A stretch of DNA of 64,000 nt from Acidimicrobiaceae bacterium (GTDB lineage: Bacteria; Actinomycetota; Acidimicrobiia; Acidimicrobiales; Bog-793): the NCBI GenBank assembly GCA_027335685.1, contig DAHWHN010000034.1, positions 3,241 through 67,240 of the forward strand, read 5' to 3'. Below the pieces are notes generated by a model. The model was not told the DNA's origin, did no database searches, and saw only the letters and a program-made list of their open reading frames with translations. Below, one piece after another: positions 1-64,000 of this stretch (position 1 is its first letter; every line of letters starts with the position of its first letter). Made by a program: the position numbers and the translations under genes.

Positions 1-587
1 TGAGCGACGAGATCCACGCGGACCTGACGCTTGCCGGGGCGACGCACGTGGCGTTCGCGTCGCTCGGCCCGGAGGTGGCCGCTCGCACGGTGACTCTCTC
101 CTCGGCGAGCAAGGCGTTCAACGTCGCCGGCTTGCGGTGCGCCGTCGCGGCCTTCGGCAGCGAGGCACTGCGCGAGCGTTTCGAGCGGTTCCCCGCGCAC
201 GCACGCGGGAGCGTCTCGGTGGTCGGGATGGTCGCGGCGCTCGCAGCCTGGGAGCAGGCCGGCACGTGGCTCGAGGCCGTCCGCGCGCACCTCGCGGCCA
301 ACCGCGAGCTCGTGTCGGCCTTCGCCGAGCGTTACGTCCCGGCCACCTACCGCCCGCCGGAGGCGACCTACCTCGCCTGGCTCGACCTCGGCGCGTACGG
401 TCTCGGCGACGACCCGACCGCGTGGCTTCGGGCCAACGCGCGCGTCGCCCTCTCGCCGGGACCGGACTTCGGGGTCGAAGGGCGTGGCTTCGCCCGGCTC
501 AACTTCGCGACGCCGAGGCCCGTCCTCGAGGAGATGCTCGAACGCCTCGGAGCAGCCCTCGGCGGCCGAGGCCCGTCGACCCGCTGA
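1..587 (+). CDS. PLP-dependent aminotransferase / C-S lyase (MalY/PatB-like), C-terminal part; 5' end lies outside the window
   Basis: Frame 3 is open from the window edge. Translation SDEIHADLTLAGATHVAFASLG...LSSASKAFNVAGLR carries the SxSK PLP-lysine context typical of class I/II aminotransferases. Stop codon at 585-587. Confidence 0.8.
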   Translation, partial: SDEIHADLTLAGATHVAFASLGPEVAARTVTLSSASKAFNVAGLRCAVAAFGSEALRERFERFPAHARGSVSVVGMVAALAAWEQAGTWLEAVRAHLAANRELVSAFAERYVPATYRPPEATYLAWLDLGAYGLGDDPTAWLRANARVALSPGPDFGVEGRGFARLNFATPRPVLEEMLERLGAALGGRGPSTR

Positions 588-650
588 GCTTCGCCCGAGT
601 CGGTGGCCCAAACCGGGCGCGGGCCGGGCGCAAGCGTGGCCCGTCGGTGG

Positions 651-1355
651 TCAGCCGGCGAAGCGCGCCGCCCACTGCTCGCGGCTTTGCGGGAAGAGCA
701 CGGGGTTGGTCGCCACGAGCGTGCCGAGCGGCGCGCTCGGGCTCGGGTCGTAGGCGTGACCCGCCATCACGACCGTCGACGGCGGCAGGGCCGCGAGGCG
801 GTGGACGAGGCTCTCGTAGAGCGCCGCCGCGTCGCCGCCGGGCAGGTCTGTCCGACCGCATCCGTGCAAGAAGAGCGTGTCGCCGGTGAGCAGGGTGCCG
901 TCGACGAGGAGGCACTGGCTCCCGGGGGTGTGGCCAGGGGTGTGCACGAGCTCGACGCGCACGGCACCGACCACGACCTCGTCGCCGGGGTCGTGCGCGA
1001 CGAGGTGGTCCCGGCCGACACCGCTCGTGCGCTCCACCCAGGGCTGCTCGGACGACTGGACGTGGACGGGGACGTCGACGACGCCGAGCAGCTCGGCGAT
1101 CCCCGCGAGGTCCTGGCCCGCCATCGTGCCGCCGGCGTGGTCTGCGTGGTAGTGCGTGAGCACCGCGCCGGTGACGCGCATGTCGTCGGCTGCGAGCAGC
1201 TCGACGAGCTCGCCCGGGGCGTAGGCGGGGTCGACGAGCACCGCCACCCCGGCTGCGCGGTCGCCGATCGCGTAGGCGTAGTTGCGCATCTGCACGGCCA
1301 GGTCGTCGTCGAGCGCGAAGTCCCGGCCGGCGAGGAACTGGCGCAGGTAGAGCAC
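651..1355 (-). CDS. MBL-fold metallo-hydrolase (hydroxyacylglutathione hydrolase-like)
   Basis: C-terminal 234 aa of the 597-aa ORF. Contains THYHADHAGG (HxHxDH metal motif), then HTPGHTPGS and GDTLF..GCGRTD. Start set at GTG 1355 (MLYLRQF...) because the upstream part of the ORF is an Arg/Pro-rich shadow overlapping the helicase gene. Confidence 0.8.
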   Translation of the reverse strand: MLYLRQFLAGRDFALDDDLAVQMRNYAYAIGDRAAGVAVLVDPAYAPGELVELLAADDMRVTGAVLTHYHADHAGGTMAGQDLAGIAELLGVVDVPVHVQSSEQPWVERTSGVGRDHLVAHDPGDEVVVGAVRVELVHTPGHTPGSQCLLVDGTLLTGDTLFLHGCGRTDLPGGDAAALYESLVHRLAALPPSTVVMAGHAYDPSPSAPLGTLVATNPVLFPQSREQWAARFAG

Positions 1356-1390
1356 GCCGGTTCTCGTGCCGGCCTCGCCGCCCGTGCTGC

Positions 1391-2578
1391 TCAACGCGCC
1401 GCGCCTGCGTCCTGGCTGCCGGCGCGTACCCAGCCGGCGAGGTCCTTGAGGCGCGGGTCGTTCGAGAAGACCTCGAAGGTGCCGAGGCCGAGCCCGAGGC
1501 GCCGCTGCAGCCGCTCGAGGGCGAGCTGCTGGTCCCAGAGCACGAGCGTCACGACGATCCCGCTCTCGCCCGCCCGCGCGGTCCGCCCCGAGCGGTGGAG
1601 GTAGGCCTTGTGGTCCTCCGGCGGGTCGTAGTGGACGACGACGTCGACGCCGTCGATGTCGAGGCCGCGTGCCGCGACGTCCGTCGCGACGAGGGTCCCG
1701 AGCTTGCCGGTCGCGAAGTCGCCGAGCCCCCGCTCGCGCAGGCCCTGCCGCAGGTCGCCGTGGATCGCTGCGGCGCGCACGCCGTTCTCGCGCATCTCGG
1801 CGACGAGGCGGTCGACGCCGCGTTTCGTGCGGACGAAAAAGAGCGACTTCTCCGCGCCGAGCGCGATCGACGACGCGACCTTTGCCTTGTCGAGCTGGTG
1901 GACCTTCAAGAACAGGTGGTCCATCCGGTCCACCGTCACGTTGCTCGACTGGATCTCCTGGAAGACCGGGTCGCGCAGGTAGCGCCTGACGAGCTGGTCG
2001 ACGGCCGAGTCGAGGGTCGCGGAGAACAGCAGGGTCTGGCGGTCCGCGGTCATGTGCCGGAGCAGCCACTCGACCTGCGGCATGAAGCCCATGTCCGCCA
2101 TCCGGTCCGCCTCGTCGACGACGAGCGTGGTGACGTGCGAGAGGTCGATCGCCCTGCGGTCGACGACGTCGATGAGGCGCCCGGGCGTCGCGACGACGAC
2201 GTCGAGCCCGCGCTCGATCGTGCGGACCTGCTTGTCGAGGTCCGCCCCGCCGTAGACGGCACCGACCCTCCGGTCGATCGAGGCGCCGAGAGGCTCGAGG
2301 ACCTCGGTGACCTGGACGGCGAGCTCGCGGGTCGGCACGATGACGAGCGACAGCGGTCGGCTCGCGGCGGCGCGTGGTGTACGCATGAGCATCGGCAGCC
2401 CGAACGCGAGCGTCTTGCCGGACCCGGTCTTGGCCTTGCCGCACACGTCCCGGCCGGCGAGCGCGTCGGGGATCGTGAGCGCCTGGACGGCGAAGGGCGT
2501 CTCGATGCCGGCCGCCTGCAGGCAGGCGACGAGCCGCGGGTCGACGCCGAGGTCGGCAAAGGACGGGAGCGCGCTCAT
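1391..2578 (-). CDS. DEAD-box ATP-dependent RNA helicase
   Basis: Has SFADLGV...TPFAVQ (Q-motif region), AKTGSGKT (Walker A), VVDEADRM (DEAD box), SAT and HRSGRTARAG. ATG at 2578 (MSALPSFADLG) preferred over the ORF-track start at 2713. Confidence 0.9.
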   Translation of the reverse strand: MSALPSFADLGVDPRLVACLQAAGIETPFAVQALTIPDALAGRDVCGKAKTGSGKTLAFGLPMLMRTPRAAASRPLSLVIVPTRELAVQVTEVLEPLGASIDRRVGAVYGGADLDKQVRTIERGLDVVVATPGRLIDVVDRRAIDLSHVTTLVVDEADRMADMGFMPQVEWLLRHMTADRQTLLFSATLDSAVDQLVRRYLRDPVFQEIQSSNVTVDRMDHLFLKVHQLDKAKVASSIALGAEKSLFFVRTKRGVDRLVAEMRENGVRAAAIHGDLRQGLRERGLGDFATGKLGTLVATDVAARGLDIDGVDVVVHYDPPEDHKAYLHRSGRTARAGESGIVVTLVLWDQQLALERLQRRLGLGLGTFEVFSNDPRLKDLAGWVRAGSQDAGAAR

Positions 2579-2672
2579 CAGGTCAAGTGTGCCACCTTGG
2601 GGGGAGGGCTGGTCGGCGTGTGTATCCTCCGTCCGCGTGGCGCGTTGCGCGCCGCAGTCTGGAGGGGTGCCG

Positions 2673-3137
2673 ATGGCCAAGCTCGCAGCCGGAGACGATG
2701 CTCCCGCCTTCACCTTGCCCGACCAGGACGGCGTGGCGGTGTCGCTCGCCGACGTCGCCGGGAGCCGGGTCGTCCTCTATTTCTACCCGGCAGACGACAC
2801 GCCGGGTTGCACGAAAGAGGCGTGCCAGTTCAACGACCGGCTGGCCGAGTTCTCGCGATCGGGCGTCGAGGTCCTCGGGATCTCGCCGGACGGGGACGAG
2901 TCGCACCGGGCGTTCCGCGAGCGCTACGGCCTCGGTGTGCGCCTGCTGACCGATGGCGACCACGCGGTGATGGGGCGCTACGGCGCCTGGGGCGAGAAGA
3001 CGCTCTACGGCCGCACGTCCGTCGGCGTCATCCGCTCGACGTTCCTCGTCGGTCCCGACGGCCGCGTCGAGCGCGCCTGGTACAACGTGCGGGCGGACGG
3101 CCATGCGGCAAAGGTGCTCGAGATCGTGAAGGGCTGA
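2673..3137 (+). CDS. bcp: thioredoxin-dependent thiol peroxidase (BCP/PrxQ peroxiredoxin)
   Basis: APAFTLPDQDG...VVLYFYPADDTPGCTKEAC is the peroxidatic-Cys motif. ATG at 2673 is preceded by GGAGGGG at 2661-2667. Confidence 0.9.
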   Translation: MAKLAAGDDAPAFTLPDQDGVAVSLADVAGSRVVLYFYPADDTPGCTKEACQFNDRLAEFSRSGVEVLGISPDGDESHRAFRERYGLGVRLLTDGDHAVMGRYGAWGEKTLYGRTSVGVIRSTFLVGPDGRVERAWYNVRADGHAAKVLEIVKG

Positions 3138-3141
3138 GGCC

Positions 3142-4260
3142 GTGCCGCCGGAGAAGCCCCAGTGGCGGGAGCTGTTCGCGGAGGTCGTGACGACCGGAGC
3201 GTGCACGGGGTGCGCCGCCTGCGTCGTGACGTGCCCCTACGACGTCCTCGGCTACGACGACGCCGACGGCGTGTACCGGCCGTTCCACGTCGCGCAGGAC
3301 GGGGGAGCCGACGACTGCACGCACGGCCAGCGCGGCTGCACGCTGTGCACGCGGGCGTGCCCGCGCTTTCGCGCCTGGGAGCCGGAGATCGACCAGCACC
3401 TGTTCGGGCGGGTGCGCGCGGAGGACGAGGTGGCGGGCATCAGCCGGGAAGTCGTGCTCGCGCGCGCGACGGACCCGGAGCTGCTCGCGGCGGGCCAGGA
3501 CGGCGGGCTCGTCTCGGCGCTGCTCGTCTACGCCCTCGAGCACGACGTGATCGACGCCGCGCTCGTCTCCTACCTCGAGGGCGACGGCACGACGTGGAAG
3601 GCGATCCCCGGAGTCGCCCGGACGAGGTCCGAGGTCCTCGCGGCGGCGGGCTCCCGGTACACCTACTCGGCGAACACCCTCGCGTACTCCGAGGCCCTCG
3701 CCGCGGGTGCCGAGCGCCTCGGGCTCGTCGGCATGGGCTGCCAGGCCTCGGCGCCGGGCGCGATGGCGGCGCGCAAGGCCGGCAAGGTCGCGCGCCGGTT
3801 CCAGCTCACGATCGGGCTGCTCTGCTCGAAGACCTTCGACGACGCCATCTTCCCCGAGCTGTTCGAGGCCCGCTACGGCCTCGCGCGGGCCGAGATCTCG
3901 AAGATGAACATCAAGGGCGTGTTCCAGGTCTGGATGCGCGACGGCAGCTACCACGAGGTCCCGCTGAAGCACGCGCGGGACTGGACCCGCGAGGGCTGCC
4001 TTAAGTGCCCGGACTTCGCCGCCGAGCACGCGGACGTCTCGGCGGGCGGGATCGGTGCGTTCGGGGACTGGACGCTCACCCTGGTCCGGACCGAGAAGGG
4101 CGCGGACCTGCTCGCGGCGATGGCCGCGGACGGGGCGATCGAGACGCGGCCGGTGGGCGACGATCCTGGCGTCCTCCCGCTTCTCGAGAAGCTCTCGAAC
4201 GTGAGCAGAAAGCGCGGACCGGGCACGACGCGGCGGATGATCCCCGTCGGGACGGGCTGA
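3142..4260 (+). CDS. FrhB/FdhB-family protein (coenzyme F420 hydrogenase/dehydrogenase beta-subunit-like) with an N-terminal 2x[4Fe-4S] ferredoxin domain
   Basis: CTGCAACVVTCP and C..GCTLCTRACP cluster motifs, followed by FrhB-type blocks GQDGGLVSALLVYALEHDVIDAALV, GMGCQASA, IGLLCSKTF and CLKCPDFAAEHADVSAGGIG. GTG start lies 4 nt after the bcp stop. Confidence 0.8.
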   Translation: MPPEKPQWRELFAEVVTTGACTGCAACVVTCPYDVLGYDDADGVYRPFHVAQDGGADDCTHGQRGCTLCTRACPRFRAWEPEIDQHLFGRVRAEDEVAGISREVVLARATDPELLAAGQDGGLVSALLVYALEHDVIDAALVSYLEGDGTTWKAIPGVARTRSEVLAAAGSRYTYSANTLAYSEALAAGAERLGLVGMGCQASAPGAMAARKAGKVARRFQLTIGLLCSKTFDDAIFPELFEARYGLARAEISKMNIKGVFQVWMRDGSYHEVPLKHARDWTREGCLKCPDFAAEHADVSAGGIGAFGDWTLTLVRTEKGADLLAAMAADGAIETRPVGDDPGVLPLLEKLSNVSRKRGPGTTRRMIPVGTG

Positions 4261-4322
4261 GCCGCCACCGGGCCACCACCGGGCCGCGGCCGGCCGGTCC
4301 GGGCCACGCTACGTTGGGCGCC

Positions 4323-5003
4323 ATGGCCACTCGCACCCCGGCAGGCGCGCGACCGACCGTCGTGTGCTTCGTGCGGCACGGCACGACGCCGACCACAGGC
4401 AAGATCCTTCCCGGTCGGGCCAAGGGCCTGCATCTCGCGGAGAGCGGCCTCGCCGAGGCCGACCGCGCCGGAGCCCGGCTCGCCGGCATCGGACCGGTCG
4501 CCGCCCTCTACTGCTCGCCGCTCGAGCGCGCCCGCGAGACGGCCAAGGCCATCGCGCGCCACCTCGCCGTCGCCGTCACGGTCGAGCGTGGGCTGCTCGA
4601 GTGCGACTTCGGGGAGTGGACCGGAGCCGAGCTGGCGGCGCTGCGCAAGCTGCCCGAGTGGGACGCGGTCATCCACCACCCGTCCGGCTTCCGCTTTCCC
4701 GGGGGCGAGTCGTTCGTCGAGCTGCAGGGGCGGATGGCGGCGGCGGTCGAGCGGCTCGTCGAGCGCCACCGGGGCCAGACCGTGGTCGCCGTGTCGCATG
4801 CCGATCCAATCAAGATCGCGGTCGGCGACGCGATGGGCGTGCCGCTCGACCTCGTCCAGCGGACGGTCGTCTCGCCGTGCTCGGTGAGCGTCGTGAGCTA
4901 CGCCCCGGGTGGGCCGGCGGTGCTCGCGGTCAACTCGACCGGCGAGCTGTCCGCTCTCGGCATCGCGGCGAGCGCGCCGGGCGAGCGGGGCAGGCAGGCA
5001 TGA
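4323..5003 (+). CDS. histidine phosphatase (PGAM) superfamily protein, MSMEG_4193-type putative phosphomutase
   Basis: VCFVRHGTT (RHG catalytic motif), SPLERARETA and VAVSHADPIK. ATG at 4323 is residue 107 of the ORF-track ORF; the upstream part is an Arg-rich shadow. Confidence 0.8.
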   Translation: MATRTPAGARPTVVCFVRHGTTPTTGKILPGRAKGLHLAESGLAEADRAGARLAGIGPVAALYCSPLERARETAKAIARHLAVAVTVERGLLECDFGEWTGAELAALRKLPEWDAVIHHPSGFRFPGGESFVELQGRMAAAVERLVERHRGQTVVAVSHADPIKIAVGDAMGVPLDLVQRTVVSPCSVSVVSYAPGGPAVLAVNSTGELSALGIAASAPGERGRQA

Positions 5004-5503
5004 GCGTGTCCTACGAGTTCGACGCCCCGGACGCGGTGACCGTCGGCACGATCGGGCCCGTCGGTTCTCGCGTCTTCCTCCTCCAGGCGCGCGAGGGGTC
5101 GTCGGTCGTGACGATGAAGGTCGAGAAGCAGCAGGTCGGTGCGTTGTCGACGCTCCTCGGACGGCTGCTGCAGGATCTCGCCCGCCCGGGCGAGCTCGAC
5201 GAGAGCGACCTCGCGCTCGACGAGCTCGACGAGCCGTCCTTCGTCGTCGGCGCGCTCGCCGTCTCCTACGACGCCGACGCCGACAGGGTGGTCCTGCTCG
5301 CCGAGGAGCTCGTCGGGGAGGACGACCCCCCCGGGGACGACGCACGCCTCGCGCTGACCCGTGAGCAGGCGGCGGCGCTCGCGATCCAGGGCGCGCGCCT
5401 CGTCGACGCCGGCCGCCCACCGTGTCCGCTGTGCGGGTACCCGCTCGATCCGCGAGGTCACGCGTGCCCGAGGACGAACGGACACCACGCGCCGCTGACG
5501 TGA
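5000..5503 (+). CDS. DUF3090-family protein (conserved actinobacterial, function unknown)
   Basis: MSVSYEFDAPDAVTVGTIGPVGSRVFLLQA... with a C-terminal CPLCGYPLDPRGHACPRTNGH zinc-ribbon-like motif. Its ATG overlaps the upstream stop (ATGA). Confidence 0.75.
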   Translation: MSVSYEFDAPDAVTVGTIGPVGSRVFLLQAREGSSVVTMKVEKQQVGALSTLLGRLLQDLARPGELDESDLALDELDEPSFVVGALAVSYDADADRVVLLAEELVGEDDPPGDDARLALTREQAAALAIQGARLVDAGRPPCPLCGYPLDPRGHACPRTNGHHAPLT

Positions 5504-6228
5504 CGGGCGGCCCGGCCGACAGCCGTCGATCCCGCAACTGGCTCGACGTGCTCGAGGCCGGGGACATCACGGTCGAGGGCCGGATGCCGTGGAGCTCGAA
5601 CGCGACCTTGCTCGTCACGGTCGAGCTTGCCGGCTGCACGACGAGGGCCATCTACAAGCCGGCCGCCGGCGAGCAACCTCTGTGGGACTTCCCCGACGGG
5701 CTCTACCGCCGGGAGGTCGCCGCCTACGAGCTCTCCGTCGCGTGCGGCTTGGGCGTGGTCCCGGAGACGGTGCTGCGGGCCGAGGCGCCGTACGGGGTCG
5801 GGTCGCTCCAGAGGTTCGTCGACGCGGACTTCTCCCAGCACTACTTCACCCTTCTCGAGGATTCCGCCCACGCGTCGGCGCTGCGGCTCGTCGCAGGGTT
5901 CGACCTGCTCGCCAACAACGCCGACCGCAAGGGCGGGCACGTGCTCGTCGACAGCGAGGGGCACGTCTGGGGCATCGACAACGGGCTGTGCTTCCACCCG
6001 GATCCGAAGCTGAGGACGGTCATGTGGGACTTCGCCGGCGAGGAGCTCCCCGCGGCCGTCCTCGACGCCTGCGCCGCAGTCGCGCGCCACGTGCCCGACC
6101 GCCTCGAGCCGCTCCTCGCGCGCGACGAGCTCGACGGGCTCGTACGGCGCGCCGCGGAGCTCCTCGAGTCGAGGACGTTCCCCGAGCCGGACCTCGACGG
6201 CCGCCCCTACCCCTGGCCCCTCGTCTGA
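5500..6228 (+). CDS. SCO1664-family protein (PI3/PI4-kinase-like fold, function unknown)
   Basis: LLANNADRKGGHVLV (catalytic-loop-like DRxxxH) and WGIDNGLCFH (DFG-like IDNG). GTG at 5500 overlaps the DUF3090 stop (GTGA). Confidence 0.75.
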   Translation: MTGGPADSRRSRNWLDVLEAGDITVEGRMPWSSNATLLVTVELAGCTTRAIYKPAAGEQPLWDFPDGLYRREVAAYELSVACGLGVVPETVLRAEAPYGVGSLQRFVDADFSQHYFTLLEDSAHASALRLVAGFDLLANNADRKGGHVLVDSEGHVWGIDNGLCFHPDPKLRTVMWDFAGEELPAAVLDACAAVARHVPDRLEPLLARDELDGLVRRAAELLESRTFPEPDLDGRPYPWPLV

Positions 6229-6264
6229 CCGGTCTCGGCCACCGGGCGGGCTGTCGACCGCCAC

Positions 6265-6301
6265 GACGCGCGGACCGGGACGCGCGGACCGGGACGCGCG
6301 G
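6265..6301. repeat. 14-bp direct tandem repeat (gacgcgcggaccgg x2 plus a 9-nt partial copy)
   Basis: Read directly: 6265-6278 and 6279-6292 are identical, and 6293-6301 repeats the first 9 nt. Intergenic, just downstream of the SCO1664-family gene. Confidence 0.9.
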
Positions 6302-6329
6302 CGGTAGGGGTCCGGGCGATCCTTCGCCG

Positions 6330-6980
6330 ATGACCCCGTCGACACCGACACCACCGCACGCACCGAGGGCGCCGTACACACCGGGAGTGCCGTACACGCC
6401 CGGCACGTCCGGCTCGCCGGTCCCGGCAGGCCCGCTCTCGGCGGCCCCCGAGGCGAGATCCGCGGGACCGGCACGGCTGTTCGCCGAGAGCGCCCTGCTG
6501 CGCGGCGAGGACGTCATGGCCGTCGTCGAGGTCCTCGACGCCGTCGCGTCGCGTCGGGCGCACGTCAGGTGGCGCGCGGCGCGCGGCCGAGCGGCTCCGG
6601 GCAGTCGCCCAGCCCGAGCGGGTCACCGAGACCACCGAGGCCGCCCGGACGGCACGGGCCTCCCGGACCGCGTGGCACGGGCGATCGCTGCCCGCCTCGC
6701 CCCGACCGCCGGTCTCGTGCCCCCGCTGGGTTGGCGCGCCGCCGGAGCTGCCGGCACGGGCCGTAGCCGCCGGTCAACGCTGGGCGCGGCAGCTGTCGCC
6801 ATTCCCCGCGGCGAGGCGCTCGACCTCGTCGCCGACCTCGTCGACCTCGCCGACCACCTCGCCCGCGAGGGCGCCCGCCTCGAGTCCCTCGCCGTCGAGG
6901 CAGCCGCTGGTCGGGTGCTCGAGTCCCTGCTCGGAGCAGGCGCGTTCGAGGTGGGCCGGTCCGCAGCGCCGTCCTCGTGA
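6330..6980 (+). CDS. hypothetical Pro/Ala/Arg-rich protein; frame uncertain
   Basis: ATG-initiated tail of ORF 5589..6980. The N-terminus has PYTPG repeats. Third-position GC is convincing at 6460-6540 and 6800-6980 but drops in the middle, where another frame scores higher by hand count. No recognisable domain. Confidence 0.25.
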   Translation: MTPSTPTPPHAPRAPYTPGVPYTPGTSGSPVPAGPLSAAPEARSAGPARLFAESALLRGEDVMAVVEVLDAVASRRAHVRWRAARGRAAPGSRPARAGHRDHRGRPDGTGLPDRVARAIAARLAPTAGLVPPLGWRAAGAAGTGRSRRSTLGAAAVAIPRGEALDLVADLVDLADHLAREGARLESLAVEAAAGRVLESLLGAGAFEVGRSAAPSS

Positions 6981-7052
6981 CGGCTAGCCGGCGGTCGAGG
7001 ATCTTCACGCGACTGCAACCGGGCCGCGGCGGCGTCGTCGTCGCGGTCGGGC

Positions 7053-7487
7053 ATGATCTCGGTCGTGGAACTACGAGAGATCACCTCGACCGAGACCGGT
7101 ATGGCGGCGTCGGAGGGCCGCTCGCCTGTCGGCGACCGTGTCGCCGGTGGCGTCCGGACCGCCCCGCACCTGCTCGACGCGGCGGTCGACGCCCCGGAGT
7201 TCGTCGTGCTCGAGTCCTGCCACTCGACGTGGATGTTCGATCCGGACAACAAGCGTTTCTGCCGCGTCCTGAAAGGTCCTCTCGGCTCGTCGTCGGTCGC
7301 CACCGAGTGGCGGGCCTACGACCGCCTCGTGCTGCACCCGGAGTCGGATGCCTTCGTCGTCTTCCTCGACGCGTCCGGGACGCGCCTGCTCCGGTCCTGG
7401 CGCCACACGGCGCACTGCGACCAGTGCGGGGGCGAGGTCACGGCCGAGCTGTCCCTCGCCGACCTGCGGCGGGTCACCCGAGCCTGA
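7053..7487 (+). CDS. hypothetical protein (Cys/His/Trp-containing, conserved-looking)
   Basis: 144-aa ORF with consistently high third-position GC. Contains CHSTWMFDPDNKRFCRV and HTAHCDQCGG motifs. An alternative start exists at ATG 7101. Confidence 0.55.
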   Translation: MISVVELREITSTETGMAASEGRSPVGDRVAGGVRTAPHLLDAAVDAPEFVVLESCHSTWMFDPDNKRFCRVLKGPLGSSSVATEWRAYDRLVLHPESDAFVVFLDASGTRLLRSWRHTAHCDQCGGEVTAELSLADLRRVTRA

Positions 7488-7550
7488 GCGGCGGCGCTCG
7501 GCCGCCTGGGCGGCGCACCGGCCGCGCGCCGCGACCCTAGGATCGCGTCG

Positions 7551-8060
7551 ATGACCGACCGCACAGACGACAGCGCCCAGTTCCTCCTCGTCCCCGGTGG
7601 TGACGAGGACGCGCGAGCCGGAGGCCAGCAGTCCTCGGACGAGGCCGAGCGCGGGACGGAGTCGGTCGAGCAGCCGGCGAAGGTCATGCGCGTCGGCTCG
7701 ATGATCAAGCAGCTGCTCGAAGAGGTGCGCCAGGCGCCCCTCGACGGGCCGAGCCGGCAGCGGATGAAGGAGATCTACGAGAGCTCGGTCCGCGAGCTCG
7801 CCGACGGGCTCTCCCCGGACCTCGTCGACGAGCTCGACCGGCTCGCGCTGCCGTTCTCCTCGGACGAGCCGAGCGACGCGGAGATCCGCCTCGCCCAGGC
7901 CCAGCTCGTCGGCTGGCTCGAAGGGCTCTTCCACGGCATCCAGGCGACGCTGTTCGCCCAGCAGATGGCGGCACGCGCCCAGCTCGAAGAGATGCGGCGG
8001 CGCAGCCTGCCCGCGGGCGGCGGCGCGGACGCTCCGGGTCGACCTGGTCCGTACCTCTAG
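7551..8060 (+). CDS. bpa: bacterial proteasome activator (Bpa/PafE family, DUF2587)
   Basis: Core KVMRVGSMIKQLLEEVRQAPLD...LPFS...SDAEIRLAQAQLVGWLEGLFHGIQATLFAQQMAARAQLEEMRR closely matches my recollection of mycobacterial Bpa. The C-terminus ends ...GPYL (a YL-type proteasome docking tail). Confidence 0.8.
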   Translation: MTDRTDDSAQFLLVPGGDEDARAGGQQSSDEAERGTESVEQPAKVMRVGSMIKQLLEEVRQAPLDGPSRQRMKEIYESSVRELADGLSPDLVDELDRLALPFSSDEPSDAEIRLAQAQLVGWLEGLFHGIQATLFAQQMAARAQLEEMRRRSLPAGGGADAPGRPGPYL

Positions 8061-8210
8061 CCCGGACGACCCGCCCCGGCTCGACTTGCCCGGGTCCGGC
8101 CGGGTCGTCGCCGGTCGGCGTCGCGCTATCCTCGCCGGGGGCGGATCACAGTGATGTAGTTCGTCCACAGCAGTGGATAACGCATGTGGACGAGCTGTGG
8201 AGGCGCGTTG

Positions 8211-11200
8211 ATGGCTGGGCCCGGAGCGGGACGTCGGGCAAGGTCCTTTGCCCACCTGCACCAGCACACCGAGTACTCGATGCTCGACGGCGCGGCGAGG
8301 ATCAAGGACGCCGTCGCCCTCGCGGTCGAAGACGGCCAGCCGGCGATGGCGATCACCGACCACGGCAACATGTACGGCGTCCTCGACTTCTACAAGGAGT
8401 GCCGAGCCCAGGGGGTCACCCCGATCATCGGCACCGAGGCGTACATGGCCGGCAGCTCGCGCTTCGACCGGCCCGTGCGGCGCGGCCGCCTCGACGACAC
8501 CGGGGGCGAGGGCGAACGCGGCGAGAAGCTCTACTACCACCTGACGCTGCTGGCCGAGACGACGGCGGGCTACCGCAACCTCATGCAGCTCTCCTCGTCG
8601 GCCTACCTCGAGGGCTACTACTACAAGCCGCGCGTCGACTGGGAGCTGCTCGAGGCGCACCACGAGGGCCTCGTCGCGACGACGGGATGCCTCGGTGGCG
8701 TCGTCCTCCAGGCCCTGCTCGCGGAGCAGCCCGACGAGGCCAAGCGCCTCGCCGCGCGGCTCCAGGACATCTTCGGCCGGGACAACCTCTTCGTCGAGCT
8801 CCAGGACCACGGTCTTGCCGAGCAGCGCCGGACGAACCCGCAGCTGCTCGAGATCGCGCGCACGATCGGGGCGCCGATCGTCGCGACGAACGACAGCCAC
8901 TACTGCCGGCGCTCCGACGCCGTCGCGCACGACGCCCTGCTCTGCGTCCAGACGGGTGCGACGATCGACGACCCGAAGCGCTTCAAGTTCGGCGGCGAGG
9001 AGCACTACCTGAAGACGGCGGCGGAGATGCGCGAGCTCTTCGCCGAGCTGCCCGAGGCGTGCGACTCGACCCTGTGGATCGCCGAGCGCGCGAACGTCGA
9101 GATCGAGCTCGGCAAGCCGACGCTGCCGGAGTTCCCCGTCCCCGAGGAGTTCCGCCGGGCGACCTACGAGGAGTCGGCGCAGCAGTACCTGCGCCACCTC
9201 ACCTTGGTCGGTGCCCGCGAGCGCTACGGCGAGCAGCTCCCGCCCGAGGTCGCCGAGCGCATCGACTACGAGCTCGGGGTCATCAACGCGATGGGCTTCC
9301 CGGCGTACTTCCTCGTCGTGTGGGACCTCATCGCGCATGCCCGCCGCTCGGGCATCCGGGTCGGTCCCGGGCGAGGCTCGGCTGCCGGCTGCTGCGTCGC
9401 GTACTGCCTGCGCATCGTCGACCTCGACCCGATCCGCTACGACCTGTTGTTCGAGCGCTTCCTCAACCCCGGCCGCAAGCAGATGCCGGACATCGACATG
9501 GACTTCGACGAGCGCTACCGCGGCGAGATGATCCGGTACGCGTCCGAGCGCTACGGGTGGGACCGCGTCGCGCAGATCGTCACGTTCTCGACGATCAAGG
9601 CGCGGGCCGCTGTGCGCGACGCCGCGCGGGTCCTCGGCTACCCGTACGGCCTCGGCGACAAGGTCGCGAAGGCCATGCCGCCGCTCATCATGGGACGCGA
9701 CACGCCGCTCAGCGCGTGCCTCGAGAAGGTGGACGGCTTCGAGGACGGCTACGCGGCCGCGGCCAGCCTGCGCGAGATGTATGAGGCGGAGCCCGACGCC
9801 CGCAAGGTCATCGACGTGGCTCGGGGCCTCGAGAACCTGAGGCGCCAGGACGGCATCCACGCCGCGGCGGTCGTCATCACGCACGAGCCGCTCACGCAGT
9901 ACCTGCCGATCCAGCGCAAGCCCGAGCCCGGCGCCGACCCGGCGGACGCGCCGATCGTCACGCAGTACGAGATGCACGGCGTCGAGGAGCTCGGCCTTTT
10001 GAAGATGGACTTCCTCGGCCTGAGGAACCTGTCGGTGATCGAGAGGGCGCTCGACCTCGTCGAGGAGCGCACGGGGAGCCGACCCGACATCGACGCGGTC
10101 CCGCTCGACGACGAGCGGACGTTCGAGATGCTCCGCAGCGGCGACTCGATCGGGGTGTTCCAGCTCGAGGGCGGACCGATGCGGTCGCTGATGCGCTCGC
10201 TCGCCCCGACGACCTTCGACGACGTCGCTGCCCTCGTCGCCCTCTACCGGCCCGGTCCGATGGCGGCGAACATGCACCGGGACTACGCGGATCGCAAGAA
10301 CGGCCGGAAGCCGGTCACCTACCTGCACCCCGATCTCGAGCCGATCCTCGCCGACACCTACGGTCTCATGATCTACCAGGAGTCGGTCATGCGCGTCGCG
10401 CAGCGCTTTGCCGGCTACAGCCTCGAAGAAGCCGATAATCTGCGCAAGGCGTGTGGAAAGAAGAACCGCGTCCTCATTGCGGCGGAGCGCGAGAAGTTCG
10501 TGAAGGGCTGCGTCGAGCAGGGGTTCGGCGAGAAGATCGGCACGGCGCTGTTCGACATCATCGAGCCCTTCGCCGACTACGCGTTCAACAAGTCGCACTC
10601 CTACGGCTACGGGCTCGTCGCCTACCAGACGGCGTGGTTGAAGGCGAACCACCCGGTCGAGTACCTCGCCGCGCTGCTGTCGTCGGTGAAGGACGACAAG
10701 GACAAGACCGCCGTCTACCTGTCGGAGTGCCGCAGCCTCGGCATAGCCGTCCACGTCCCCGACGTGAACGTCTCGATGTCGAACTTCACCGCGCGACCGC
10801 CTGCGCCGGGCGAGAGCGGCATCGGCACGATCCCCTTCGGGCTCTCCGCGATCCGCAACGTCGGCGAGGGGCTCGTCGCGCAGATCGTCGCCGAGCGGGA
10901 GGCCAACGGCCCCTTCGAGGACTTCCACGACTTCTGCTGCCGGGTGGATCCCTCCGTGCTGAACAAGAGGACGGTCGAGTCGCTCGTCAAGGCGGGAGCC
11001 TTCGACTCCGTCGGGCACCCGCGCAAGGGCCTGTGCCTGGTCTTCGAGGAGATCATCGACCGCGTCCTCACGAGACGGCGCGAGGAGGAGCTCGGGATCT
11101 CCACCTTGTTCTCGCTGCTCGAGCCGAGCCCGGCAGCGGTCGGGGTGGGCGCCTACGAGGAGGCCCGCGTCCTCGTGCCCGAGGTCGAGTTCTCGAAGGC

Positions 11201-11846
11201 CGAGCGCCTGACCTACGAGAAGGAGATGCTCGGGCTGTACGTCAGCGACCACCCGCTCCTCGGCGTCGAGGCGGCGCTTCGCCGGCTCGCCGAGGTGAGC
11301 ATCCGCGAGCTGCTCGACCAGGCGACCCAGGGCGGCGACGTCGGCACGGGAGCGGGCGGCGACCAGCTGGGGATGCATCTCGTCGGCGGCGTCGTCACCG
11401 CGCTGTCGAAGCGCTACACCAAGCGCGGCGACCTCATGGCGACGTTCGTGCTCGAGGACCTGGAAGCCGCCGTCGAGGTCTTCGTGTTCCCGAAGGTCAT
11501 GGCCGAGTACGGGGGCCGGCTCGAGGAGGACGCGATCGTGCTCGTCCGCGGCCGGCTCGACCAGCGTGACGACCAGGCCAAGCTCGTCTGCTCCGAGGTG
11601 CGCCGGCCCGAGCTCGTGGCCGACGACACGGCGCTGCCGATCGAGGTGAGCGTGCCGCCGGGGGCGCTGACCGAGTCGACGGTCCAGCGGCTGCGCGAGC
11701 TCGTCGTCGAGCATCCCGGTCCCGTTCCGGTGCACCTGCGGCTCGGCGCGAAGGTCCTGCGCCTGCCGTCGGAGTTCAACGTCGACCCCCGGAGCGGCTT
11801 CGTCGGCGCGCTGAAGGAGCTGCTCGGAGCCCACGCGGTCGGCTAG
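8211..11846 (+). CDS. dnaE: DNA polymerase III subunit alpha
   Basis: FAHLHQHTEYSMLDGA (PHP domain), then LTLLAET..GYRNL, and polymerase core motifs through the C-terminal OB-fold region. ATG at 8211 sits 7 nt after GGAGG (8199-8203). Confidence 0.95.
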   Translation: MAGPGAGRRARSFAHLHQHTEYSMLDGAARIKDAVALAVEDGQPAMAITDHGNMYGVLDFYKECRAQGVTPIIGTEAYMAGSSRFDRPVRRGRLDDTGGEGERGEKLYYHLTLLAETTAGYRNLMQLSSSAYLEGYYYKPRVDWELLEAHHEGLVATTGCLGGVVLQALLAEQPDEAKRLAARLQDIFGRDNLFVELQDHGLAEQRRTNPQLLEIARTIGAPIVATNDSHYCRRSDAVAHDALLCVQTGATIDDPKRFKFGGEEHYLKTAAEMRELFAELPEACDSTLWIAERANVEIELGKPTLPEFPVPEEFRRATYEESAQQYLRHLTLVGARERYGEQLPPEVAERIDYELGVINAMGFPAYFLVVWDLIAHARRSGIRVGPGRGSAAGCCVAYCLRIVDLDPIRYDLLFERFLNPGRKQMPDIDMDFDERYRGEMIRYASERYGWDRVAQIVTFSTIKARAAVRDAARVLGYPYGLGDKVAKAMPPLIMGRDTPLSACLEKVDGFEDGYAAAASLREMYEAEPDARKVIDVARGLENLRRQDGIHAAAVVITHEPLTQYLPIQRKPEPGADPADAPIVTQYEMHGVEELGLLKMDFLGLRNLSVIERALDLVEERTGSRPDIDAVPLDDERTFEMLRSGDSIGVFQLEGGPMRSLMRSLAPTTFDDVAALVALYRPGPMAANMHRDYADRKNGRKPVTYLHPDLEPILADTYGLMIYQESVMRVAQRFAGYSLEEADNLRKACGKKNRVLIAAEREKFVKGCVEQGFGEKIGTALFDIIEPFADYAFNKSHSYGYGLVAYQTAWLKANHPVEYLAALLSSVKDDKDKTAVYLSECRSLGIAVHVPDVNVSMSNFTARPPAPGESGIGTIPFGLSAIRNVGEGLVAQIVAEREANGPFEDFHDFCCRVDPSVLNKRTVESLVKAGAFDSVGHPRKGLCLVFEEIIDRVLTRRREEELGISTLFSLLEPSPAAVGVGAYEEARVLVPEVEFSKAERLTYEKEMLGLYVSDHPLLGVEAALRRLAEVSIRELLDQATQGGDVGTGAGGDQLGMHLVGGVVTALSKRYTKRGDLMATFVLEDLEAAVEVFVFPKVMAEYGGRLEEDAIVLVRGRLDQRDDQAKLVCSEVRRPELVADDTALPIEVSVPPGALTESTVQRLRELVVEHPGPVPVHLRLGAKVLRLPSEFNVDPRSGFVGALKELLGAHAVG

Positions 11847-11882
11847 GCGCACACGGAGGGCCGCGCGCGGCGCGTCGCCGAC

Positions 11883-11902
11883 CGGGCCGGCGGCACGGCC
11901 CG
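11883..11902 (+). terminator. possible stem-loop downstream of dnaE
   Basis: ccgggccg / cggcccgg-type 7-bp GC stem with a 6-nt loop, 37 nt after the dnaE stop. It is followed by only TT, so it is a weak intrinsic-terminator candidate. Confidence 0.25.
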
Positions 11903-12100
11903 TTCTCGAGCCCGCTTGGCGGGGGCGGCGGCCCGTCCCGTAGACTGGTGCAGGTCCCGCTCCGTGAGGAGGGTCGAGCTGCCCGTTCGAGGTGTCGTGC
12001 AGCCGTCGGCACCTCTCGGCGGACAGCGAGGACCGGCCGCGCGTCCAGGCCGAGGACGCGAGCGGCGGGACAGGCGAGCACGCAAGGGGTCATTGCCAAC

Positions 12101-12781
12101 GTGATCGACGTCGGGACGAAGGATTGTACGGCGCTCAGCGATTCTGAGCTCGCCGAGATGGCGGACATGTGCGCAGGTGGACCGTCGGACTTCGAGGTCG
12201 GGCTGCTCTCGAAAGAGCGTGAGGAGTGGGTGCTCGTCACCCATGCGCGCGCGGACGGCGAGCTGACCGGCTTCGCCTTCAGCTCCCTCGAGAGGATCGG
12301 GGGGACGCCGAGCCTGCTGGTCGGCGTCGCCTCCTTCGCCCGCCGGGACGACGCTGCGGAGTCGCTCCGCTGCGTCATGGGCGACCTCTACCGCCGGGCT
12401 CTTCTCGCCTTCCCCGACGAGGACGTGCTCGTCGGCACGCGTCTCGCGCACCCCTCGGCGTTCCTCGCCTATGCCGGGCTGTCCGACATCGTGCCGAGGC
12501 CCGGTCACAAGGCCAGCGGCGAGGAGCGCGCCTGGGGACGTCGCCTCGCGAAGCGCTTCAGGTCCGACGGCCAGCTCGACGACCGCGCGTTCGTCGTGCG
12601 AGGCGACGGCGGACCGTGCGGGCTGTTCGACTTCGCCGCGCCGGCCGGCGACCCCGGCGACGTGGTGGAGCTGTTCTCCCAGCTCGACCCGGAGCGGCGT
12701 GACGCCCTCGTGGCGTTCGGCTGGGCGATGGCGGAGGACCTGGCAGCTGCCGCGCTACCGCGCCTGAGCGCCGCCGGCTAG
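12101..12781 (+). CDS. hypothetical protein
   Basis: Tail of ORF 11948..12781 with high third-position GC. GTG at 12101 follows AAGGGG (12084-12089). No confident domain assignment. Confidence 0.5.
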   Translation: MIDVGTKDCTALSDSELAEMADMCAGGPSDFEVGLLSKEREEWVLVTHARADGELTGFAFSSLERIGGTPSLLVGVASFARRDDAAESLRCVMGDLYRRALLAFPDEDVLVGTRLAHPSAFLAYAGLSDIVPRPGHKASGEERAWGRRLAKRFRSDGQLDDRAFVVRGDGGPCGLFDFAAPAGDPGDVVELFSQLDPERRDALVAFGWAMAEDLAAAALPRLSAAG

Positions 12782-12800
12782 CAGTCGCGGCGGGGCGCGC

Positions 12801-13564
12801 TCAGCGAGCGAGCACGGCGAGCACGGCCTTTGGTACGTGACCGTCGCGCACGGCGGTGAGCCCGACCAGCAGGAACGCCGGTCGGCCGCCGATGGCCGCG
12901 GCCACGTGCGCGTCGTCGAGCGGGCGCGGCGACCGGTCGCGCACGGCGCTGCGCAGGCGGCTGTCGAGCAGCGGCAGTGCCTGTGTCGTCCCCGACCAGG
13001 TGAACGAGCACGCTGGGGCGCCGTCTGGACGGAGGTAGCACTCGATGTGGCGCGGCGCGCTCGCGAGCAGGACGACCGACGGGCTGCGCGCGTCGAGGTC
13101 GACATAGGCGATCGAGGGTCCCCGCGTCCCGAGCACGGCGGCACCCGGCTGCTCGGGGGCGGCGAGGTGACGCAGCAGGCGGCGCGCGGCACGCCGGCCG
13201 ACCCGGCCGGCCGGCTCGATGTCGGCCGCGAGCGCGACGGCCTCCGGACGCGCGGGGTCCGGGGGGTCGAGGTCCTCCCCGACCGACACGACGGCGACGT
13301 CGAGCGGCGCCCAGGGTGCCCGGCCCGCTGCGCCCTCGTCGAGACCGGTGTCGGCGGCGGGGCCGAGCATCTCGCCGGCGCCGCGTCGGGAAAAGGCGCC
13401 GTGCCGGGTCCGCACGAACGCGCCCGTCGCGAGGTCGACTCCGACCCACTCCTCGGGGCTCGCCGACAGAACGGCGCAGCTGAGCCGCGCGCCGGGGGAG
13501 CGGTCCGCGCTCGCTCCCGGCTCGACGCGCCGTACGGGGCGCACCCGTGCGCGCCGCGCCACGG

Positions 13565-13568
<4 letters not shown>
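12801..13568 (-). CDS. hypothetical protein, co-oriented with and overlapping the upstream thioredoxin-domain gene
   Basis: 255-aa ORF whose start overlaps the stop of the 13565..15688 gene by 4 nt. Good third-position GC. No recognised motif. Confidence 0.55.
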
Positions 13569-15688
<2,120 letters not shown>

Positions 15689-16098
15689 GCCCTCAACCTA
15701 GCGGCCGGTCCCCAGGGCGCTCGTCGTGCTCCCCGCCACCTCGACGCACCACGCGACAACGCGCGAACGGACTATCGAGCGTCCGGGCGACGGCGCCGTA
15801 GGGAGGGCATGACTGCAGACGACGTACGTGGCGGAAGGCTCGGGGACGGCGGCGCGGCGGACGGGCTCGACGTCGCGGTCGACGCGCTCGTGCTCGCCAT
15901 CTTCGGTCTCGAGCACCATCTTTCGACCTGCTGTTGCCTGGCACGGCGGTGCGGGACGCAGGTCGAGGAGCGCGCCGCGCTGTCGGGTCTCGACGGTGCG
16001 CTCGCTCTGGCCGAGCACCTGTGCAGCGCCGCCCGCGCGAGCCTCGCTCGGGGCGGCAGGCTCGCGGACCACGTCTGATCCGCGAGCCCTGGCCCGCA

Positions 16099-16117
16099 CC
16101 GGTCACGGCCGTGCCGG
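16099..16117 (-). terminator. possible stem-loop downstream of the YeiH-family gene
   Basis: ccggtcac-ggcc-gtgccgg forms an imperfect hairpin (one bulged T) about 45 nt past the stop at 16160. No U-tract follows. Confidence 0.2.
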
Positions 16118-16122
16118 AGCTC

Positions 16123-16160
16123 GAGGCGTCGAGGCGTCGAGGCGTCGAGGCGTCGAGGCC
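16123..16160. repeat. 8-bp microsatellite (gaggcgtc x4 plus a partial copy)
   Basis: Four perfect copies read directly at 16123-16154, then gaggcc. It abuts the stop codon (16160-16162) of the YeiH-family gene. Confidence 0.95.
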
Positions 16161-17269
16161 TAGTGTGCTCCGGTGACAGCCTGGAGCCCGAGGCTCGTCA
16201 GCCCCACGGTTGCCCACAAGATGGCGCCGAGAGCGATCGGCCGCAGTCCTGCCCGCCGGATGTGCGAGAAGTCGGTCGAGAGGCCGATCGCCGCGAGAGC
16301 CGCGGTGATCATCCACGTCGCGAGGTCCGACAGCCCGTGGTGCCAGCCTCCGGGCACGAGCCCGACGGTGTTCCAGACCACCGCCGCGAGGAAGGCCACG
16401 ATGAACAGCGGCAGGATGCGCCGGAGCTCCACGCGCCGCGTGACGGCTCCGTCCGGCGACGGTGCCCTCCGGCGGGCGTGCAGGGCAGCGAGGCCGAGGC
16501 TGATCGGGATGATCGCGAGCGTCCGCGTGAGCTTGACGACGACGCCGACGGAGGCGGCCGTGTGGCCGTAGATCGTGGCTGCGGCGACGACCGAGGAGAG
16601 GTCGTTGATCGCCGTGCCCGCCCAGAGCCCGAAGGTGTGCTGCGAGAAGCCGAACGCGTGCCCGAGGCTCGGGTAGAGCAGGACGGCGACGACGTTGAAG
16701 GTGAAGATCGTCGCGATCGCGTAGCTCACGTCTGCCTCGTCGGCGTCGATCACCGCGTCGGTCGCGGCGATGGCCGACGCGCCGCAGATGGCCGTGCCGA
16801 CTCCGATGAGGGTGTTGAGGTCCGGACGCAGGCGCAGAGCCCGGCCGGCGACGAAGGCGACGCCGAGGGCGGCGACGAGGGTGCCGAGCAGCACGGGCAA
16901 CGAGCGCCCGCCGGTCGTGAGCACCTGGCCGAGCGAGAGGCCGAACCCGAGGGCGACGATCGACCCCTGGAGGACCTTTTTCGAGGTGAAGGCGATCCCG
17001 GGCCGCAGGCGGGACGACGGACGCCGGATCGCGGAGATCGCGATGCCGCAGACGATCGCCACGACAGGCGCCCCGACGACGGGTGCGACGCCGCCGATCG
17101 CCGTCGCGACCGCCGCGATGGCCGATGCCGCGACGACGCCGGGAACGAGCGTGCGCACGCCGGCGAGCGCCGCGGACCCGAGGGAGGCAGCTGTGGCCAT
17201 CGGGTCGGCCGTCGGCGCGGCCGTCGGCGCAACCACCTCGTCGATCTCGATTGCGACGTCGTCGCCCAC
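16160..17269 (-). CDS. YeiH-family (UPF0324) putative sulfate exporter, polytopic membrane protein
   Basis: Hydrophobic throughout, with family-like blocks TAICGASAIAA, GLWAGTAINDLSSVVAA and KLTRTL. GTG at 17269 sits 6 nt after GAGGAGG. The ORF-track TTG at 17275 directly abuts the SD. Confidence 0.85.
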   Translation of the reverse strand: MGDDVAIEIDEVVAPTAAPTADPMATAASLGSAALAGVRTLVPGVVAASAIAAVATAIGGVAPVVGAPVVAIVCGIAISAIRRPSSRLRPGIAFTSKKVLQGSIVALGFGLSLGQVLTTGGRSLPVLLGTLVAALGVAFVAGRALRLRPDLNTLIGVGTAICGASAIAATDAVIDADEADVSYAIATIFTFNVVAVLLYPSLGHAFGFSQHTFGLWAGTAINDLSSVVAAATIYGHTAASVGVVVKLTRTLAIIPISLGLAALHARRRAPSPDGAVTRRVELRRILPLFIVAFLAAVVWNTVGLVPGGWHHGLSDLATWMITAALAAIGLSTDFSHIRRAGLRPIALGAILWATVGLTSLGLQAVTGAH

Positions 17270-17341
17270 TGTCAACCTCCTCGTTCGCGAGGTTCCCAGT
17301 GTCCGTTGACGAGAGACGGTCCGGAAGTGGGCAAATGGTGA

Positions 17342-17355
17342 TGCTTACATAAGCA
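17342..17355 (-). promoter_or_regulatory. perfect palindrome TGCTTA-CA-TAAGCA within an AT-rich island upstream of the YeiH-family gene (candidate operator/promoter)
   Basis: Read directly. It lies inside roughly 30 bp of unusually AT-rich sequence (aaatggtgatgcttacataagcagatattatga) in the menE-yeiH intergenic region. A TAATAT-like hexamer is adjacent on the minus strand. Confidence 0.3.
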
Positions 17356-17366
17356 GATATTATGAC

Positions 17367-17383
17367 CGGGCACGCCCTGCCCG
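17367..17383 (-). terminator. possible menE terminator hairpin
   Basis: cgggca-cgccc-tgcccg forms a 6-bp perfect stem 5 nt past the menE stop. On the minus strand it is followed by AU-rich GUCAUAAUAUCU. Confidence 0.35.
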
Positions 17384-17387
17384 AGGG

Positions 17388-18584
17388 TCAGCGCACGACG
17401 CGCGCGAGCGCCGGCACGGACGCGAGCTCGCGCCGCCGTAGCTTGCCGATGGCGGTGCGCGGCAGCGCGGCGACCACGACGAGCTCGCGCGGCGCCGCCC
17501 ACGGCCCGATCGCGTCCTCGGCGAGGTCCCGCAGCTCGTCGAGGTGCGGGGCCCCGCCGTCGCCGGCCGGCACGACGTAGGCTGTCACGCGCTCTCCCCA
17601 GTCGGGGTCGGGGCGTCCCGCGACGCCGACCTCGGCGACCTTGTCGTGGCGGCCTAGGACCGCCTCGACCTGCTCCGGCCAGACGTTCTCGCCGCCGGAC
17701 ACGATGAGGTCGTCGAGCCGGCCGTGCACCGCGAGGCGCCCATCCGGCGTGACGGATCCGGCATCTCCGGTCGGGAGCCAGCCGTCGCGTCGCGGGTCGG
17801 TGCCGTCCCGGTACGCGCGCAGCAGCATCGGTCCGCGCAGCAAGATCTCGCCGGTGTCGTCGACCCTGACCTCGACGCCGTCGAGCGGGATGCCGTCGTA
17901 GACGACGCCGCTGCCGGTCTCGGTCATCCCGTAGGTCGTGACGACGTGCGGCGCGAGGTTCTCCGGTGGCGCGGAGCCGCCGAGGACGACGGTGCGGTAG
18001 ACACGGGCACCGTCGGCACCGAGGCGCGCGAGCGTCGTCGGGACGAGGGAGACGAGCGTCGCGCCGCGCTCGGTGGCGGCGGCGAGGACGTGCGCGCGGT
18101 CGAAGGTCGGGAGCACCTCGACGGCGGTGCCGGTGACGAGGGAGCGGAGCAGGATCGAGAGCCCGCCGACGTGCGCGAGCGGCAGGCAGCAGCACCAGCG
18201 GTCGGCGGCCGGGTCGACGTCGAGACGCGCGCTCGTCGCGCGGGCGGACGCGGCGACGGCGTCGCGCGTCAGCACGACGCCTTTCGGCTCGCCGGTCGTG
18301 CCCGACGTCGCGACGACGACGGCGTCGCCCGGCTCGACCGGCCAACCCGTCCCGACGGCGTGCTCGGCGACGTCGCCACCAGCCCTGCCACCGCCACCGC
18401 CCCCACGTCCACTGCCATCGCTGACGACGACGGACGCGCCGAGGGCGGCGACGAGCCGGGCGCGAGCGGCCCTCGGTAGGCGCTGGTCGAGCGGGAGGAC
18501 CGCGTCGCCGCGGTCGAGGGTCCGGCGCAGCTGGTCGAGGAAGCCGGGACCCCCGGGCATGTCGAGGGCGACGAGTCGCGACAC
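17388..18584 (-). CDS. menE: o-succinylbenzoate--CoA ligase
   Basis: C-terminal 398 aa of the 818-aa ORF. Contains the AMP-binding motif TSGTTGEPKGVVL, then TYGMTETGS, GWLPTGDAG and PRTAIGKLRRREL. GTG at 18584 (VSRLVALDMPGG). Lies in a menaquinone gene context. Confidence 0.85.
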   Translation of the reverse strand: MSRLVALDMPGGPGFLDQLRRTLDRGDAVLPLDQRLPRAARARLVAALGASVVVSDGSGRGGGGGGRAGGDVAEHAVGTGWPVEPGDAVVVATSGTTGEPKGVVLTRDAVAASARATSARLDVDPAADRWCCCLPLAHVGGLSILLRSLVTGTAVEVLPTFDRAHVLAAATERGATLVSLVPTTLARLGADGARVYRTVVLGGSAPPENLAPHVVTTYGMTETGSGVVYDGIPLDGVEVRVDDTGEILLRGPMLLRAYRDGTDPRRDGWLPTGDAGSVTPDGRLAVHGRLDDLIVSGGENVWPEQVEAVLGRHDKVAEVGVAGRPDPDWGERVTAYVVPAGDGGAPHLDELRDLAEDAIGPWAAPRELVVVAALPRTAIGKLRRRELASVPALARVVR

Positions 18585-18749
18585 GGCGGGTAGCCTAACG
18601 ACGGCCGTCCCGATGCTCGGGCGGGTCCGCTCGGCCGGCCGGACGCGCCTCGCCGGGATGGCGGTGTGTGGCCTGCGCCGAGCGCGACCGGTGACGGTCG
18701 CCGGTGCCCGTGCCGCCGTGGCGACGGAGTGAAACGGAGTGGCTGTGCG

Positions 18750-19601
18750 ATGACCGACCCCAACCCCGCGATACCGGCCTGGCGCGCGAGCGGCGACTAC
18801 CGGGACATCTCCTACGAGACCGCCGACGGGATCGCGAAGATCACGATCTGCCGACCCGAGGTGCGCAACGCGTTCCGCCCCCAGACCCTCGCCGAGCTCG
18901 CCGCGGCCTTCACCGCGGCGCGCGACGACCCGGAGGTCGGCGTCGTCGTGCTCACCGGTCAGGGCGATCTCGCGTTCTGCTCCGGTGGTGACCAGCGCAT
19001 CCGCGGCGACGACGGCTACCTCGGCGACGACGACGTCGCCCGGCGGGGCATCGGCCGGCTCAACGTCTTGGACCTGCAGGTCCAGATCCGTCGCCTGCCG
19101 AAGCCCGTCGTCGCGATGGTCGCCGGCTACGCGATCGGCGGCGGTCACGTGCTCCATCTGGTCTGCGACCTCACGATCGCCGCGGACAACGCGCGCTTTG
19201 GCCAGACCGGCCCCCGGGTCGGCAGCTTCGACGCCGGCTACGGCGCGGGCCTGCTCGCGCGGACGATCGGGGCGAAGCGGGCGAAGGAGATCTGGTTCCT
19301 CTGCCGCCAGTACGACGCCCAGCGCGCCTACGAGATGGGCCTCGTCAACGCCGTCGTGCCGCTCGACCGGCTCGAGGCGGAGACGGTGGCGTGGTGCCGG
19401 GAGATGCTTGCGCTCTCCCCGCTCGCCCTGCGGATGCTGAAGGCGGGCTTCAACGCCGCGGACGAGGGCCTCGCCGGGATCCAGCAGCTCGCGGGGGACG
19501 CGACGATGTTGTTCTACATGAGCGAGGAGGCCCAGGAAGGGCGCGACGCGTTCGTCGAGCGACGCGCGCCGGACTTCTCGCGCTTTCCCCGGCGACCGTG
19601 A
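18750..19601 (+). CDS. menB: 1,4-dihydroxy-2-naphthoyl-CoA synthase
   Basis: [25 protein letters not shown]...FCSGGDQ...[38 protein letters not shown] is a crotonase-fold MenB signature. ATG at 18750 follows ACGGAG. Confidence 0.95.
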
Positions 19602-20497
19602 CGCTCGGAGTCGGCGCCGCGGACCGCCACGGCCCGGGGGCGCGCGCCTGGGTCGCCGCGTCGCGGCCGCGCACGTTGCCGGCGGCCGTCGTCCCCGTCG
19701 CCGTCGGCGTCGCGATCGCCCATGCGACCGCGCAGGTGGTCTGGTGGCGCGCCGCGCTTGCGCTCGTCGTCTCGCTCGCGATCCAGGTCGGGACGAACTT
19801 CGCGAACGACTACTCCGACGGGGTGCGCGGCACCGACGAGGCACGCGTCGGGCCGGTGCGCCTCGTGGTCGGCGGCCTGGCGGAGCCGGCGACCGTGAAG
19901 CGTGCCGCGATCGCGACCTTCGCCGTCGCGGCGGCGGCGGGCCTCGCCGTCGCCCTCGCGACCTCGCCCTGGCTCGTCGTCGTCGGCGCGGCGTCGATCG
20001 CGGCGGGGTGGCTCTACACCGGAGGGCCGCGCCCTTACGGCTACGCAGGGCTCGGCGAGGTCTTCGTCTTCGCCTTCTTCGGTGTCGTCGCCGTCGCCGG
20101 CACGGTCTACGTCGCGTGCGGCCGGCTGCCCGGCCTCGCCTTCGTCGCTGCCGTCCCGGTGGGCCTGCTCGCCGTCTCGCTGCTCGTCGTCAACAACCTC
20201 CGGGACATCCCGACCGACGAGCGTTCCGGGAAGCGGACGCTCGCGGTCCTGCTCGGCGATGCCCGGACCCGCTACCTCTACGCAGGGTGCGTCGCCCTCG
20301 CGCTCGTGGCCAGCACCGCCGTCGCCGCGTGGCGACCCGGGTCGCTGCTCGCCCTTCTCGCCACCGTCTTGGCCGTCCGGCCGGTGCGCAAGGTGCTCGG
20401 CGGCGTGGCCGGCCGCGACCTCGTCGCGGTGCTCGGCATGACCGGGGCCCTCCAGATCGCCTTCGGCGTGCTGCTCGCGGTCGGGATCGCTCTGTGA
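19598..20497 (+). CDS. menA: 1,4-dihydroxy-2-naphthoate polyprenyltransferase
   Basis: Polytopic UbiA-family protein with [14 protein letters not shown] and [19 protein letters not shown] motifs. GTG overlaps the menB stop (GTGA). Confidence 0.9.
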
Positions 20498-20546
20498 GGC
20501 GCCCCGTCGCCAGAGGCCCGCTTCCCGCCGGGCTCGCCACGACCGG

Positions 20547-21386
20547 TCACGGCCCGCTCGCGAGGCAGCGCCCGAGCAGCGCCGCGAACGCGTCGGGCGC
20601 CTCGAACGGCACGGCGTGACCGACGTCGGGCACGACCTCGTGGCGGGCGTTCGGCCCGATCGCAGCGGCCATGTGCCGGGCGAGCGCGTCGAAGCGCTCG
20701 TCCTTCGCGCCCGTGACGAGCGTGACCGGCATCTCGAGCCCGGCGAGCCGGTCGTAGGACGGGACCTGGGTGCCCGTCCCCATCGTCCGCAGCGACGCCG
20801 CGAGGCCGCGGGGTGTGTTGGCGAGCCGGGACGCGACGTCGGCCTGGTCGGCGTCGAGGTGCGCGAAGAGCGGTCCGGCGAGCCAGTCGCGCAGGAACTC
20901 CTCGAGACCGGCCGGTTGGCCGTCTGCTGCGTCCAGGCGGTCGGCGAGGGCGTCGTCGGCCGCTCGCCGGGCGGCACGCTCGTGCTCGTCGAGGATCCCT
21001 GCGGTCGCGCCGACGAGGACGAGGCTCTCGACGAGCTCGGGATGCTCGAGCGCGAGCGTGAGGCAGCATCGCCCGCCGAGGGAGTAACCGACGTAACAGG
21101 CGCGCCCTCCTGCATCGCCGACGAGCGACGCGGCGTCGGAGAGGCTGGTCACCGCGCAGGCCGCCGAGGCGCCGTGGCCGGGCAGGTCGACGGTGACCAC
21201 CTCGTAGCGGTCGCCGAGCGCGGCGACGACCCGTCGCCACGAGGCGGCTGTCTGGGTGAACCCGTGGACGAGCACGACGCGCGGGCCCGCCCCCTCGCGG
21301 TGCGCTGCGAGGGCTCCCGTGGCGCCCCGGCCGACCGGCCCGGTCGGCTGGCCCGTTGCGGGTCGCCGCGCGTCGGAGGGTGCCAC
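20547..21386 (-). CDS. menH: alpha/beta hydrolase, probable 2-succinyl-6-hydroxy-2,4-cyclohexadiene-1-carboxylate synthase
   Basis: VVLVHGFTQTAASW...GYSLGG (nucleophile elbow)...DVGHAVPFE. Divergent from menD. The start may lie downstream of 21386. Confidence 0.7.
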   Translation of the reverse strand: MAPSDARRPATGQPTGPVGRGATGALAAHREGAGPRVVLVHGFTQTAASWRRVVAALGDRYEVVTVDLPGHGASAACAVTSLSDAASLVGDAGGRACYVGYSLGGRCCLTLALEHPELVESLVLVGATAGILDEHERAARRAADDALADRLDAADGQPAGLEEFLRDWLAGPLFAHLDADQADVASRLANTPRGLAASLRTMGTGTQVPSYDRLAGLEMPVTLVTGAKDERFDALARHMAAAIGPNARHEVVPDVGHAVPFEAPDAFAALLGRCLASGP

Positions 21387-21430
21387 GGCGCGAGGGTACC
21401 GGACGGCTGCACGGCGAGAGACCGGGGCAC

Positions 21431-23344
21431 GTGGTGAGCACGCAGGCAGAGTTCGCGGCGACGCTCGTCGACGAGTGGGCCCGCGCCGGGGTCCGGGACG
21501 CGGTCGTCTGTCCGGGCTCGCGCTCGGCTCCGCTCGCGACGGCCCTGCTCGCGAGTGACGCGATCCGGGTCCACGTCCGGCTCGACGAGCGGTCCGCCGC
21601 GTTCTTCGCGCTCGGCTGCGCGCTCGGCTCCGGGCGTCCCGCGCTCGTCGTCACGACGTCGGGGACCGCCGCCGCGGAGCTGCACCCGGCGGTGCTCGAG
21701 GCCGATCTCGCCGGCGTCCCGCTCGTCGTCTGCACGGCGGACCGCCCGGTCGAGCTCCACGGTGTCGGCGCGCCGCAGACGGTCGACCAGCAGGGCATCT
21801 TCGGCCGTGCCGTCCGGTTCTCCTGCGAGCCTGGCGTCGCGGAGGAGGCGACGCGCTCCTCGTGGCGGTCGCTCGCGAGCCGGCTCGTCGCCGAGGCGAC
21901 GAGTGGGCCTGCAGGGCCCGGTCCGGTCCACGCGAACCTCGCTTTTCGCGAGCCCCTCTCGGGCGAGGTGGCCGGGCTTCCCTCGCCACGGCCTGCGCCG
22001 GCGCCGCGGTCTGAGCCGGAGCCGGGCCAGGCCGGCTTGGGCGCGGGACCGACCTGGCACCGAGCCGTTCGTGCGGGTTCTGCGGGGGTCGACGTGGTCG
22101 AGGCGGTCGACGCGGTGCTCGCCGGGGCCGCGCGCGGGGTCGTCGTCGCGGGGGCGGGTGCGGCAGGGTCCTCGCCCGCAGGCCGCGACGGCGTGCTGTC
22201 CCTGGGGCACGCGCTCGGTTGGCCCGTGCTCGCCGACCCGCGCGCCTGGCCGCGTGGCGCCCACCCCGGCGTCGTCGCAGCGGCCGACGGCGTTCTGCGC
22301 GCCAACGCCGCGCAGCGTGAGCTCGTCCCCGACGTCGTGGTCCACCTCGGCGCGCCGCACGCGTCGAAGGTGCTCGCTCAGTGGTGCGCCGAGACGGCGC
22401 GGCTCGGTGCCGTGCACGTCCTCGTCGACACCGTCGGCCGCTTCCGGGACCCGGACCGCATCGCGGCGCTGGTCGTCGCAGCGGATCCCGGCGAGCTCTG
22501 CGCAGCGCTCGCGGCACGCCTCCACGCCGCGCCGCGAGCCGACGCCGGTGCCTGGCTCGCGTCCTGGGAGGCAGCCGAGCGCGCGGCGCAGCTGGCGATC
22601 GACGGCGTGCTCGCCGGGCGCGGCGCCTGCAGCGAGCCCGGCATCGCCCGGGAGTTGTTCGCGCTCGTGCCCGACGACGCGACGCTCGTCGTCTCGTCGT
22701 CGATGCCCATCCGCGACCTCGAGTGGTACGCCCGCCCGCGCGCGGGCGCGCCGCGAGTGCTCGCGAACCGGGGGGCGAACGGAATCGACGGGGTCGTCTC
22801 GACCGTGCTCGGTGTCGCAGCGGCTGCTGCGACGGACGGTGCCGCGGGGCCAGGCGAGACCGCAGCGCGCCCTGGCGAGCCGGCGCCGCGCGCGGGGCGC
22901 GCCGCCAAGCCGACGATCGGCTTGCTCGGCGACCTCGCGCTGCTCCACGATCTCTCCGGCCTCGTCTGGGGACGCGCCGAGGTGCGCCCGGACGCGACGC
23001 TCGTCGTCGTCGACAACGGCGGAGGGGGCATCTTCGACTTCCTGCCCTACGCGACTGCTCTCGACGCGCAGCGGTTCGCTCGCGCCTTCCGGACGCCGCA
23101 GGGCGCGGACATCGCGGGGGTCGCGCGGGCGCTCGGCTGCGCGGTCCGCGAGGTCACCGAGATGGCGGGGCTCGCGAGGGGCCTCGCGGTCTCGCTCGAC
23201 GAGCCCGGGATCTCGGTCCTGCTCGTGCGCACGCCGCCGCACGGCAACGTCGCGCTCCACGACGAGATCCACGCGGCCGTCGCCGCAGCGGTGGACGCGG
23301 CGCTGGAGGGCTCGGCAACGGCGGGCTCGGCGCTCGGGTCCTGA
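21431..23344 (+). CDS. menD: 2-succinyl-5-enolpyruvyl-6-hydroxy-3-cyclohexene-1-carboxylate synthase
   Basis: FAATLVDEWARAGVRDAVVCPGSRSAPLA...DERSAAFFALG...TSGTAAAELHPAVLEA is a ThDP-enzyme MenD N-terminus. The C-terminal GDLALLHD..GL...VVVDNGGGGIF is the ThDP-binding motif. Start is GTG 21431 or 21434. Confidence 0.9.
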   Translation: MVSTQAEFAATLVDEWARAGVRDAVVCPGSRSAPLATALLASDAIRVHVRLDERSAAFFALGCALGSGRPALVVTTSGTAAAELHPAVLEADLAGVPLVVCTADRPVELHGVGAPQTVDQQGIFGRAVRFSCEPGVAEEATRSSWRSLASRLVAEATSGPAGPGPVHANLAFREPLSGEVAGLPSPRPAPAPRSEPEPGQAGLGAGPTWHRAVRAGSAGVDVVEAVDAVLAGAARGVVVAGAGAAGSSPAGRDGVLSLGHALGWPVLADPRAWPRGAHPGVVAAADGVLRANAAQRELVPDVVVHLGAPHASKVLAQWCAETARLGAVHVLVDTVGRFRDPDRIAALVVAADPGELCAALAARLHAAPRADAGAWLASWEAAERAAQLAIDGVLAGRGACSEPGIARELFALVPDDATLVVSSSMPIRDLEWYARPRAGAPRVLANRGANGIDGVVSTVLGVAAAAATDGAAGPGETAARPGEPAPRAGRAAKPTIGLLGDLALLHDLSGLVWGRAEVRPDATLVVVDNGGGGIFDFLPYATALDAQRFARAFRTPQGADIAGVARALGCAVREVTEMAGLARGLAVSLDEPGISVLLVRTPPHGNVALHDEIHAAVAAAVDAALEGSATAGSALGS

Positions 23345-23395
23345 TCCGGGCTGCTCGCCCGTCCCGGCCGAGTTCGGCCAGGCCGCAGGCAGCCG

Positions 23396-23965
23396 TCAGA
23401 TCGAGTCGAAGACCTCCGGCCCGGTGAAATGGTGCGCCGAGATCCCGACGCGCGCGGCGGCTACGACGTTCTCGACCCTGTCGTCGACGAAGGCGACGTC
23501 GGCCGCGTCGGCTCCGAGGCGGCTGAGCAGCGCGTCGTAGATCGCCGGGTCCGGCTTGGTGATGCGGAGGTCGCAGCTGAAGACGCGGTGCTCGAAGCGA
23601 GAGAGCCAGGGCGTCACGTCGAGGGTCCGGGCGATGTCGACGGGTGCGTTCGACAGCAGCGCGAGCCGCCACCCGCGCCCGGCCGCGCGTTCGATGGCCG
23701 CCGTCGACGCAGGGTTGAGCCGGGTCCAGCCGGCCGTGTCGGCGGCGACGCACGCTGCGAGGCGCTCGTCGTCGAGCTCGGCGCGCGCGACGCTTGCCCA
23801 GAAGGTCCGCGCGTCGATGTCGCCGCGGTCGTACTCGATGCGCCGAACCCAGTAGGCCTCGGCGAAGTGCTCGGGATCGAGCCCGCACAGCGTCGCGGCG
23901 CGGGCGACGTCGTCGGCAGTCGGGCTCAAGCTGATCACATCGCCGTAGTCGCAAACGAGCCACAT
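23396..23965 (-). CDS. HAD-superfamily hydrolase
   Basis: N-terminal MWLVCDYGDV (DxxxD-type motif I variant), LLSNAP (motif II) and a C-terminal FVDDRVENV (motif IV). An alternative GTG start exists at 23980. Confidence 0.7.
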   Translation of the reverse strand: MWLVCDYGDVISLSPTADDVARAATLCGLDPEHFAEAYWVRRIEYDRGDIDARTFWASVARAELDDERLAACVAADTAGWTRLNPASTAAIERAAGRGWRLALLSNAPVDIARTLDVTPWLSRFEHRVFSCDLRITKPDPAIYDALLSRLGADAADVAFVDDRVENVVAAARVGISAHHFTGPEVFDSI

Positions 23966-24060
23966 CGTCGTCCCCGTCACCTTCTCCCGCGTCCCGACAG
24001 CCGGCGATCCGCCGGCGCGGTCGCAACCTACCAGCAGGCGCGACGGGTCCGGGAGCTCGC

Positions 24061-24093
24061 CGCCGCCCTGCCGCCGCCCTGCCGCCGTCCCGC
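24061..24093. repeat. 11-bp tandem repeat (cgccgccctgc x2 plus degenerate cgccgtcccgc)
   Basis: Read directly in the divergent HAD/CBS intergenic region. Confidence 0.85.
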
Positions 24094-24269
24094 ACGGACC
24101 TGCACGGCACGGCGCGGCGTCGTTCGTCGCAGGCGGCTTGCGAACTTTTCCCCGCGCGCCCGCCGCCAGGCCCCTACACTGGGGCTGCGGGTCGGACCGG
24201 TGCCGACGGTGCCGGCGGTCCGCTCGAGCCGCCCGCGGGCGCGGGCCGGACCACGAGGAGGACCGTCAG

Positions 24270-24704
24270 GTGAGGATCTCCACGCTTCTCGGCACCAAGG
24301 GTGCCTCGGTCGTCACGATCCGCCGCGCGGCGAGCGTCGCGGACGCCGTCGCGTTGCTGAGCGAGCACGGGGTCGGCGCCCTCGTGGTCTCCGACGACGG
24401 CCTGCACATCGACGGGATCGTCTCCGAGCGCGACGTCGTGCGGCGGCTGCACGACCTGAAGGCAGGGCTGCTCGCGGAGTCCGTGACGCTCATCATGTCG
24501 TCCGAGGTCGAGACGTGCTCGCCGGACGACGACGTCGAGTCGCTGTCGGTGACGATGACCGAGCACCGCATCCGCCACGTGCCCGTCGTGGACGACGGTG
24601 GGGTCCTCGTCGGGATCGTGAGCATCGGCGACGTCGTCAAGAGCCGGATGGAGGAGCTCCAGAGGGACCGGGACGTGCTGGTCGAGTACATCCACGCCCG
24701 GTAG
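24270..24704 (+). CDS. CBS domain pair protein
   Basis: 144 aa with two CBS-like units (...AVALLSEHGVGALVVSDDG..IDGIVSERDVVR... and ...MTEHRIRHVPVVDDGGVLVGIVSIGDVVK). GTG at 24270 sits 8 nt after GAGGAGG. Confidence 0.85.
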   Translation: MRISTLLGTKGASVVTIRRAASVADAVALLSEHGVGALVVSDDGLHIDGIVSERDVVRRLHDLKAGLLAESVTLIMSSEVETCSPDDDVESLSVTMTEHRIRHVPVVDDGGVLVGIVSIGDVVKSRMEELQRDRDVLVEYIHAR

Positions 24705-24772
24705 CAGCGCCGCGTGCCGCTCACCTAGTCTCGGGTCGAGGCGCGCGCGTGCGCGCGGCGCGGGAGGTCCGG

Positions 24773-27700
24773 GTGCACGTCGACGTCGCAAGCGTGGAGG
24801 GCCGCGTCCGCCGGCTGCTCGAGGAGCGGTTGCGGCCGGCCGTGCGCCGGGACGCGGTCGCCTGCGCGGTCGGTGCGTTCGTCGTCGACGGCGAGCCGGT
24901 CGTCCCGGCGGTCGGGATCGGCGCGGACTACCAGCCCATCGCCCCGGGCACGCCGTGGGGGCGCCCGTGGGGCACGACGTGGCTGCGCGTCGCCGGGCGC
25001 GTCCCGCCGGCGTGGTCCGGCCGGCGCGTCGAGCTCGTCGTCGACCTCGGCTTCGGTCCGCAGAGCCCCGGATTCCAGGCCGAGGGCCTCGTCTTCGACG
25101 AGTCGGGGGTGCCCGTGACGGGCATCGCGCCCCGCAACGACACGGTGCCGCTCGAGCTCCTCGGAGCCGGAGCCGGCGACGACGTGCTCGTCTACGTCGA
25201 GGCGGCGTCGAACCCCGCCGTGATGGGTGCCGGCGACAGCTTCGCGCCGACCCGTGCCGGCGACCGTGCGACTGCCGGGACCGATCCGCTGTACCGGCTC
25301 GGCCGCATCGAGCTCTGCACCGTCGACGAGGAGCTCGACGGGCTGTGCCTCGACGTCGAGGTCCTCGTCGGGCTGGCGGCGCAGCTCGAGGCGCACGACC
25401 CGCGCCAGGCGGCGCTCTGGCGTGCGCTCGACCAGATGGCCGACGCCGTCGACCTCGACGACGTGCCGGGCAGCGCGCGCGCTGCGCGAGCGGAGCTCGC
25501 CGAGGTGCTCGCGAGCCCGGCACATGCCAGCGCGCACCGGGTGACGGCGGTCGGCCATGCGCACATCGACTCGGCGTGGCTCTGGCCCGTGCGCGAGACG
25601 GTCCGCAAGTGCGCGCGCACCTTCGCGAACGTCCTCTCGCTCGCCGAGCGCCACCCCGAGCTCGTCTTCGCCTGTTCCCAGGCCCAGCAGTACGCGGGGG
25701 TGCGCGACGGCTACCCGGAGCTGTTCGAGCGGGTGCGCGCACGGGTGCGGACCGGCCAGTGGGTGCCCGTCGGGGGGACCTGGGTCGAGCCCGACGGCAA
25801 CCTGTGCGGCAGCGAGGCGCTTGCTCGCCAGCTCGTCCTCGGTCGCCGGTTCTTCGCGGACGAGCTCGGCGTCGAGTGACCCGAGGTGTGGCTTCCGGAC
25901 TCGTTCGGCTACAGCGCCGCCTGGCCGCAGCTCGCCCGGCTCGCAGGCGCGCGCTATTTCCTAACCCAGAAGCTCTCGTGGAACCAGACGAACGTCTTCC
26001 CCCACTCGACTTTTCTCTGGGAAGGCATCGACGGGACCCGGATCCTCACGCATTTCCCGCCGGTGGCGACGTACAACGCGGAGCTCTCGCCCGAGGAGCT
26101 CGCACGCGCGTCGCGCGGCGACACCGTGCACGGCCGCGGCACGCGCTCGCTCGTCCCGTTCGGCTACGGCGACGGCGGGGGAGGGCCGACCCACGAGATG
26201 CTCGAGCGGGCAGCCCGCCAGCGGGACCTCGAGGGATCGCCCCGGGTCGAGGTCGCATCTCCCGCGACGTTCTTTCGCGAGGTCGAGGAAGAGCAGGCCG
26301 AGCTCCCCGTCTGGTCCGGCGAGCTCTACCTCGAGCTCCACCGGGGAACCTTCACCTCCCAGGCGCGGCTCAAGCGGGCGAACCGCCGGTGCGAGCACCT
26401 GCTGCGCGAGGCCGAGCTGTGGTGGACGGCAGTGCTCGTCGCCGGGCTGGGGGAGTACCCCGACGCCGACCTCGACAGCTGCTGGAAGACACTGCTGCTC
26501 CAGCAGTTCCACGACATCTTGCCGGGCAGCTCGATCGCGTGGGTGAACGACGACGCCGCCGCTGCATACGCCGGGCTCGAGGAGCACCTCGAGGAGCTCG
26601 TCGGCACCGCTCTGTCGCTGCTGACCGGGCCGGGGGACGACGCCGTGGCGTGCAACGCGGGTCCCTTCGCGCTCTCCGGCGTGCCCGCCCTCGGCGCCGC
26701 CCCGCTCGCCGCCCCCGCTCCCGGCCCGGGCGTGACGATCGGCCCGGGCGATACGCCCGGCTCGCTCGTGCTCGACAACGGGCTCGTGCGGCTCGGGCTC
26801 GTCGCCGCGGGCCTGCTCGCGTCGGTCCGCGACCTCGTGGAGGACCGCGAGCTCGTCGCGCCGGGGTGCCGCGCGAACCTGCTCCAGCTCCACCGCGACC
26901 TGCCGAACCGCTGGGGCGCCTGGGACGTCGACGCCTTCTACCGCCGGTCCGTCGTCGACCTCGACGCGTGCGACGCCGTCGAGGTCGTCGAGGACGGTCC
27001 GGCACAGGTCGTCGTCGAGGTCCGCCGGAGCTTCGGCGCGCGCGGCGCGTCGCGAGCGGTCCAGCGTGTCCGCCTGCGTGCGCTCGAGCGCCGCGTCGAG
27101 CTCGAGACCGAGGTCGACTGGCAGGAGGACGAGAAGCTGCTCAAGCTCGCCTTCCCCGTCGACGTACGGGCCGAGTGGACGAGCGCGGAGATCCAGTACG
27201 GTCACGTCCGACGGCCCCTGCACGTCAACACCTCGTGGGACGCGGCACGCTTCGAGGTCGTCATGCACCGCTTCGTCCACCTCGGGGAGGACGGCTACGG
27301 CGTCGCGCTCGCGAGCGACAGCACCTACGGCTACGACGCGACGCGCACGACGCGTCCCGACGGCGGCACGACGACGACCGTGCGGCTGTCGCTCGTGCGC
27401 GGTCCGCGCTTTCCCGACCCTCGGGCCGACCACGGCCACCACAGGTTCGGCGTCATGCTCGCGCCCGGTGCCACGACAAGGGGCGCGGTCGCCGAGGGGT
27501 ACCGCGCCAACCTGCCCCTGCGGGTCGTCACGGGCCGCTCAGGCGTCGCGCCGGTCGTGGCGGTCGACGACGGGGGCCGCGGCGCCGTCGTCGTCGAAGC
27601 CGTCAAGGCTGCCGACGACCGCTCGGGCGCTGTGGTCGTGCGCCTCTACGAGGCGCTCGGCGGCCGGGTGCGCGCACTGCTGACGCCCGGCTTTCCTGCA

Positions 27701-27838
27701 GTGTCGGCCGCGCGCGCCGACCTGCTCGAGCGGCCCCTCGCAGGTGGCGAGCTGGCACGAGACGACCAGGGCGGCTTCGCGCTCGAGCTGCGCCCGTTCG
27801 AGGTCGTGACCGTCGTCCTGCGCCGCCCGCCGGCCTGA
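24773..27838 (+). pseudogene. GH38 alpha-mannosidase interrupted by a single in-frame TGA at 25877-25879
   Basis: ORFs 23429..25879 and 25886..27838 are in the same frame. Reading across the stop gives ...FFADELGVE*PEVWLPDSFGYSAAWPQL..., which splits the metal-binding HAHIDSAWLW region from the conserved WLPDxFGY nucleophile motif. GTG at 24773 (MHVDVASVEGR...) follows GGGAGG. Confidence 0.85.
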
Positions 27839-27908
27839 CGAGCGACCTCGCGCGTCCGCCGGCAGGGCCCGTCTGCCTGCTCGTCTGCCTGCACGGTAGG
27901 ATCCGGGC

Positions 27909-28349
27909 ATGCCGTTGACCGGGGAGTACGTGCCGAGCACCGAGAAGTGGGTGCGGGACCAGGTGGCGCTCTACGAAGGCTCGGGGGGTCTCGAGGGGAC
28001 GACGCTGCGCGGGATGCCGGTGGTCGTCGTCACGAGCCGGGGGGCCCGTACAGGCAAGCTGCGCAAGACGCCGCTGATGCGCGTCGAGCACGAGGGGCGC
28101 TACGCGCTCGTCGCGTCGAAGGGCGGCGCGCCGACGCACCCGGTGTGGTACTACAACCTGCTCGTCGATCCCCGCATCGAGCTGCGGGACGGGCCGTCGG
28201 TCTGGGACATGGTCGTTCGCGTCGTGGACGGTGACGAGCGCGCCACCTGGTGGGAGAGGGCGGTCGCCGCGTACCCGGACTACGCGAGCTACCAGGACAA
28301 GACCGAGCGGGAGATCCCGGTCTTCGTCGCGGAGCCCGCCACCGCCTGA
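27909..28349 (+). CDS. deazaflavin (F420)-dependent oxidoreductase, nitroreductase/DDN family
   Basis: [55 protein letters not shown] matches the DDN/PNPOx-like split-barrel family pattern. Confidence 0.85.
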
Positions 28350-28388
28350 GCCGCGCGTGCCGGGCCGCGGGAGTGGCCGGCCGTCCTC

Positions 28389-29120
28389 TCAGGCGAAGCG
28401 CCGGGCATCGGCTGCCGCGTACCTCGCGACCGCCGTGTCGGTCCCGGCGGCCCGGGTCACGGCCTCGACGGTCGCGCGCAGCCCGCGCGCCGGCAGCGCG
28501 CACGTCATCTCGTCGGGCGTCATCCCGGTCCGGGCTCGGCTCAGCGCGCAGCCGACGCTCGCCGCGGGGACCTGCTTTTCCTTGGCCAGCGCGACGACGT
28601 GGCACTGTGGCTTGCCGCCGATGCGCATCTGCGGCAACGCGTCGGCGAGCACCATCAGCTGGCGACCGTTGACGCGCAGCAACACGACGTCGGGCTCGAC
28701 GTGGGCCGGGGTGTCCCGTAGCGGCCCGTAGGTGATGGCGCCGGGGCGCGCGGCGACAGCGGGGATCCCGCCGACCGCGTCCGGGCTCACCCAGCCGCTC
28801 TCGAGCAGGGCACCGACGTCGTCGCGGCCTGTCACGTCCTCGAGGCGCGCCAGGCCGTGCGTGACGCTCCCGATGCTGCAGTTCCCGTGGTCCTCGGGTG
28901 CGGTCGAGAACGTCGACGTGGCGCCGTGCACCCAGAACACGCAGCCTGCAGAGACCCGACCCCGCCGGCCGTCGGCCGCCGGCTCGCTGAGCGGCGCGCC
29001 GAACCCCGCGACGCCCTCGGGCCGGTCGTGCGAGAAGGTGATCGCGACCGGCGACGTGGCGAGGTGGAGCGCGCAGACGAGACTGTCCGCGAGCTCGCTC
29101 CACTGCGTCGTCGCGTCCAT
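28389..29120 (-). CDS. DUF169 domain-containing protein
   Basis: SPVAITFSHDRPEGV..., ..APEDHGNCSIGSVTHGL.. and ..GCALSRARTG resemble the conserved DUF169 blocks. This is from memory, with no search. Confidence 0.55.
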   Translation of the reverse strand: MDATTQWSELADSLVCALHLATSPVAITFSHDRPEGVAGFGAPLSEPAADGRRGRVSAGCVFWVHGATSTFSTAPEDHGNCSIGSVTHGLARLEDVTGRDDVGALLESGWVSPDAVGGIPAVAARPGAITYGPLRDTPAHVEPDVVLLRVNGRQLMVLADALPQMRIGGKPQCHVVALAKEKQVPAASVGCALSRARTGMTPDEMTCALPARGLRATVEAVTRAAGTDTAVARYAAADARRFA

Positions 29121-29248
29121 GGGTGTCCCTCCTTTGCTGGCGTCGGGTCCGGGTCGGGTCGTCGGGCAAGCGAGAGCCGAGGTGGCGGACCGGGCGGGCT
29201 CGCCCGAGCCGCCCGAGAGCCGGCTCGACGCTGTGGCAGGCTAGCGCG

Positions 29249-30535
29249 ATGGCCAGCTGCTCCGAGGATCTCGCCTTTCGCGAGCTCGTCTACCAGACGA
29301 GCGACCCCGTCCTTTTCGAGCTGCTCGACCGCGGCGGCCTGGTCGTCTACGTGGGGTTCGACCCGACGTCGGACAGCCTGCACGCCGGGAACCTCTTGCA
29401 GCTCTGCCTGCTGCGCCGGCTCCAGCTCGCCGGTCACCGGCCGATCGTCGTCGCCGGGGGTGGGACCGGGCGCATCGGCGATCCCGGCGGCAAGGACGCC
29501 GAGCGGCCGATGCTGACGGCCGAGCAGATCGAGGCGAACCTCGCGGGCATCCGGCCCCAGCTCGAGCGCTTCCTCGACTTCTCCCCGGGCGACGGGGACC
29601 GGTCTGCGCTGCTGCTCGACAACGCAAGCTGGCTCGACGATCTGCCGCTCGTCGACTTCTTGCGTGACGTCGGCAAGCACTTCACGGTCAACCAGATGGT
29701 CGCGCGCGACTCGGTGCGCAGCCGCTTCGAGCGCGCCGAGCAGGGCATCTCCTTCACGGAGTTCAGCTACATGCTGGTCCAGGCGTACGACTTCCTCACG
29801 CTCTTCGACCGCTACGGCTGCCGGGTCCAGCTGGGAGGGAGCGACCAGTGGGGCAACATCGTGAGCGGCGTCGAGCTGATCCGCCGAGCGCGCGGCGCGA
29901 CCGCCTATGCCTGCACGACGCCTCTCGTCACGAAGGCCGACGGCACGAAGTTCGGCAAGTCCGAGTCCGGGGCCGTGTGGCTCGACGCCGCGAAGACCAG
30001 CCCGTACGCGTTCTACCAGTTCTTCTACCGCACCGAGGACGCGGTCGTCGGCGCCTACCTGAAGATGTTCACGTTCCTCGATCGCGTGGAGATCGAGGCC
30101 CTCGAGTTGGCGGTGCGCGAACGGCCGCAGCAGCGCGAGGCCCAGCGCGCCCTCGCGCGGGCGGTGACGAGCCTCGTCCACGGCGAGGACGAGACGGCAC
30201 GTGCCGAGCGCGCGGCCGCCGCGCTCTACAGCGAGGACGTCGTCACCCTCGACGAGGCGACACTGCTCATGGTCGCGGCCGACGCGCCAGTCACGGAGCT
30301 GAGGCGGGCGGATCTCGACGCCGGTGGGCTCGACGTCGCCGCCGCCCTCGCGCTGTCGGGGCTGTCGCCCTCGCGCGGCGCGGCACGCCAGGCGATCGCG
30401 CAGGGCGGCGCGTACGTGAACAATCGCCGCGTGCCTGCGGACGGCGCCGTCCTCGGTGCCGGCGAGCTGATCGCGGGCAGCTACGTCCTGCTCCGACGCG
30501 GGCGGCGGGACCTCCGGCTGCTCCACGTCACGTGA
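29249..30535 (+). CDS. tyrS: tyrosine--tRNA ligase
   Basis: YVGFDPTSDSLHAGNL (HIGH-type motif), GGSDQWGNI, KFGKSESG (KMSKS-type motif) and a C-terminal S4-like domain. ATG at 29249. Confidence 0.95.
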   Translation: MASCSEDLAFRELVYQTSDPVLFELLDRGGLVVYVGFDPTSDSLHAGNLLQLCLLRRLQLAGHRPIVVAGGGTGRIGDPGGKDAERPMLTAEQIEANLAGIRPQLERFLDFSPGDGDRSALLLDNASWLDDLPLVDFLRDVGKHFTVNQMVARDSVRSRFERAEQGISFTEFSYMLVQAYDFLTLFDRYGCRVQLGGSDQWGNIVSGVELIRRARGATAYACTTPLVTKADGTKFGKSESGAVWLDAAKTSPYAFYQFFYRTEDAVVGAYLKMFTFLDRVEIEALELAVRERPQQREAQRALARAVTSLVHGEDETARAERAAAALYSEDVVTLDEATLLMVAADAPVTELRRADLDAGGLDVAAALALSGLSPSRGAARQAIAQGGAYVNNRRVPADGAVLGAGELIAGSYVLLRRGRRDLRLLHVT

Positions 30536-30548
30536 GCGGCGCGCGGCG

Positions 30549-30992
30549 ATGAGGCGGACCCTGCCTGCCGTCGTGCTCGTGCTGGTCGCGGTCGTCCTCG
30601 CCGGATGCTCGGGCTACTCTGGCGGCGAGGCGCGCCAGGTCGCCCAGTGGGCGTCCGGAGCCCAGCTGGCGACCAACGACGGCTACGTCGTGGCGGACCT
30701 CGCCGACATCTCCCGCGGGATCTCGGCGGGCGATCTCGGCGCGACGCACACGGCGTGCGACGGCCTCGCCTCGGACGCCGCGACGGCCTACGGCGAGCTG
30801 CCGACGCCGCTCGCCGCGCTCACCGACGACCTCGCCACCGCCTACCTCGACGACACGCGGGCCGCGCAGGACTGCACCTCTGCCGGGTCGTTCGCGGCGC
30901 CGGGCTTCCGGCGCTACCGCGCGACGGTGGCGCGTGGCATCCGCGCCTTCGACGCGGCGCAGCGCATCTTGCGCCGGCTCGGCGACGGCTGA
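30549..30992 (+). CDS. putative lipoprotein
   Basis: Signal peptide MRRTLPAVVLVLVAVVLAGCSG carries the lipobox LAGC. No other domain recognised. Confidence 0.65.
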   Translation: MRRTLPAVVLVLVAVVLAGCSGYSGGEARQVAQWASGAQLATNDGYVVADLADISRGISAGDLGATHTACDGLASDAATAYGELPTPLAALTDDLATAYLDDTRAAQDCTSAGSFAAPGFRRYRATVARGIRAFDAAQRILRRLGDG

Positions 30993-31005
30993 GGAGGCAG
31001 CGGAA

Positions 31006-31038
31006 GCGGCAGGGAAGCGGCAGGGAAGCGACAGGGGA
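31006..31038. repeat. purine-rich 11-bp tandem repeat (gcggcagggaa x2 plus gcgacagggga)
   Basis: Read directly in the intergenic region upstream of the flavin reductase gene. Confidence 0.85.
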
Positions 31039-31074
31039 GGCGCCGCCGGCGCCGACGAGGTAGCTTCGGCTGCG

Positions 31075-31623
31075 ATGGCCCCGCATGCGCGCCTCGTCGG
31101 GCCCATCCCCGACGGTGCCGATCCCGACGAGTTCGACCGTGTCCGCCGGAGGGTCCTCTGGAAGCTCACCACCGGCCTCTACCTCCTGGCGAGCCGGGGA
31201 CGCGAGCAGCGCAACCTCATGACGTGCAGTCTCGTGACGCAGCTCGCGACCGATCCGAAGCTGGTCGGCGTCGCCGTCGAGAGCGACGCGCTGTCGCTCC
31301 GGCTCGTGCGCGAGGGCCGCTCGTTCCTGCTCGCACTGCTCGACCGGGAGGACCGCGCCGTCGTGCGCTCCTTCGCGAAGCCGGCGCTCGACGACCCCGA
31401 GGCCGGGACGCTGAACGGTGTCGCCTGCCGGCCGTCTCCCGTCACGGGCTGCCCGCTGCCCCTGCGCGCGGCTGCGTACCTCGACTGCCGCCTCGAGCGC
31501 GAGGTCGACGTGGGCTCGCACGTGCTCTGCGTCGGCGAGGTCGTCGACGCCGGCTTCGGCGCTGCCGGTCCCGACGTGGCCCTGCTGCGCTCCGAGGACA
31601 CGCGCATGAGCTACGGCGGCTGA
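31075..31623 (+). CDS. flavin reductase family protein (FMN-binding split barrel)
   Basis: RVLWKLTTGLYLLASRGREQRNLMTCSLVTQLATDPKLVGVAV...GSHVLCVGEVVD matches the flavin reductase-like domain pattern. ATG at 31075. Confidence 0.75.
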   Translation: MAPHARLVGPIPDGADPDEFDRVRRRVLWKLTTGLYLLASRGREQRNLMTCSLVTQLATDPKLVGVAVESDALSLRLVREGRSFLLALLDREDRAVVRSFAKPALDDPEAGTLNGVACRPSPVTGCPLPLRAAAYLDCRLEREVDVGSHVLCVGEVVDAGFGAAGPDVALLRSEDTRMSYGG

Positions 31624-31626
31624 GCG

Positions 31627-32904
31627 GTGGCGACCTCGTCACCTCGCCGCGCTCCTGGCGTCCGGGCCCACGAGCGGGCCCACGGGCGGGCGGAGAGGGC
31701 GCACGAGCCCGTCGCGTACCGCCTCGTCGAGGATGCTGCGAGCTTCGCCGAGCTCGTCGAGGAGCTCGCGGGCGCCGACGCCTACGCGCTCGACACCGAG
31801 TTCCACCGCGAACGGACCTACTACCCCAAGCTCGCCCTGCTCCAGGTCGCCTGGACGGGAGGGATCGCTCTCGTCGACCCGCTCGCCGTCGAGGTCGCGC
31901 CGTTCTCCCGCGTGCTCGAAGGCGGCGCGCTCGCCGTCCTGCACGCGTGCGACCAGGACCTCGAGGTTCTCGAGCGGGCGTGCGGCGCCGTGCCGTCGCG
32001 GCTGTTCGACACCCAGCTCGCCGCAGGCTTCCTCGGCATGTCCACGCCGTCGCTCTCCTCGCTCGTCGAGCGGATGCTCGGGGTCAGGCTCGAGAAGGGG
32101 GACCAGCTGACCGACTGGACTCGCCGGCCGCTCACCGCCGAGCAGAAGGCCTACGCCGCAGGCGACGTCCTCCACCTGCTCGAGCTCCACGACGCCCTCG
32201 CGTCCCAGCTCGAGGACCTCGGGCGCCTCGCCTGGGCGCAGGAGGAGTGCGCGATCGCCCTGCGCCGCTCCCGCGCGCCGGTCGTGCCCGAGGAGGCGTG
32301 GTGGCGGCTGAAGCACGCCCGCCAGCTCCACGGCCGCAGCCGCTCAGTCGCCCAGCAGGTCGCCGCCTGGCGGGAGCGGCGCGCGCAGCTCCTCGACCAG
32401 CCGACGCGCTTCGTCCTGTCGGACCTCGCCGTCGTCTCGATCGCGCAGCGCCCTCCTGCGGATCGTGGCGAGCTCGAGCGCGTCCGCAACCTCGACGCCC
32501 GCCAGCTCGGCGCCGGCGGAGCCGCCGAGCTGCTCGCGGCGATCGCAGAGGGGATCTCCCTTCCCCCGAGCGCCGTGCGGCTGCCGCCGGTGCAGCGCAA
32601 CGACGGCTCGGTGCGCCCCGCGGTCGCCCTCGCGACGGCGTGGCTCGCCGAGAGCTCGCGCCAGCTCGGGATCGACCCGGCGGTGCTCGCGACGCGCGCG
32701 GACCTCGCGGCGTTCTTCCAGGAGCCGCCGGAGGGCCGCCTCGTCAGCTCGTGGCGCAGCGAGCTCGTCGGCGAGCCCCTGCGCCGCCTCGCGGCGGGCG
32801 ACGTCGCCCTCGCGCTCGAGGGCGGGTCGACTCTCGTGCTCGAGGAGCGCTCCCGCCGCCGCTACGTCGCGGGCGCGCCCGCGGAGGAGGACGCGGCCGG
32901 CTGA
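31627..32904 (+). CDS. rnd: ribonuclease D
   Basis: YALDTEFHRERTYYPKLALLQV (DEDD ExoI), LHACDQDLEVL, and TDWTRRPLTAEQKAYAAGDVLHLLEL (ExoIII), followed by an HRDC-like region. Confidence 0.85.
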   Translation: MATSSPRRAPGVRAHERAHGRAERAHEPVAYRLVEDAASFAELVEELAGADAYALDTEFHRERTYYPKLALLQVAWTGGIALVDPLAVEVAPFSRVLEGGALAVLHACDQDLEVLERACGAVPSRLFDTQLAAGFLGMSTPSLSSLVERMLGVRLEKGDQLTDWTRRPLTAEQKAYAAGDVLHLLELHDALASQLEDLGRLAWAQEECAIALRRSRAPVVPEEAWWRLKHARQLHGRSRSVAQQVAAWRERRAQLLDQPTRFVLSDLAVVSIAQRPPADRGELERVRNLDARQLGAGGAAELLAAIAEGISLPPSAVRLPPVQRNDGSVRPAVALATAWLAESSRQLGIDPAVLATRADLAAFFQEPPEGRLVSSWRSELVGEPLRRLAAGDVALALEGGSTLVLEERSRRRYVAGAPAEEDAAG

Positions 32905-33140
32905 GCCGGGTCGGCGCGCTCCGCCGGGGGTCGGAGGTCCACTGTGAGGGTCAGGATCCCGCCGTCGAGCGAGGCCTGGGCGTCGCCGAGCATCGCGAAG
33001 TCCATGTAGTCGAGCTGCATCTGCTCACGGATGCGCCTGCGCTCGTCGCCCTCGACCGGCGGTAGGCCGCGGCGGCGCACGGCGGCGGCCCGCTCGCGAA
33101 AGCGCGCGAGCATCGCGGCGGTGTCGAGGACGTCGTCCAT
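32862..33140 (-). CDS. small hypothetical protein (92 aa)
   Basis: ATG-initiated ORF with high third-position GC. It converges on rnd and overlaps its 3' end by 43 nt. Confidence 0.5.
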   Translation of the reverse strand: MDDVLDTAAMLARFRERAAAVRRRGLPPVEGDERRRIREQMQLDYMDFAMLGDAQASLDGGILTLTVDLRPPAERADPAQPAASSSAGAPAT

Positions 33141-33411
33141 ACGGCCACGCTAACGCCGTCGCGCGCGGTAGGCCGCGCGCACGCCGCGACGCGCGCAGGG
33201 CGACACCGTCGCGCCGGTCCTCGCCGCCGGGGGCGTGATCCGGTCGGGACATCGCGTGTGCCCAGCTCTCGCGGGTGCCCCGGCGCCGTGCCGGCGGTAT
33301 GCTTCGTCGCCGGCGCCGCGGTCTCGACGTGGAGGCCAGCGGGCCGCGATGCGAGACGGCCGGAGGTTCAGCCCGGGGTCGCGGTGCTCGCACGCAAGCG
33401 AGGAGTTGCTC

Positions 33412-33609
33412 GTGAAAAAGGGTCGTCATCGGCGTTTCGAGGAAGCACGCAGCCTGAAGCGCGCCGTCGAGGTCGTGGTCGAGCCGTGCCCGGAGTGCGG
33501 TGCCGACCCCGAGGACGACCATGCGAGCTGGTGCCTCTACGAAGCGGAGGAGCTGGACGACGACGCGGAGGAGCTGGACGACGAGGACCGCACGACCGGC
33601 GACGGCTAG
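33412..33609 (+). CDS. small basic-N / acidic-C protein with a CPEC...HASWC zinc-ribbon-like motif (65 aa)
   Basis: GTG at 33412 sits 6 nt after AGGAG (33401-33405). Translation: MKKGRHRRFEEARSLKRAVEVVVEPCPECGADPEDDHASWCLYEAEELDDDAEELDDEDRTTGDG. Its stop shares a CTAG with the stop of the convergent 33606..34385 gene. Confidence 0.55.
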   Translation: MKKGRHRRFEEARSLKRAVEVVVEPCPECGADPEDDHASWCLYEAEELDDDAEELDDEDRTTGDG

Positions 33610-34385
33610 CGGGCGCGCTTGCGGACGGCTGGGTGCGCGAGGAGCTGCGAGCGTGCCCGGCGGCCGTCGAGGTAGGCGGCGAGCAGGCGGTAGGGCTCTG
33701 CGCCAGCGAGGGCGACGATCTCCTCTGCGAGGGAGACGTAGACCGGCGACCGACCCGAGAACGCGTCCGGGGCGTCGGTGCACCACCACGCGAAGTCCTC
33801 GCCGGCAGGTCCCCAGTGCCGCCGGTCCCACTGGGTGACCGTCGACGTGACGTGCCCGGTCGCCTCGTCGGTCACGTCCTCACGGCGCAGCGGCAGCTGC
33901 CAGCAGACGTCCGGCTTCAACGTGACGGGGGAGATGCCCCGGTCGAGAGCGGCGCGGTGCAGGGCACAGCCCGCACCGGCCGCGAAGCCCGGCCGGTTCA
34001 AGAAGATGCACGCGTCGTCGACGAGACGCGTCATGGTCACGCCGCCCCGACGCTTGAGCGGCCCGCGCTCCGCTGCCCGGCGCCGGTGCTGCCACTGCTC
34101 GGCCGTGAGCGACTCCGCAGCTGCCTCGACGCGCGCCACGTCCTCGGGCCCGCTCAGGTGCGCGCCGTACGAGCAGCACCCCTGCCCGAGCTCGGGCGCC
34201 GGCGCGTCGAGAACGCCCTTGCAACCGCAGCCGTACAGGCACGACCAGCTGCTCGCGAGGAACGTCACGTCGAACAGCCACGTCCGGTCCTCGTCGGGGT
34301 CGTCGACGCTCCACCACTCGTGCTCGTTGCCGCCTGACCGGCCGGACGCGGTTCTGCTCGTCGCCACGGTGGAGACCGTAGCCAT
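33606..34385 (-). CDS. Cys-cluster protein (YkgJ/UPF0153-like putative metal-binding), function unknown
   Basis: WSCLYGCGCKG...GCCSYGAH...DDACIFLNRPGF..GAGCALH...KPDVCWQLPLRR. The cysteine spacing resembles zinc/iron-chelating CxxCxGxCC-type proteins. Last gene of the ATP-grasp/rSAM operon. Confidence 0.7.
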   Translation of the reverse strand: MATVSTVATSRTASGRSGGNEHEWWSVDDPDEDRTWLFDVTFLASSWSCLYGCGCKGVLDAPAPELGQGCCSYGAHLSGPEDVARVEAAAESLTAEQWQHRRRAAERGPLKRRGGVTMTRLVDDACIFLNRPGFAAGAGCALHRAALDRGISPVTLKPDVCWQLPLRREDVTDEATGHVTSTVTQWDRRHWGPAGEDFAWWCTDAPDAFSGRSPVYVSLAEEIVALAGAEPYRLLAAYLDGRRARSQLLAHPAVRKRAR

Positions 34386-34433
34386 CCGGTGCAGGCGCCC
34401 GGTGCAGGCGCCCGGTGCAGGCGTCCGCCGTGC

Positions 34434-35942
34434 CTAGGACGACGGGGCGAGCATCCCCTCGCGGACCGCGCCGAGCTGGCGCGCGGTCGGCTCGGCGCAG
34501 CAGAACCACGCCTCGCTCAGGTGCGGCCGTTGCACGGCCCCGCCCGGCGTGGCGGCCGCCGGCGCGCCCGGGTCGGCGAGGCCGAGGCCGGTGAACACCG
34601 TCGAGCGCACGGCGTCGTAGGCCGCGCGAGCGCTCCAGCCGTGGCAGGCCGCCTGCTCGGTCGTCGCGGCGACCGCGGCCTGGACTGCGTCGAGGAGCGG
34701 GTCCGGTGACTGCCAGGTCCAACCGAGGGCGTCGGGGTCGAAGCTGCCGAGGGCGCCCGCGAGCACCGGGTCCGGGTCGCGCAGGAGCAGCGAGCCCGGA
34801 GGCAGGAGCAGCCGGATCCCGTACTGCACCGCGTCGACGCTGTCGACGAGGTCGTGGCGCGCCACGAAGTCGAGCAGCTCGACGAGGTCCTCACGACGCG
34901 TCCAGGGCGTGAAGGGCAGGAACGACGGCCTCGGCTCGATCCCCGCTGCCCGAAGCACGGCGACCGCCTCGGCGGCCTCGGCAGCCGTGTGGCCCTTGTC
35001 GAGCCGCTCGAGCACGGTCGCGCTCGTCGACTCGAAGGCGGACACGACGAACGAGCAGCCCGACTCGCCCATCTGCGCGACGACGTCTCGGTGGGCGAGG
35101 ATGTGGCTCACCTTGACGGTCGCGTCGAAGCTCACGTCGGGGAAGTGGGCGTGCAGGGCCGCGACGACCCGGGTCGCGTGCCGCGGGCGGTTGAGGAAGT
35201 CCGGGTCGCCGAGGTGGATGTGCCCGGCGCCGGAGGCGACGAGCTGGGCGACGTCGGCGAGAACCTCGCCGACCGGCACGGCGCGTGTCCGCCCGTCGTA
35301 GACGGTCGGGACCGGGCAGTGCCGGCACCGGTGCGAGCAGCCCCTGCTCGCCTCGACAGCGCCGACGAGGCGGTCGGGACCCTGGCCGACGAGGCGCGTG
35401 TAGCGCTCGAGCGGTGGCACGAGCGAGCGGTCCGGCACGCCGTCGAGCGCCGTAGTGCCGGACGGTGTCGTGCCGGACGGTGTCGTGCCGGACGGTGCGG
35501 CCCAGCCCGGCCGGACGTCGGAGCTGCGCGGCCCGATCTCGACGCGCACGACCGGGCCGTGCGGTCTCCCGGCAGGTGCCGGTTCGCGCAGGGCTGCGAC
35601 CCAGTCGACCAGCGCGCCGTCGGCGTCGCCGGCCACTGCGAGGTCCCCGTCGTGAAGCGCCGAGGCCCCGACCGGCGCGTAGAGGCCGTGCAGGGCGACG
35701 GGGAGCTCCGGACGTGCCGCCCGCACGGTGGCGAGGACCCCGAGAGCGAGGCGCAGCGCCGTGTGCATCGGCACCGAGCACACGACGGCGTCGGCCCATG
35801 ACAGGTCGTCGGGGCGGATCTGCTCGACGGCGAGGTCGCGGCCACGCAGCTCGTGGCCGGCGAGGCCGAGGGGGCGGGCAGGACCGGCGATGCCGAGCGG
35901 CTGGTGACCGAGCTCGTATGTGGAGAGCAGGAGCACGCGCAC
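34434..35942 (-). CDS. radical SAM protein with an N-terminal B12-binding-like domain and a C-terminal CCAEP tail (CUAEP/CCAEP-tail rSAM family)
   Basis: EASRGCSHRCRHCPV (CxxxCxxC SAM-cluster motif). C-terminal ...SEAWFCCAEPTARQL, with CCAEP encoded at 34488-34502. Internal (PSGTT)x3 repeat. Confidence 0.85.
   Translation of the reverse strand: MRVLLLSTYELGHQPLGIAGPARPLGLAGHELRGRDLAVEQIRPDDLSWADAVVCSVPMHTALRLALGVLATVRAARPELPVALHGLYAPVGASALHDGDLAVAGDADGALVDWVAALREPAPAGRPHGPVVRVEIGPRSSDVRPGWAAPSGTTPSGTTPSGTTALDGVPDRSLVPPLERYTRLVGQGPDRLVGAVEASRGCSHRCRHCPVPTVYDGRTRAVPVGEVLADVAQLVASGAGHIHLGDPDFLNRPRHATRVVAALHAHFPDVSFDATVKVSHILAHRDVVAQMGESGCSFVVSAFESTSATVLERLDKGHTAAEAAEAVAVLRAAGIEPRPSFLPFTPWTRREDLVELLDFVARHDLVDSVDAVQYGIRLLLPPGSLLLRDPDPVLAGALGSFDPDALGWTWQSPDPLLDAVQAAVAATTEQAACHGWSARAAYDAVRSTVFTGLGLADPGAPAAATPGGAVQRPHLSEAWFCCAEPTARQLGAVREGMLAPSS
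35455..35499. repeat. 15-bp in-frame tandem repeat x3 inside the radical SAM gene, encoding PSGTT-PSGTT-PSGTT
   Basis: gtgccggacggtgtc occurs at 35455-35469 and 35470-35484, with the third copy gtgccggacggtgcg at 35485-35499. Confidence 0.95.
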
Positions 35943-35996
35943 CGGACGAGACTAGTGAGCCCCCGCCCCCGCTCCGGTCGGTCCGCGACGCGCCCG

Positions 35997-37310
35997 TCAG
36001 GCGATGCGCACCTCGAGCTCGCGGTGCGCACGGCGCAGGGCGAGCTCGACCTCGTCCGGGGTGTCGGCACGGGCGAACACGAACCCGAGGTAGCGGCCGC
36101 CTTCGGGCAGCGCCTCCACCGGGCGCCCGCGAGCGATCGCGATCTCGACTCCGGTCACGTGGGCCACCGCGAGGGCGTCGTCGACGCCGGCGACCTCCTC
36201 GAGGGTGCCCGAGCGCGGGATCGGCAGCATCATCACGCCCGACGCGCCCGGCTCGAGGACGGGCAGCGGCCCGTGCCCGGCGTCGAGACCGAGAGCGTGC
36301 CCCAAGACGAGGGTCTCGAGCGAGGTGCCCTGCGCGAAGCGCAGCGCGCGCGAGCACTTGCCGCCGATGGTGCGGGCGGCGACCTCGACGACCACCGGTC
36401 CCGGCGGGTCGAGAGCGGCGTCGGTCCGGGACCTGTCGAGAGCCCGGGATGCCGACGCAGCGGCGAGGTGCGGCAGGCGGAGCTCGGCGTGGACCGGCCC
36501 CTCGGTGAGCCCGAGCGCGCGCACTGCTGCAGCGACGAGGTCGGCGGCAGCCGAGCAGTCGGACGCGTCGAGCCGGGACGGTGTGACGTAGATCGTCTCC
36601 TCGAAGTACGGCCCGTCGAGTGGGTCCGGCTTGTCGAAGACGGCCAGCGACGTGAACGACCCCGAGCGGACGATCCCCTCGACCGCCACCTCGGGACCGG
36701 GGACGAAGCGCTCGACGATCAGCGGCGCGTCGGCGGCCTCGCCGGCGGTGGCCACGATCGAGCGGACCCGTCGGGCGACGACCCGGACCGAGGCGTCGTC
36801 GTCGGCCCGCACGACCCCCCTGCTCCCCGAGAGCGTGCACGGCTTGACGACGACCGGAAAGCCGAGCGTGCGAGCTGCGGCCGCGACCCGGTCGGCCTCG
36901 CCCTCGGGGTCGGCTGGCGATGCCGGGACGATCTGCCAGGAGGGCTGCGCGACCCCCGCCTCGCCGAGCATCTTGCGCATCGTCGCCTTGTCGCGCGTCG
37001 CGGCGACGGCCTCGGGGCTGTTGTGGAGAAGGCCGAGGCGCTCGGACGCGAGCGCGGCGGCACGCGCGCCGCGGTCGTCGACGGCCACGACGGCCTCGAG
37101 CGGGACGCGCCGGGCGAACGTCGCGATGGCCGACGCGGCGCGCTCCGGGTCGTCGAGGTCGAGCTCGAGGAAGTGGTCGCCCATCACGCCCGCGAGCGCC
37201 TGCGGTGCGTCGGAGCCCGTCACCACCTCGACGCCGAGCCGGGCAGCCGCCGCGAGGAACTCGGAGGCCCGGTAGGTCGACGTGGGCAGGAGGAGCAGGG
37301 CGCGTGGCAT
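35997..37310 (-). CDS. ATP-grasp domain-containing protein (carboxylate-amine ligase-like)
   Basis: 437 aa from ATG 37310 (MPRALLLLPTSTY...). Contains ...RDKATMRKML..AGV, FPVVVKPCTLSGSRGV, IVERFVPGPEVAVEG and GPVHAELRL, as in ATP-grasp ligases. The upstream part of the ORF is an Arg-rich shadow. Confidence 0.8.
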   Translation of the reverse strand: MPRALLLLPTSTYRASEFLAAAARLGVEVVTGSDAPQALAGVMGDHFLELDLDDPERAASAIATFARRVPLEAVVAVDDRGARAAALASERLGLLHNSPEAVAATRDKATMRKMLGEAGVAQPSWQIVPASPADPEGEADRVAAAARTLGFPVVVKPCTLSGSRGVVRADDDASVRVVARRVRSIVATAGEAADAPLIVERFVPGPEVAVEGIVRSGSFTSLAVFDKPDPLDGPYFEETIYVTPSRLDASDCSAAADLVAAAVRALGLTEGPVHAELRLPHLAAASASRALDRSRTDAALDPPGPVVVEVAARTIGGKCSRALRFAQGTSLETLVLGHALGLDAGHGPLPVLEPGASGVMMLPIPRSGTLEEVAGVDDALAVAHVTGVEIAIARGRPVEALPEGGRYLGFVFARADTPDEVELALRRAHRELEVRIA

Positions 37311-37360
37311 TCCACCATCATGGCGCCGGCGCGCTGTCGCCTGGCCGGTAGGATGCCCCC

Positions 37361-38038
37361 GTGGACGGCGACCTGACTGACGGCGGCGGTATGGCGGGCA
37401 CGGACGCCCCGGTCGGGGCGCGTGGTGCCGTGCTCGGCGTGACGCCCCCGGCACGCGAGCGGGTGCTCGCGGCACGGGCCGACGAGGCAGATCCGGAGCG
37501 CCTCGCGCTGTTCCTCGAGGTGAGCGGCACCGCTGGTGGCGCCTACACCTACGACATGTGGTTCGAGTCGGCCGTCGACGCCGGTCCGTCCGACGCCGTC
37601 GAGCGTGTCGGGGACCTCGTCGTCGTCGTTCCCGCTGCGAGCGTCGACAAGGTGCGGGGGGCGACGCTCGACGTCGGGGACGACGGCGGACTCGTCATCG
37701 TCAACCCGAACTCGCCGCCGGCCGAGCGGCTCGTCGCGGCTCCGCCCGTGGCAGACCTGTCGAGCCCTCTCGCCCAGCGAGTCGTCGCGGTCCTCGACGA
37801 CATCGTCAACCCGCAGATCGCGCAGCACGGCGGGTACGCGGAGCTGGTCGCGGTGGAGGCCGGGACCGCCTATCTCCGCATGGGTGGTGGCTGCCAGGGT
37901 TGCGGGCTCGCCCAGGTCACCTTGAGCCAGGGCATCACCGTCGCGATCAAAGACGCCGTGCCCGAGATCCTCGAGGTGGTCGACGTCACGGCCCACGCTG
38001 ACGGGACGAACCCCTACTACGAGGCGGCGAAGAAGTAG
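37361..38038 (+). CDS. NifU/Nfu-type Fe-S cluster assembly protein (IscA-like N-terminal domain plus Nfu C-terminal domain)
   Basis: C-terminal VLDDIVNPQIAQHGGYAELV...YLRMGGGCQGCGLAQVTLSQGI is the Nfu CxxC motif. An alternative start exists at ATG 37391. Confidence 0.8.
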   Translation: MDGDLTDGGGMAGTDAPVGARGAVLGVTPPARERVLAARADEADPERLALFLEVSGTAGGAYTYDMWFESAVDAGPSDAVERVGDLVVVVPAASVDKVRGATLDVGDDGGLVIVNPNSPPAERLVAAPPVADLSSPLAQRVVAVLDDIVNPQIAQHGGYAELVAVEAGTAYLRMGGGCQGCGLAQVTLSQGITVAIKDAVPEILEVVDVTAHADGTNPYYEAAKK

Positions 38039-38042
38039 GGGG

Positions 38043-38060
38043 AGCCGCCGGCGGGCGGCT
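38043..38060 (+). terminator. possible stem-loop after the nfu-like gene
   Basis: agccgcc-ggcg-ggcggct forms a 7-bp perfect stem starting 5 nt after the stop. There is no clear U-tract. Confidence 0.25.
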
Positions 38061-38161
38061 GGCCGGTTGCGGGCGATGCCGATGCCTGTTTCGAGCCCGA
38101 CCGCCTCGCCGTCGCCGCGTCGCCGCCCGGACGCGTACGTGCCCGAAGTAGATTGCCGGGA

Positions 38162-39379
38162 ATGCTGCGCTACCTGACCGCAGGGGAGTCCCACGGCCGT
38201 GCCCTCGTCGTCGTCGTCGAGGGCCTGCCTGCAGGCTTGCCGCTCACTGCCGCGGAGATCGCCGGGGAGCTCGGACGGCGCCGCCTCGGTTTCGGGCGGG
38301 GCCCGCGCATGCGCTTCGAGCAGGACGAGGTGACCCTGCTCGCTGGCGTCCGCCACGGGCGGACCCTCGGCTCGCCCGTCGCGATCGAGATCGCGAACAC
38401 CGAGTGGCCGAAGTGGGAGCAGGAGATGTCCCCCGCGCCCGGCGTGCCGGCGAAGGTCCTCACCGCGCCGCGCCCAGGTCACGCGGACCTCGCAGGTATG
38501 CAGAAGTACGGGTTCGACGACGCACGCGACGTCCTCGAGCGCGCGTCGGCCCGCGAGACGGCGGCTCGAGTCGCAGCGGGCACCGCAGCCAAGGCGCTGC
38601 TGTCCCGCATCGGCGTCGCGATCGTCAGCCACGTCGTCGCCCTCGGAGGCGTCGCCGCGCCCGAGGGGGTGCGACCGTCGCCGGCCGACCTCGAGGCCGT
38701 CGACGAGTCGGCCGTGCGCTGCTTCGACGCGGCTGCTGCCGAGGCGATGGTCGGCGCGATCAAGGCGGCGGCCAAGGTCGGCGACTCCCTCGGGGGCGTG
38801 GCCGAGGTCGTCGCCTACGGCGTTCCAGTCGGCCTCGGGAGCCACGTCCACTGGGACCGCAAGCTCGACGGTCTCCTCGCGCAGGCGCTCATGAGCATCC
38901 AGGCCGTGAAGGGTGTCGAGATCGGCGACGGCTTCGCCGTCTCGGGCCGGCTCGGCTCGCAGGCCCACGACGCGGTGAGCTACGACGCAGCCGCGGGCCG
39001 CTACGTCCGCGAGACGGCGCGGGCCGGCGGCGTGGAGGGCGGCATCTCGAGTGGTGCGCTCCTTGTCGCCCGGGCCGCGATGAAACCGCTCGCCACGCTC
39101 AACAGGCCCGTGCTCAAGACCGTCGACGTCGCGACGAAAGAGGAGACGGTCTCGTTCAAGGAGCGGACGGACGTGACGGCGGTGCCTGCCATGGGCGTCG
39201 TCGCGGAGACGATGGTCGCCCTCGTCCTCGCGAGCGAGGCGCTGCGCAAGTTCGGCGGGGACTCGGTGGCGGAGTTCGTGCGCAACCACGACGCGTACGT
39301 CGCTGCCCTCGCGCAGACGCCGTCGTCGGCCCGGCCGCAGGACGGTGCGGCGATGCCCGGCGCGGCTCCGCGCACGTGA
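38162..39379 (+). CDS. aroC: chorismate synthase
   Basis: [26 protein letters not shown]...[13 protein letters not shown]...RPGHADL... are canonical AroC motifs. Confidence 0.95.
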
Positions 39380-40989
39380 GCGCCGCGCAGCCCCGGGCAG
39401 GTGCGCCTGGCACCGTGACGCCACCGGCGGACCACGTCTTTGTCGTCGGCATGATGGGCACGGGCAAGTCGACCGCCGGCCGGCTCGTCGCCGAGCGTCT
39501 CGGCCGGCGCGTCGTCGACACCGACGACGAGGTCGAGCGCGCAACGGGCCGGACCGTCCCCGACATCATCTCCTCGCTCGGTGAGGCCGCGTTCCGCTCC
39601 GCCGAGAGCGCCGCGCTCGGTCGTGTGTGCGACGCGCGTCCACGTGCGGTCGTCGCCGTCGCCGGCGGCGCGGTGCTCGACCCGGCCAACCGCGCGTTGC
39701 TGCGCCGTGCGGGCACGGTCGTCTGGCTCCGCGCGCGCCCGGAGACGATCCTCGACCGGGTCGGCGATGCCCCCGATCGCGTGCTGCTCCAGCCCGATCC
39801 TGTCGAGGCCGTCCCGCGCCTGGTCGACGAGCGCCGCCGCTACTACGAGGAGGTCGCGGATGCGGTCGTCGACGTCGACGGCCTCGCGCCGGCCGAGGTC
39901 GCCGCGCGCGTCCTCGAGGCCGTGGTCCGGCGCGTCCGGGTCGGCGTGCCGGGTCGCGGCTACGAGGTCTGCGTCGGACCGGGGGCCCGCCGCGCGCTCG
40001 CGGCGGTGATCCCCGAGCGCGCCCGGCGTGCGGTCGTCGTCACCCAGGACGGGATCGACGTCGACGTCGACCCTGGTATCGACACAGTTCGTGTTATCAT
40101 TGGCGACGGCGAGCGGGACAAGTCGCTCGCGACGGTCGAGCGCGTCTGCCGCGAGCTCGCGCGCTCGGGCGTGACCCGCCACGACGTCGTCGTCGCCGTC
40201 GGCGGAGGCGTCGTCACCGACGTCGCCGGCTTCGTCGCCTCCTGCTACCACCGTGGCCTCGACCTCGTGAACGTCTCGACGACCTTGCTCGGCCAGGTGG
40301 ACGCGGCGATCGGGGGCAAGACCGGCGTGAACCTCCCCGAGGGCAAGAACCTCGTCGGCGCGTTCTGGCAACCCGTCGCCGTGCTGTGCGACACCGACGC
40401 GCTCGCCGGACTGCCGGCGCGTGAGTGGCGGTCCGGCTTCGGCGAGATGGCGAAGTACGCGTTCCTCGGCGTCGAGGACCTCGACCGCCGCCCGCTGTCC
40501 GCCGCCGTCGCGCGCTGCGTTGCCGCGAAGGCCGCGGTCGTCGCGGGCGACGAGCGCGAGGCCGCGCAGCGGGTGGTGCTCAACTACGGGCACACGCTCG
40601 CGCACGCCCTCGAAGCCGGCGGGATCGCGGGCGGCGACGGCTCCGGCGCAGGAGCGACCGCGACGATGCGCCACGGCGAGGCCGTCGGCGTCGGGCTCGT
40701 CTTCGCCGCGCTGCTCGCCCGCCGCCTGGGGCGGATCGACGACGCACGTGTCCGCCGCCACGTCGAGCTGGTCGCACGCTACGGCTTGTCGACGGCGCTG
40801 CCGAAGGGGGTCGACCACGACGAGCTCGTCGTCTTGATGGGTCGGGACAAGAAGGCGACGGACGGCCTGACCTTCGTGCTCGACGGTCCCGACGGCGTCG
40901 AGGCCGTGGCAGGCGTCGATCCCGGCGCGGTCCTCGCCACGCTCGCGGAGCATGCCGGCGTGGGCGCCGACGGCGGGGGGCGGTCGTGA
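39376..40989 (+). CDS. bifunctional shikimate kinase / 3-dehydroquinate synthase (single continuous ORF)
   Basis: N-terminal [19 protein letters not shown] (shikimate kinase P-loop). The reading frame then continues without a stop into AroB motifs ([45 protein letters not shown]). GTG overlaps the aroC stop. Confidence 0.85.
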
Positions 40990-41444
40990 GCGCACCCCTG
41001 GTCCTTTTGTTGTCGGGTCCCAACCTGCTGCTGCTCGGCGAGCGCCAGCCGGAGATCTACGGCACGGCGACCCTCGCCGACCACGTCGCGCGCGCCGCGG
41101 CGGCCGCGGAGCGGCTCGGGCTCGTGCTCGAGCACCTCCAGAGCGAGCGCGAGGGCGACCTCGTCGACGCGGTGCACGGCGCGCGCGGCCGCTGCGACGG
41201 GCTCGTCGTGAACGCCGGGGCGATCAGCCACTACGGCTGGTCCCTGCACGACGCCCTCGCGACGTTCTCCGGACCGGTGGTCGAGCTCCACCTGTCGAAC
41301 CCCGACGCCCGTGAGCCCTGGCGGCACCGGTCCGTGCTGGCACCGGTGTCGGACGGGACCGTGGCCGGGTTCGGGGCGGTCGGCTACGAGCTCGCGATCG
41401 AGGCGGTGTCGAGGCTGCTGCGGCCCTCGGCACGGCGGGGCTAG
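40986..41444 (+). CDS. aroQ: type II 3-dehydroquinate dehydratase
   Basis: VLLLSGPNLLLLGERQPEIYG...QSEREGDLVD...VVNAGAISHYGWSLHDAL...VELHLSNPDAREPWRH. GTG overlaps the upstream stop. Confidence 0.95.
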   Translation: MSAPLVLLLSGPNLLLLGERQPEIYGTATLADHVARAAAAAERLGLVLEHLQSEREGDLVDAVHGARGRCDGLVVNAGAISHYGWSLHDALATFSGPVVELHLSNPDAREPWRHRSVLAPVSDGTVAGFGAVGYELAIEAVSRLLRPSARRG

Positions 41445-41451
41445 GCCCGGC

Positions 41452-42567
41452 GTGGTCCGCCACATCGACCTCGCCACCCTGCCGTCGCCGGACGTCGCCG
41501 GCCGCCTCGACCGGCTGCGGGCCCGGTTCGACGGTGCCGGGTGCGACGCGCTCGTCGTGACCAAGCTCGAGTCGGTCCGCTACCTGACCGGGTTCACCGG
41601 CTCTGCCGCTGTCGTGCTCGTGCTGCCCGGCTCGGCGCTGTTGTGCACCGACGGCCGCTATCGCGACCAGGTGGTCGCCGAGCTCGACGCGTCCGGCGCC
41701 GCCGTCGAGACCGAGATCGCCGCGAGGCCGGACCAGCTCGAGCTCGTCGCCCGCGCATGCGGTGCGACGGCGCGGATCGGCCTCGAGGCCGCGTCGGCCA
41801 GCTGGTCGCTGCAGCGCCGGCTCGCCGAGCATCTCGGCGAGGACCGCCTGGTCGCGACCGACGGGGTCGTCGAGGCCTTGCGAGCGGTGAAGGACGCGGG
41901 GGAGGTCGCGCGCATCGAGGCGGCGTGCGACATCGCGGACGTCGCGTTCGCCCAGGTCAAGTCCCGCCTCGCGGACGGGGTCACCGAGGCGGACTTCGCT
42001 GCCGAGCTCGAGGCGGAGATGCGCGCACGCGGCTCGGCGGAGACGTCGTTCGCGACGATCGTCGCGAGCGGCCCCAACGCGGCGATGCCGCATGCCCGCC
42101 CGGGCGGGCGCGTCGTGGGCTCCGGCGAGCTCGTCGTCGTCGACTTCGGGGCGACCGTCGACGGCTACCGCTCGGACATGACGCGGACGCTCTGCGTCGG
42201 CGAGCTCTCGGGCGAGCTCGCCGATCTCCTCGACGCCGTGCTCGCCGCGCAGCGGGCCGGGATCCGGGCGGTGCGCGCCGGAGCGACCGGCGGGGACGTC
42301 GACGCCGCGTGCAGGGGATCGCTCACCGAAGCCGGGTATGGTGCGGCCTTTGTCCACGCGACGGGCCACGGTGTCGGTCTCGAGATCCACGAGGCACCGG
42401 CCCTGGCGAAGGGCTCGACTGATATCCTCGAGCCCGGTGCCGTCGTGACCGTCGAGCCCGGTGCGTACCTCGCCGGCCGAGGCGGAGCGCGTATCGAGGA
42501 CACCCTCGTCGTCGGCGCCGCCGGCAGCCGCCCGCTCACCAAGTCGACCAAGGACTACGCGATCTGA
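41452..42567 (+). CDS. M24-family Xaa-Pro aminopeptidase/dipeptidase
   Basis: LRAVKDAGEVARI, VVVDFGATVDGYRSDMTRT, HATGHGVGLEIHE and VTVEPGAY...GARIEDT are the pita-bread metal ligand motifs. Confidence 0.9.
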   Translation: MVRHIDLATLPSPDVAGRLDRLRARFDGAGCDALVVTKLESVRYLTGFTGSAAVVLVLPGSALLCTDGRYRDQVVAELDASGAAVETEIAARPDQLELVARACGATARIGLEAASASWSLQRRLAEHLGEDRLVATDGVVEALRAVKDAGEVARIEAACDIADVAFAQVKSRLADGVTEADFAAELEAEMRARGSAETSFATIVASGPNAAMPHARPGGRVVGSGELVVVDFGATVDGYRSDMTRTLCVGELSGELADLLDAVLAAQRAGIRAVRAGATGGDVDAACRGSLTEAGYGAAFVHATGHGVGLEIHEAPALAKGSTDILEPGAVVTVEPGAYLAGRGGARIEDTLVVGAAGSRPLTKSTKDYAI

Positions 42568-43127
42568 TGGCCCTCTCGCTCACCGACCTCAAGAACGGCA
42601 TGGCGATCGACCTGCCCGACGGGTTGTTCACCGTCGTCGAGTTCCAGCACGTCAAGCCGGGAAAGGGAGGTGCCTTCGTCCGGACCAAGCTCCGCAACGT
42701 CCGGACAAAGGCCGTGGTCGAGCGGACGTTTCGTGCCGAGGAGAAGGTCGAGCAGGCCCTCATCGACAAGCGGGAGATGCAGTTCCTCTACCGCGACGGC
42801 GAGCAGTACGTGTTCATGGACAACTCGACCTACGACCAGATGACCGTCGACGGCGCGTCCCTCGGCACCTCGACGTCGTTCCTGAAAGAGGGCGACTCGG
42901 CGGTTCTCGAGCTGTACGGCGGCGAGATCGTCGACGTCGACCTGCCGGCGGCCGTCGAGCTCGCCGTCGCCGAGACGGACCCCGGCCTGCAGGGCGACCG
43001 GGTCTCGGGGGCGCGCAAGCCGGCCACGACCGAGACGGGCCTCGTCGTCCAGGTCCCGCTCTTTGTCAACCCGGGCGACCGGATCAAGGTCGACACCCGG
43101 TCCGGTGAGTACCTCACGAGGGCGTAG
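42567..43127 (+). CDS. efp: elongation factor P
   Basis: LKNGMAIDL..GLFTVVEFQHVKPGKGGAFVRTKLRNV... ATG overlaps the upstream stop (ATGA). Confidence 0.95.
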   Translation: MALSLTDLKNGMAIDLPDGLFTVVEFQHVKPGKGGAFVRTKLRNVRTKAVVERTFRAEEKVEQALIDKREMQFLYRDGEQYVFMDNSTYDQMTVDGASLGTSTSFLKEGDSAVLELYGGEIVDVDLPAAVELAVAETDPGLQGDRVSGARKPATTETGLVVQVPLFVNPGDRIKVDTRSGEYLTRA

Positions 43128-43557
43128 CGGGCAGGAGCAGGCTCCGGCTGTCGGGGAGCGTCGCCGCGCCCGCGAGAGGGCGCTCGGCCTGCTCTACGAG
43201 ATGGAGATGAAAGGCGCCACGGCCGACGAGGTCATCCGCGTCCTGCCGATCCCGCCCGAGCCGTACGCGGAGCAGCTGGCCCGCGGTGCGTGCGACCGCC
43301 TCGCCGAGATCGACCTGCTCGTCGCAGCCCACGCCACCGCGTGGGCGCTCGACCGCCTGCCCGTCGTCGACCGACAGCTCCTGCGCCTCGCGGTCTACGA
43401 GCTGCTCGGCGAGGCGGAGGTGCCCGTCGCAGTCGTGATCGACGAGGCGATCGAGCTGGCCAAGCAGTACTCGACGGTCGAGTCCGGCCGCTACGTGAAC
43501 GGGGTGCTCTCCGCCGTCGCCGCGCAGGTCCGTCCCGGTTCGTCGGTCCCGTCGTGA
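43105..43557 (+). CDS. nusB: transcription antitermination factor NusB
   Basis: RRRARERALGLLYEMEMKG...LDRLPVVDRQLLRLAVYELL...IDEAIELAKQYSTVESGRYVNGVL. No canonical start lies after the efp stop, so GTG at 43105 (23-nt overlap with efp) is the nearest candidate. Start is uncertain. Confidence 0.8.
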   Translation: MSTSRGRSGQEQAPAVGERRRARERALGLLYEMEMKGATADEVIRVLPIPPEPYAEQLARGACDRLAEIDLLVAAHATAWALDRLPVVDRQLLRLAVYELLGEAEVPVAVVIDEAIELAKQYSTVESGRYVNGVLSAVAAQVRPGSSVPS

Positions 43558-44648
43558 CCGGCGCGTACGAGCGGGCAGGCGTCGACTACTCGGTCCTCGA
43601 CGCAGCCAAGCGGCGGGCGCTCGCCGCTGCGCTCTCGACGTCGGCCGTCCCGACCGCGCGCGGCGCGACGGTCGACGACGCCTCGCGCGGCGAGCCGGCG
43701 GTCGTCGTCGACGTCGGTGGGCTCCGGCTCGGCTTCGTCCTCGAGTGCCTCGGGACGAAGTCGGCGATCGCCCGCTCCTACGAGGACGCGACCGGGGTGG
43801 ACCGCTTCGCGGCGATCGGCTACGACACGGTCGCTGCCGCGGTCAACGACTGCTGCTGCGTCGGCGCCCTGCCGCTCGTCGTCAACGCCTACTTCGCGAC
43901 CGGTGCGGCGTCCTGGTACGACGGGACCCGCCATGGCTCGCTCGTCGAGGGGTTCCGGCGCGGGTGCGCGGACGCAGGGGCGGCCTGGGGAGGAGGCGAG
44001 TCGCCGACGCTCACGGGTCTCCTGGCGCCGGAGGCGATCGACCTCGCGGCGAGCGTCGTCGGCCGCGTGCCCGACGGCGCGCCGCCGCTGCTCGGCGGTG
44101 CGCTCGCGGCGGGCGACGAGATCGTGCTCGTCGCGTCGAGCGGGCTCCACGCCAACGGCGCGTCGCTCGCCCGCGACGTGGCTGCACGCCTCGACGCAGG
44201 TCTCGCGACGCCGCTCGACAGCGGGCGGAGCTTCGGCGAGGCGGTGCTCGACGAGAGCGTCGTCTACGTCGCCCTCGTCGAGGAGGCCCTCGCCGCCGGC
44301 GTTCCGCTGCACTACCTGAGCCACGTGACGGGCCACGGCCTGCGCAAGATCATGCGCGCCGACCGTGAGCTCACGTACCGGATCGCCCGGCTCCCCGCGG
44401 TGCCCGAGGTCCTCGCCTTCCTCGCGTCGCACGCGGGACTCTCGGACCGCGAGGCCTACGGGACGCTCAACATGGGTGTCGGGTTCGCGTGCTACGTCGC
44501 CGACGGCGCGGGCGCCGCCCTCGCCGCGCTCGCGTCGCAACTCGGCTACGAGGCGGTCGTCGCCGGCCGGGTCGAGCGCGGTCCGCGCCGGGTCGTGCTC
44601 GAGCCGATCGGCGTCGAGTACCACTCGGACGAGCTCGACCTGCGCTAG
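43554..44648 (+). CDS. AIR synthase-related (PurM-like) protein, divergent paralogue
   Basis: N-terminal YERAGVDYSVLDAAKRRAL resembles the PurM Y(K/R)xAGVD start. The position of the PurM DGVGTK block reads LECLGTKSAI. The C-terminal domain has GGESP and SSGLHANG. GTG overlaps the nusB stop. Confidence 0.7.
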   Translation: MTGAYERAGVDYSVLDAAKRRALAAALSTSAVPTARGATVDDASRGEPAVVVDVGGLRLGFVLECLGTKSAIARSYEDATGVDRFAAIGYDTVAAAVNDCCCVGALPLVVNAYFATGAASWYDGTRHGSLVEGFRRGCADAGAAWGGGESPTLTGLLAPEAIDLAASVVGRVPDGAPPLLGGALAAGDEIVLVASSGLHANGASLARDVAARLDAGLATPLDSGRSFGEAVLDESVVYVALVEEALAAGVPLHYLSHVTGHGLRKIMRADRELTYRIARLPAVPEVLAFLASHAGLSDREAYGTLNMGVGFACYVADGAGAALAALASQLGYEAVVAGRVERGPRRVVLEPIGVEYHSDELDLR

Positions 44649-44672
44649 CATCAGCGAAGCGGTGCGTGAAAC

Positions 44673-44688
44673 GGGTCCTGTGAGGCCC
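44673..44688 (+). promoter_or_regulatory. candidate PyrR-binding RNA hairpin in the pyrR leader
   Basis: GGGUCCUGUGAGGCCC forms a 5-bp stem, and the loop/stem sequence UCCUGUGAGG resembles the PyrR binding-loop consensus (UCCAGAGAGG). It lies 24 nt upstream of the pyrR GTG and close to the GGGAGAG SD. Confidence 0.5.
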
Positions 44689-44711
44689 GTACGGACGTCG
44701 GGAGAGCGGTC

Positions 44712-45302
44712 GTGGCAGACCAGGTCAAGGTGGCGGCGCGCTCGCGACGAGGGACGTTCGTCCCGAGGGCGACCGTCATGGACGCCGACGACGTCCGCCG
44801 GGCGCTCGTGCGGATCGCGCACGAGATCCTCGAGCGCAACCACGGATCGGGCTCCCTCGTCGTCGTCGGGCTCCAGACGGGCGGCGTCCCGCTCGCGGAG
44901 CACCTCGTGGCACTGCTCGCCGACATCGACGGTGCCGACGTGCCGCTCGGCGTGCTCGACGTCGCCTTCTACCGCGACGACATCGGGCTCCGGCCGGTGC
45001 TCGCCGAAGAGGTGACGCGCATCCCCGTCGAGCTCTCCGGGCGGGTCGTCGTGCTCGTCGACGACGTGCTGTTCACCGGGCGGACGGTGCGCGCCGCGCT
45101 CGACGCGCTGGCCGACCACGGCAGGGCGCGGTCCGTGCAGCTCGCCGTCATGGTCGACCGCGGCCATCGCGAGCTGCCGATCCGCCCGGACTACGTCGGC
45201 AAGAACCTCCCGACCCGGCGCGACGAGGTCGTCGAGGTCGGCGCGGCCGGCGTGCGGATCGGCGAGGTCGTCGCTCTGCCCGGACCGGAGGGCGCCCGGT
45301 GA
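44712..45302 (+). CDS. pyrR: bifunctional pyr operon regulator / uracil phosphoribosyltransferase
   Basis: [22 protein letters not shown]...[21 protein letters not shown] (PRPP motif)...[20 protein letters not shown]. Confidence 0.95.
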
Positions 45303-46324
45303 GCCGGCCCGGCCTGCTCTCGGTGGCCGACCTCGGGCGTGGCGGCATCGTCGAGGTGCTCCACCTCGCCGACTCCTTCGCGGAGGTCTCCGAGCGCGCG
45401 ATCCCGAAGGTGCCGGCCCTGCGCGGCAAGACCGTCGCGACGGTCTTCTTCGAGCCCTCGACGCGGACGCGCCTGTCCTTCGAGGCCGCGGCGAAGCGCC
45501 TCTCGGCCGACACGATGTCCTTCGCCGCCGCGACGTCGTCGGTGACCAAGGGCGAGTCGCTGCGCGACACCGTCGAGACCGTCGACGCGCTCGGCGTCGA
45601 CGTCATGGTCGTGCGCCACGCGTCCTCCGGCGCGCCGGCGCAGGTGGCGCGCTGGGTCGACGCGTGTGTCGTCAACGCCGGCGACGGCCAGCACGAGCAC
45701 CCGACCCAGGCCCTGCTCGACTGCTTCACCCTGCGGGAGGCGCTCGCGGCGCGTGCGGGCTCGCCACCGGCCGACGACCTCGCCGGGGTCCGCATCGCGA
45801 TCGTCGGCGACGTGCGCCACAGCCGGGTCGCCCGCTCCTGCGTGCTCGCATTCGGCGCGCTCGGCGCACGCGTCACGCTCGTCGGCCCGGCGACGCTCAT
45901 GCCGCCGACGACGCAGGGATGGGGCGTCGAGGTCCGCCACGACCTCGACGAGGTGCTCCCCGAGATCGACGTCTGCTACCTGCTTCGCCTGCAGAGCGAG
46001 CGGCTGCGCGAGGCGCTCCTGCCGAGCCTCGGCGAGTACTCCGAGCGGTTCGGGCTCACCCGCGACAGGGCGCGCCGGCTCGACCCGGACCTGCTCGTCA
46101 TGCACCCCGGGCCGATGATCCGGGGCCTCGAGATCGCGTCGGGCGTGGCGGACTCGGCTCGCAGCCTCGTCACCCGCCAGGTCCACAACGGCGTGGCCGT
46201 CCGCATGGCCGTGCTGTTCCGTCTCCTCGCCGGCGGGTTGCCGTCGGAGCCGACCGGCGCAGGCCCGGCCGCGGACGAGGCGTCGCCGGCCGGGTCGGGC
46301 CAGGGAGGTGCCCGGCATGGCTGA
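45299..46324 (+). CDS. pyrB: aspartate carbamoyltransferase catalytic subunit
   Basis: [21 protein letters not shown] and MHPGPM motifs. GTG overlaps the pyrR stop. Confidence 0.95.
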
Positions 46325-47684
46325 GCCCGTGCGGCCCCGCCGGGTGCTGGTGCGAGGCGGGCGCGTCGTCGAGCCGTCCGGCCCGCGCCGTGCCGACGTC
46401 CTGGTCGAGGATGGCACGATCGTCGCGGTCGAGGCGACGATCGCGGCCCCGCCGGGCGCGACCGTGCTCGACGCGTCCGGCTGCGTCGTCGGCCCGGGCC
46501 TCGTCGACCTCCACACGCACCTGCGCGAGCCGGGGAGGGAGGACGCGGAGACGGTCGAGACGGGCGCGCGGGCCGCCGCGCTCGGCGGCTACACGGCCGT
46601 GGTCGCGATGCCCAACACCGAGCCGGCCACGGACAGCGCCGGAGCGGTGCGCGCCCTGCAGGTCCTCGGCGCCCGCGCCTGCGTCGAGGTCGCCATCGCC
46701 GGCGCGATCACGGTCGGGCGCGCGGGCGAGCGGCTAGCCCCCTTCGCGGAGATGGCGGGTCTCGGCGTCCGGCTGTTCACCGACGACGGGCGGGGCGTGC
46801 AGCACGCGGGGCTCATGCGCCGGGCGCTCGAGTACGCGCGCCCGCTCGGGATCGTGCTCGCCGAGCACTGCGAGGACGAGGAGCTCGCCGCCGGTGGCTC
46901 GATGCACGAGGGAGCCTGGTCGAGCCGGCTCGGCATCCCGGGCCAGCCGGCGATCGCCGAGGAGGCGATGGTCGAGCGCGACATCGGGCTCGTCCGGCTC
47001 ACCGGCGCACCGCTGCACCTGCTCCACCTCTCGTGCGCGCGCTCGGTGGCGCTCGTGCGTGCCGCCCGGGCCGAAGGCCTCCCGGTGACGGCCGAGGCGA
47101 CGCCGCACCACATGTCCCTCACCGACGCGGAGCTCGCCGGCTACGACCCGGTGTTCAAGGTGAACCCGCCACTTCGTCCCGGCGCGGACCTCGCCGCCGT
47201 GCGCGCCGGCGTGCTCGACGGCACGATCGACGCGGTCGCCACCGACCACGCGCCGCACCCGCCGGAGTCGAAGGAGGAGCCCTTCGACCTTGCTCCGCCG
47301 GGGATGACCGGTCTCGAGACGGCCTTTGCCGTCGCGTACGGCGCCTTGTGCTGCGACGCGTCGACGGGGGTCCCGCCCTGGCTGGCCGGCTCGGACCCTG
47401 CGCAGCGCAGGGCGTCGATCGCCGAGCTCTTCGCGGCGATGTCCGGCGCGCCGGCGCGCATCGCCGGGCTTGACGTCGCGAGTGGGCAGGGCGGCGCGCT
47501 ACGGCCGGGCGCGCGGGCCCATCTGTGCGTCGTCGACCTCGACGCGCGCTGGACGGTCGATCCGGCGGCCAGCGCGAGCCGGAGCCGGAACACGCCCTTT
47601 GCCGGTCGTGAGCTCGTCGGGCGCGTCCGGCACACGGTCTGCGCGGGCGAGCCGGTCGTCGTCGACGGAAAGGCGGTCCGATGA
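46317..47684 (+). CDS. pyrC: dihydroorotase
   Basis: [13 protein letters not shown]...[12 protein letters not shown]...[11 protein letters not shown] at 46317 sits 8 nt after AGGGAGG. The ORF-track start at 46308 is an alternative. Confidence 0.9.
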
Positions 47685-48853
47685 GCAGTGCGCACCACGG
47701 TGCAACCGGTGCAACCGGCGCGCGGGCAGGAGGCGACCCCGTCCCGGCGCCGTCCGCCGTGTCGGGAGCACGCCGCCCGCCGGCGACGCTCGTGCTCGCG
47801 GACGGGGCGAGCTTCGCGGGCGAGGCGTTCGGGGCGCTCGCGGCAGGTGGCGCACGCCTCGCGACCGGCGAGATCGTCTTCAACACGGCGCTCTCCGGCT
47901 ACCAGGAGATCGTCACCGACCCGTCGTACGCGGGCCAGGTCGTCGCGTTCACCTACCCCCACATCGGCAACTACGGCGTGACCGCCGCAGACGAGGAGGC
48001 GCGCCGACCGTCCTGCCGGGCGATCGTCGTGCGCGAGCTGACCGGCCGGCAGAGCAGCTGGCGCGCCACCGGCGACCTCGAAGGTTTCCTCGCCCGGCAC
48101 GGGATCGGCGGCATCACCGGCGTCGACACCCGGCGGCTCACGCGCCACGTGCGCGAGGCCGGCGCCATGCCTTGCGCGCTCGGAACGGCCGACGGCGACG
48201 AGCTCCTCGCCGCGGCCCGGGCCGAGCCGGGTACCGAGGGGGTCGACCTCGTCGGGAGCGTGACGACGGAGCGGGCCTACCGCGTCGGGGACGGTCCGCT
48301 GCGCGTCGTCGCGTACGACTTCGGCGTGAAGTCGACGATGCTCCGGCGTCTTTCCGGCTTCGCGACCGTCGAGGTCGTGCCCGCGTCGACGCCGGCCGGC
48401 GAGGTGCTCGACCGCCGGCCGGACGGCGTGCTGCTGTCGAACGGGCCCGGCGACCCCGCTGCCCTCGGCCACCTCGTCGAGACGGTCAAGGTGCTGCTCG
48501 GCGAAGTTCCCGTCTTCGGGATCTGCCTCGGACACCAGCTGCTCGCCGCCGCGCTCGGCGCGCGCACCAACAAGCTCCGCTTCGGCCACCACGGGGCCAA
48601 CCATCCCGTCCGGCGCGTCGCGACCGGCGCTGTCGAGATCACCAGTCAGAACCACGGCTACGCCGTCGACTCGGACAGCCTGCCAGGCGCCGACGTGAGC
48701 CACGTCAACTTGAACGACGGCGTCGTCGAGGGGCTCGCCTGCCGCGACGTCCCCGCCTTCTCGGTCCAGTACCACCCCGAGGCCGGGCCCGGCCCGCACG
48801 ACGCCGGGTACCTGTTCGAGCAGTTCCGCGAGCTCATGGAGGCATGCCGTTGA
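47681..48853 (+). CDS. carA: carbamoyl-phosphate synthase small (glutaminase) subunit
   Basis: [37 protein letters not shown]...GICLGHQLL...[11 protein letters not shown] overlaps the pyrC stop. This start gives a roughly 30-aa Ala/Gly-rich N-terminal extension, and an in-frame GTG further in is possible. Confidence 0.9.
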
Positions 48854-48938
48854 CACGCGCCTTGCGCCCCAGCCCTCCGTGCGCGCGATCGGTCGGGCCT
48901 GCCGTGCCGGTCGGGTCCTGCGCGCCCGGAGCAGCCTG

Positions 48939-51900
48939 ATGGGACGGCGCGAGGACCTCGAGACCATCCTCGTCATCGGATCCGGGCCGATCGTCATCGG
49001 CCAGGCGTGCGAGTTCGACTACTCGGGCACGCAGGCCTGCCGGGTGCTGCGCGCCGAGGGATACCGCGTCGTGCTCGCGAACTCGAACCCCGCGACGATC
49101 ATGACCGACCCGGAGCTCGCGGACCGCACGTACATCGAGCCGCTCTCGTTCGACGTGCTCGCGGCGATCGTCGACAGGGAGCGCCCCGACGCGATCCTCC
49201 CGACGATGGGCGGCCAGACGGCGCTCAACCTCGCGATGGCGCTCCACGAGGCTGGCGTGCTCGAGCGCTACGGGGTCGAGCTGATCGGCGCGAAGGTCGA
49301 GGCGATCGCCACGGCGGAGAACCGCGACCAGTTCAAGGCGGCGATGACCGAGATCGGTCTCGCCGTGCCGGAGTCCGGGTTCGCGCACGACCTCGCCGAG
49401 GCGCTCGAGATCGGCGAGCAGATCGGCTTCCCGATCATGGTCCGGCCGTCCTACATCCTCGGCGGCGCGGGTACGGGGATCGCGCACGACCTCGACGCGT
49501 TGCGCGAGCTCGCGACCGCCGGGCTCGCGGCGAGCCCGGTGTCGGAGATCCTCGTCGAGCGGTCGATCGCGGGCTGGAAGGAGTACGAGCTCGAGGTGAT
49601 GCGGGACCGGGCGGACAACTGCGTCGTCGTCTGCTCGATCGAGAACTTCGACCCGATGGGTGTCCACACCGGTGACTCGATCACGGTGGCTCCGGCGCAG
49701 ACGCTCTCGGACGTCGAGTACCAGGAGATGCGCGACGCAGCCTTCGCGTGCATCCGCCGCGTCGGCGTCGAGACCGGCGGCTCGAACATCCAGTTCGCCG
49801 TCGACCCGACGACCGGTCGCCAGCTCGTCATCGAGATGAACCCTCGTGTCTCGCGCTCGTCTGCGCTCGCGTCGAAGGCGACGGGCTTCCCGATCGCGAA
49901 GATCGCGGCCCGGCTCGCCGTCGGCTACACCCTCGACGAGGTGCGCAACGACATCACGCGGGCCACGCCGGCGAGCTTCGAGCCGACGATCGACTACGTC
50001 GTCACGAAGATCCCGCGGTGGGCGTTCGAGAAGCTTCCGGGGACCTCGGACCGGCTCGGGACCCGCATGCAGTCGGTCGGCGAGGTCATGGCGATCGGGC
50101 GGACGTTCCCCGAGTCGTTCCAGAAGGCCCTGCGCGGCCTCGAGCAGGGTCGCCTCGGGCTCAACTGCGACCCGGCCGAGGCGTCCTACGCAGCGGTCCC
50201 GGTCGAGGAGCTGCTCGCTTTCGCGACGGTCGCAACACCCGAGCGGCCGTTCCAGGTCGAAGAGCTGCTCCGTCGCGGCGTCGGCGTCGAGGACGTGTCT
50301 GGCTCGACGGGGATCGACCCGTGGTTCCTCGACCGCATCGAGGAGATCGTCGACGGTCGTCGCCTTCTCGACCACCTCGCGGCCGACGGAGCCGACGGGG
50401 AGGTGGCTCTCGCCGGGATCGACCGGAGCGGATGGCGCCGGCTCAAGCGGCTCGGGTTCTCCGACGCGCAGCTCGCCTGGCGCCTCGGCGTGGGCGAGAG
50501 CCGCGTCCGGCAAGCTCGGCTCTCCTGCGGCGTCGTGCCGACGTACAAGACCGTCGACACCTGCGGGGCGGAGTTCGCCGCCGAGACGCCCTACTACTAC
50601 TCGACCTACGAGGACGAGGACGAGGTCCGGCCCGCGAGCCGGCCGCGTGTCGTGATCCTCGGCTCGGGCCCCAACCGCATCGGCCAGGGGATCGAGTTCG
50701 ACTACTGCTGCGTGCACGCGAGCATGGCGCTGCGCGCGGCCGGCTACGAGACGGTCATGGTCAACTGCAACCCCGAGACCGTCTCGACCGACTACGACAC
50801 CTCGGACCGGCTGTACTTCGAGCCGGTCACGGAGGAGGACGTGCTCGCGGTCGTCGACGCGGAGAGCCGTGCCGGTGCCGGAGGCGTCGTCGGTGTCGTC
50901 GTCTCGCTCGGTGGCCAGACGCCGCTGAAGCTCGCCGACCGGTTGCCCGCCGCGCTCGTGCTCGGCACGAGCCCGGCCGCGATCGACCTCGCCGAGGATC
51001 GCGAGCAGTGGTCCGCCCTCTGCGCGCGCCTCGAGATCCCCCAGCCTGCGGGCGGCACGGTGCGGACCCTCGCCGCGGCGCGCGCCGTCGTCGAGCGGGT
51101 CGGCTACCCGGTCCTCGTCCGGCCGAGCTACGTGCTCGGCGGGCGCGCCATGGAGATCGTCTACGACGACGAGGGCCTCGCGAGCGCGATGGCCGTCCTG
51201 GCCGGCTTCGGCGCGCCCGCGCCCGCGCGCGAGCCCGCGCGGCGCGGTGGGGCCGGCTCGCTCGGCCGCGAAGGCGGCCTCGCCGTCGAGCGACCCGTGC
51301 TCGTCGACCGCTTCCTCGAAGACGCGATCGAGGTCGACGTCGACGCCGTCCGGGACCGGACGGGCGAGGTGCTCGTCGGCGGTGTCATGGAGCACGTCGA
51401 GGAGGCCGGGGTCCACTCGGGCGACTCGGCCTGCGTCATCCCCCCGCCGACGCTCGCTGCGGACACGATCCGGGTCATCGAGGGCTACACGCGGGCCATC
51501 GCCGACGCGCTCGAGGTCCGGGGGCCGATCAACGTGCAGTACGCGGTGAAAGACGGCCAGGTGTTCGTCATCGAGGCGAACCCGCGGGCGAGCCGGACGC
51601 TGCCGTTCGTCGCGAAGGCCACGGGCGTGCCCCTCGCCAAGGTCGCTGCTCGCGTCGTCGTCGGCGCGACCCTCGCCGAGCTGCGCGGCGAGGGGCTGCT
51701 GCCGCCGGGCGGGCGGCTCGAGGCCCCCTACGTGAGCGTGAAGGAGGCGGTCCTTCCTTTCGACCGCTTCCCCGACGTCGACGCGCTCCTCGGGCCCGAG
51801 ATGCGCTCGACCGGCGAGGTCATGGGGGTCGCCTCGACCTACGGCCTCGCCTTCGCGAAGAGCCAGATCGCGGCGGGCAACCGCCTCCCGGAGTCCGGAG

Positions 51901-52397
51901 CGGTGTTCTTCTCCCTCGCGGACCGCGACAAGGACAACGGCCTCGGGGTCGCCCGCTCGTTCGTCGAGCTCGGCTTCACGATCGCTGCGACCGAGGGGAC
52001 CGCGTCGTTCCTCGAGCGCCATGGCGTGCCGGTGGCGACGCACGTGGCCAAGGTCGGCGACCGCCTGGCCGGAGCGCCGGGCCCGGGCCCGGGTACGGTC
52101 GACGCGGTCGAGCTCGTCGCCGGCGGCGAGGTCCACCTCGTCGTCAACACGCCGCGTGGACGCGGGCCACGAGCCGACGGCGCCCACATCCGGCGCGCCG
52201 CGTCGGCGCACCGCGTGCCGATCGTGACGACCGTCGCGGCGGCGCGCGCGGCGGCGGCGGGCATCGCCGACTGGGCTCGGCATGGGCTCACGGTGCGCAG
52301 CCTCCAGGAGCACCACGCCGACGCCCGGGCCGCAGCCGTCGGGGCCGTCGCCGCGGGCGCCGGCGAGGTCTCGCCTGGTGGTGCCGCCGGTCGATGA
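48939..52397 (+). CDS. carB: carbamoyl-phosphate synthase large subunit
   Basis: [24 protein letters not shown]..., a duplicated ATP-grasp halves architecture, and a C-terminal MGS-like domain. ATG at 48939 follows GGAG. Confidence 0.95.
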
Positions 52398-53362
52398 GCC
52401 CGAGCCGGACGACGCGCTCGCCCCTGCGGCCCGCACGGCCCTCGGGGCTCGAGGTCGACGTCGGGTCTGTCCGGCTCGCCAACCCCGTCATGACCGCGGC
52501 CGGGACCGCGGGCCACGGCGCGGAGCTCGGCGCCTATGTCGACCTCGCGTCCCTCGGCGCCGTCGTCGTCAAGTCGCTCTCGCCAGGGCCGTGGCCGGGC
52601 AACCCGGCGCCGAGGGTCCACCCTGTCGCCGGGGGGATGCTCAACAGCGTCGGGCTCCAGGGCCCGGGCGTCGCGGCGTGGCTCGCGGACGACCTCCCCG
52701 CGCTCGAAGCGGCCGGGGCGACGGTCGTCGCGAGCATCTGGGGACGCACGGTCGAGGAGTACGCCCGGGCCGCGGCGATGCTCGCGTCGTCGCCGGCGTG
52801 CGTCGTCGCCGTCGAGGTGAACGTCTCGTGCCCGAACACCGAGGACCGTGACGCGATGTTCGCCCATTCCGCGGACGCGACCGCTGCCGTGGTCGCCGCC
52901 GCGTCGTGCTGCGGGCGCCCGCTGTGGGCGAAGCTCTCGCCGAACACGCCGGACCTCGTCGCCGTCGCCGGCGCGGCGCTCGGCGCGGGGGCGGAGGCGC
53001 TCACCCTCGTCAACACCTTGACCGGTCTCGCGATCGACCTGCGGACGCGCCAGCCCGCACTTGGGGCAGGGCGAGGTGGGCTGTCGGGCCCGGCCTTGCA
53101 CCCCGTCGCGGTGCGCGCCGTCTACGAGTGCCGGTCCGCGTACCCGGGCTGCGCGATCGTCGGGGTCGGCGGCGTGAGCGGAGCGCTCGACGCGATCGAG
53201 CTGATCATGGCCGGCGCGAACGCGATCCAGGTCGGCACCGCGACGCTCGCCGACCCGCGCGCCCCCGCACGCGTGCTCGCCGACCTCGCGCGCTGGTGCG
53301 CACGTAACGGCGTTGCCGACGTCGCCGAGCTGACGGGGTGCGCGCAGCGCGCGGGCTCCTAG
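52394..53362 (+). CDS. pyrD: dihydroorotate dehydrogenase (class 1-like catalytic subunit)
   Basis: [11 protein letters not shown]...KSLS...NSVGLQGPG...EVNVSCPN...[14 protein letters not shown]...GVGGV. ATG overlaps the carB stop. No pyrK-like partner is adjacent. Confidence 0.85.
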
Positions 53363-53472
53363 CGCGGGCGCCCGGGACGACGAGGTGATGTGAACACGTC
53401 GCGAACATGCACAGCCTGCAGCAGCCTCGTCGCCGCGTTTCGTCACGCGACCGATACACTGCGTCGAGCTTG

Positions 53473-53496
53473 CCCGGCTGCACCCTTGCACCGGGG
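53473..53496 (+). promoter_or_regulatory. stem-loop in the 5' leader of the ABC substrate-binding protein gene
   Basis: cccgg-c-tgca-ccct-tgca-ccggg(g) forms about 9 bp of stem with one bulge, 52 nt upstream of the ATG. Function unknown. Confidence 0.25.
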
Positions 53497-53547
53497 GGCC
53501 TGACCGAAGATGAGTCCGGGCAGTCGTCGCCGGAGTCAGGAGCTGAC

Positions 53548-55521
53548 ATGAGCAGGATCGACAAGGGGCGCGGCCTCCTTCGCACGGGGGTGGCCGTCGT
53601 CGCGGCTGGCTCGCTCGGCCTCGGAGTAACGGCAGCCGGCTCTGCCGCAGCGTCCGCGCCGGCGGGGGCCTCGCACGCCCGGCGGGGGCACGCGGTGCGG
53701 GCGCACAAGGTGCAGGGCGGCACGGCGTACTTCGCCGAGCAGGCCGGCGCTCCGCCGAACTACATCTTCCCCTTCGAAGGTGGCCAGTTCGACAGCATCA
53801 ACAACGTCTCGCAGTTCCAGTACCTGATGTACCGGCCGCTGTACTGGTTCGGAAAGGGCACGTCGCCCCAGCTCAACCCGGCGCTCTCGATCGCGAAGCA
53901 GCCCGTCTACAGCCACGGCAACACCGTCGTGAGCTTCGCGCTCAACCACTACAAGTGGTCCGACGGCGAGACCGTCACGCCGCAGGACGTCGTGTTCTTC
54001 ATGAACATGTTGAAGGTGGAGAAGCTCGTCTACGACGCCTACTCCGCCGGGTCGATCCCCGACGACATCAAGTCGATCACGACCACTGGCGACAGCGTGA
54101 CGATCGACCTCACCGGCCCGGTCAACCCCTACTGGTTCACCGAGAACGAGCTCGGGCAGATCACCCCGATGCCGATGGCCTGGGACGTCACGGGCACCGG
54201 CCAAAAGCGGGGGTCGGCCTCCTGCGGGACGGCCTCGTACCAGGCCGTCGTCGTCAAGACCGTGAGCGGCGCGTCGCCCTCGGACACGCCGGTCTCCGCG
54301 GCTGCGAAGTCGTGCGCGGCTGTGTACACCTTCATGTCGAAGGAGTCCGGCTACGACCCGACGAACCCGAAGGCGCCCAACAACGCGCTGAGCACGTACG
54401 CGACGAACCCGCTCTGGCAGGTCGTCGACGGGCCGTGGCACCTTGCGTCGTTCACCTCGACGGGGTACGTCGCGATGAAGCCCAACCCCGACTACTCCGG
54501 GCCGGTGAAGCCGACGCTCGCGGAGTTCGTCGAGCTCCCCTACACCTCCGCGTCCTCGGAGTTCAACGCCCTCGTCGCGGGCAAGGTCAGCGTCGGCTTC
54601 CTGCCGCCCGAGGACGTCACCGCGACGGCGCCGAGCCCGACGACGCCCGGGGCGAACAACCCGCGGCTCTCGAACTTCAAGATCGCGCCGTGGTACCCGT
54701 GGGGGATCAACTACTTCCCGTACAACTTCAACTCGACGGGTGACGGTGGGCAGGCCGGCAAGATCTTCCGCCAGCTGTACTTCCGCGAGGCGTTCCAGAC
54801 GCTCGTCGACCAGCCCCTCTACATCAAGAAGCTCTTCCACAACTACGCGGTGCCGACCTACGGACCCGTGCCGGTGCTGCCGAAGAACAGCTTCGCGACG
54901 AGCTTCGAGGAGACGAACCACTTCCCCTACAACGTGAAGAAGGCGATCTCCCTGCTCAAGACCAACGGTTGGAAGGTCGTCCCGGGCGGCGTCGACTCGT
55001 GCCAGGACGCCGCGAAGTGCGGGGTCCCGAAGGGCACGAAGCTCCAGTTCACGATCCAGTACTCGGTCCCGACGGCGACCCAGACCGACGAGATGGAGGC
55101 CCAGGCGGCCTCGTGGGCCCAGGCCGGAATCAAGGTCTCGCTCACGACGGCGACCTTCAACACCGTGATCGCCAACGCGACGGCGTGCGCGACAGGGTGC
55201 AGCTGGGAGATGGAGGACTGGGCCGGCGGCTGGACCTACTCGCCGGACTACTACCCGAGCGGCGAGGTGCTGTTCAAGACGGGCGCCGTCTCGAACTACG
55301 GCTCGTACTCCAACGCCGAGAACGACAAGCTCGTCGACCAGACCGACTTCGGCACGGCGACGCTCGCGCAGTGGGAGAACTTCCTCGCGACGAACCTCCC
55401 GGTCGTGTTCCAGCCGGAGGAGGCCTTCTACATCACCGAGGTCCAGAAGAACCTCCACGGGGTGACGCCGCAGAACCCCCTGCTCAGCATCAACCCGGAG
55501 AACTGGTACTTCACCAAGTGA
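53548..55521 (+). CDS. ABC transporter substrate-binding protein, family 5 (peptide/nickel type), unusually long and Cys-containing
   Basis: The signal-like N-terminus (RTGVAVVAAGSLGLGVTAAGSAAAS) lacks a lipobox Cys. Family-5-like blocks include YLMYRPLYWF, KWSDGETVTPQDVVF, NPDY and YSNAENDKL. ATG at 53548 follows CAGGAG. Confidence 0.85.
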   Translation: MSRIDKGRGLLRTGVAVVAAGSLGLGVTAAGSAAASAPAGASHARRGHAVRAHKVQGGTAYFAEQAGAPPNYIFPFEGGQFDSINNVSQFQYLMYRPLYWFGKGTSPQLNPALSIAKQPVYSHGNTVVSFALNHYKWSDGETVTPQDVVFFMNMLKVEKLVYDAYSAGSIPDDIKSITTTGDSVTIDLTGPVNPYWFTENELGQITPMPMAWDVTGTGQKRGSASCGTASYQAVVVKTVSGASPSDTPVSAAAKSCAAVYTFMSKESGYDPTNPKAPNNALSTYATNPLWQVVDGPWHLASFTSTGYVAMKPNPDYSGPVKPTLAEFVELPYTSASSEFNALVAGKVSVGFLPPEDVTATAPSPTTPGANNPRLSNFKIAPWYPWGINYFPYNFNSTGDGGQAGKIFRQLYFREAFQTLVDQPLYIKKLFHNYAVPTYGPVPVLPKNSFATSFEETNHFPYNVKKAISLLKTNGWKVVPGGVDSCQDAAKCGVPKGTKLQFTIQYSVPTATQTDEMEAQAASWAQAGIKVSLTTATFNTVIANATACATGCSWEMEDWAGGWTYSPDYYPSGEVLFKTGAVSNYGSYSNAENDKLVDQTDFGTATLAQWENFLATNLPVVFQPEEAFYITEVQKNLHGVTPQNPLLSINPENWYFTK

Positions 55522-55553
55522 GCTCGCCCGAGCGCTGAGCCAGGCGCGCGGGA

Positions 55554-55606
55554 CCACCTCAGGCTCCGAGCCCGGTCGGCATGACCGGGTCCGGAGCCGG
55601 AGGTGG
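55554..55606 (+). promoter_or_regulatory. long intercistronic RNA hairpin between the SBP and permease genes
   Basis: 24-nt arms (55554-55577 and 55583-55606) give 21 Watson-Crick pairs, 1 G-U pair and 2 mismatches, with a 5-nt loop (ggcat). No U-tract follows. Confidence 0.6.
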
Positions 55607-55670
55607 TCGGGAACTAGGGTGAGCGGAGGCGTGGTCGTGGTCGACGGGGAACGGTGGGGGAGAGCCTGAG

Positions 55671-56627
55671 ATGCTGGGGTACGTCGTCCGGCGTGTCGCT
55701 CAGGCCGTCGTCGTCGTCGTCGGCGTGACGCTGCTCATCTTCCTGCTCTCCCACGTCATTCCGGGCGGGCCGGCGAGAGCCGCGATCGGGCCACGCGCCA
55801 CGCCTGCGCAGATCCAGCAGTTCAACCGGATCAACGGCTACGACCTGCCGATCTGGGACCAGTACTACCAGTACCTGCGCGGACTGGTTCTCCACTTCAA
55901 CCTCGGCTACTCCTACAAGTACAACCAGAGCGTGGCCTCGCTCATCGGCGAACGCCTCCCGAAGACCCTCGTCCTCGTCGGGATCTCGACGGTCTTCGCC
56001 CTGATCGTCGCCGTGCCGCTCGGCGTCGTCCAGGTCGTGCGCCGGAACAAGCCGGTCGACTACACCTTGACCGGGCTCTCCTTCATCTTCTACGCGATGC
56101 CGCCGTTCCTCCTCGGCACGCTGCTCATCTTGTACTTCTCGATCGACCTCCACCTGTTCTCCGAGGAGGCGCCGCAGGGTGCGAGCATCGGCAGCATCGT
56201 GTCGGACCCGCGGGCTCTCGTGCTTCCCGTGCTCACGCTGTCGGCCGTGACGATCGCGTCGTTCAGCAGGTACATGCGCTCGTCGCTGATGGAGGCGATG
56301 ACCGAGGACTACATCCGCACGGCGCGGGCGAAGGGCTCGGGGCCGCGACGCGTGCTCGTGCGCCACGCGTTGCGCAACGCGCTGATCCCGATCATCACGC
56401 TGCTCGGCCTCGCCCTGCCCAACATCGTGAGCGGTGCGATCCTCACCGAGACGGTGTTCAACTTCCCCGGGATGGGGCTGCTCACCGTGACCGCGGCGCA
56501 GGACACCGACGTCCCGCTGCTGCTCGGCACGACCTTCGTCGCGACGCTCGCGACCGTCGTCGGCTCGCTCGTCGCCGACGTCCTCTACGCCGTTGTCGAT
56601 CCGCGGGTGCGCTATGGCTCGCGCTGA
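55671..56627 (+). CDS. ABC transporter permease (DppB/OppB-like)
   Basis: MLGYVVRRVAQAVVVVVGVTLLIFLL.H.IPG is the typical N-terminus. The EAA-loop region is EDYIRTARAKGSGPRRVLVRHALRNALIP. Confidence 0.9.
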   Translation: MLGYVVRRVAQAVVVVVGVTLLIFLLSHVIPGGPARAAIGPRATPAQIQQFNRINGYDLPIWDQYYQYLRGLVLHFNLGYSYKYNQSVASLIGERLPKTLVLVGISTVFALIVAVPLGVVQVVRRNKPVDYTLTGLSFIFYAMPPFLLGTLLILYFSIDLHLFSEEAPQGASIGSIVSDPRALVLPVLTLSAVTIASFSRYMRSSLMEAMTEDYIRTARAKGSGPRRVLVRHALRNALIPIITLLGLALPNIVSGAILTETVFNFPGMGLLTVTAAQDTDVPLLLGTTFVATLATVVGSLVADVLYAVVDPRVRYGSR

Positions 56628-56645
56628 GGAGAGCCGGACAACGTC

Positions 56646-57620
56646 ATGACGCTCGTCCCCGGAGAGATCCCGATCAACGAGGTCCCGTCGATGCGCGAGG
56701 GCGTGCCGCCCGCGAACGGGCCGGGCGACGAGGTGCCCGGCGGCGGAGCGGTGTCCTCGAGCGGAGGGCTCGGCCGGCAGTTCCTCCGGGTATTCGTCGA
56801 GAGCAAGCTCGCGGTCGTCGGCGCGGTCGTGATCGTGCTGATGATCCTGTTCTGCTTCGTCGGACCGGTCGTCTACCACACGAACCAGACGAGCGCGCAG
56901 CTTGCCCTGCTCAACTCGACGCAGAACTCCCCGCCGAGCGCGACGAACCCGCTCGGAACCGACGGGTCGGGCTTCGACATCCTCGGGCGCGTCATGTACG
57001 GCGGCCAGACGTCGCTCGAGGTTGGCTTCGCGGCGGCGGGGATCGCCACCGGGCTCGGCGTCGTCTGGGGCGCCGTCGCCGGCTTCTTCGGTGGCTGGGT
57101 CGACGCGCTGATGATGCGCATCGTCGACGTGCTGCTGTCGGTGCCCATCTTGTTCCTGCTCATCGTGCTCGCCGTCATCTTCCAGCCGTCGCTCGGGCTG
57201 CTCATGCTCGTCATCGGCTTCACGGCGTGGCTCGTCCCCGCGCGCCTCGTGCGCGGCGAGACCCTCACCCTGCGCGTCCGCGAGTACGTCCAGGCCGTGC
57301 GCGTGATGGGCGGCTCGGGGCGCCGGATCGTCCTCCGCCACATCATCCCGAACACCGTCGGCACGATCGTCGTCAACGCGACCTTCCAGGTTGCCGACGC
57401 GATCTTGTTCCTCGCAGCGCTCGGGTTCATCGGTCTCGGCGTGCCGGCCCCGCGGACGGACTGGGGCTCGATGCTCTCGAACGGTGTCAACTACGCCCTC
57501 GACGGCTACTGGTGGGAGATCTACCCGGTCGCGGTCGCCTTCGTCCTCGTCGTCGTCTCGATCAACTTCGTCGGCGACGCGCTGCGCGACGCGCTCGAGA
57601 TCCGGCTCCAGCGCCGGTGA
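56646..57620 (+). CDS. ABC transporter permease (DppC/OppC-like)
   Basis: PLGTDGSGFDILGRVMYGGQTSL and REYVQAVRVMGGSGRRIVLRHIIPN (EAA loop). Confidence 0.9.
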   Translation: MTLVPGEIPINEVPSMREGVPPANGPGDEVPGGGAVSSSGGLGRQFLRVFVESKLAVVGAVVIVLMILFCFVGPVVYHTNQTSAQLALLNSTQNSPPSATNPLGTDGSGFDILGRVMYGGQTSLEVGFAAAGIATGLGVVWGAVAGFFGGWVDALMMRIVDVLLSVPILFLLIVLAVIFQPSLGLLMLVIGFTAWLVPARLVRGETLTLRVREYVQAVRVMGGSGRRIVLRHIIPNTVGTIVVNATFQVADAILFLAALGFIGLGVPAPRTDWGSMLSNGVNYALDGYWWEIYPVAVAFVLVVVSINFVGDALRDALEIRLQRR

Positions 57621-57638
57621 CCGGTCGGACCTAGCGGG

Positions 57639-59744
<2,106 letters not shown>

Positions 59745-59873
59745 GGCGTGCGACCTCCCGGTCCGGGGCGCGCGGTCGTCGCGTGCTCCCTGGTCAGGTA
59801 CGTGACGCTAGCTCGCGCCCGCTGGGGGAACATCCGTGGTGCGCCGTGAGCTGCCGCGCTATCGTACCGCCTC

Positions 59874-60194
59874 ATGCCTCAACCTCCCAGCCTCACACCA
59901 GAACAGCGGAAGGCCGCGCTCGAGAAGGCCGCGAAGGCCCGCAAGGAGCGTGCCGAGATCAAGGACCACCTGAAGGCCGGGCGCACCACCCTCGCCGCCC
60001 TGCTCGGCCAGGCGGACAAAGACGACGTCGTCGGCAAGATGAAGGTGCTCGCAGTCCTCGAGTCCCTCCCGGGCACCGGCAAGGTCAAGGCAAGGCGCCT
60101 CATGGAGCAGGTCGGCATCAGCGAGACACGCCGGCTCCAGGGCCTCGGCGCGAAGCAGCGTGACTCGCTCCTCGAGGCGGTGGAGCGGCCCTGA
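59874..60194 (+). CDS. mihF: integration host factor, actinobacterial type
   Basis: PSLTPEQRKAALEKAAKARKERAEIKDHLKAG...KVLAVLESLPGTGKVKARRLMEQVGI matches the MihF/sIHF family. Confidence 0.9.
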   Translation: MPQPPSLTPEQRKAALEKAAKARKERAEIKDHLKAGRTTLAALLGQADKDDVVGKMKVLAVLESLPGTGKVKARRLMEQVGISETRRLQGLGAKQRDSLLEAVERP

Positions 60195-60772
60195 TCCTCG
60201 TCGTCTTCGGTCCCGGCGGGGTCGGGAAGGGGACGGTCAGCCGCAAGCTCGTCGAGCGGGACCCCCGGCTCTGGCTCTCGAGGTCGTGGACGACTCGCTC
60301 CCGCCGGCCGGGCGAGAGCGCGGACGCCTATACCTTCGTCGACAAGGAGACCTTCCTCGACAGGGTCGCCTCGGGTGGTTTCCTCGAGTGGGCGACGGTC
60401 CTCGGCGAGTACTACGGCACGCCGACGCCGGACGCGCCACCGGGTCGCGACGTCGTCCTCGAGATCGACGTCCAAGGTGCCGCCCAGGTGCGTGAGCGGT
60501 GCACGGGTGTCGTCGCCGTCCTGCTGGTCCCGCCCTCGTGGGTCGAGCTCGAGCAGCGCCTGCGTGGTCGCGGCGACCGTCCCGAGCACGTGGCGAGGCG
60601 CCTCGCCCTCGGCGAGCACGAGGTCGAGCGGGGGCGCGCGCTCGCGGACGAGGTCGTCGTGAACGACGACCTCGAGCGGGCGGTCGACGACCTGGCGGCT
60701 ATAGTCGACCGCGCCCGTCGCGAGGCGGATGTGCAAGCGCGCCCGAAGGAGCAAGATGGCCGAGCCACGTAG
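60191..60772 (+). CDS. gmk: guanylate kinase (no canonical start codon; CTG 60191 or ATC 60194 proposed)
   Basis: Own translation of the frame not listed in the ORF track gives [16 protein letters not shown] (P-loop)...[17 protein letters not shown]...F...GGFLEWA...YYGT...LEIDVQGA..., continuing into ORF 60488..60772. The frame opens after TGA 60161-60163 and has no ATG, GTG or TTG before the P-loop. GGTGGAG lies at 60179-60185. Confidence 0.8.
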
Positions 60773-61127
60773 CACGATGATCGATCCGCCGATCGAGAGC
60801 CTTCTCGACAAGGTGGACTCGAAGTTCACGCTCGTGACGCTCGCCTCGAAGCGGGCCCGCCAGATCAACTCCTACTTCAACCAGCTCGGCGAAGGTCTCG
60901 GCGCCATCGTGCCGCCCCAGGTGGCCTCCGTCGCCCGCAAGCCGCTGTCGATCGCCCTCGAGGAGATCGCGGCCGGCAAGGTCCGCTCGGGCGAGCCAGC
61001 AGCCGACGGGCCGGGCGAGCCCGTCGTGGTCGAGGGCGCCGTCCTCGACGTGGTCGACGGCGGGGCCTCGGCGGGTGCGCCGGACGCGGGAGCGACCGAG
61101 GTCGCACCGGGCGACGCGGAGCAGTAG
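60756..61127 (+). CDS. rpoZ: DNA-directed RNA polymerase subunit omega
   Basis: [31 protein letters not shown] at 60756 sits 5 nt after AAGGAG. Confidence 0.9.
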
Positions 61128-62544
61128 GGCGATCGCAGGCGGGGCAGGCGGCGGGTCCGACCGCGGCCCCCTGCACGGCGCTCGCGTCGTCCTCGGGGTC
61201 ACCGGCGGCATCGCCGCGTACAAGGCCGTCGAGGTGCTGCGCCTGCTCGTCGACGGCGGCGCGCACGTCGTCCCGGTCCTGACGCGGGCCGCCACCCGCT
61301 TCGTCGGGACCGCGACCTTCTCGGCTCTTGGGTCCGAGCCGTGCGAGACCGAGCTGTTCGCCGGCGCGTCGCCGATCCCGCATACCCGGCTGGGCCAGCT
61401 CGCCGACGTCGTCGTCGTGGCGCCCGCGACGGCGCGCCTCGTCGGGGAGTACGCCGCAGGGATCGCCGCCGACCTGCTCGGCGCGACCTTGCTCGCGACG
61501 CGCGCGCCGGTCGTGCTCTGCCCGGCGATGCACACCGAGATGTGGGAGCACCCCGCCGTCCAGGCCAACCTGTCGACGCTGCGGTCCCGCGGTGTCCACG
61601 TCGTCGGGCCCGACACCGGGCGCCTAGCCGGCGGCGACAGCGGCGCAGGGCGGCTCGCAGCGCCCGAGAGCATCGTCGCCGCAGTCGAGGCGGTGCTGGC
61701 GGGCACGGGACCGGGGGCGGCCCGAGGTCGTGGCGCGGCGCCGGGAGCTCGTGGTGGCCAGGACCTGTCCGGGCTCGAGATCCTCGTCACCGCCGGGGGG
61801 ACGCGCGAGCCGATCGATCCCGTCCGCTTCCTCGGCAACCGCTCCTCGGGCCGCCAGGGCCATGCTCTCGCGGAGGTGGCCGCCGAGCGCGGTGCCGCGG
61901 TCGTGCTCGTCACGGCGTCGGACCTGGCCCCACCGGCGGGCGTCGTGACTGTCTCGGTCGAGACGGCGGCCGAGCTCGCGGACGCGGTGCTGTCCCGGTC
62001 CGGCTCAGCCGACGTCGTCGTCATGGCGGCTGCCGTCGCGGACTTCCGGCCGGTCACGGCGTCGCCCTCGAAGATCCACAAGAGCGACGGCGTGCCGGAG
62101 ATCCGCCTGGAGCCGACGCTCGACGTGCTGGCCGAGCTCGGCCGCCGGCGCCGCCCCGGCCAGGTCGTGGTCGGTTTCGCCGCCGAGACCGACCACGCGA
62201 TCGAGCGCGGCCGGGCGAAGCTCGCGGCCAAGGGTGCGGACCTCGTCGTCGTCAACGACGTCACCGAGCCCGGAGCCGGCTTCGCCCACGAGACCAACGC
62301 GGTGACCCTGCTCTTTGCCTCCGGGGCGACCGTCGAGGTGCCGCTCGGACCCAAGCGTACGATTGCCGCCGCCATCCTCGACGCGGCGGTGGCGTTGCTG
62401 CGCGAGCGCGGCGCCGGGGCGTCACCGTCACCGTCGTCGGCACCGGCCACCCCGACCTCGGGGCCGACTTCGGGCCCGCGTCCGCAGACCTCCCCCCACC
62501 CCGGCGACCGCGGCGCCGGAGACGAGCAAGGAGCACCCAGGTGA
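61075..62544 (+). CDS. coaBC: bifunctional phosphopantothenoylcysteine decarboxylase / phosphopantothenate--cysteine ligase
   Basis: [19 protein letters not shown]...APATA..., then the CoaB half [27 protein letters not shown]...AAAVADF. The only canonical in-frame start before the flavoprotein fold is GTG 61075 (53-nt overlap with rpoZ). There is a Pro/Ser/Thr-rich C-terminal tail. Confidence 0.85.
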
Positions 62545-63734
62545 GCAGCTATACCTTCACGTCCGAGTCGGTCACCGAGGGCCATCCCGACAAGATGGCC
62601 GACCAGATCTCGGACGCGGTCCTCGACGCGATCATCGGCGCGGACCCGACGGGCAGGGTGGCGTGCGAGACGCTGCTCACGACGGGCCTCGTCTGCGTCG
62701 CGGGCGAGATCACGACGACGGCCTACGTCGACATCCCCCACATCGTGCGCTCGACGATCTGCGACATCGGCTACGACCGCGAAGAGTTCGGCTTCGACGG
62801 CAACACCTGCGGTGTGATCGTCTCGATCGGCGAGCAGTCGCCCGACATCGACCAGGGCGTGACCCGCGCCCTCGAGGCGCGCAGCGGCTCGTCGGACGAG
62901 GACGTCCTCTCCGGTCAAGGTGCGGGCGACCAGGGGATGATGTTCGGGTTCGCGTGCGACGAGACGCCGGACCTGATGCCCCTGCCGATCTGGCTCGCGC
63001 ACCGCCTCGCCCAACGCCTCTCCGAGGTCCGGCGCGCCGGCGTGCTGCCGTACCTGCGGCCCGACGGCAAGACCCAGGTCTCGATCCGCTACGTCGACGG
63101 CCAGCCCGTCCAGCTCGACACGGTTCTCGTCTCGACCCAGCACAAGCCGGGCATCGACCTCGAGACGCTGCTGCTCCCCGACCTCGTCGACCACGTCATC
63201 CGACCGCTCCTGCCCCCGGACCTCGACACCGCAGGCCACCGCGTGCTCGCGAACCCGACCGGGCGCTTCGAGATCGGCGGCCCGCGCGCCGACGCCGGGC
63301 TGACCGGGCGCAAGATCATCGTCGACACCTACGGGGGGGCCGCGCGCCACGGGGGAGGGGCGTTCTCCGGCAAGGATCCCTCGAAGGTGGACCGCTCGGC
63401 TGCCTACGCCGCGCGCTGGGTCGCGAAGCACGTCGTCGCGTCCGGTGCCGCGCGCCGGTGCGAGATCCAGGTCGCCTACGCGATCGGGGTCGCTCGTCCC
63501 GTGTCGGTGATGGTCGAGACCTTCGGCACCGAGGTCGTGGACCCGGCGCGCATCGCCGCCGCGGTCGACGAGCTGTTCGACCTCCGACCCGCAGCGATCA
63601 TCCGCGACCTCGACCTTCGCCGGCCGATCTACCGCCGGACTGCCGCCTACGGCCACTTCGGCCGTGCGGACAAGGAGTTCTCGTGGGAGGCGACGCCTCG
63701 CGTCGACGACCTGCGCCGGGCGCTCCAGCTCTAG
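62541..63734 (+). CDS. metK: methionine adenosyltransferase
   Basis: [25 protein letters not shown]...[12 protein letters not shown]...[22 protein letters not shown] at 62541 sits 7 nt after AAGGAG and overlaps the coaBC stop. Confidence 0.95.
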
Positions 63735-63740
63735 CGGCGC

Positions 63741-64000
63741 GGTGCCGCCAGACGGTTCGTCGCGCGCCGAGCCGCTGCGCATCGCCCGGGTCGTCCCCGA
63801 CGTCACGGGTGTCGACCGGCAGTTCGACTACGCGATCCCTGCAGGGCTCCAGCCGAGCGTGCGGGTCGGATCGGTCGTGCGTGTCCCGCTCCAAGGTCGG
63901 CGCGTGCGCGGCTGGGTCGTCGAGATGCGCTCGGCGACGTCGACGACGGTCCCGCTCCGCGACGTCCTCGACGTCGTCTCGCTCGGGCCCTCCCCCGACG
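63741..64000 (+). CDS. priA: primosomal protein N' (PriA), N-terminal fragment running off the window
   Basis: Own translation from GTG 63741 gives VPPDGSSRAEPLRIARVVPDVTGVDRQFDYAIPAGLQPSVRVGSVVRVPLQGRRVRGWVV, which is the typical PriA N-terminal 3' DNA-binding domain. It sits after metK as in other actinobacteria. Confidence 0.75.

Follow-up and report, generated by a model that had tools for sequence, protein, structure and literature searches.

The locus raises the question of whether five closely spaced genes on one strand, at positions 2673–6228 of the window (the whole 64-kb stretch of DNA analyzed), belong to a single pathway or to functionally distinct units that merely adjoin each other. 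The first option was suggested by an earlier note on this DNA, which had interpreted the tight linkage of a thiol peroxidase and an F420/flavin-type module to a conserved trio of genes as a redox-connected pathway. We regard it as fairly probable that the region comprises two separate units, neighbors by descent rather than parts of one pathway: bcp with the FrhB-like gene would form the first unit, and the genes of a histidine phosphatase, a DUF3090 protein and a PI4K-like kinase (the trio) would form the second.

Gene Organization of the Locus

The gene order, the gaps of 4 and 62 nt, the ATGA and GTGA overlaps and the sequence motifs listed in the earlier note were all found as described, the GTGA overlap only with GTG 5500 taken as the start of the kinase-like gene. 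The bcp gene (2673–3137, plus strand; 154 aa, stop codon TGA), with GGAGG 8 nt upstream of its ATG, encodes a PrxQ-type thioredoxin-dependent thiol peroxidase with the motif PGCTKEAC, matching the profiles of AhpC-TSA (134.9 bits, E 1.9e-39) and of the thiol peroxidase family NF006960 (145.5 bits against a cut-off of 140). Four bases (ggcc), read directly from the sequence, separate it from the gene of a stand-alone FrhB/FdhB-family Fe-S flavoprotein (3142–4260, plus strand; start GTG, 372 aa), and the two genes are probably co-transcribed. Both FrhB_FdhB_N (PF04422, 71.5 bits) and FrhB_FdhB_C (PF04432, 109.9 bits) exceed their cut-offs in the FrhB-like protein, which also matches Fer4_7 (28.7 bits) and possesses an N-terminal 2x[4Fe-4S] ferredoxin domain, with eight N-terminal Cys residues located within CTGCAACVVTCP and CTHGQRGCTLCTRACP. 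Its database homologs share 73–90% identity with it, and the best solved relative is 8riu_B (E 5e-46, residues 12–340). Assignment as an FrhB or FpoF equivalog was rejected, both equivalog models scoring far under their cut-offs. The protein probably belongs to the flavoproteins through which electrons pass from Fe-S carriers to F420 or flavin and back, with putative F420 binding.

The trio starts with the gene of a branch 1 histidine phosphatase of the MSMEG_4193/Rv2135c family (4323–5003, plus strand; start ATG, 226 aa), which shares an ATGA overlap with the DUF3090/TIGR03847 gene (5000–5503, plus strand; start ATG, 167 aa). Of 83 loci, 64 preserve this 4-nt overlap, as ATGA or GTGA. A single protein, P0438, spans both TIGR03848 and TIGR03847, a fusion which could be a frameshift artifact. 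The start of the third gene, encoding an SCO1664-family (TIGR03843) PI3/4-kinase-like protein (plus strand, 5464–6228 or 5500–6228; 254 or 242 aa), is ambiguous: GTG 5500 gives the GTGA junction, an identical database protein (P0001) begins at GTG 5464, with a 40-nt overlap, and no more than 22 of the roughly 85 related loci have a start codon at the 4-nt overlap position. The gene overlaps that of DUF3090 whichever start is used, and the three genes would be translationally coupled via their overlapping stop and start codons.

The 62-nt spacer between the FrhB-like and phosphatase genes (4261–4322, plus strand) contains no Shine-Dalgarno sequence; 7 nt lie between the −10-like hexamer TACGTT (4310–4315) and the phosphatase ATG at 4323. 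Such a hexamer, a consensus match rather than a mapped transcription start, precedes the phosphatase start codon by 5–9 nt in 44 of the 79 related loci, versus 1 of 395 control positions, and the element does not differ between relatives that have a UDG gene at this place (L006) and those that do not (L003, L007 and the window). The conservation of the hexamer directly before the phosphatase ATG indicates that the trio has its own, putatively leaderless promoter; the trio is probably a leaderless operon transcribed from this −10 element. No terminator-like site was found between the FrhB-like and phosphatase genes (the predicted fold is not significant, z −1.45), so that read-through co-transcription may occur in the clade of the window.

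Neighborhood of the Trio in Acidimicrobiia and Beyond

In a single redox pathway of all five genes, a phosphorylated intermediate processed by the kinase and the “phosphomutase” would depend on reducing power that is delivered or sensed by the FrhB-like protein and the peroxiredoxin. We find this improbable, even though several observations speak for it. The same-strand, tightly spaced arrangement is not limited to this genome, being present in close relatives as well. Of 65 Acidimicrobiia loci, 47 have an frhB-like gene upstream of the trio and 18 lack it; in L009 and L010 this gene accompanies the trio although both outer flanks differ, a pattern that could be due to selection and not to inertia. 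The organism does encode the DDN-family F420 enzyme reported by the earlier note (27909–28349; PF04075, E 3.8e-47), the Cys3His site of DUF3090 could be redox-responsive, and genes related to thiols or oxidation occur around the trio: nei and udg, a CoA-disulfide-reductase-like gene in three loci, and mshC in actinomycete-type loci.

As evidence of a common redox pathway, tight linkage is not supported. Direct adjacency of frhB to the trio was seen in only 7 of the 65 loci; in 9 the layout is frhB, opposite-strand UDG and trio, and in 31 other genes intervene. These other genes (MMPL, nitronate monooxygenase-like, radical SAM, thiolase and TauE) are functionally unrelated, and no more than 6 of the 47 frhB-bearing loci have bcp next to frhB. 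Moreover, etfB (41 loci), etfA (40 loci), whiB and pdtaS remain close to the trio with a frequency similar to that of frhB, which suggests that synteny was inherited. Neither frhB nor bcp nor UDG was detected near the trio in any of the 80 actinomycete-type loci (one fairly narrow lineage with 60–94% identity to the query, lacking attached taxonomy), and neither frhB nor bcp in loci labelled as Chloroflexota or Rokubacteria. With such rare adjacency, a −10 element of the trio's own and this absence from actinomycete-type loci, the step from linkage to a redox pathway is weakly supported.

The location of the trio next to bcp and the FrhB-like gene looks like a gene order inherited within a single bacterial class rather than the sign of a shared pathway. 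In the layout common in Acidimicrobiia, repair genes on the opposite strand would stand between these units, nei/fpg separating bcp from frhB and udg separating frhB from the phosphatase gene; the clade of the window would lack both at those places, and this would have brought the five genes onto one strand. The neighbors in the 80 actinomycete-type loci are different, namely an FHA protein (40 loci, its gene directly upstream of the trio in 25 of the 40), PAC2 (35 loci) and mshC (directly downstream in 10 loci).

Proteins of the Trio and Their Possible Substrates

The trio has been catalogued before as an actinobacterial cassette and has no assigned function, as the earlier note had stated: each member has a dedicated NCBIfam model, i.e., TIGR03848 (MSMEG_4193 family putative phosphomutase), TIGR03847 (DUF3090) and TIGR03843 (SCO1664 family), and a full-text literature search yielded no functional study besides that of the in vitro acid phosphatase activity of Mycobacterium tuberculosis Rv2135c. 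The deduction that a kinase plus a phosphomutase implies a small-molecule intermediate is not secure. The phosphatase (His_Phos_1, 165.4 bits, E 1.6e-48; core residues R18-H19-G20, R69, E93 and H159) falls 6.75 bits short of the curated TIGR03848 cut-off (197.1 against 203.85 bits), among relatives with a solved structure the phosphatases PhoE and PspA come closest to it, and it is nearer to phosphatases than to mutases. Rv2135c itself acted as a weak acid phosphatase in vitro (Km about 10 mM) and lacked phosphoglycerate mutase activity (PMC3866925). The nearest characterized relatives of the phosphatase use small molecules as substrates, which speaks against the phospho-switch mechanism proposed below.

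The kinase-like protein scores above the TIGR03843 cut-off (261.3 against 172.4 bits) and below that of Pfam PI3_PI4_kinase (24.0 against 27.1 bits). Its conserved residues (242-aa numbering) include K53, E72, DRKGGH 142–147 and IDNG 159–162, and its structural model (pLDDT 84.9) has type II PI 4-kinases as best fold matches (E 1.6e-6, TM 0.51–0.53); the kinase relationship of this SCO1664-family protein is suggested by motifs and predicted fold.

This fold match would fit an inositol-type substrate, with the kinase phosphorylating the inositol ring of free myo-inositol, GlcN-Ins or phosphatidylinositol, and the phosphatase acting as MshA2 or as PIP phosphatase; in our estimate, such a role is unlikely. 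MshA2 dephosphorylates GlcNAc-Ins-3-P in mycothiol synthesis, and PIP phosphatase performs a step of phosphatidylinositol synthesis; to our knowledge, no gene has so far been assigned to MshA2. The mshC gene directly downstream of the trio in actinomycete-type loci, and the reports of Rv2135c from membrane fractions and of its adjacency to uppP, agree with it. So do the published close linkage of SCO1664 to mshC in actinomycetes (PMC4255298) and the fact that the mycobacterial PIP phosphatase was still termed unidentified in July 2026 (bioRxiv 10.64898/2026.07.15.738315). Nevertheless, no mshC was found within 10 kb of the trio in about 85 Acidimicrobiia loci or in the 64-kb window, and its adjacency is a minority pattern even among actinomycete-type loci. 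A kinase and a phosphatase acting on the same group and encoded in one translationally coupled operon would create a futile cycle, and DUF3090 is given no role. The Rv2135c assays, besides, did not include inositol phosphates, and EphE is another proposed PIP phosphatase candidate.

The DUF3090 protein (PF11290, 133.6 bits, E 8.5e-39; TIGR03847, 142.8 bits against a cut-off of 117.25) bears the CPLCG...HACP motif, forming a C-terminal Cys3His knuckle (C142, C145, H154, C156), and is modelled (pLDDT 84.7) as two beta-beta-beta-beta-alpha repeats. Its weak match to PUR-alpha repeats (probability ≤0.99, E 4e-3, TM 0.42–0.50) raises the idea of a nucleic-acid end-processing or DNA-damage module, in which DUF3090, with a PUR/Whirly-like fold and a zinc knuckle, would bind ssDNA or RNA, while the kinase and phosphatase heal or signal at damaged ends. 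The divergently adjacent udg in most Acidimicrobiia loci, with nei/fpg nearby, and the second-best NCBIfam match of the phosphatase, to the acid phosphatase domain of a bifunctional RNase H/acid phosphatase, are consistent with this proposal, which we nonetheless hold to be highly improbable: the protein is strongly acidic (median pI 4.65, net charge −12), which is atypical for nucleic-acid binding, the rmsd of the PUR-alpha match is high at TM of at most 0.5, and the repair-gene neighbors are absent outside Acidimicrobiia. We also know of no precedent for a polynucleotide kinase of the PI3/4K fold, or for a branch 1 histidine phosphatase acting on DNA ends.

We favor the trio as an autonomous phospho-switch or phospho-metabolite module. 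As a tentative mechanism, its proteins would act as one complex, in which the phosphorylation state of a shared substrate would be shifted one way by the atypical kinase and the other way by the histidine phosphatase, this substrate possibly being the acidic zinc-binding DUF3090 itself or a client presented by it.

Comparison with Known Systems

The FrhB-like protein shares the domain order 2x[4Fe-4S]-FrhB_N-FrhB_C with the F420-reducing FrhB-like subunits, having an N-terminal ferredoxin domain, of the Ca. Ethanoperedens CO dehydrogenase and formylmethanofuran dehydrogenase (8riu_B, 8rja_E; PMC11493965), with FpoF and with the N-terminal half of Fsr. Unlike in those systems, its gene lacks an adjoining gene of a partner catalytic subunit, and the protein is bacterial, in an aerobic-type genome context.

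The type II PI 4-kinases PI4K2A and PI4K2B (PDB 4pla, 4wtv, 9hhm), the top structural matches of the kinase-like model, have in common with it the catalytic-loop DRxxxx, the DFG-like IDxG and the N-lobe Lys and Glu. However, identity is only 15–18% at a TM of about 0.5, the kinase-like protein is approximately half their size, without palmitoylation and membrane-insertion elements, and it has His in place of the catalytic-loop Asn of PI kinases. The protein kinases Fam20C and CtkA match the model nearly as well.

The trio as a whole presumably corresponds to Rv2135c-Rv2134c-Rv2133c of M. tuberculosis and to SCO1664 with its neighbors in Streptomyces coelicolor. It shares with the three-gene system of NCBIfam the families, gene order, overlapping junctions and catalytic motifs, the curated cut-offs being passed by two of the three models (the phosphatase, TIGR03848, falls short). 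The differences concern the host (Acidimicrobiia versus an actinomycete), the neighbors (bcp, frhB-like, Bpa and dnaE versus mshC, uppP, PAC2 or FHA) and the phosphatase motif, which is RHG here and RHA in Rv2135c.

Co-operonic bacterial Ser/Thr kinase-phosphatase pairs, such as PknB-PstP and PrkC-PrpC, often have FHA-domain partners. The trio resembles them in combining opposing kinase and phosphatase genes in one operon and in its FHA neighbor in actinomycete-type loci. It differs in having a PI3/4K-like kinase where those pairs have a Hanks-type one, a phosphatase of the histidine phosphatase superfamily where they have PP2C, and a third, obligatory zinc-knuckle partner, DUF3090.

Gene Order and Assignment of the Five-Gene Row

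The five genes of the row were found on one strand, both in the ORF list and in the raw sequence. The bcp gene (2673-3137, +), assigned by AhpC-TSA and by the Bcp thiol peroxidase model, is followed after 4 nt by the FrhB-like gene (3142-4260, +) and, past a 62-nt spacer, by the trio. The latter comprises the histidine phosphatase gene (His_Phos_1; 4323-5003, +), the DUF3090 gene (5000-5503, +), which shares an ATGA overlap with the phosphatase gene, and the kinase-like gene (TIGR03843, +), whose stop ends at 6228 and whose start is ambiguous. The gene order, spacings and stop-start overlaps claimed for 2673-6228 in the earlier note were borne out by these data, every motif quoted there was found in the translations, and the DDN-family gene at 27909-28349 was confirmed.

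The Bcp protein scored 145.5 bits with NF006960 (cut-off 140), which places it within this equivalog, and its translation contains PGCTKEAC, i.e., the peroxidatic/resolving Cys pair in the C-x4-C spacing. None of the five proteins of the row matched any defence-system model of PADLOC, and a defence-system identity was dropped on this ground.

About 160 related loci show the gene order and overlaps that the trio has in the window. In 64 of 83 loci the phosphatase and DUF3090 genes overlap by 4 nt. As for the kinase-like gene, a start codon at the 4-nt overlap position occurs in about one quarter of the related loci, and many of its counterparts must begin 10-50 nt inside the DUF3090 gene; the identical database protein (one NCBI assembly) begins at GTG 5464.

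Predicted Properties of the Trio Proteins

The phosphatase, of branch 1 of the histidine phosphatase superfamily, matched PF00300 (His_Phos_1) with 165.4 bits (cut-off 21.7), and the core residues R18-H19-G20, R69, E93 (the proton donor) and H159 were read from its translation. Its score with TIGR03848, the model of the MSMEG_4193 family (197.1 bits), lies narrowly below the curated cut-off of 203.85, this model still being the best-scoring one by far. We take the trio of Mycobacterium tuberculosis to be Rv2133c-Rv2135c. The orthologue Rv2135c, the gene of which adjoins uppP, was characterized as a weak acid phosphatase with Km of about 10 mM on generic substrates and without phosphoglycerate mutase activity (PMC3866925). 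This absence of mutase activity, together with the nearest solved structures being phosphatases (PhoE and the phosphoserine phosphatase PspA), makes the phosphomutase activity, proposed by the family name and assumed in the earlier note, less secure.

The DUF3090 protein was matched over its full length by PF11290 (133.6 bits vs 27) and TIGR03847 (142.8 bits vs 117.25), and no significant sequence relatives of it were found in the PDB; an Mpa match was dismissed as weak (E 0.24). Its C-terminal motif CPLCG...H-x-CPR-x-NG includes a Cys3His knuckle (C142, C145, H154, C156), which is invariant across 29 sequences and is located C-terminal to two beta-beta-beta-beta-alpha repeats predicted by the structural model (pLDDT 84.7). 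These repeats weakly matched the PUR-alpha repeat pair (E 4e-3, TM 0.42-0.50). Nucleic-acid binding, prompted by the PUR-like fold, was given less weight in view of the strong acidity of the protein (median pI 4.65). As a lead provided by the model, DUF3090 would be an acidic two-repeat zinc-knuckle protein, the predicted fold of which is not enzyme-like.

The domain fusions found were within-trio only: a 404-aa protein spanning TIGR03848 and TIGR03847 in full (representative search), which represents a fusion or else a frameshift product, and a DUF3090-kinase fragment. Since they join the trio members only and may be frameshift artefacts, they were set aside as a functional clue.

The kinase-like protein belongs over its full length to the SCO1664 family (TIGR03843, 261.3 bits vs 172.4); PF00454 covers the catalytic segment only and scores 24.0 bits, below 27.1. 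Residues D142, R143, K144, H147, D160 and G162 of the catalytic loop and the DFG-like motif are invariant. The profile search against the PDB was marginal (PI4KA at E 0.05). The top fold matches of the model (pLDDT 84.9) were PI4K II alpha/beta (E 1.6e-6 to 1e-5, TM about 0.5), followed by Fam20C, CtkA, the kinase domains of lanthipeptide synthetases and class III PI3K, and the model offers a type II PI4K-like kinase fold as a lead. Fam20C and CtkA, which are protein kinases, match it almost as well as PI4K II does.

The reading that we tentatively prefer is that the three trio proteins would assemble into one complex, with the kinase and the phosphatase controlling how far DUF3090, or a client bound to it, is phosphorylated. 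Its main rival is that the trio acts on an inositol-type small-molecule or lipid substrate; we consider this unlikely. If true, it would link the trio with the steps of MshA2 and of the PIP phosphatase. To our knowledge, the gene for the MshA2 step of mycothiol synthesis has never been identified, and the mycobacterial PIP phosphatase was still called unidentified in July 2026 (bioRxiv 10.64898/2026.07.15.738315).

Gene Neighbourhood in Acidimicrobiia

The closest homologues come from Acidimicrobiia metagenome-assembled genomes, and the close relatives (kinases 72-86% identical) have the arrangement of the window in common, with an opposite-strand uracil-DNA glycosylase (UDG) gene between frhB and the phosphatase gene in one of them (L006). 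In more distant relatives frhB, UDG on the opposite strand and the trio follow one another, even where both outer flanks are different. A scan with one genome per species yielded 80 further loci, mostly of Acidimicrobiia, onto which the window proteins were mapped; the neighbourhoods were counted in 65 non-redundant loci, each having at least 3 kb of upstream sequence. The flanking of the trio by bcp and the frhB-like gene, on which the earlier note had relied, recurs in relatives to the extent that frhB lies upstream on the same strand in 47/65 loci (absent in 18/65), but direct adjacency is uncommon: frhB directly adjoins the trio in 7 loci, is separated from it by the opposite-strand UDG gene alone in 9 and by other genes in 31, while bcp adjoins frhB in 6 loci and is nearby in 12. 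The other intervening genes have unrelated functions (an MMPL transporter, nitronate monooxygenase-like, radical SAM, thiolase, TauE, an esterase).

According to ORF clustering, etfB (41 loci), etfA (40), frhB (42) and UDG (42) are retained to similar extents, and whiB, pdtaS, a DAG-kinase-like gene and the downstream glycerophosphodiesterase gene are kept about as often as frhB. The frhB-like gene is therefore part of a syntenic block that undergoes slow decay. The usual layout is DEAD(-), bcp(+), nei(-), frhB(+), udg(-), trio(+). The opposite-strand nei/fpg glycosylase gene stands directly before frhB, about 5-8 kb upstream of the kinase gene, in four loci (L024, L030, L045 and L015), being placed between bcp and frhB in L024 and L030, and an opposite-strand UDG gene of family-4/5 type directly precedes the trio in most loci surveyed. 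Neither nei nor udg was found anywhere in the 64-kb window, and the compactness of the five-gene row would be explained by the window's clade being without these two genes at these places.

Past the trio, two small ORFs (161 aa, 6495-6980, +; 144 aa, 7053-7487, +, no Pfam match) precede the gene of the bacterial proteasome activator Bpa (PF10759, E 2.7e-66) at 7551-8060 (+). Both have counterparts at the same places in the three close relatives L003, L006 and L007, with no Pfam family on record; the alternative start 6331 would add a Pro/Thr-rich N-terminus to the 161-aa product. The dnaE gene of the window (8184-11846, 1220 aa) is intein-free, and that of L006 (10560-15437, 1625 aa) carries an intein (Intein_splicing and LAGLIDADG_3). 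A further thiol-redox gene nearby encodes a 710-aa thioredoxin-domain protein (13565-15697, -; Thioredox_DsbH/DUF255, E 2.2e-74) and has counterparts at the corresponding position in L003 and L007. Elsewhere in the window there are genes of a GH38 alpha-mannosidase (25880-27838, +), a 505-aa radical SAM protein (34434-35951, -) and a NifU-domain protein (37352-38038, +), the remaining scanned part being housekeeping (tyrS, an RNase D-like gene, chorismate synthase, M24 peptidase).

Gene Neighbourhood Outside Acidimicrobiia

In loci labelled as Chloroflexota or Rokubacteria the trio is present among entirely different neighbours: TruD, a Lon substrate-binding-domain protein, RarA, a homoserine dehydrogenase-like protein, GDP-mannose dehydratase, a GT39-like membrane protein and a molybdopterin oxidoreductase. 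These neighbours are mutually unrelated, which ruled out a conserved partner in the non-Acidimicrobiia loci.

A profile of actinomycete-looking DUF3090 sequences retrieved 80 metagenome loci (L090-L169), which are short (median 4 kb), closely akin to one another and without taxonomy. Homologues of frhB, bcp, UDG, Bpa and dnaE were found in none of these 80 loci. A gene for a protein with DUF1707 and FHA domains directly precedes the trio, in the same orientation, in 25 of the 40 loci whose sequence extends far enough, the median spacing being 36 nt (e.g., L127, 8331-9113; L133, 4988-5995). FHA domains bind phosphothreonine, and this upstream gene hints at protein phosphorylation. A PAC2 gene (proteasome-assembly-chaperone-like) is located downstream of the trio in 35/80 loci; its presence here and that of Bpa in Acidimicrobiia may be a coincidence of proteasome-related neighbours.

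Close linkage of SCO1664 to mshC in actinomycetes was stated in a review (PMC4255298). In our set mshC directly follows the trio in 10/80 actinomycete-type loci, metH also being among the neighbours. No KMSKS or MshC-like ORF turned up across the 64 kb of the window, and a search of about 85 Acidimicrobiia loci likewise gave no MshC-like one. The mshC link is confirmed solely as a minority pattern of the actinomycete-type loci.

Putative Promoter of the Trio

Consensus scans of 2300-8300 revealed neither intrinsic terminators nor sigma-70 promoters, and the RNA fold of the spacer between frhB and the phosphatase gene contained no significant hairpin (z -1.45); read-through transcription from frhB into the trio may occur. 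When 60 nt before the phosphatase start were aligned, a hexamer TANNNT (TAGGTT, TACGGT, TACGTT) was detected 5-9 nt before the start in 44 of the 79 loci compared (places equivalent to the window's in L003, L006, L007 and L012-L085), in-gene control positions scoring 1/395. In the window it is TACGTT at 4310-4315, 7 nt before the phosphatase ATG, with no Shine-Dalgarno sequence. A -10-like element this close to the ATG corresponds to the geometry of leaderless actinobacterial promoters. This -10-like hexamer is conserved and is identical in relatives whether or not the UDG gene is interposed, and therefore the trio probably has its own putative promoter, the sequence pattern suggesting a leaderless operon. 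Just past the kinase stop, a short tandem duplication is located at 6265-6300 (GCGCGGACCGGGAC twice, then GCGCGG); the RNA fold of the region past the kinase gene was not significant (z -0.30).

Taken together, the trio seems to be an operon in its own right, leaderless and with translational coupling of its genes, and its neighbours vary by lineage. The functional link of bcp and frhB to the trio is weakly supported and holds solely as synteny at the class level; the redox link suggested in the earlier note conflicts with the genes that intervene, with the putative promoter element of the trio itself and with the lack of frhB and bcp around the trio in other lineages. The claim of a redox pathway shared with bcp and frhB is probably an effect of gene order. 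In another form this redox-connected idea would be rescued if the trio were an actinobacteria-wide phospho-signalling switch, the kinase and the phosphatase acting on, or by way of, the Cys3His protein, whose zinc site would sense thiol oxidation. Such a switch, which we regard as quite improbable, would explain the thiol/oxidative-stress neighbours in unrelated lineages, i.e., bcp, the frhB-like gene, nei and udg in Acidimicrobiia and mshC in actinomycetes.

Comparison with Known Systems

The trio of the window is a further instance of an already known, uncharacterized cassette, as the earlier note had stated: the NCBIfam models match it, and full-text literature searches found no functional study of it. 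As the trio is one of the ‘signature’ gene sets of Actinobacteria, any solid functional lead would be useful.

The FrhB-like protein has a dicluster ferredoxin domain at its N-terminus and exceeds the Pfam cut-offs for FrhB_FdhB_N (71.5 bits) and FrhB_FdhB_C (109.9 bits), while it misses the equivalogs FrhB (TIGR03289, 174.9 bits vs 331.5) and FpoF (117.3 vs 475). It is strongly conserved, with at least 120 homologues, 73-90% identical among the matches listed, and its tie to bcp is clade-specific. No partner gene for FrhA/G, Fpo or the Fdh alpha subunit was found among the called genes of related loci, and no F420-biosynthesis genes among the window ORFs scanned. The best solved relative is 8riu_B (E 5e-46), the F420-reducing FrhB-like subunit on the CO dehydrogenase of an ethane-oxidising archaeon (PMC11493965). 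The FrhB-like gene of the window stands without an adjoining catalytic partner. The F420H2-dependent enzyme of the DDN family encoded in the window gives indirect support for F420 binding by the FrhB-like protein, which is read as a putative stand-alone module for Fe-S/flavin electron transfer that may use F420.
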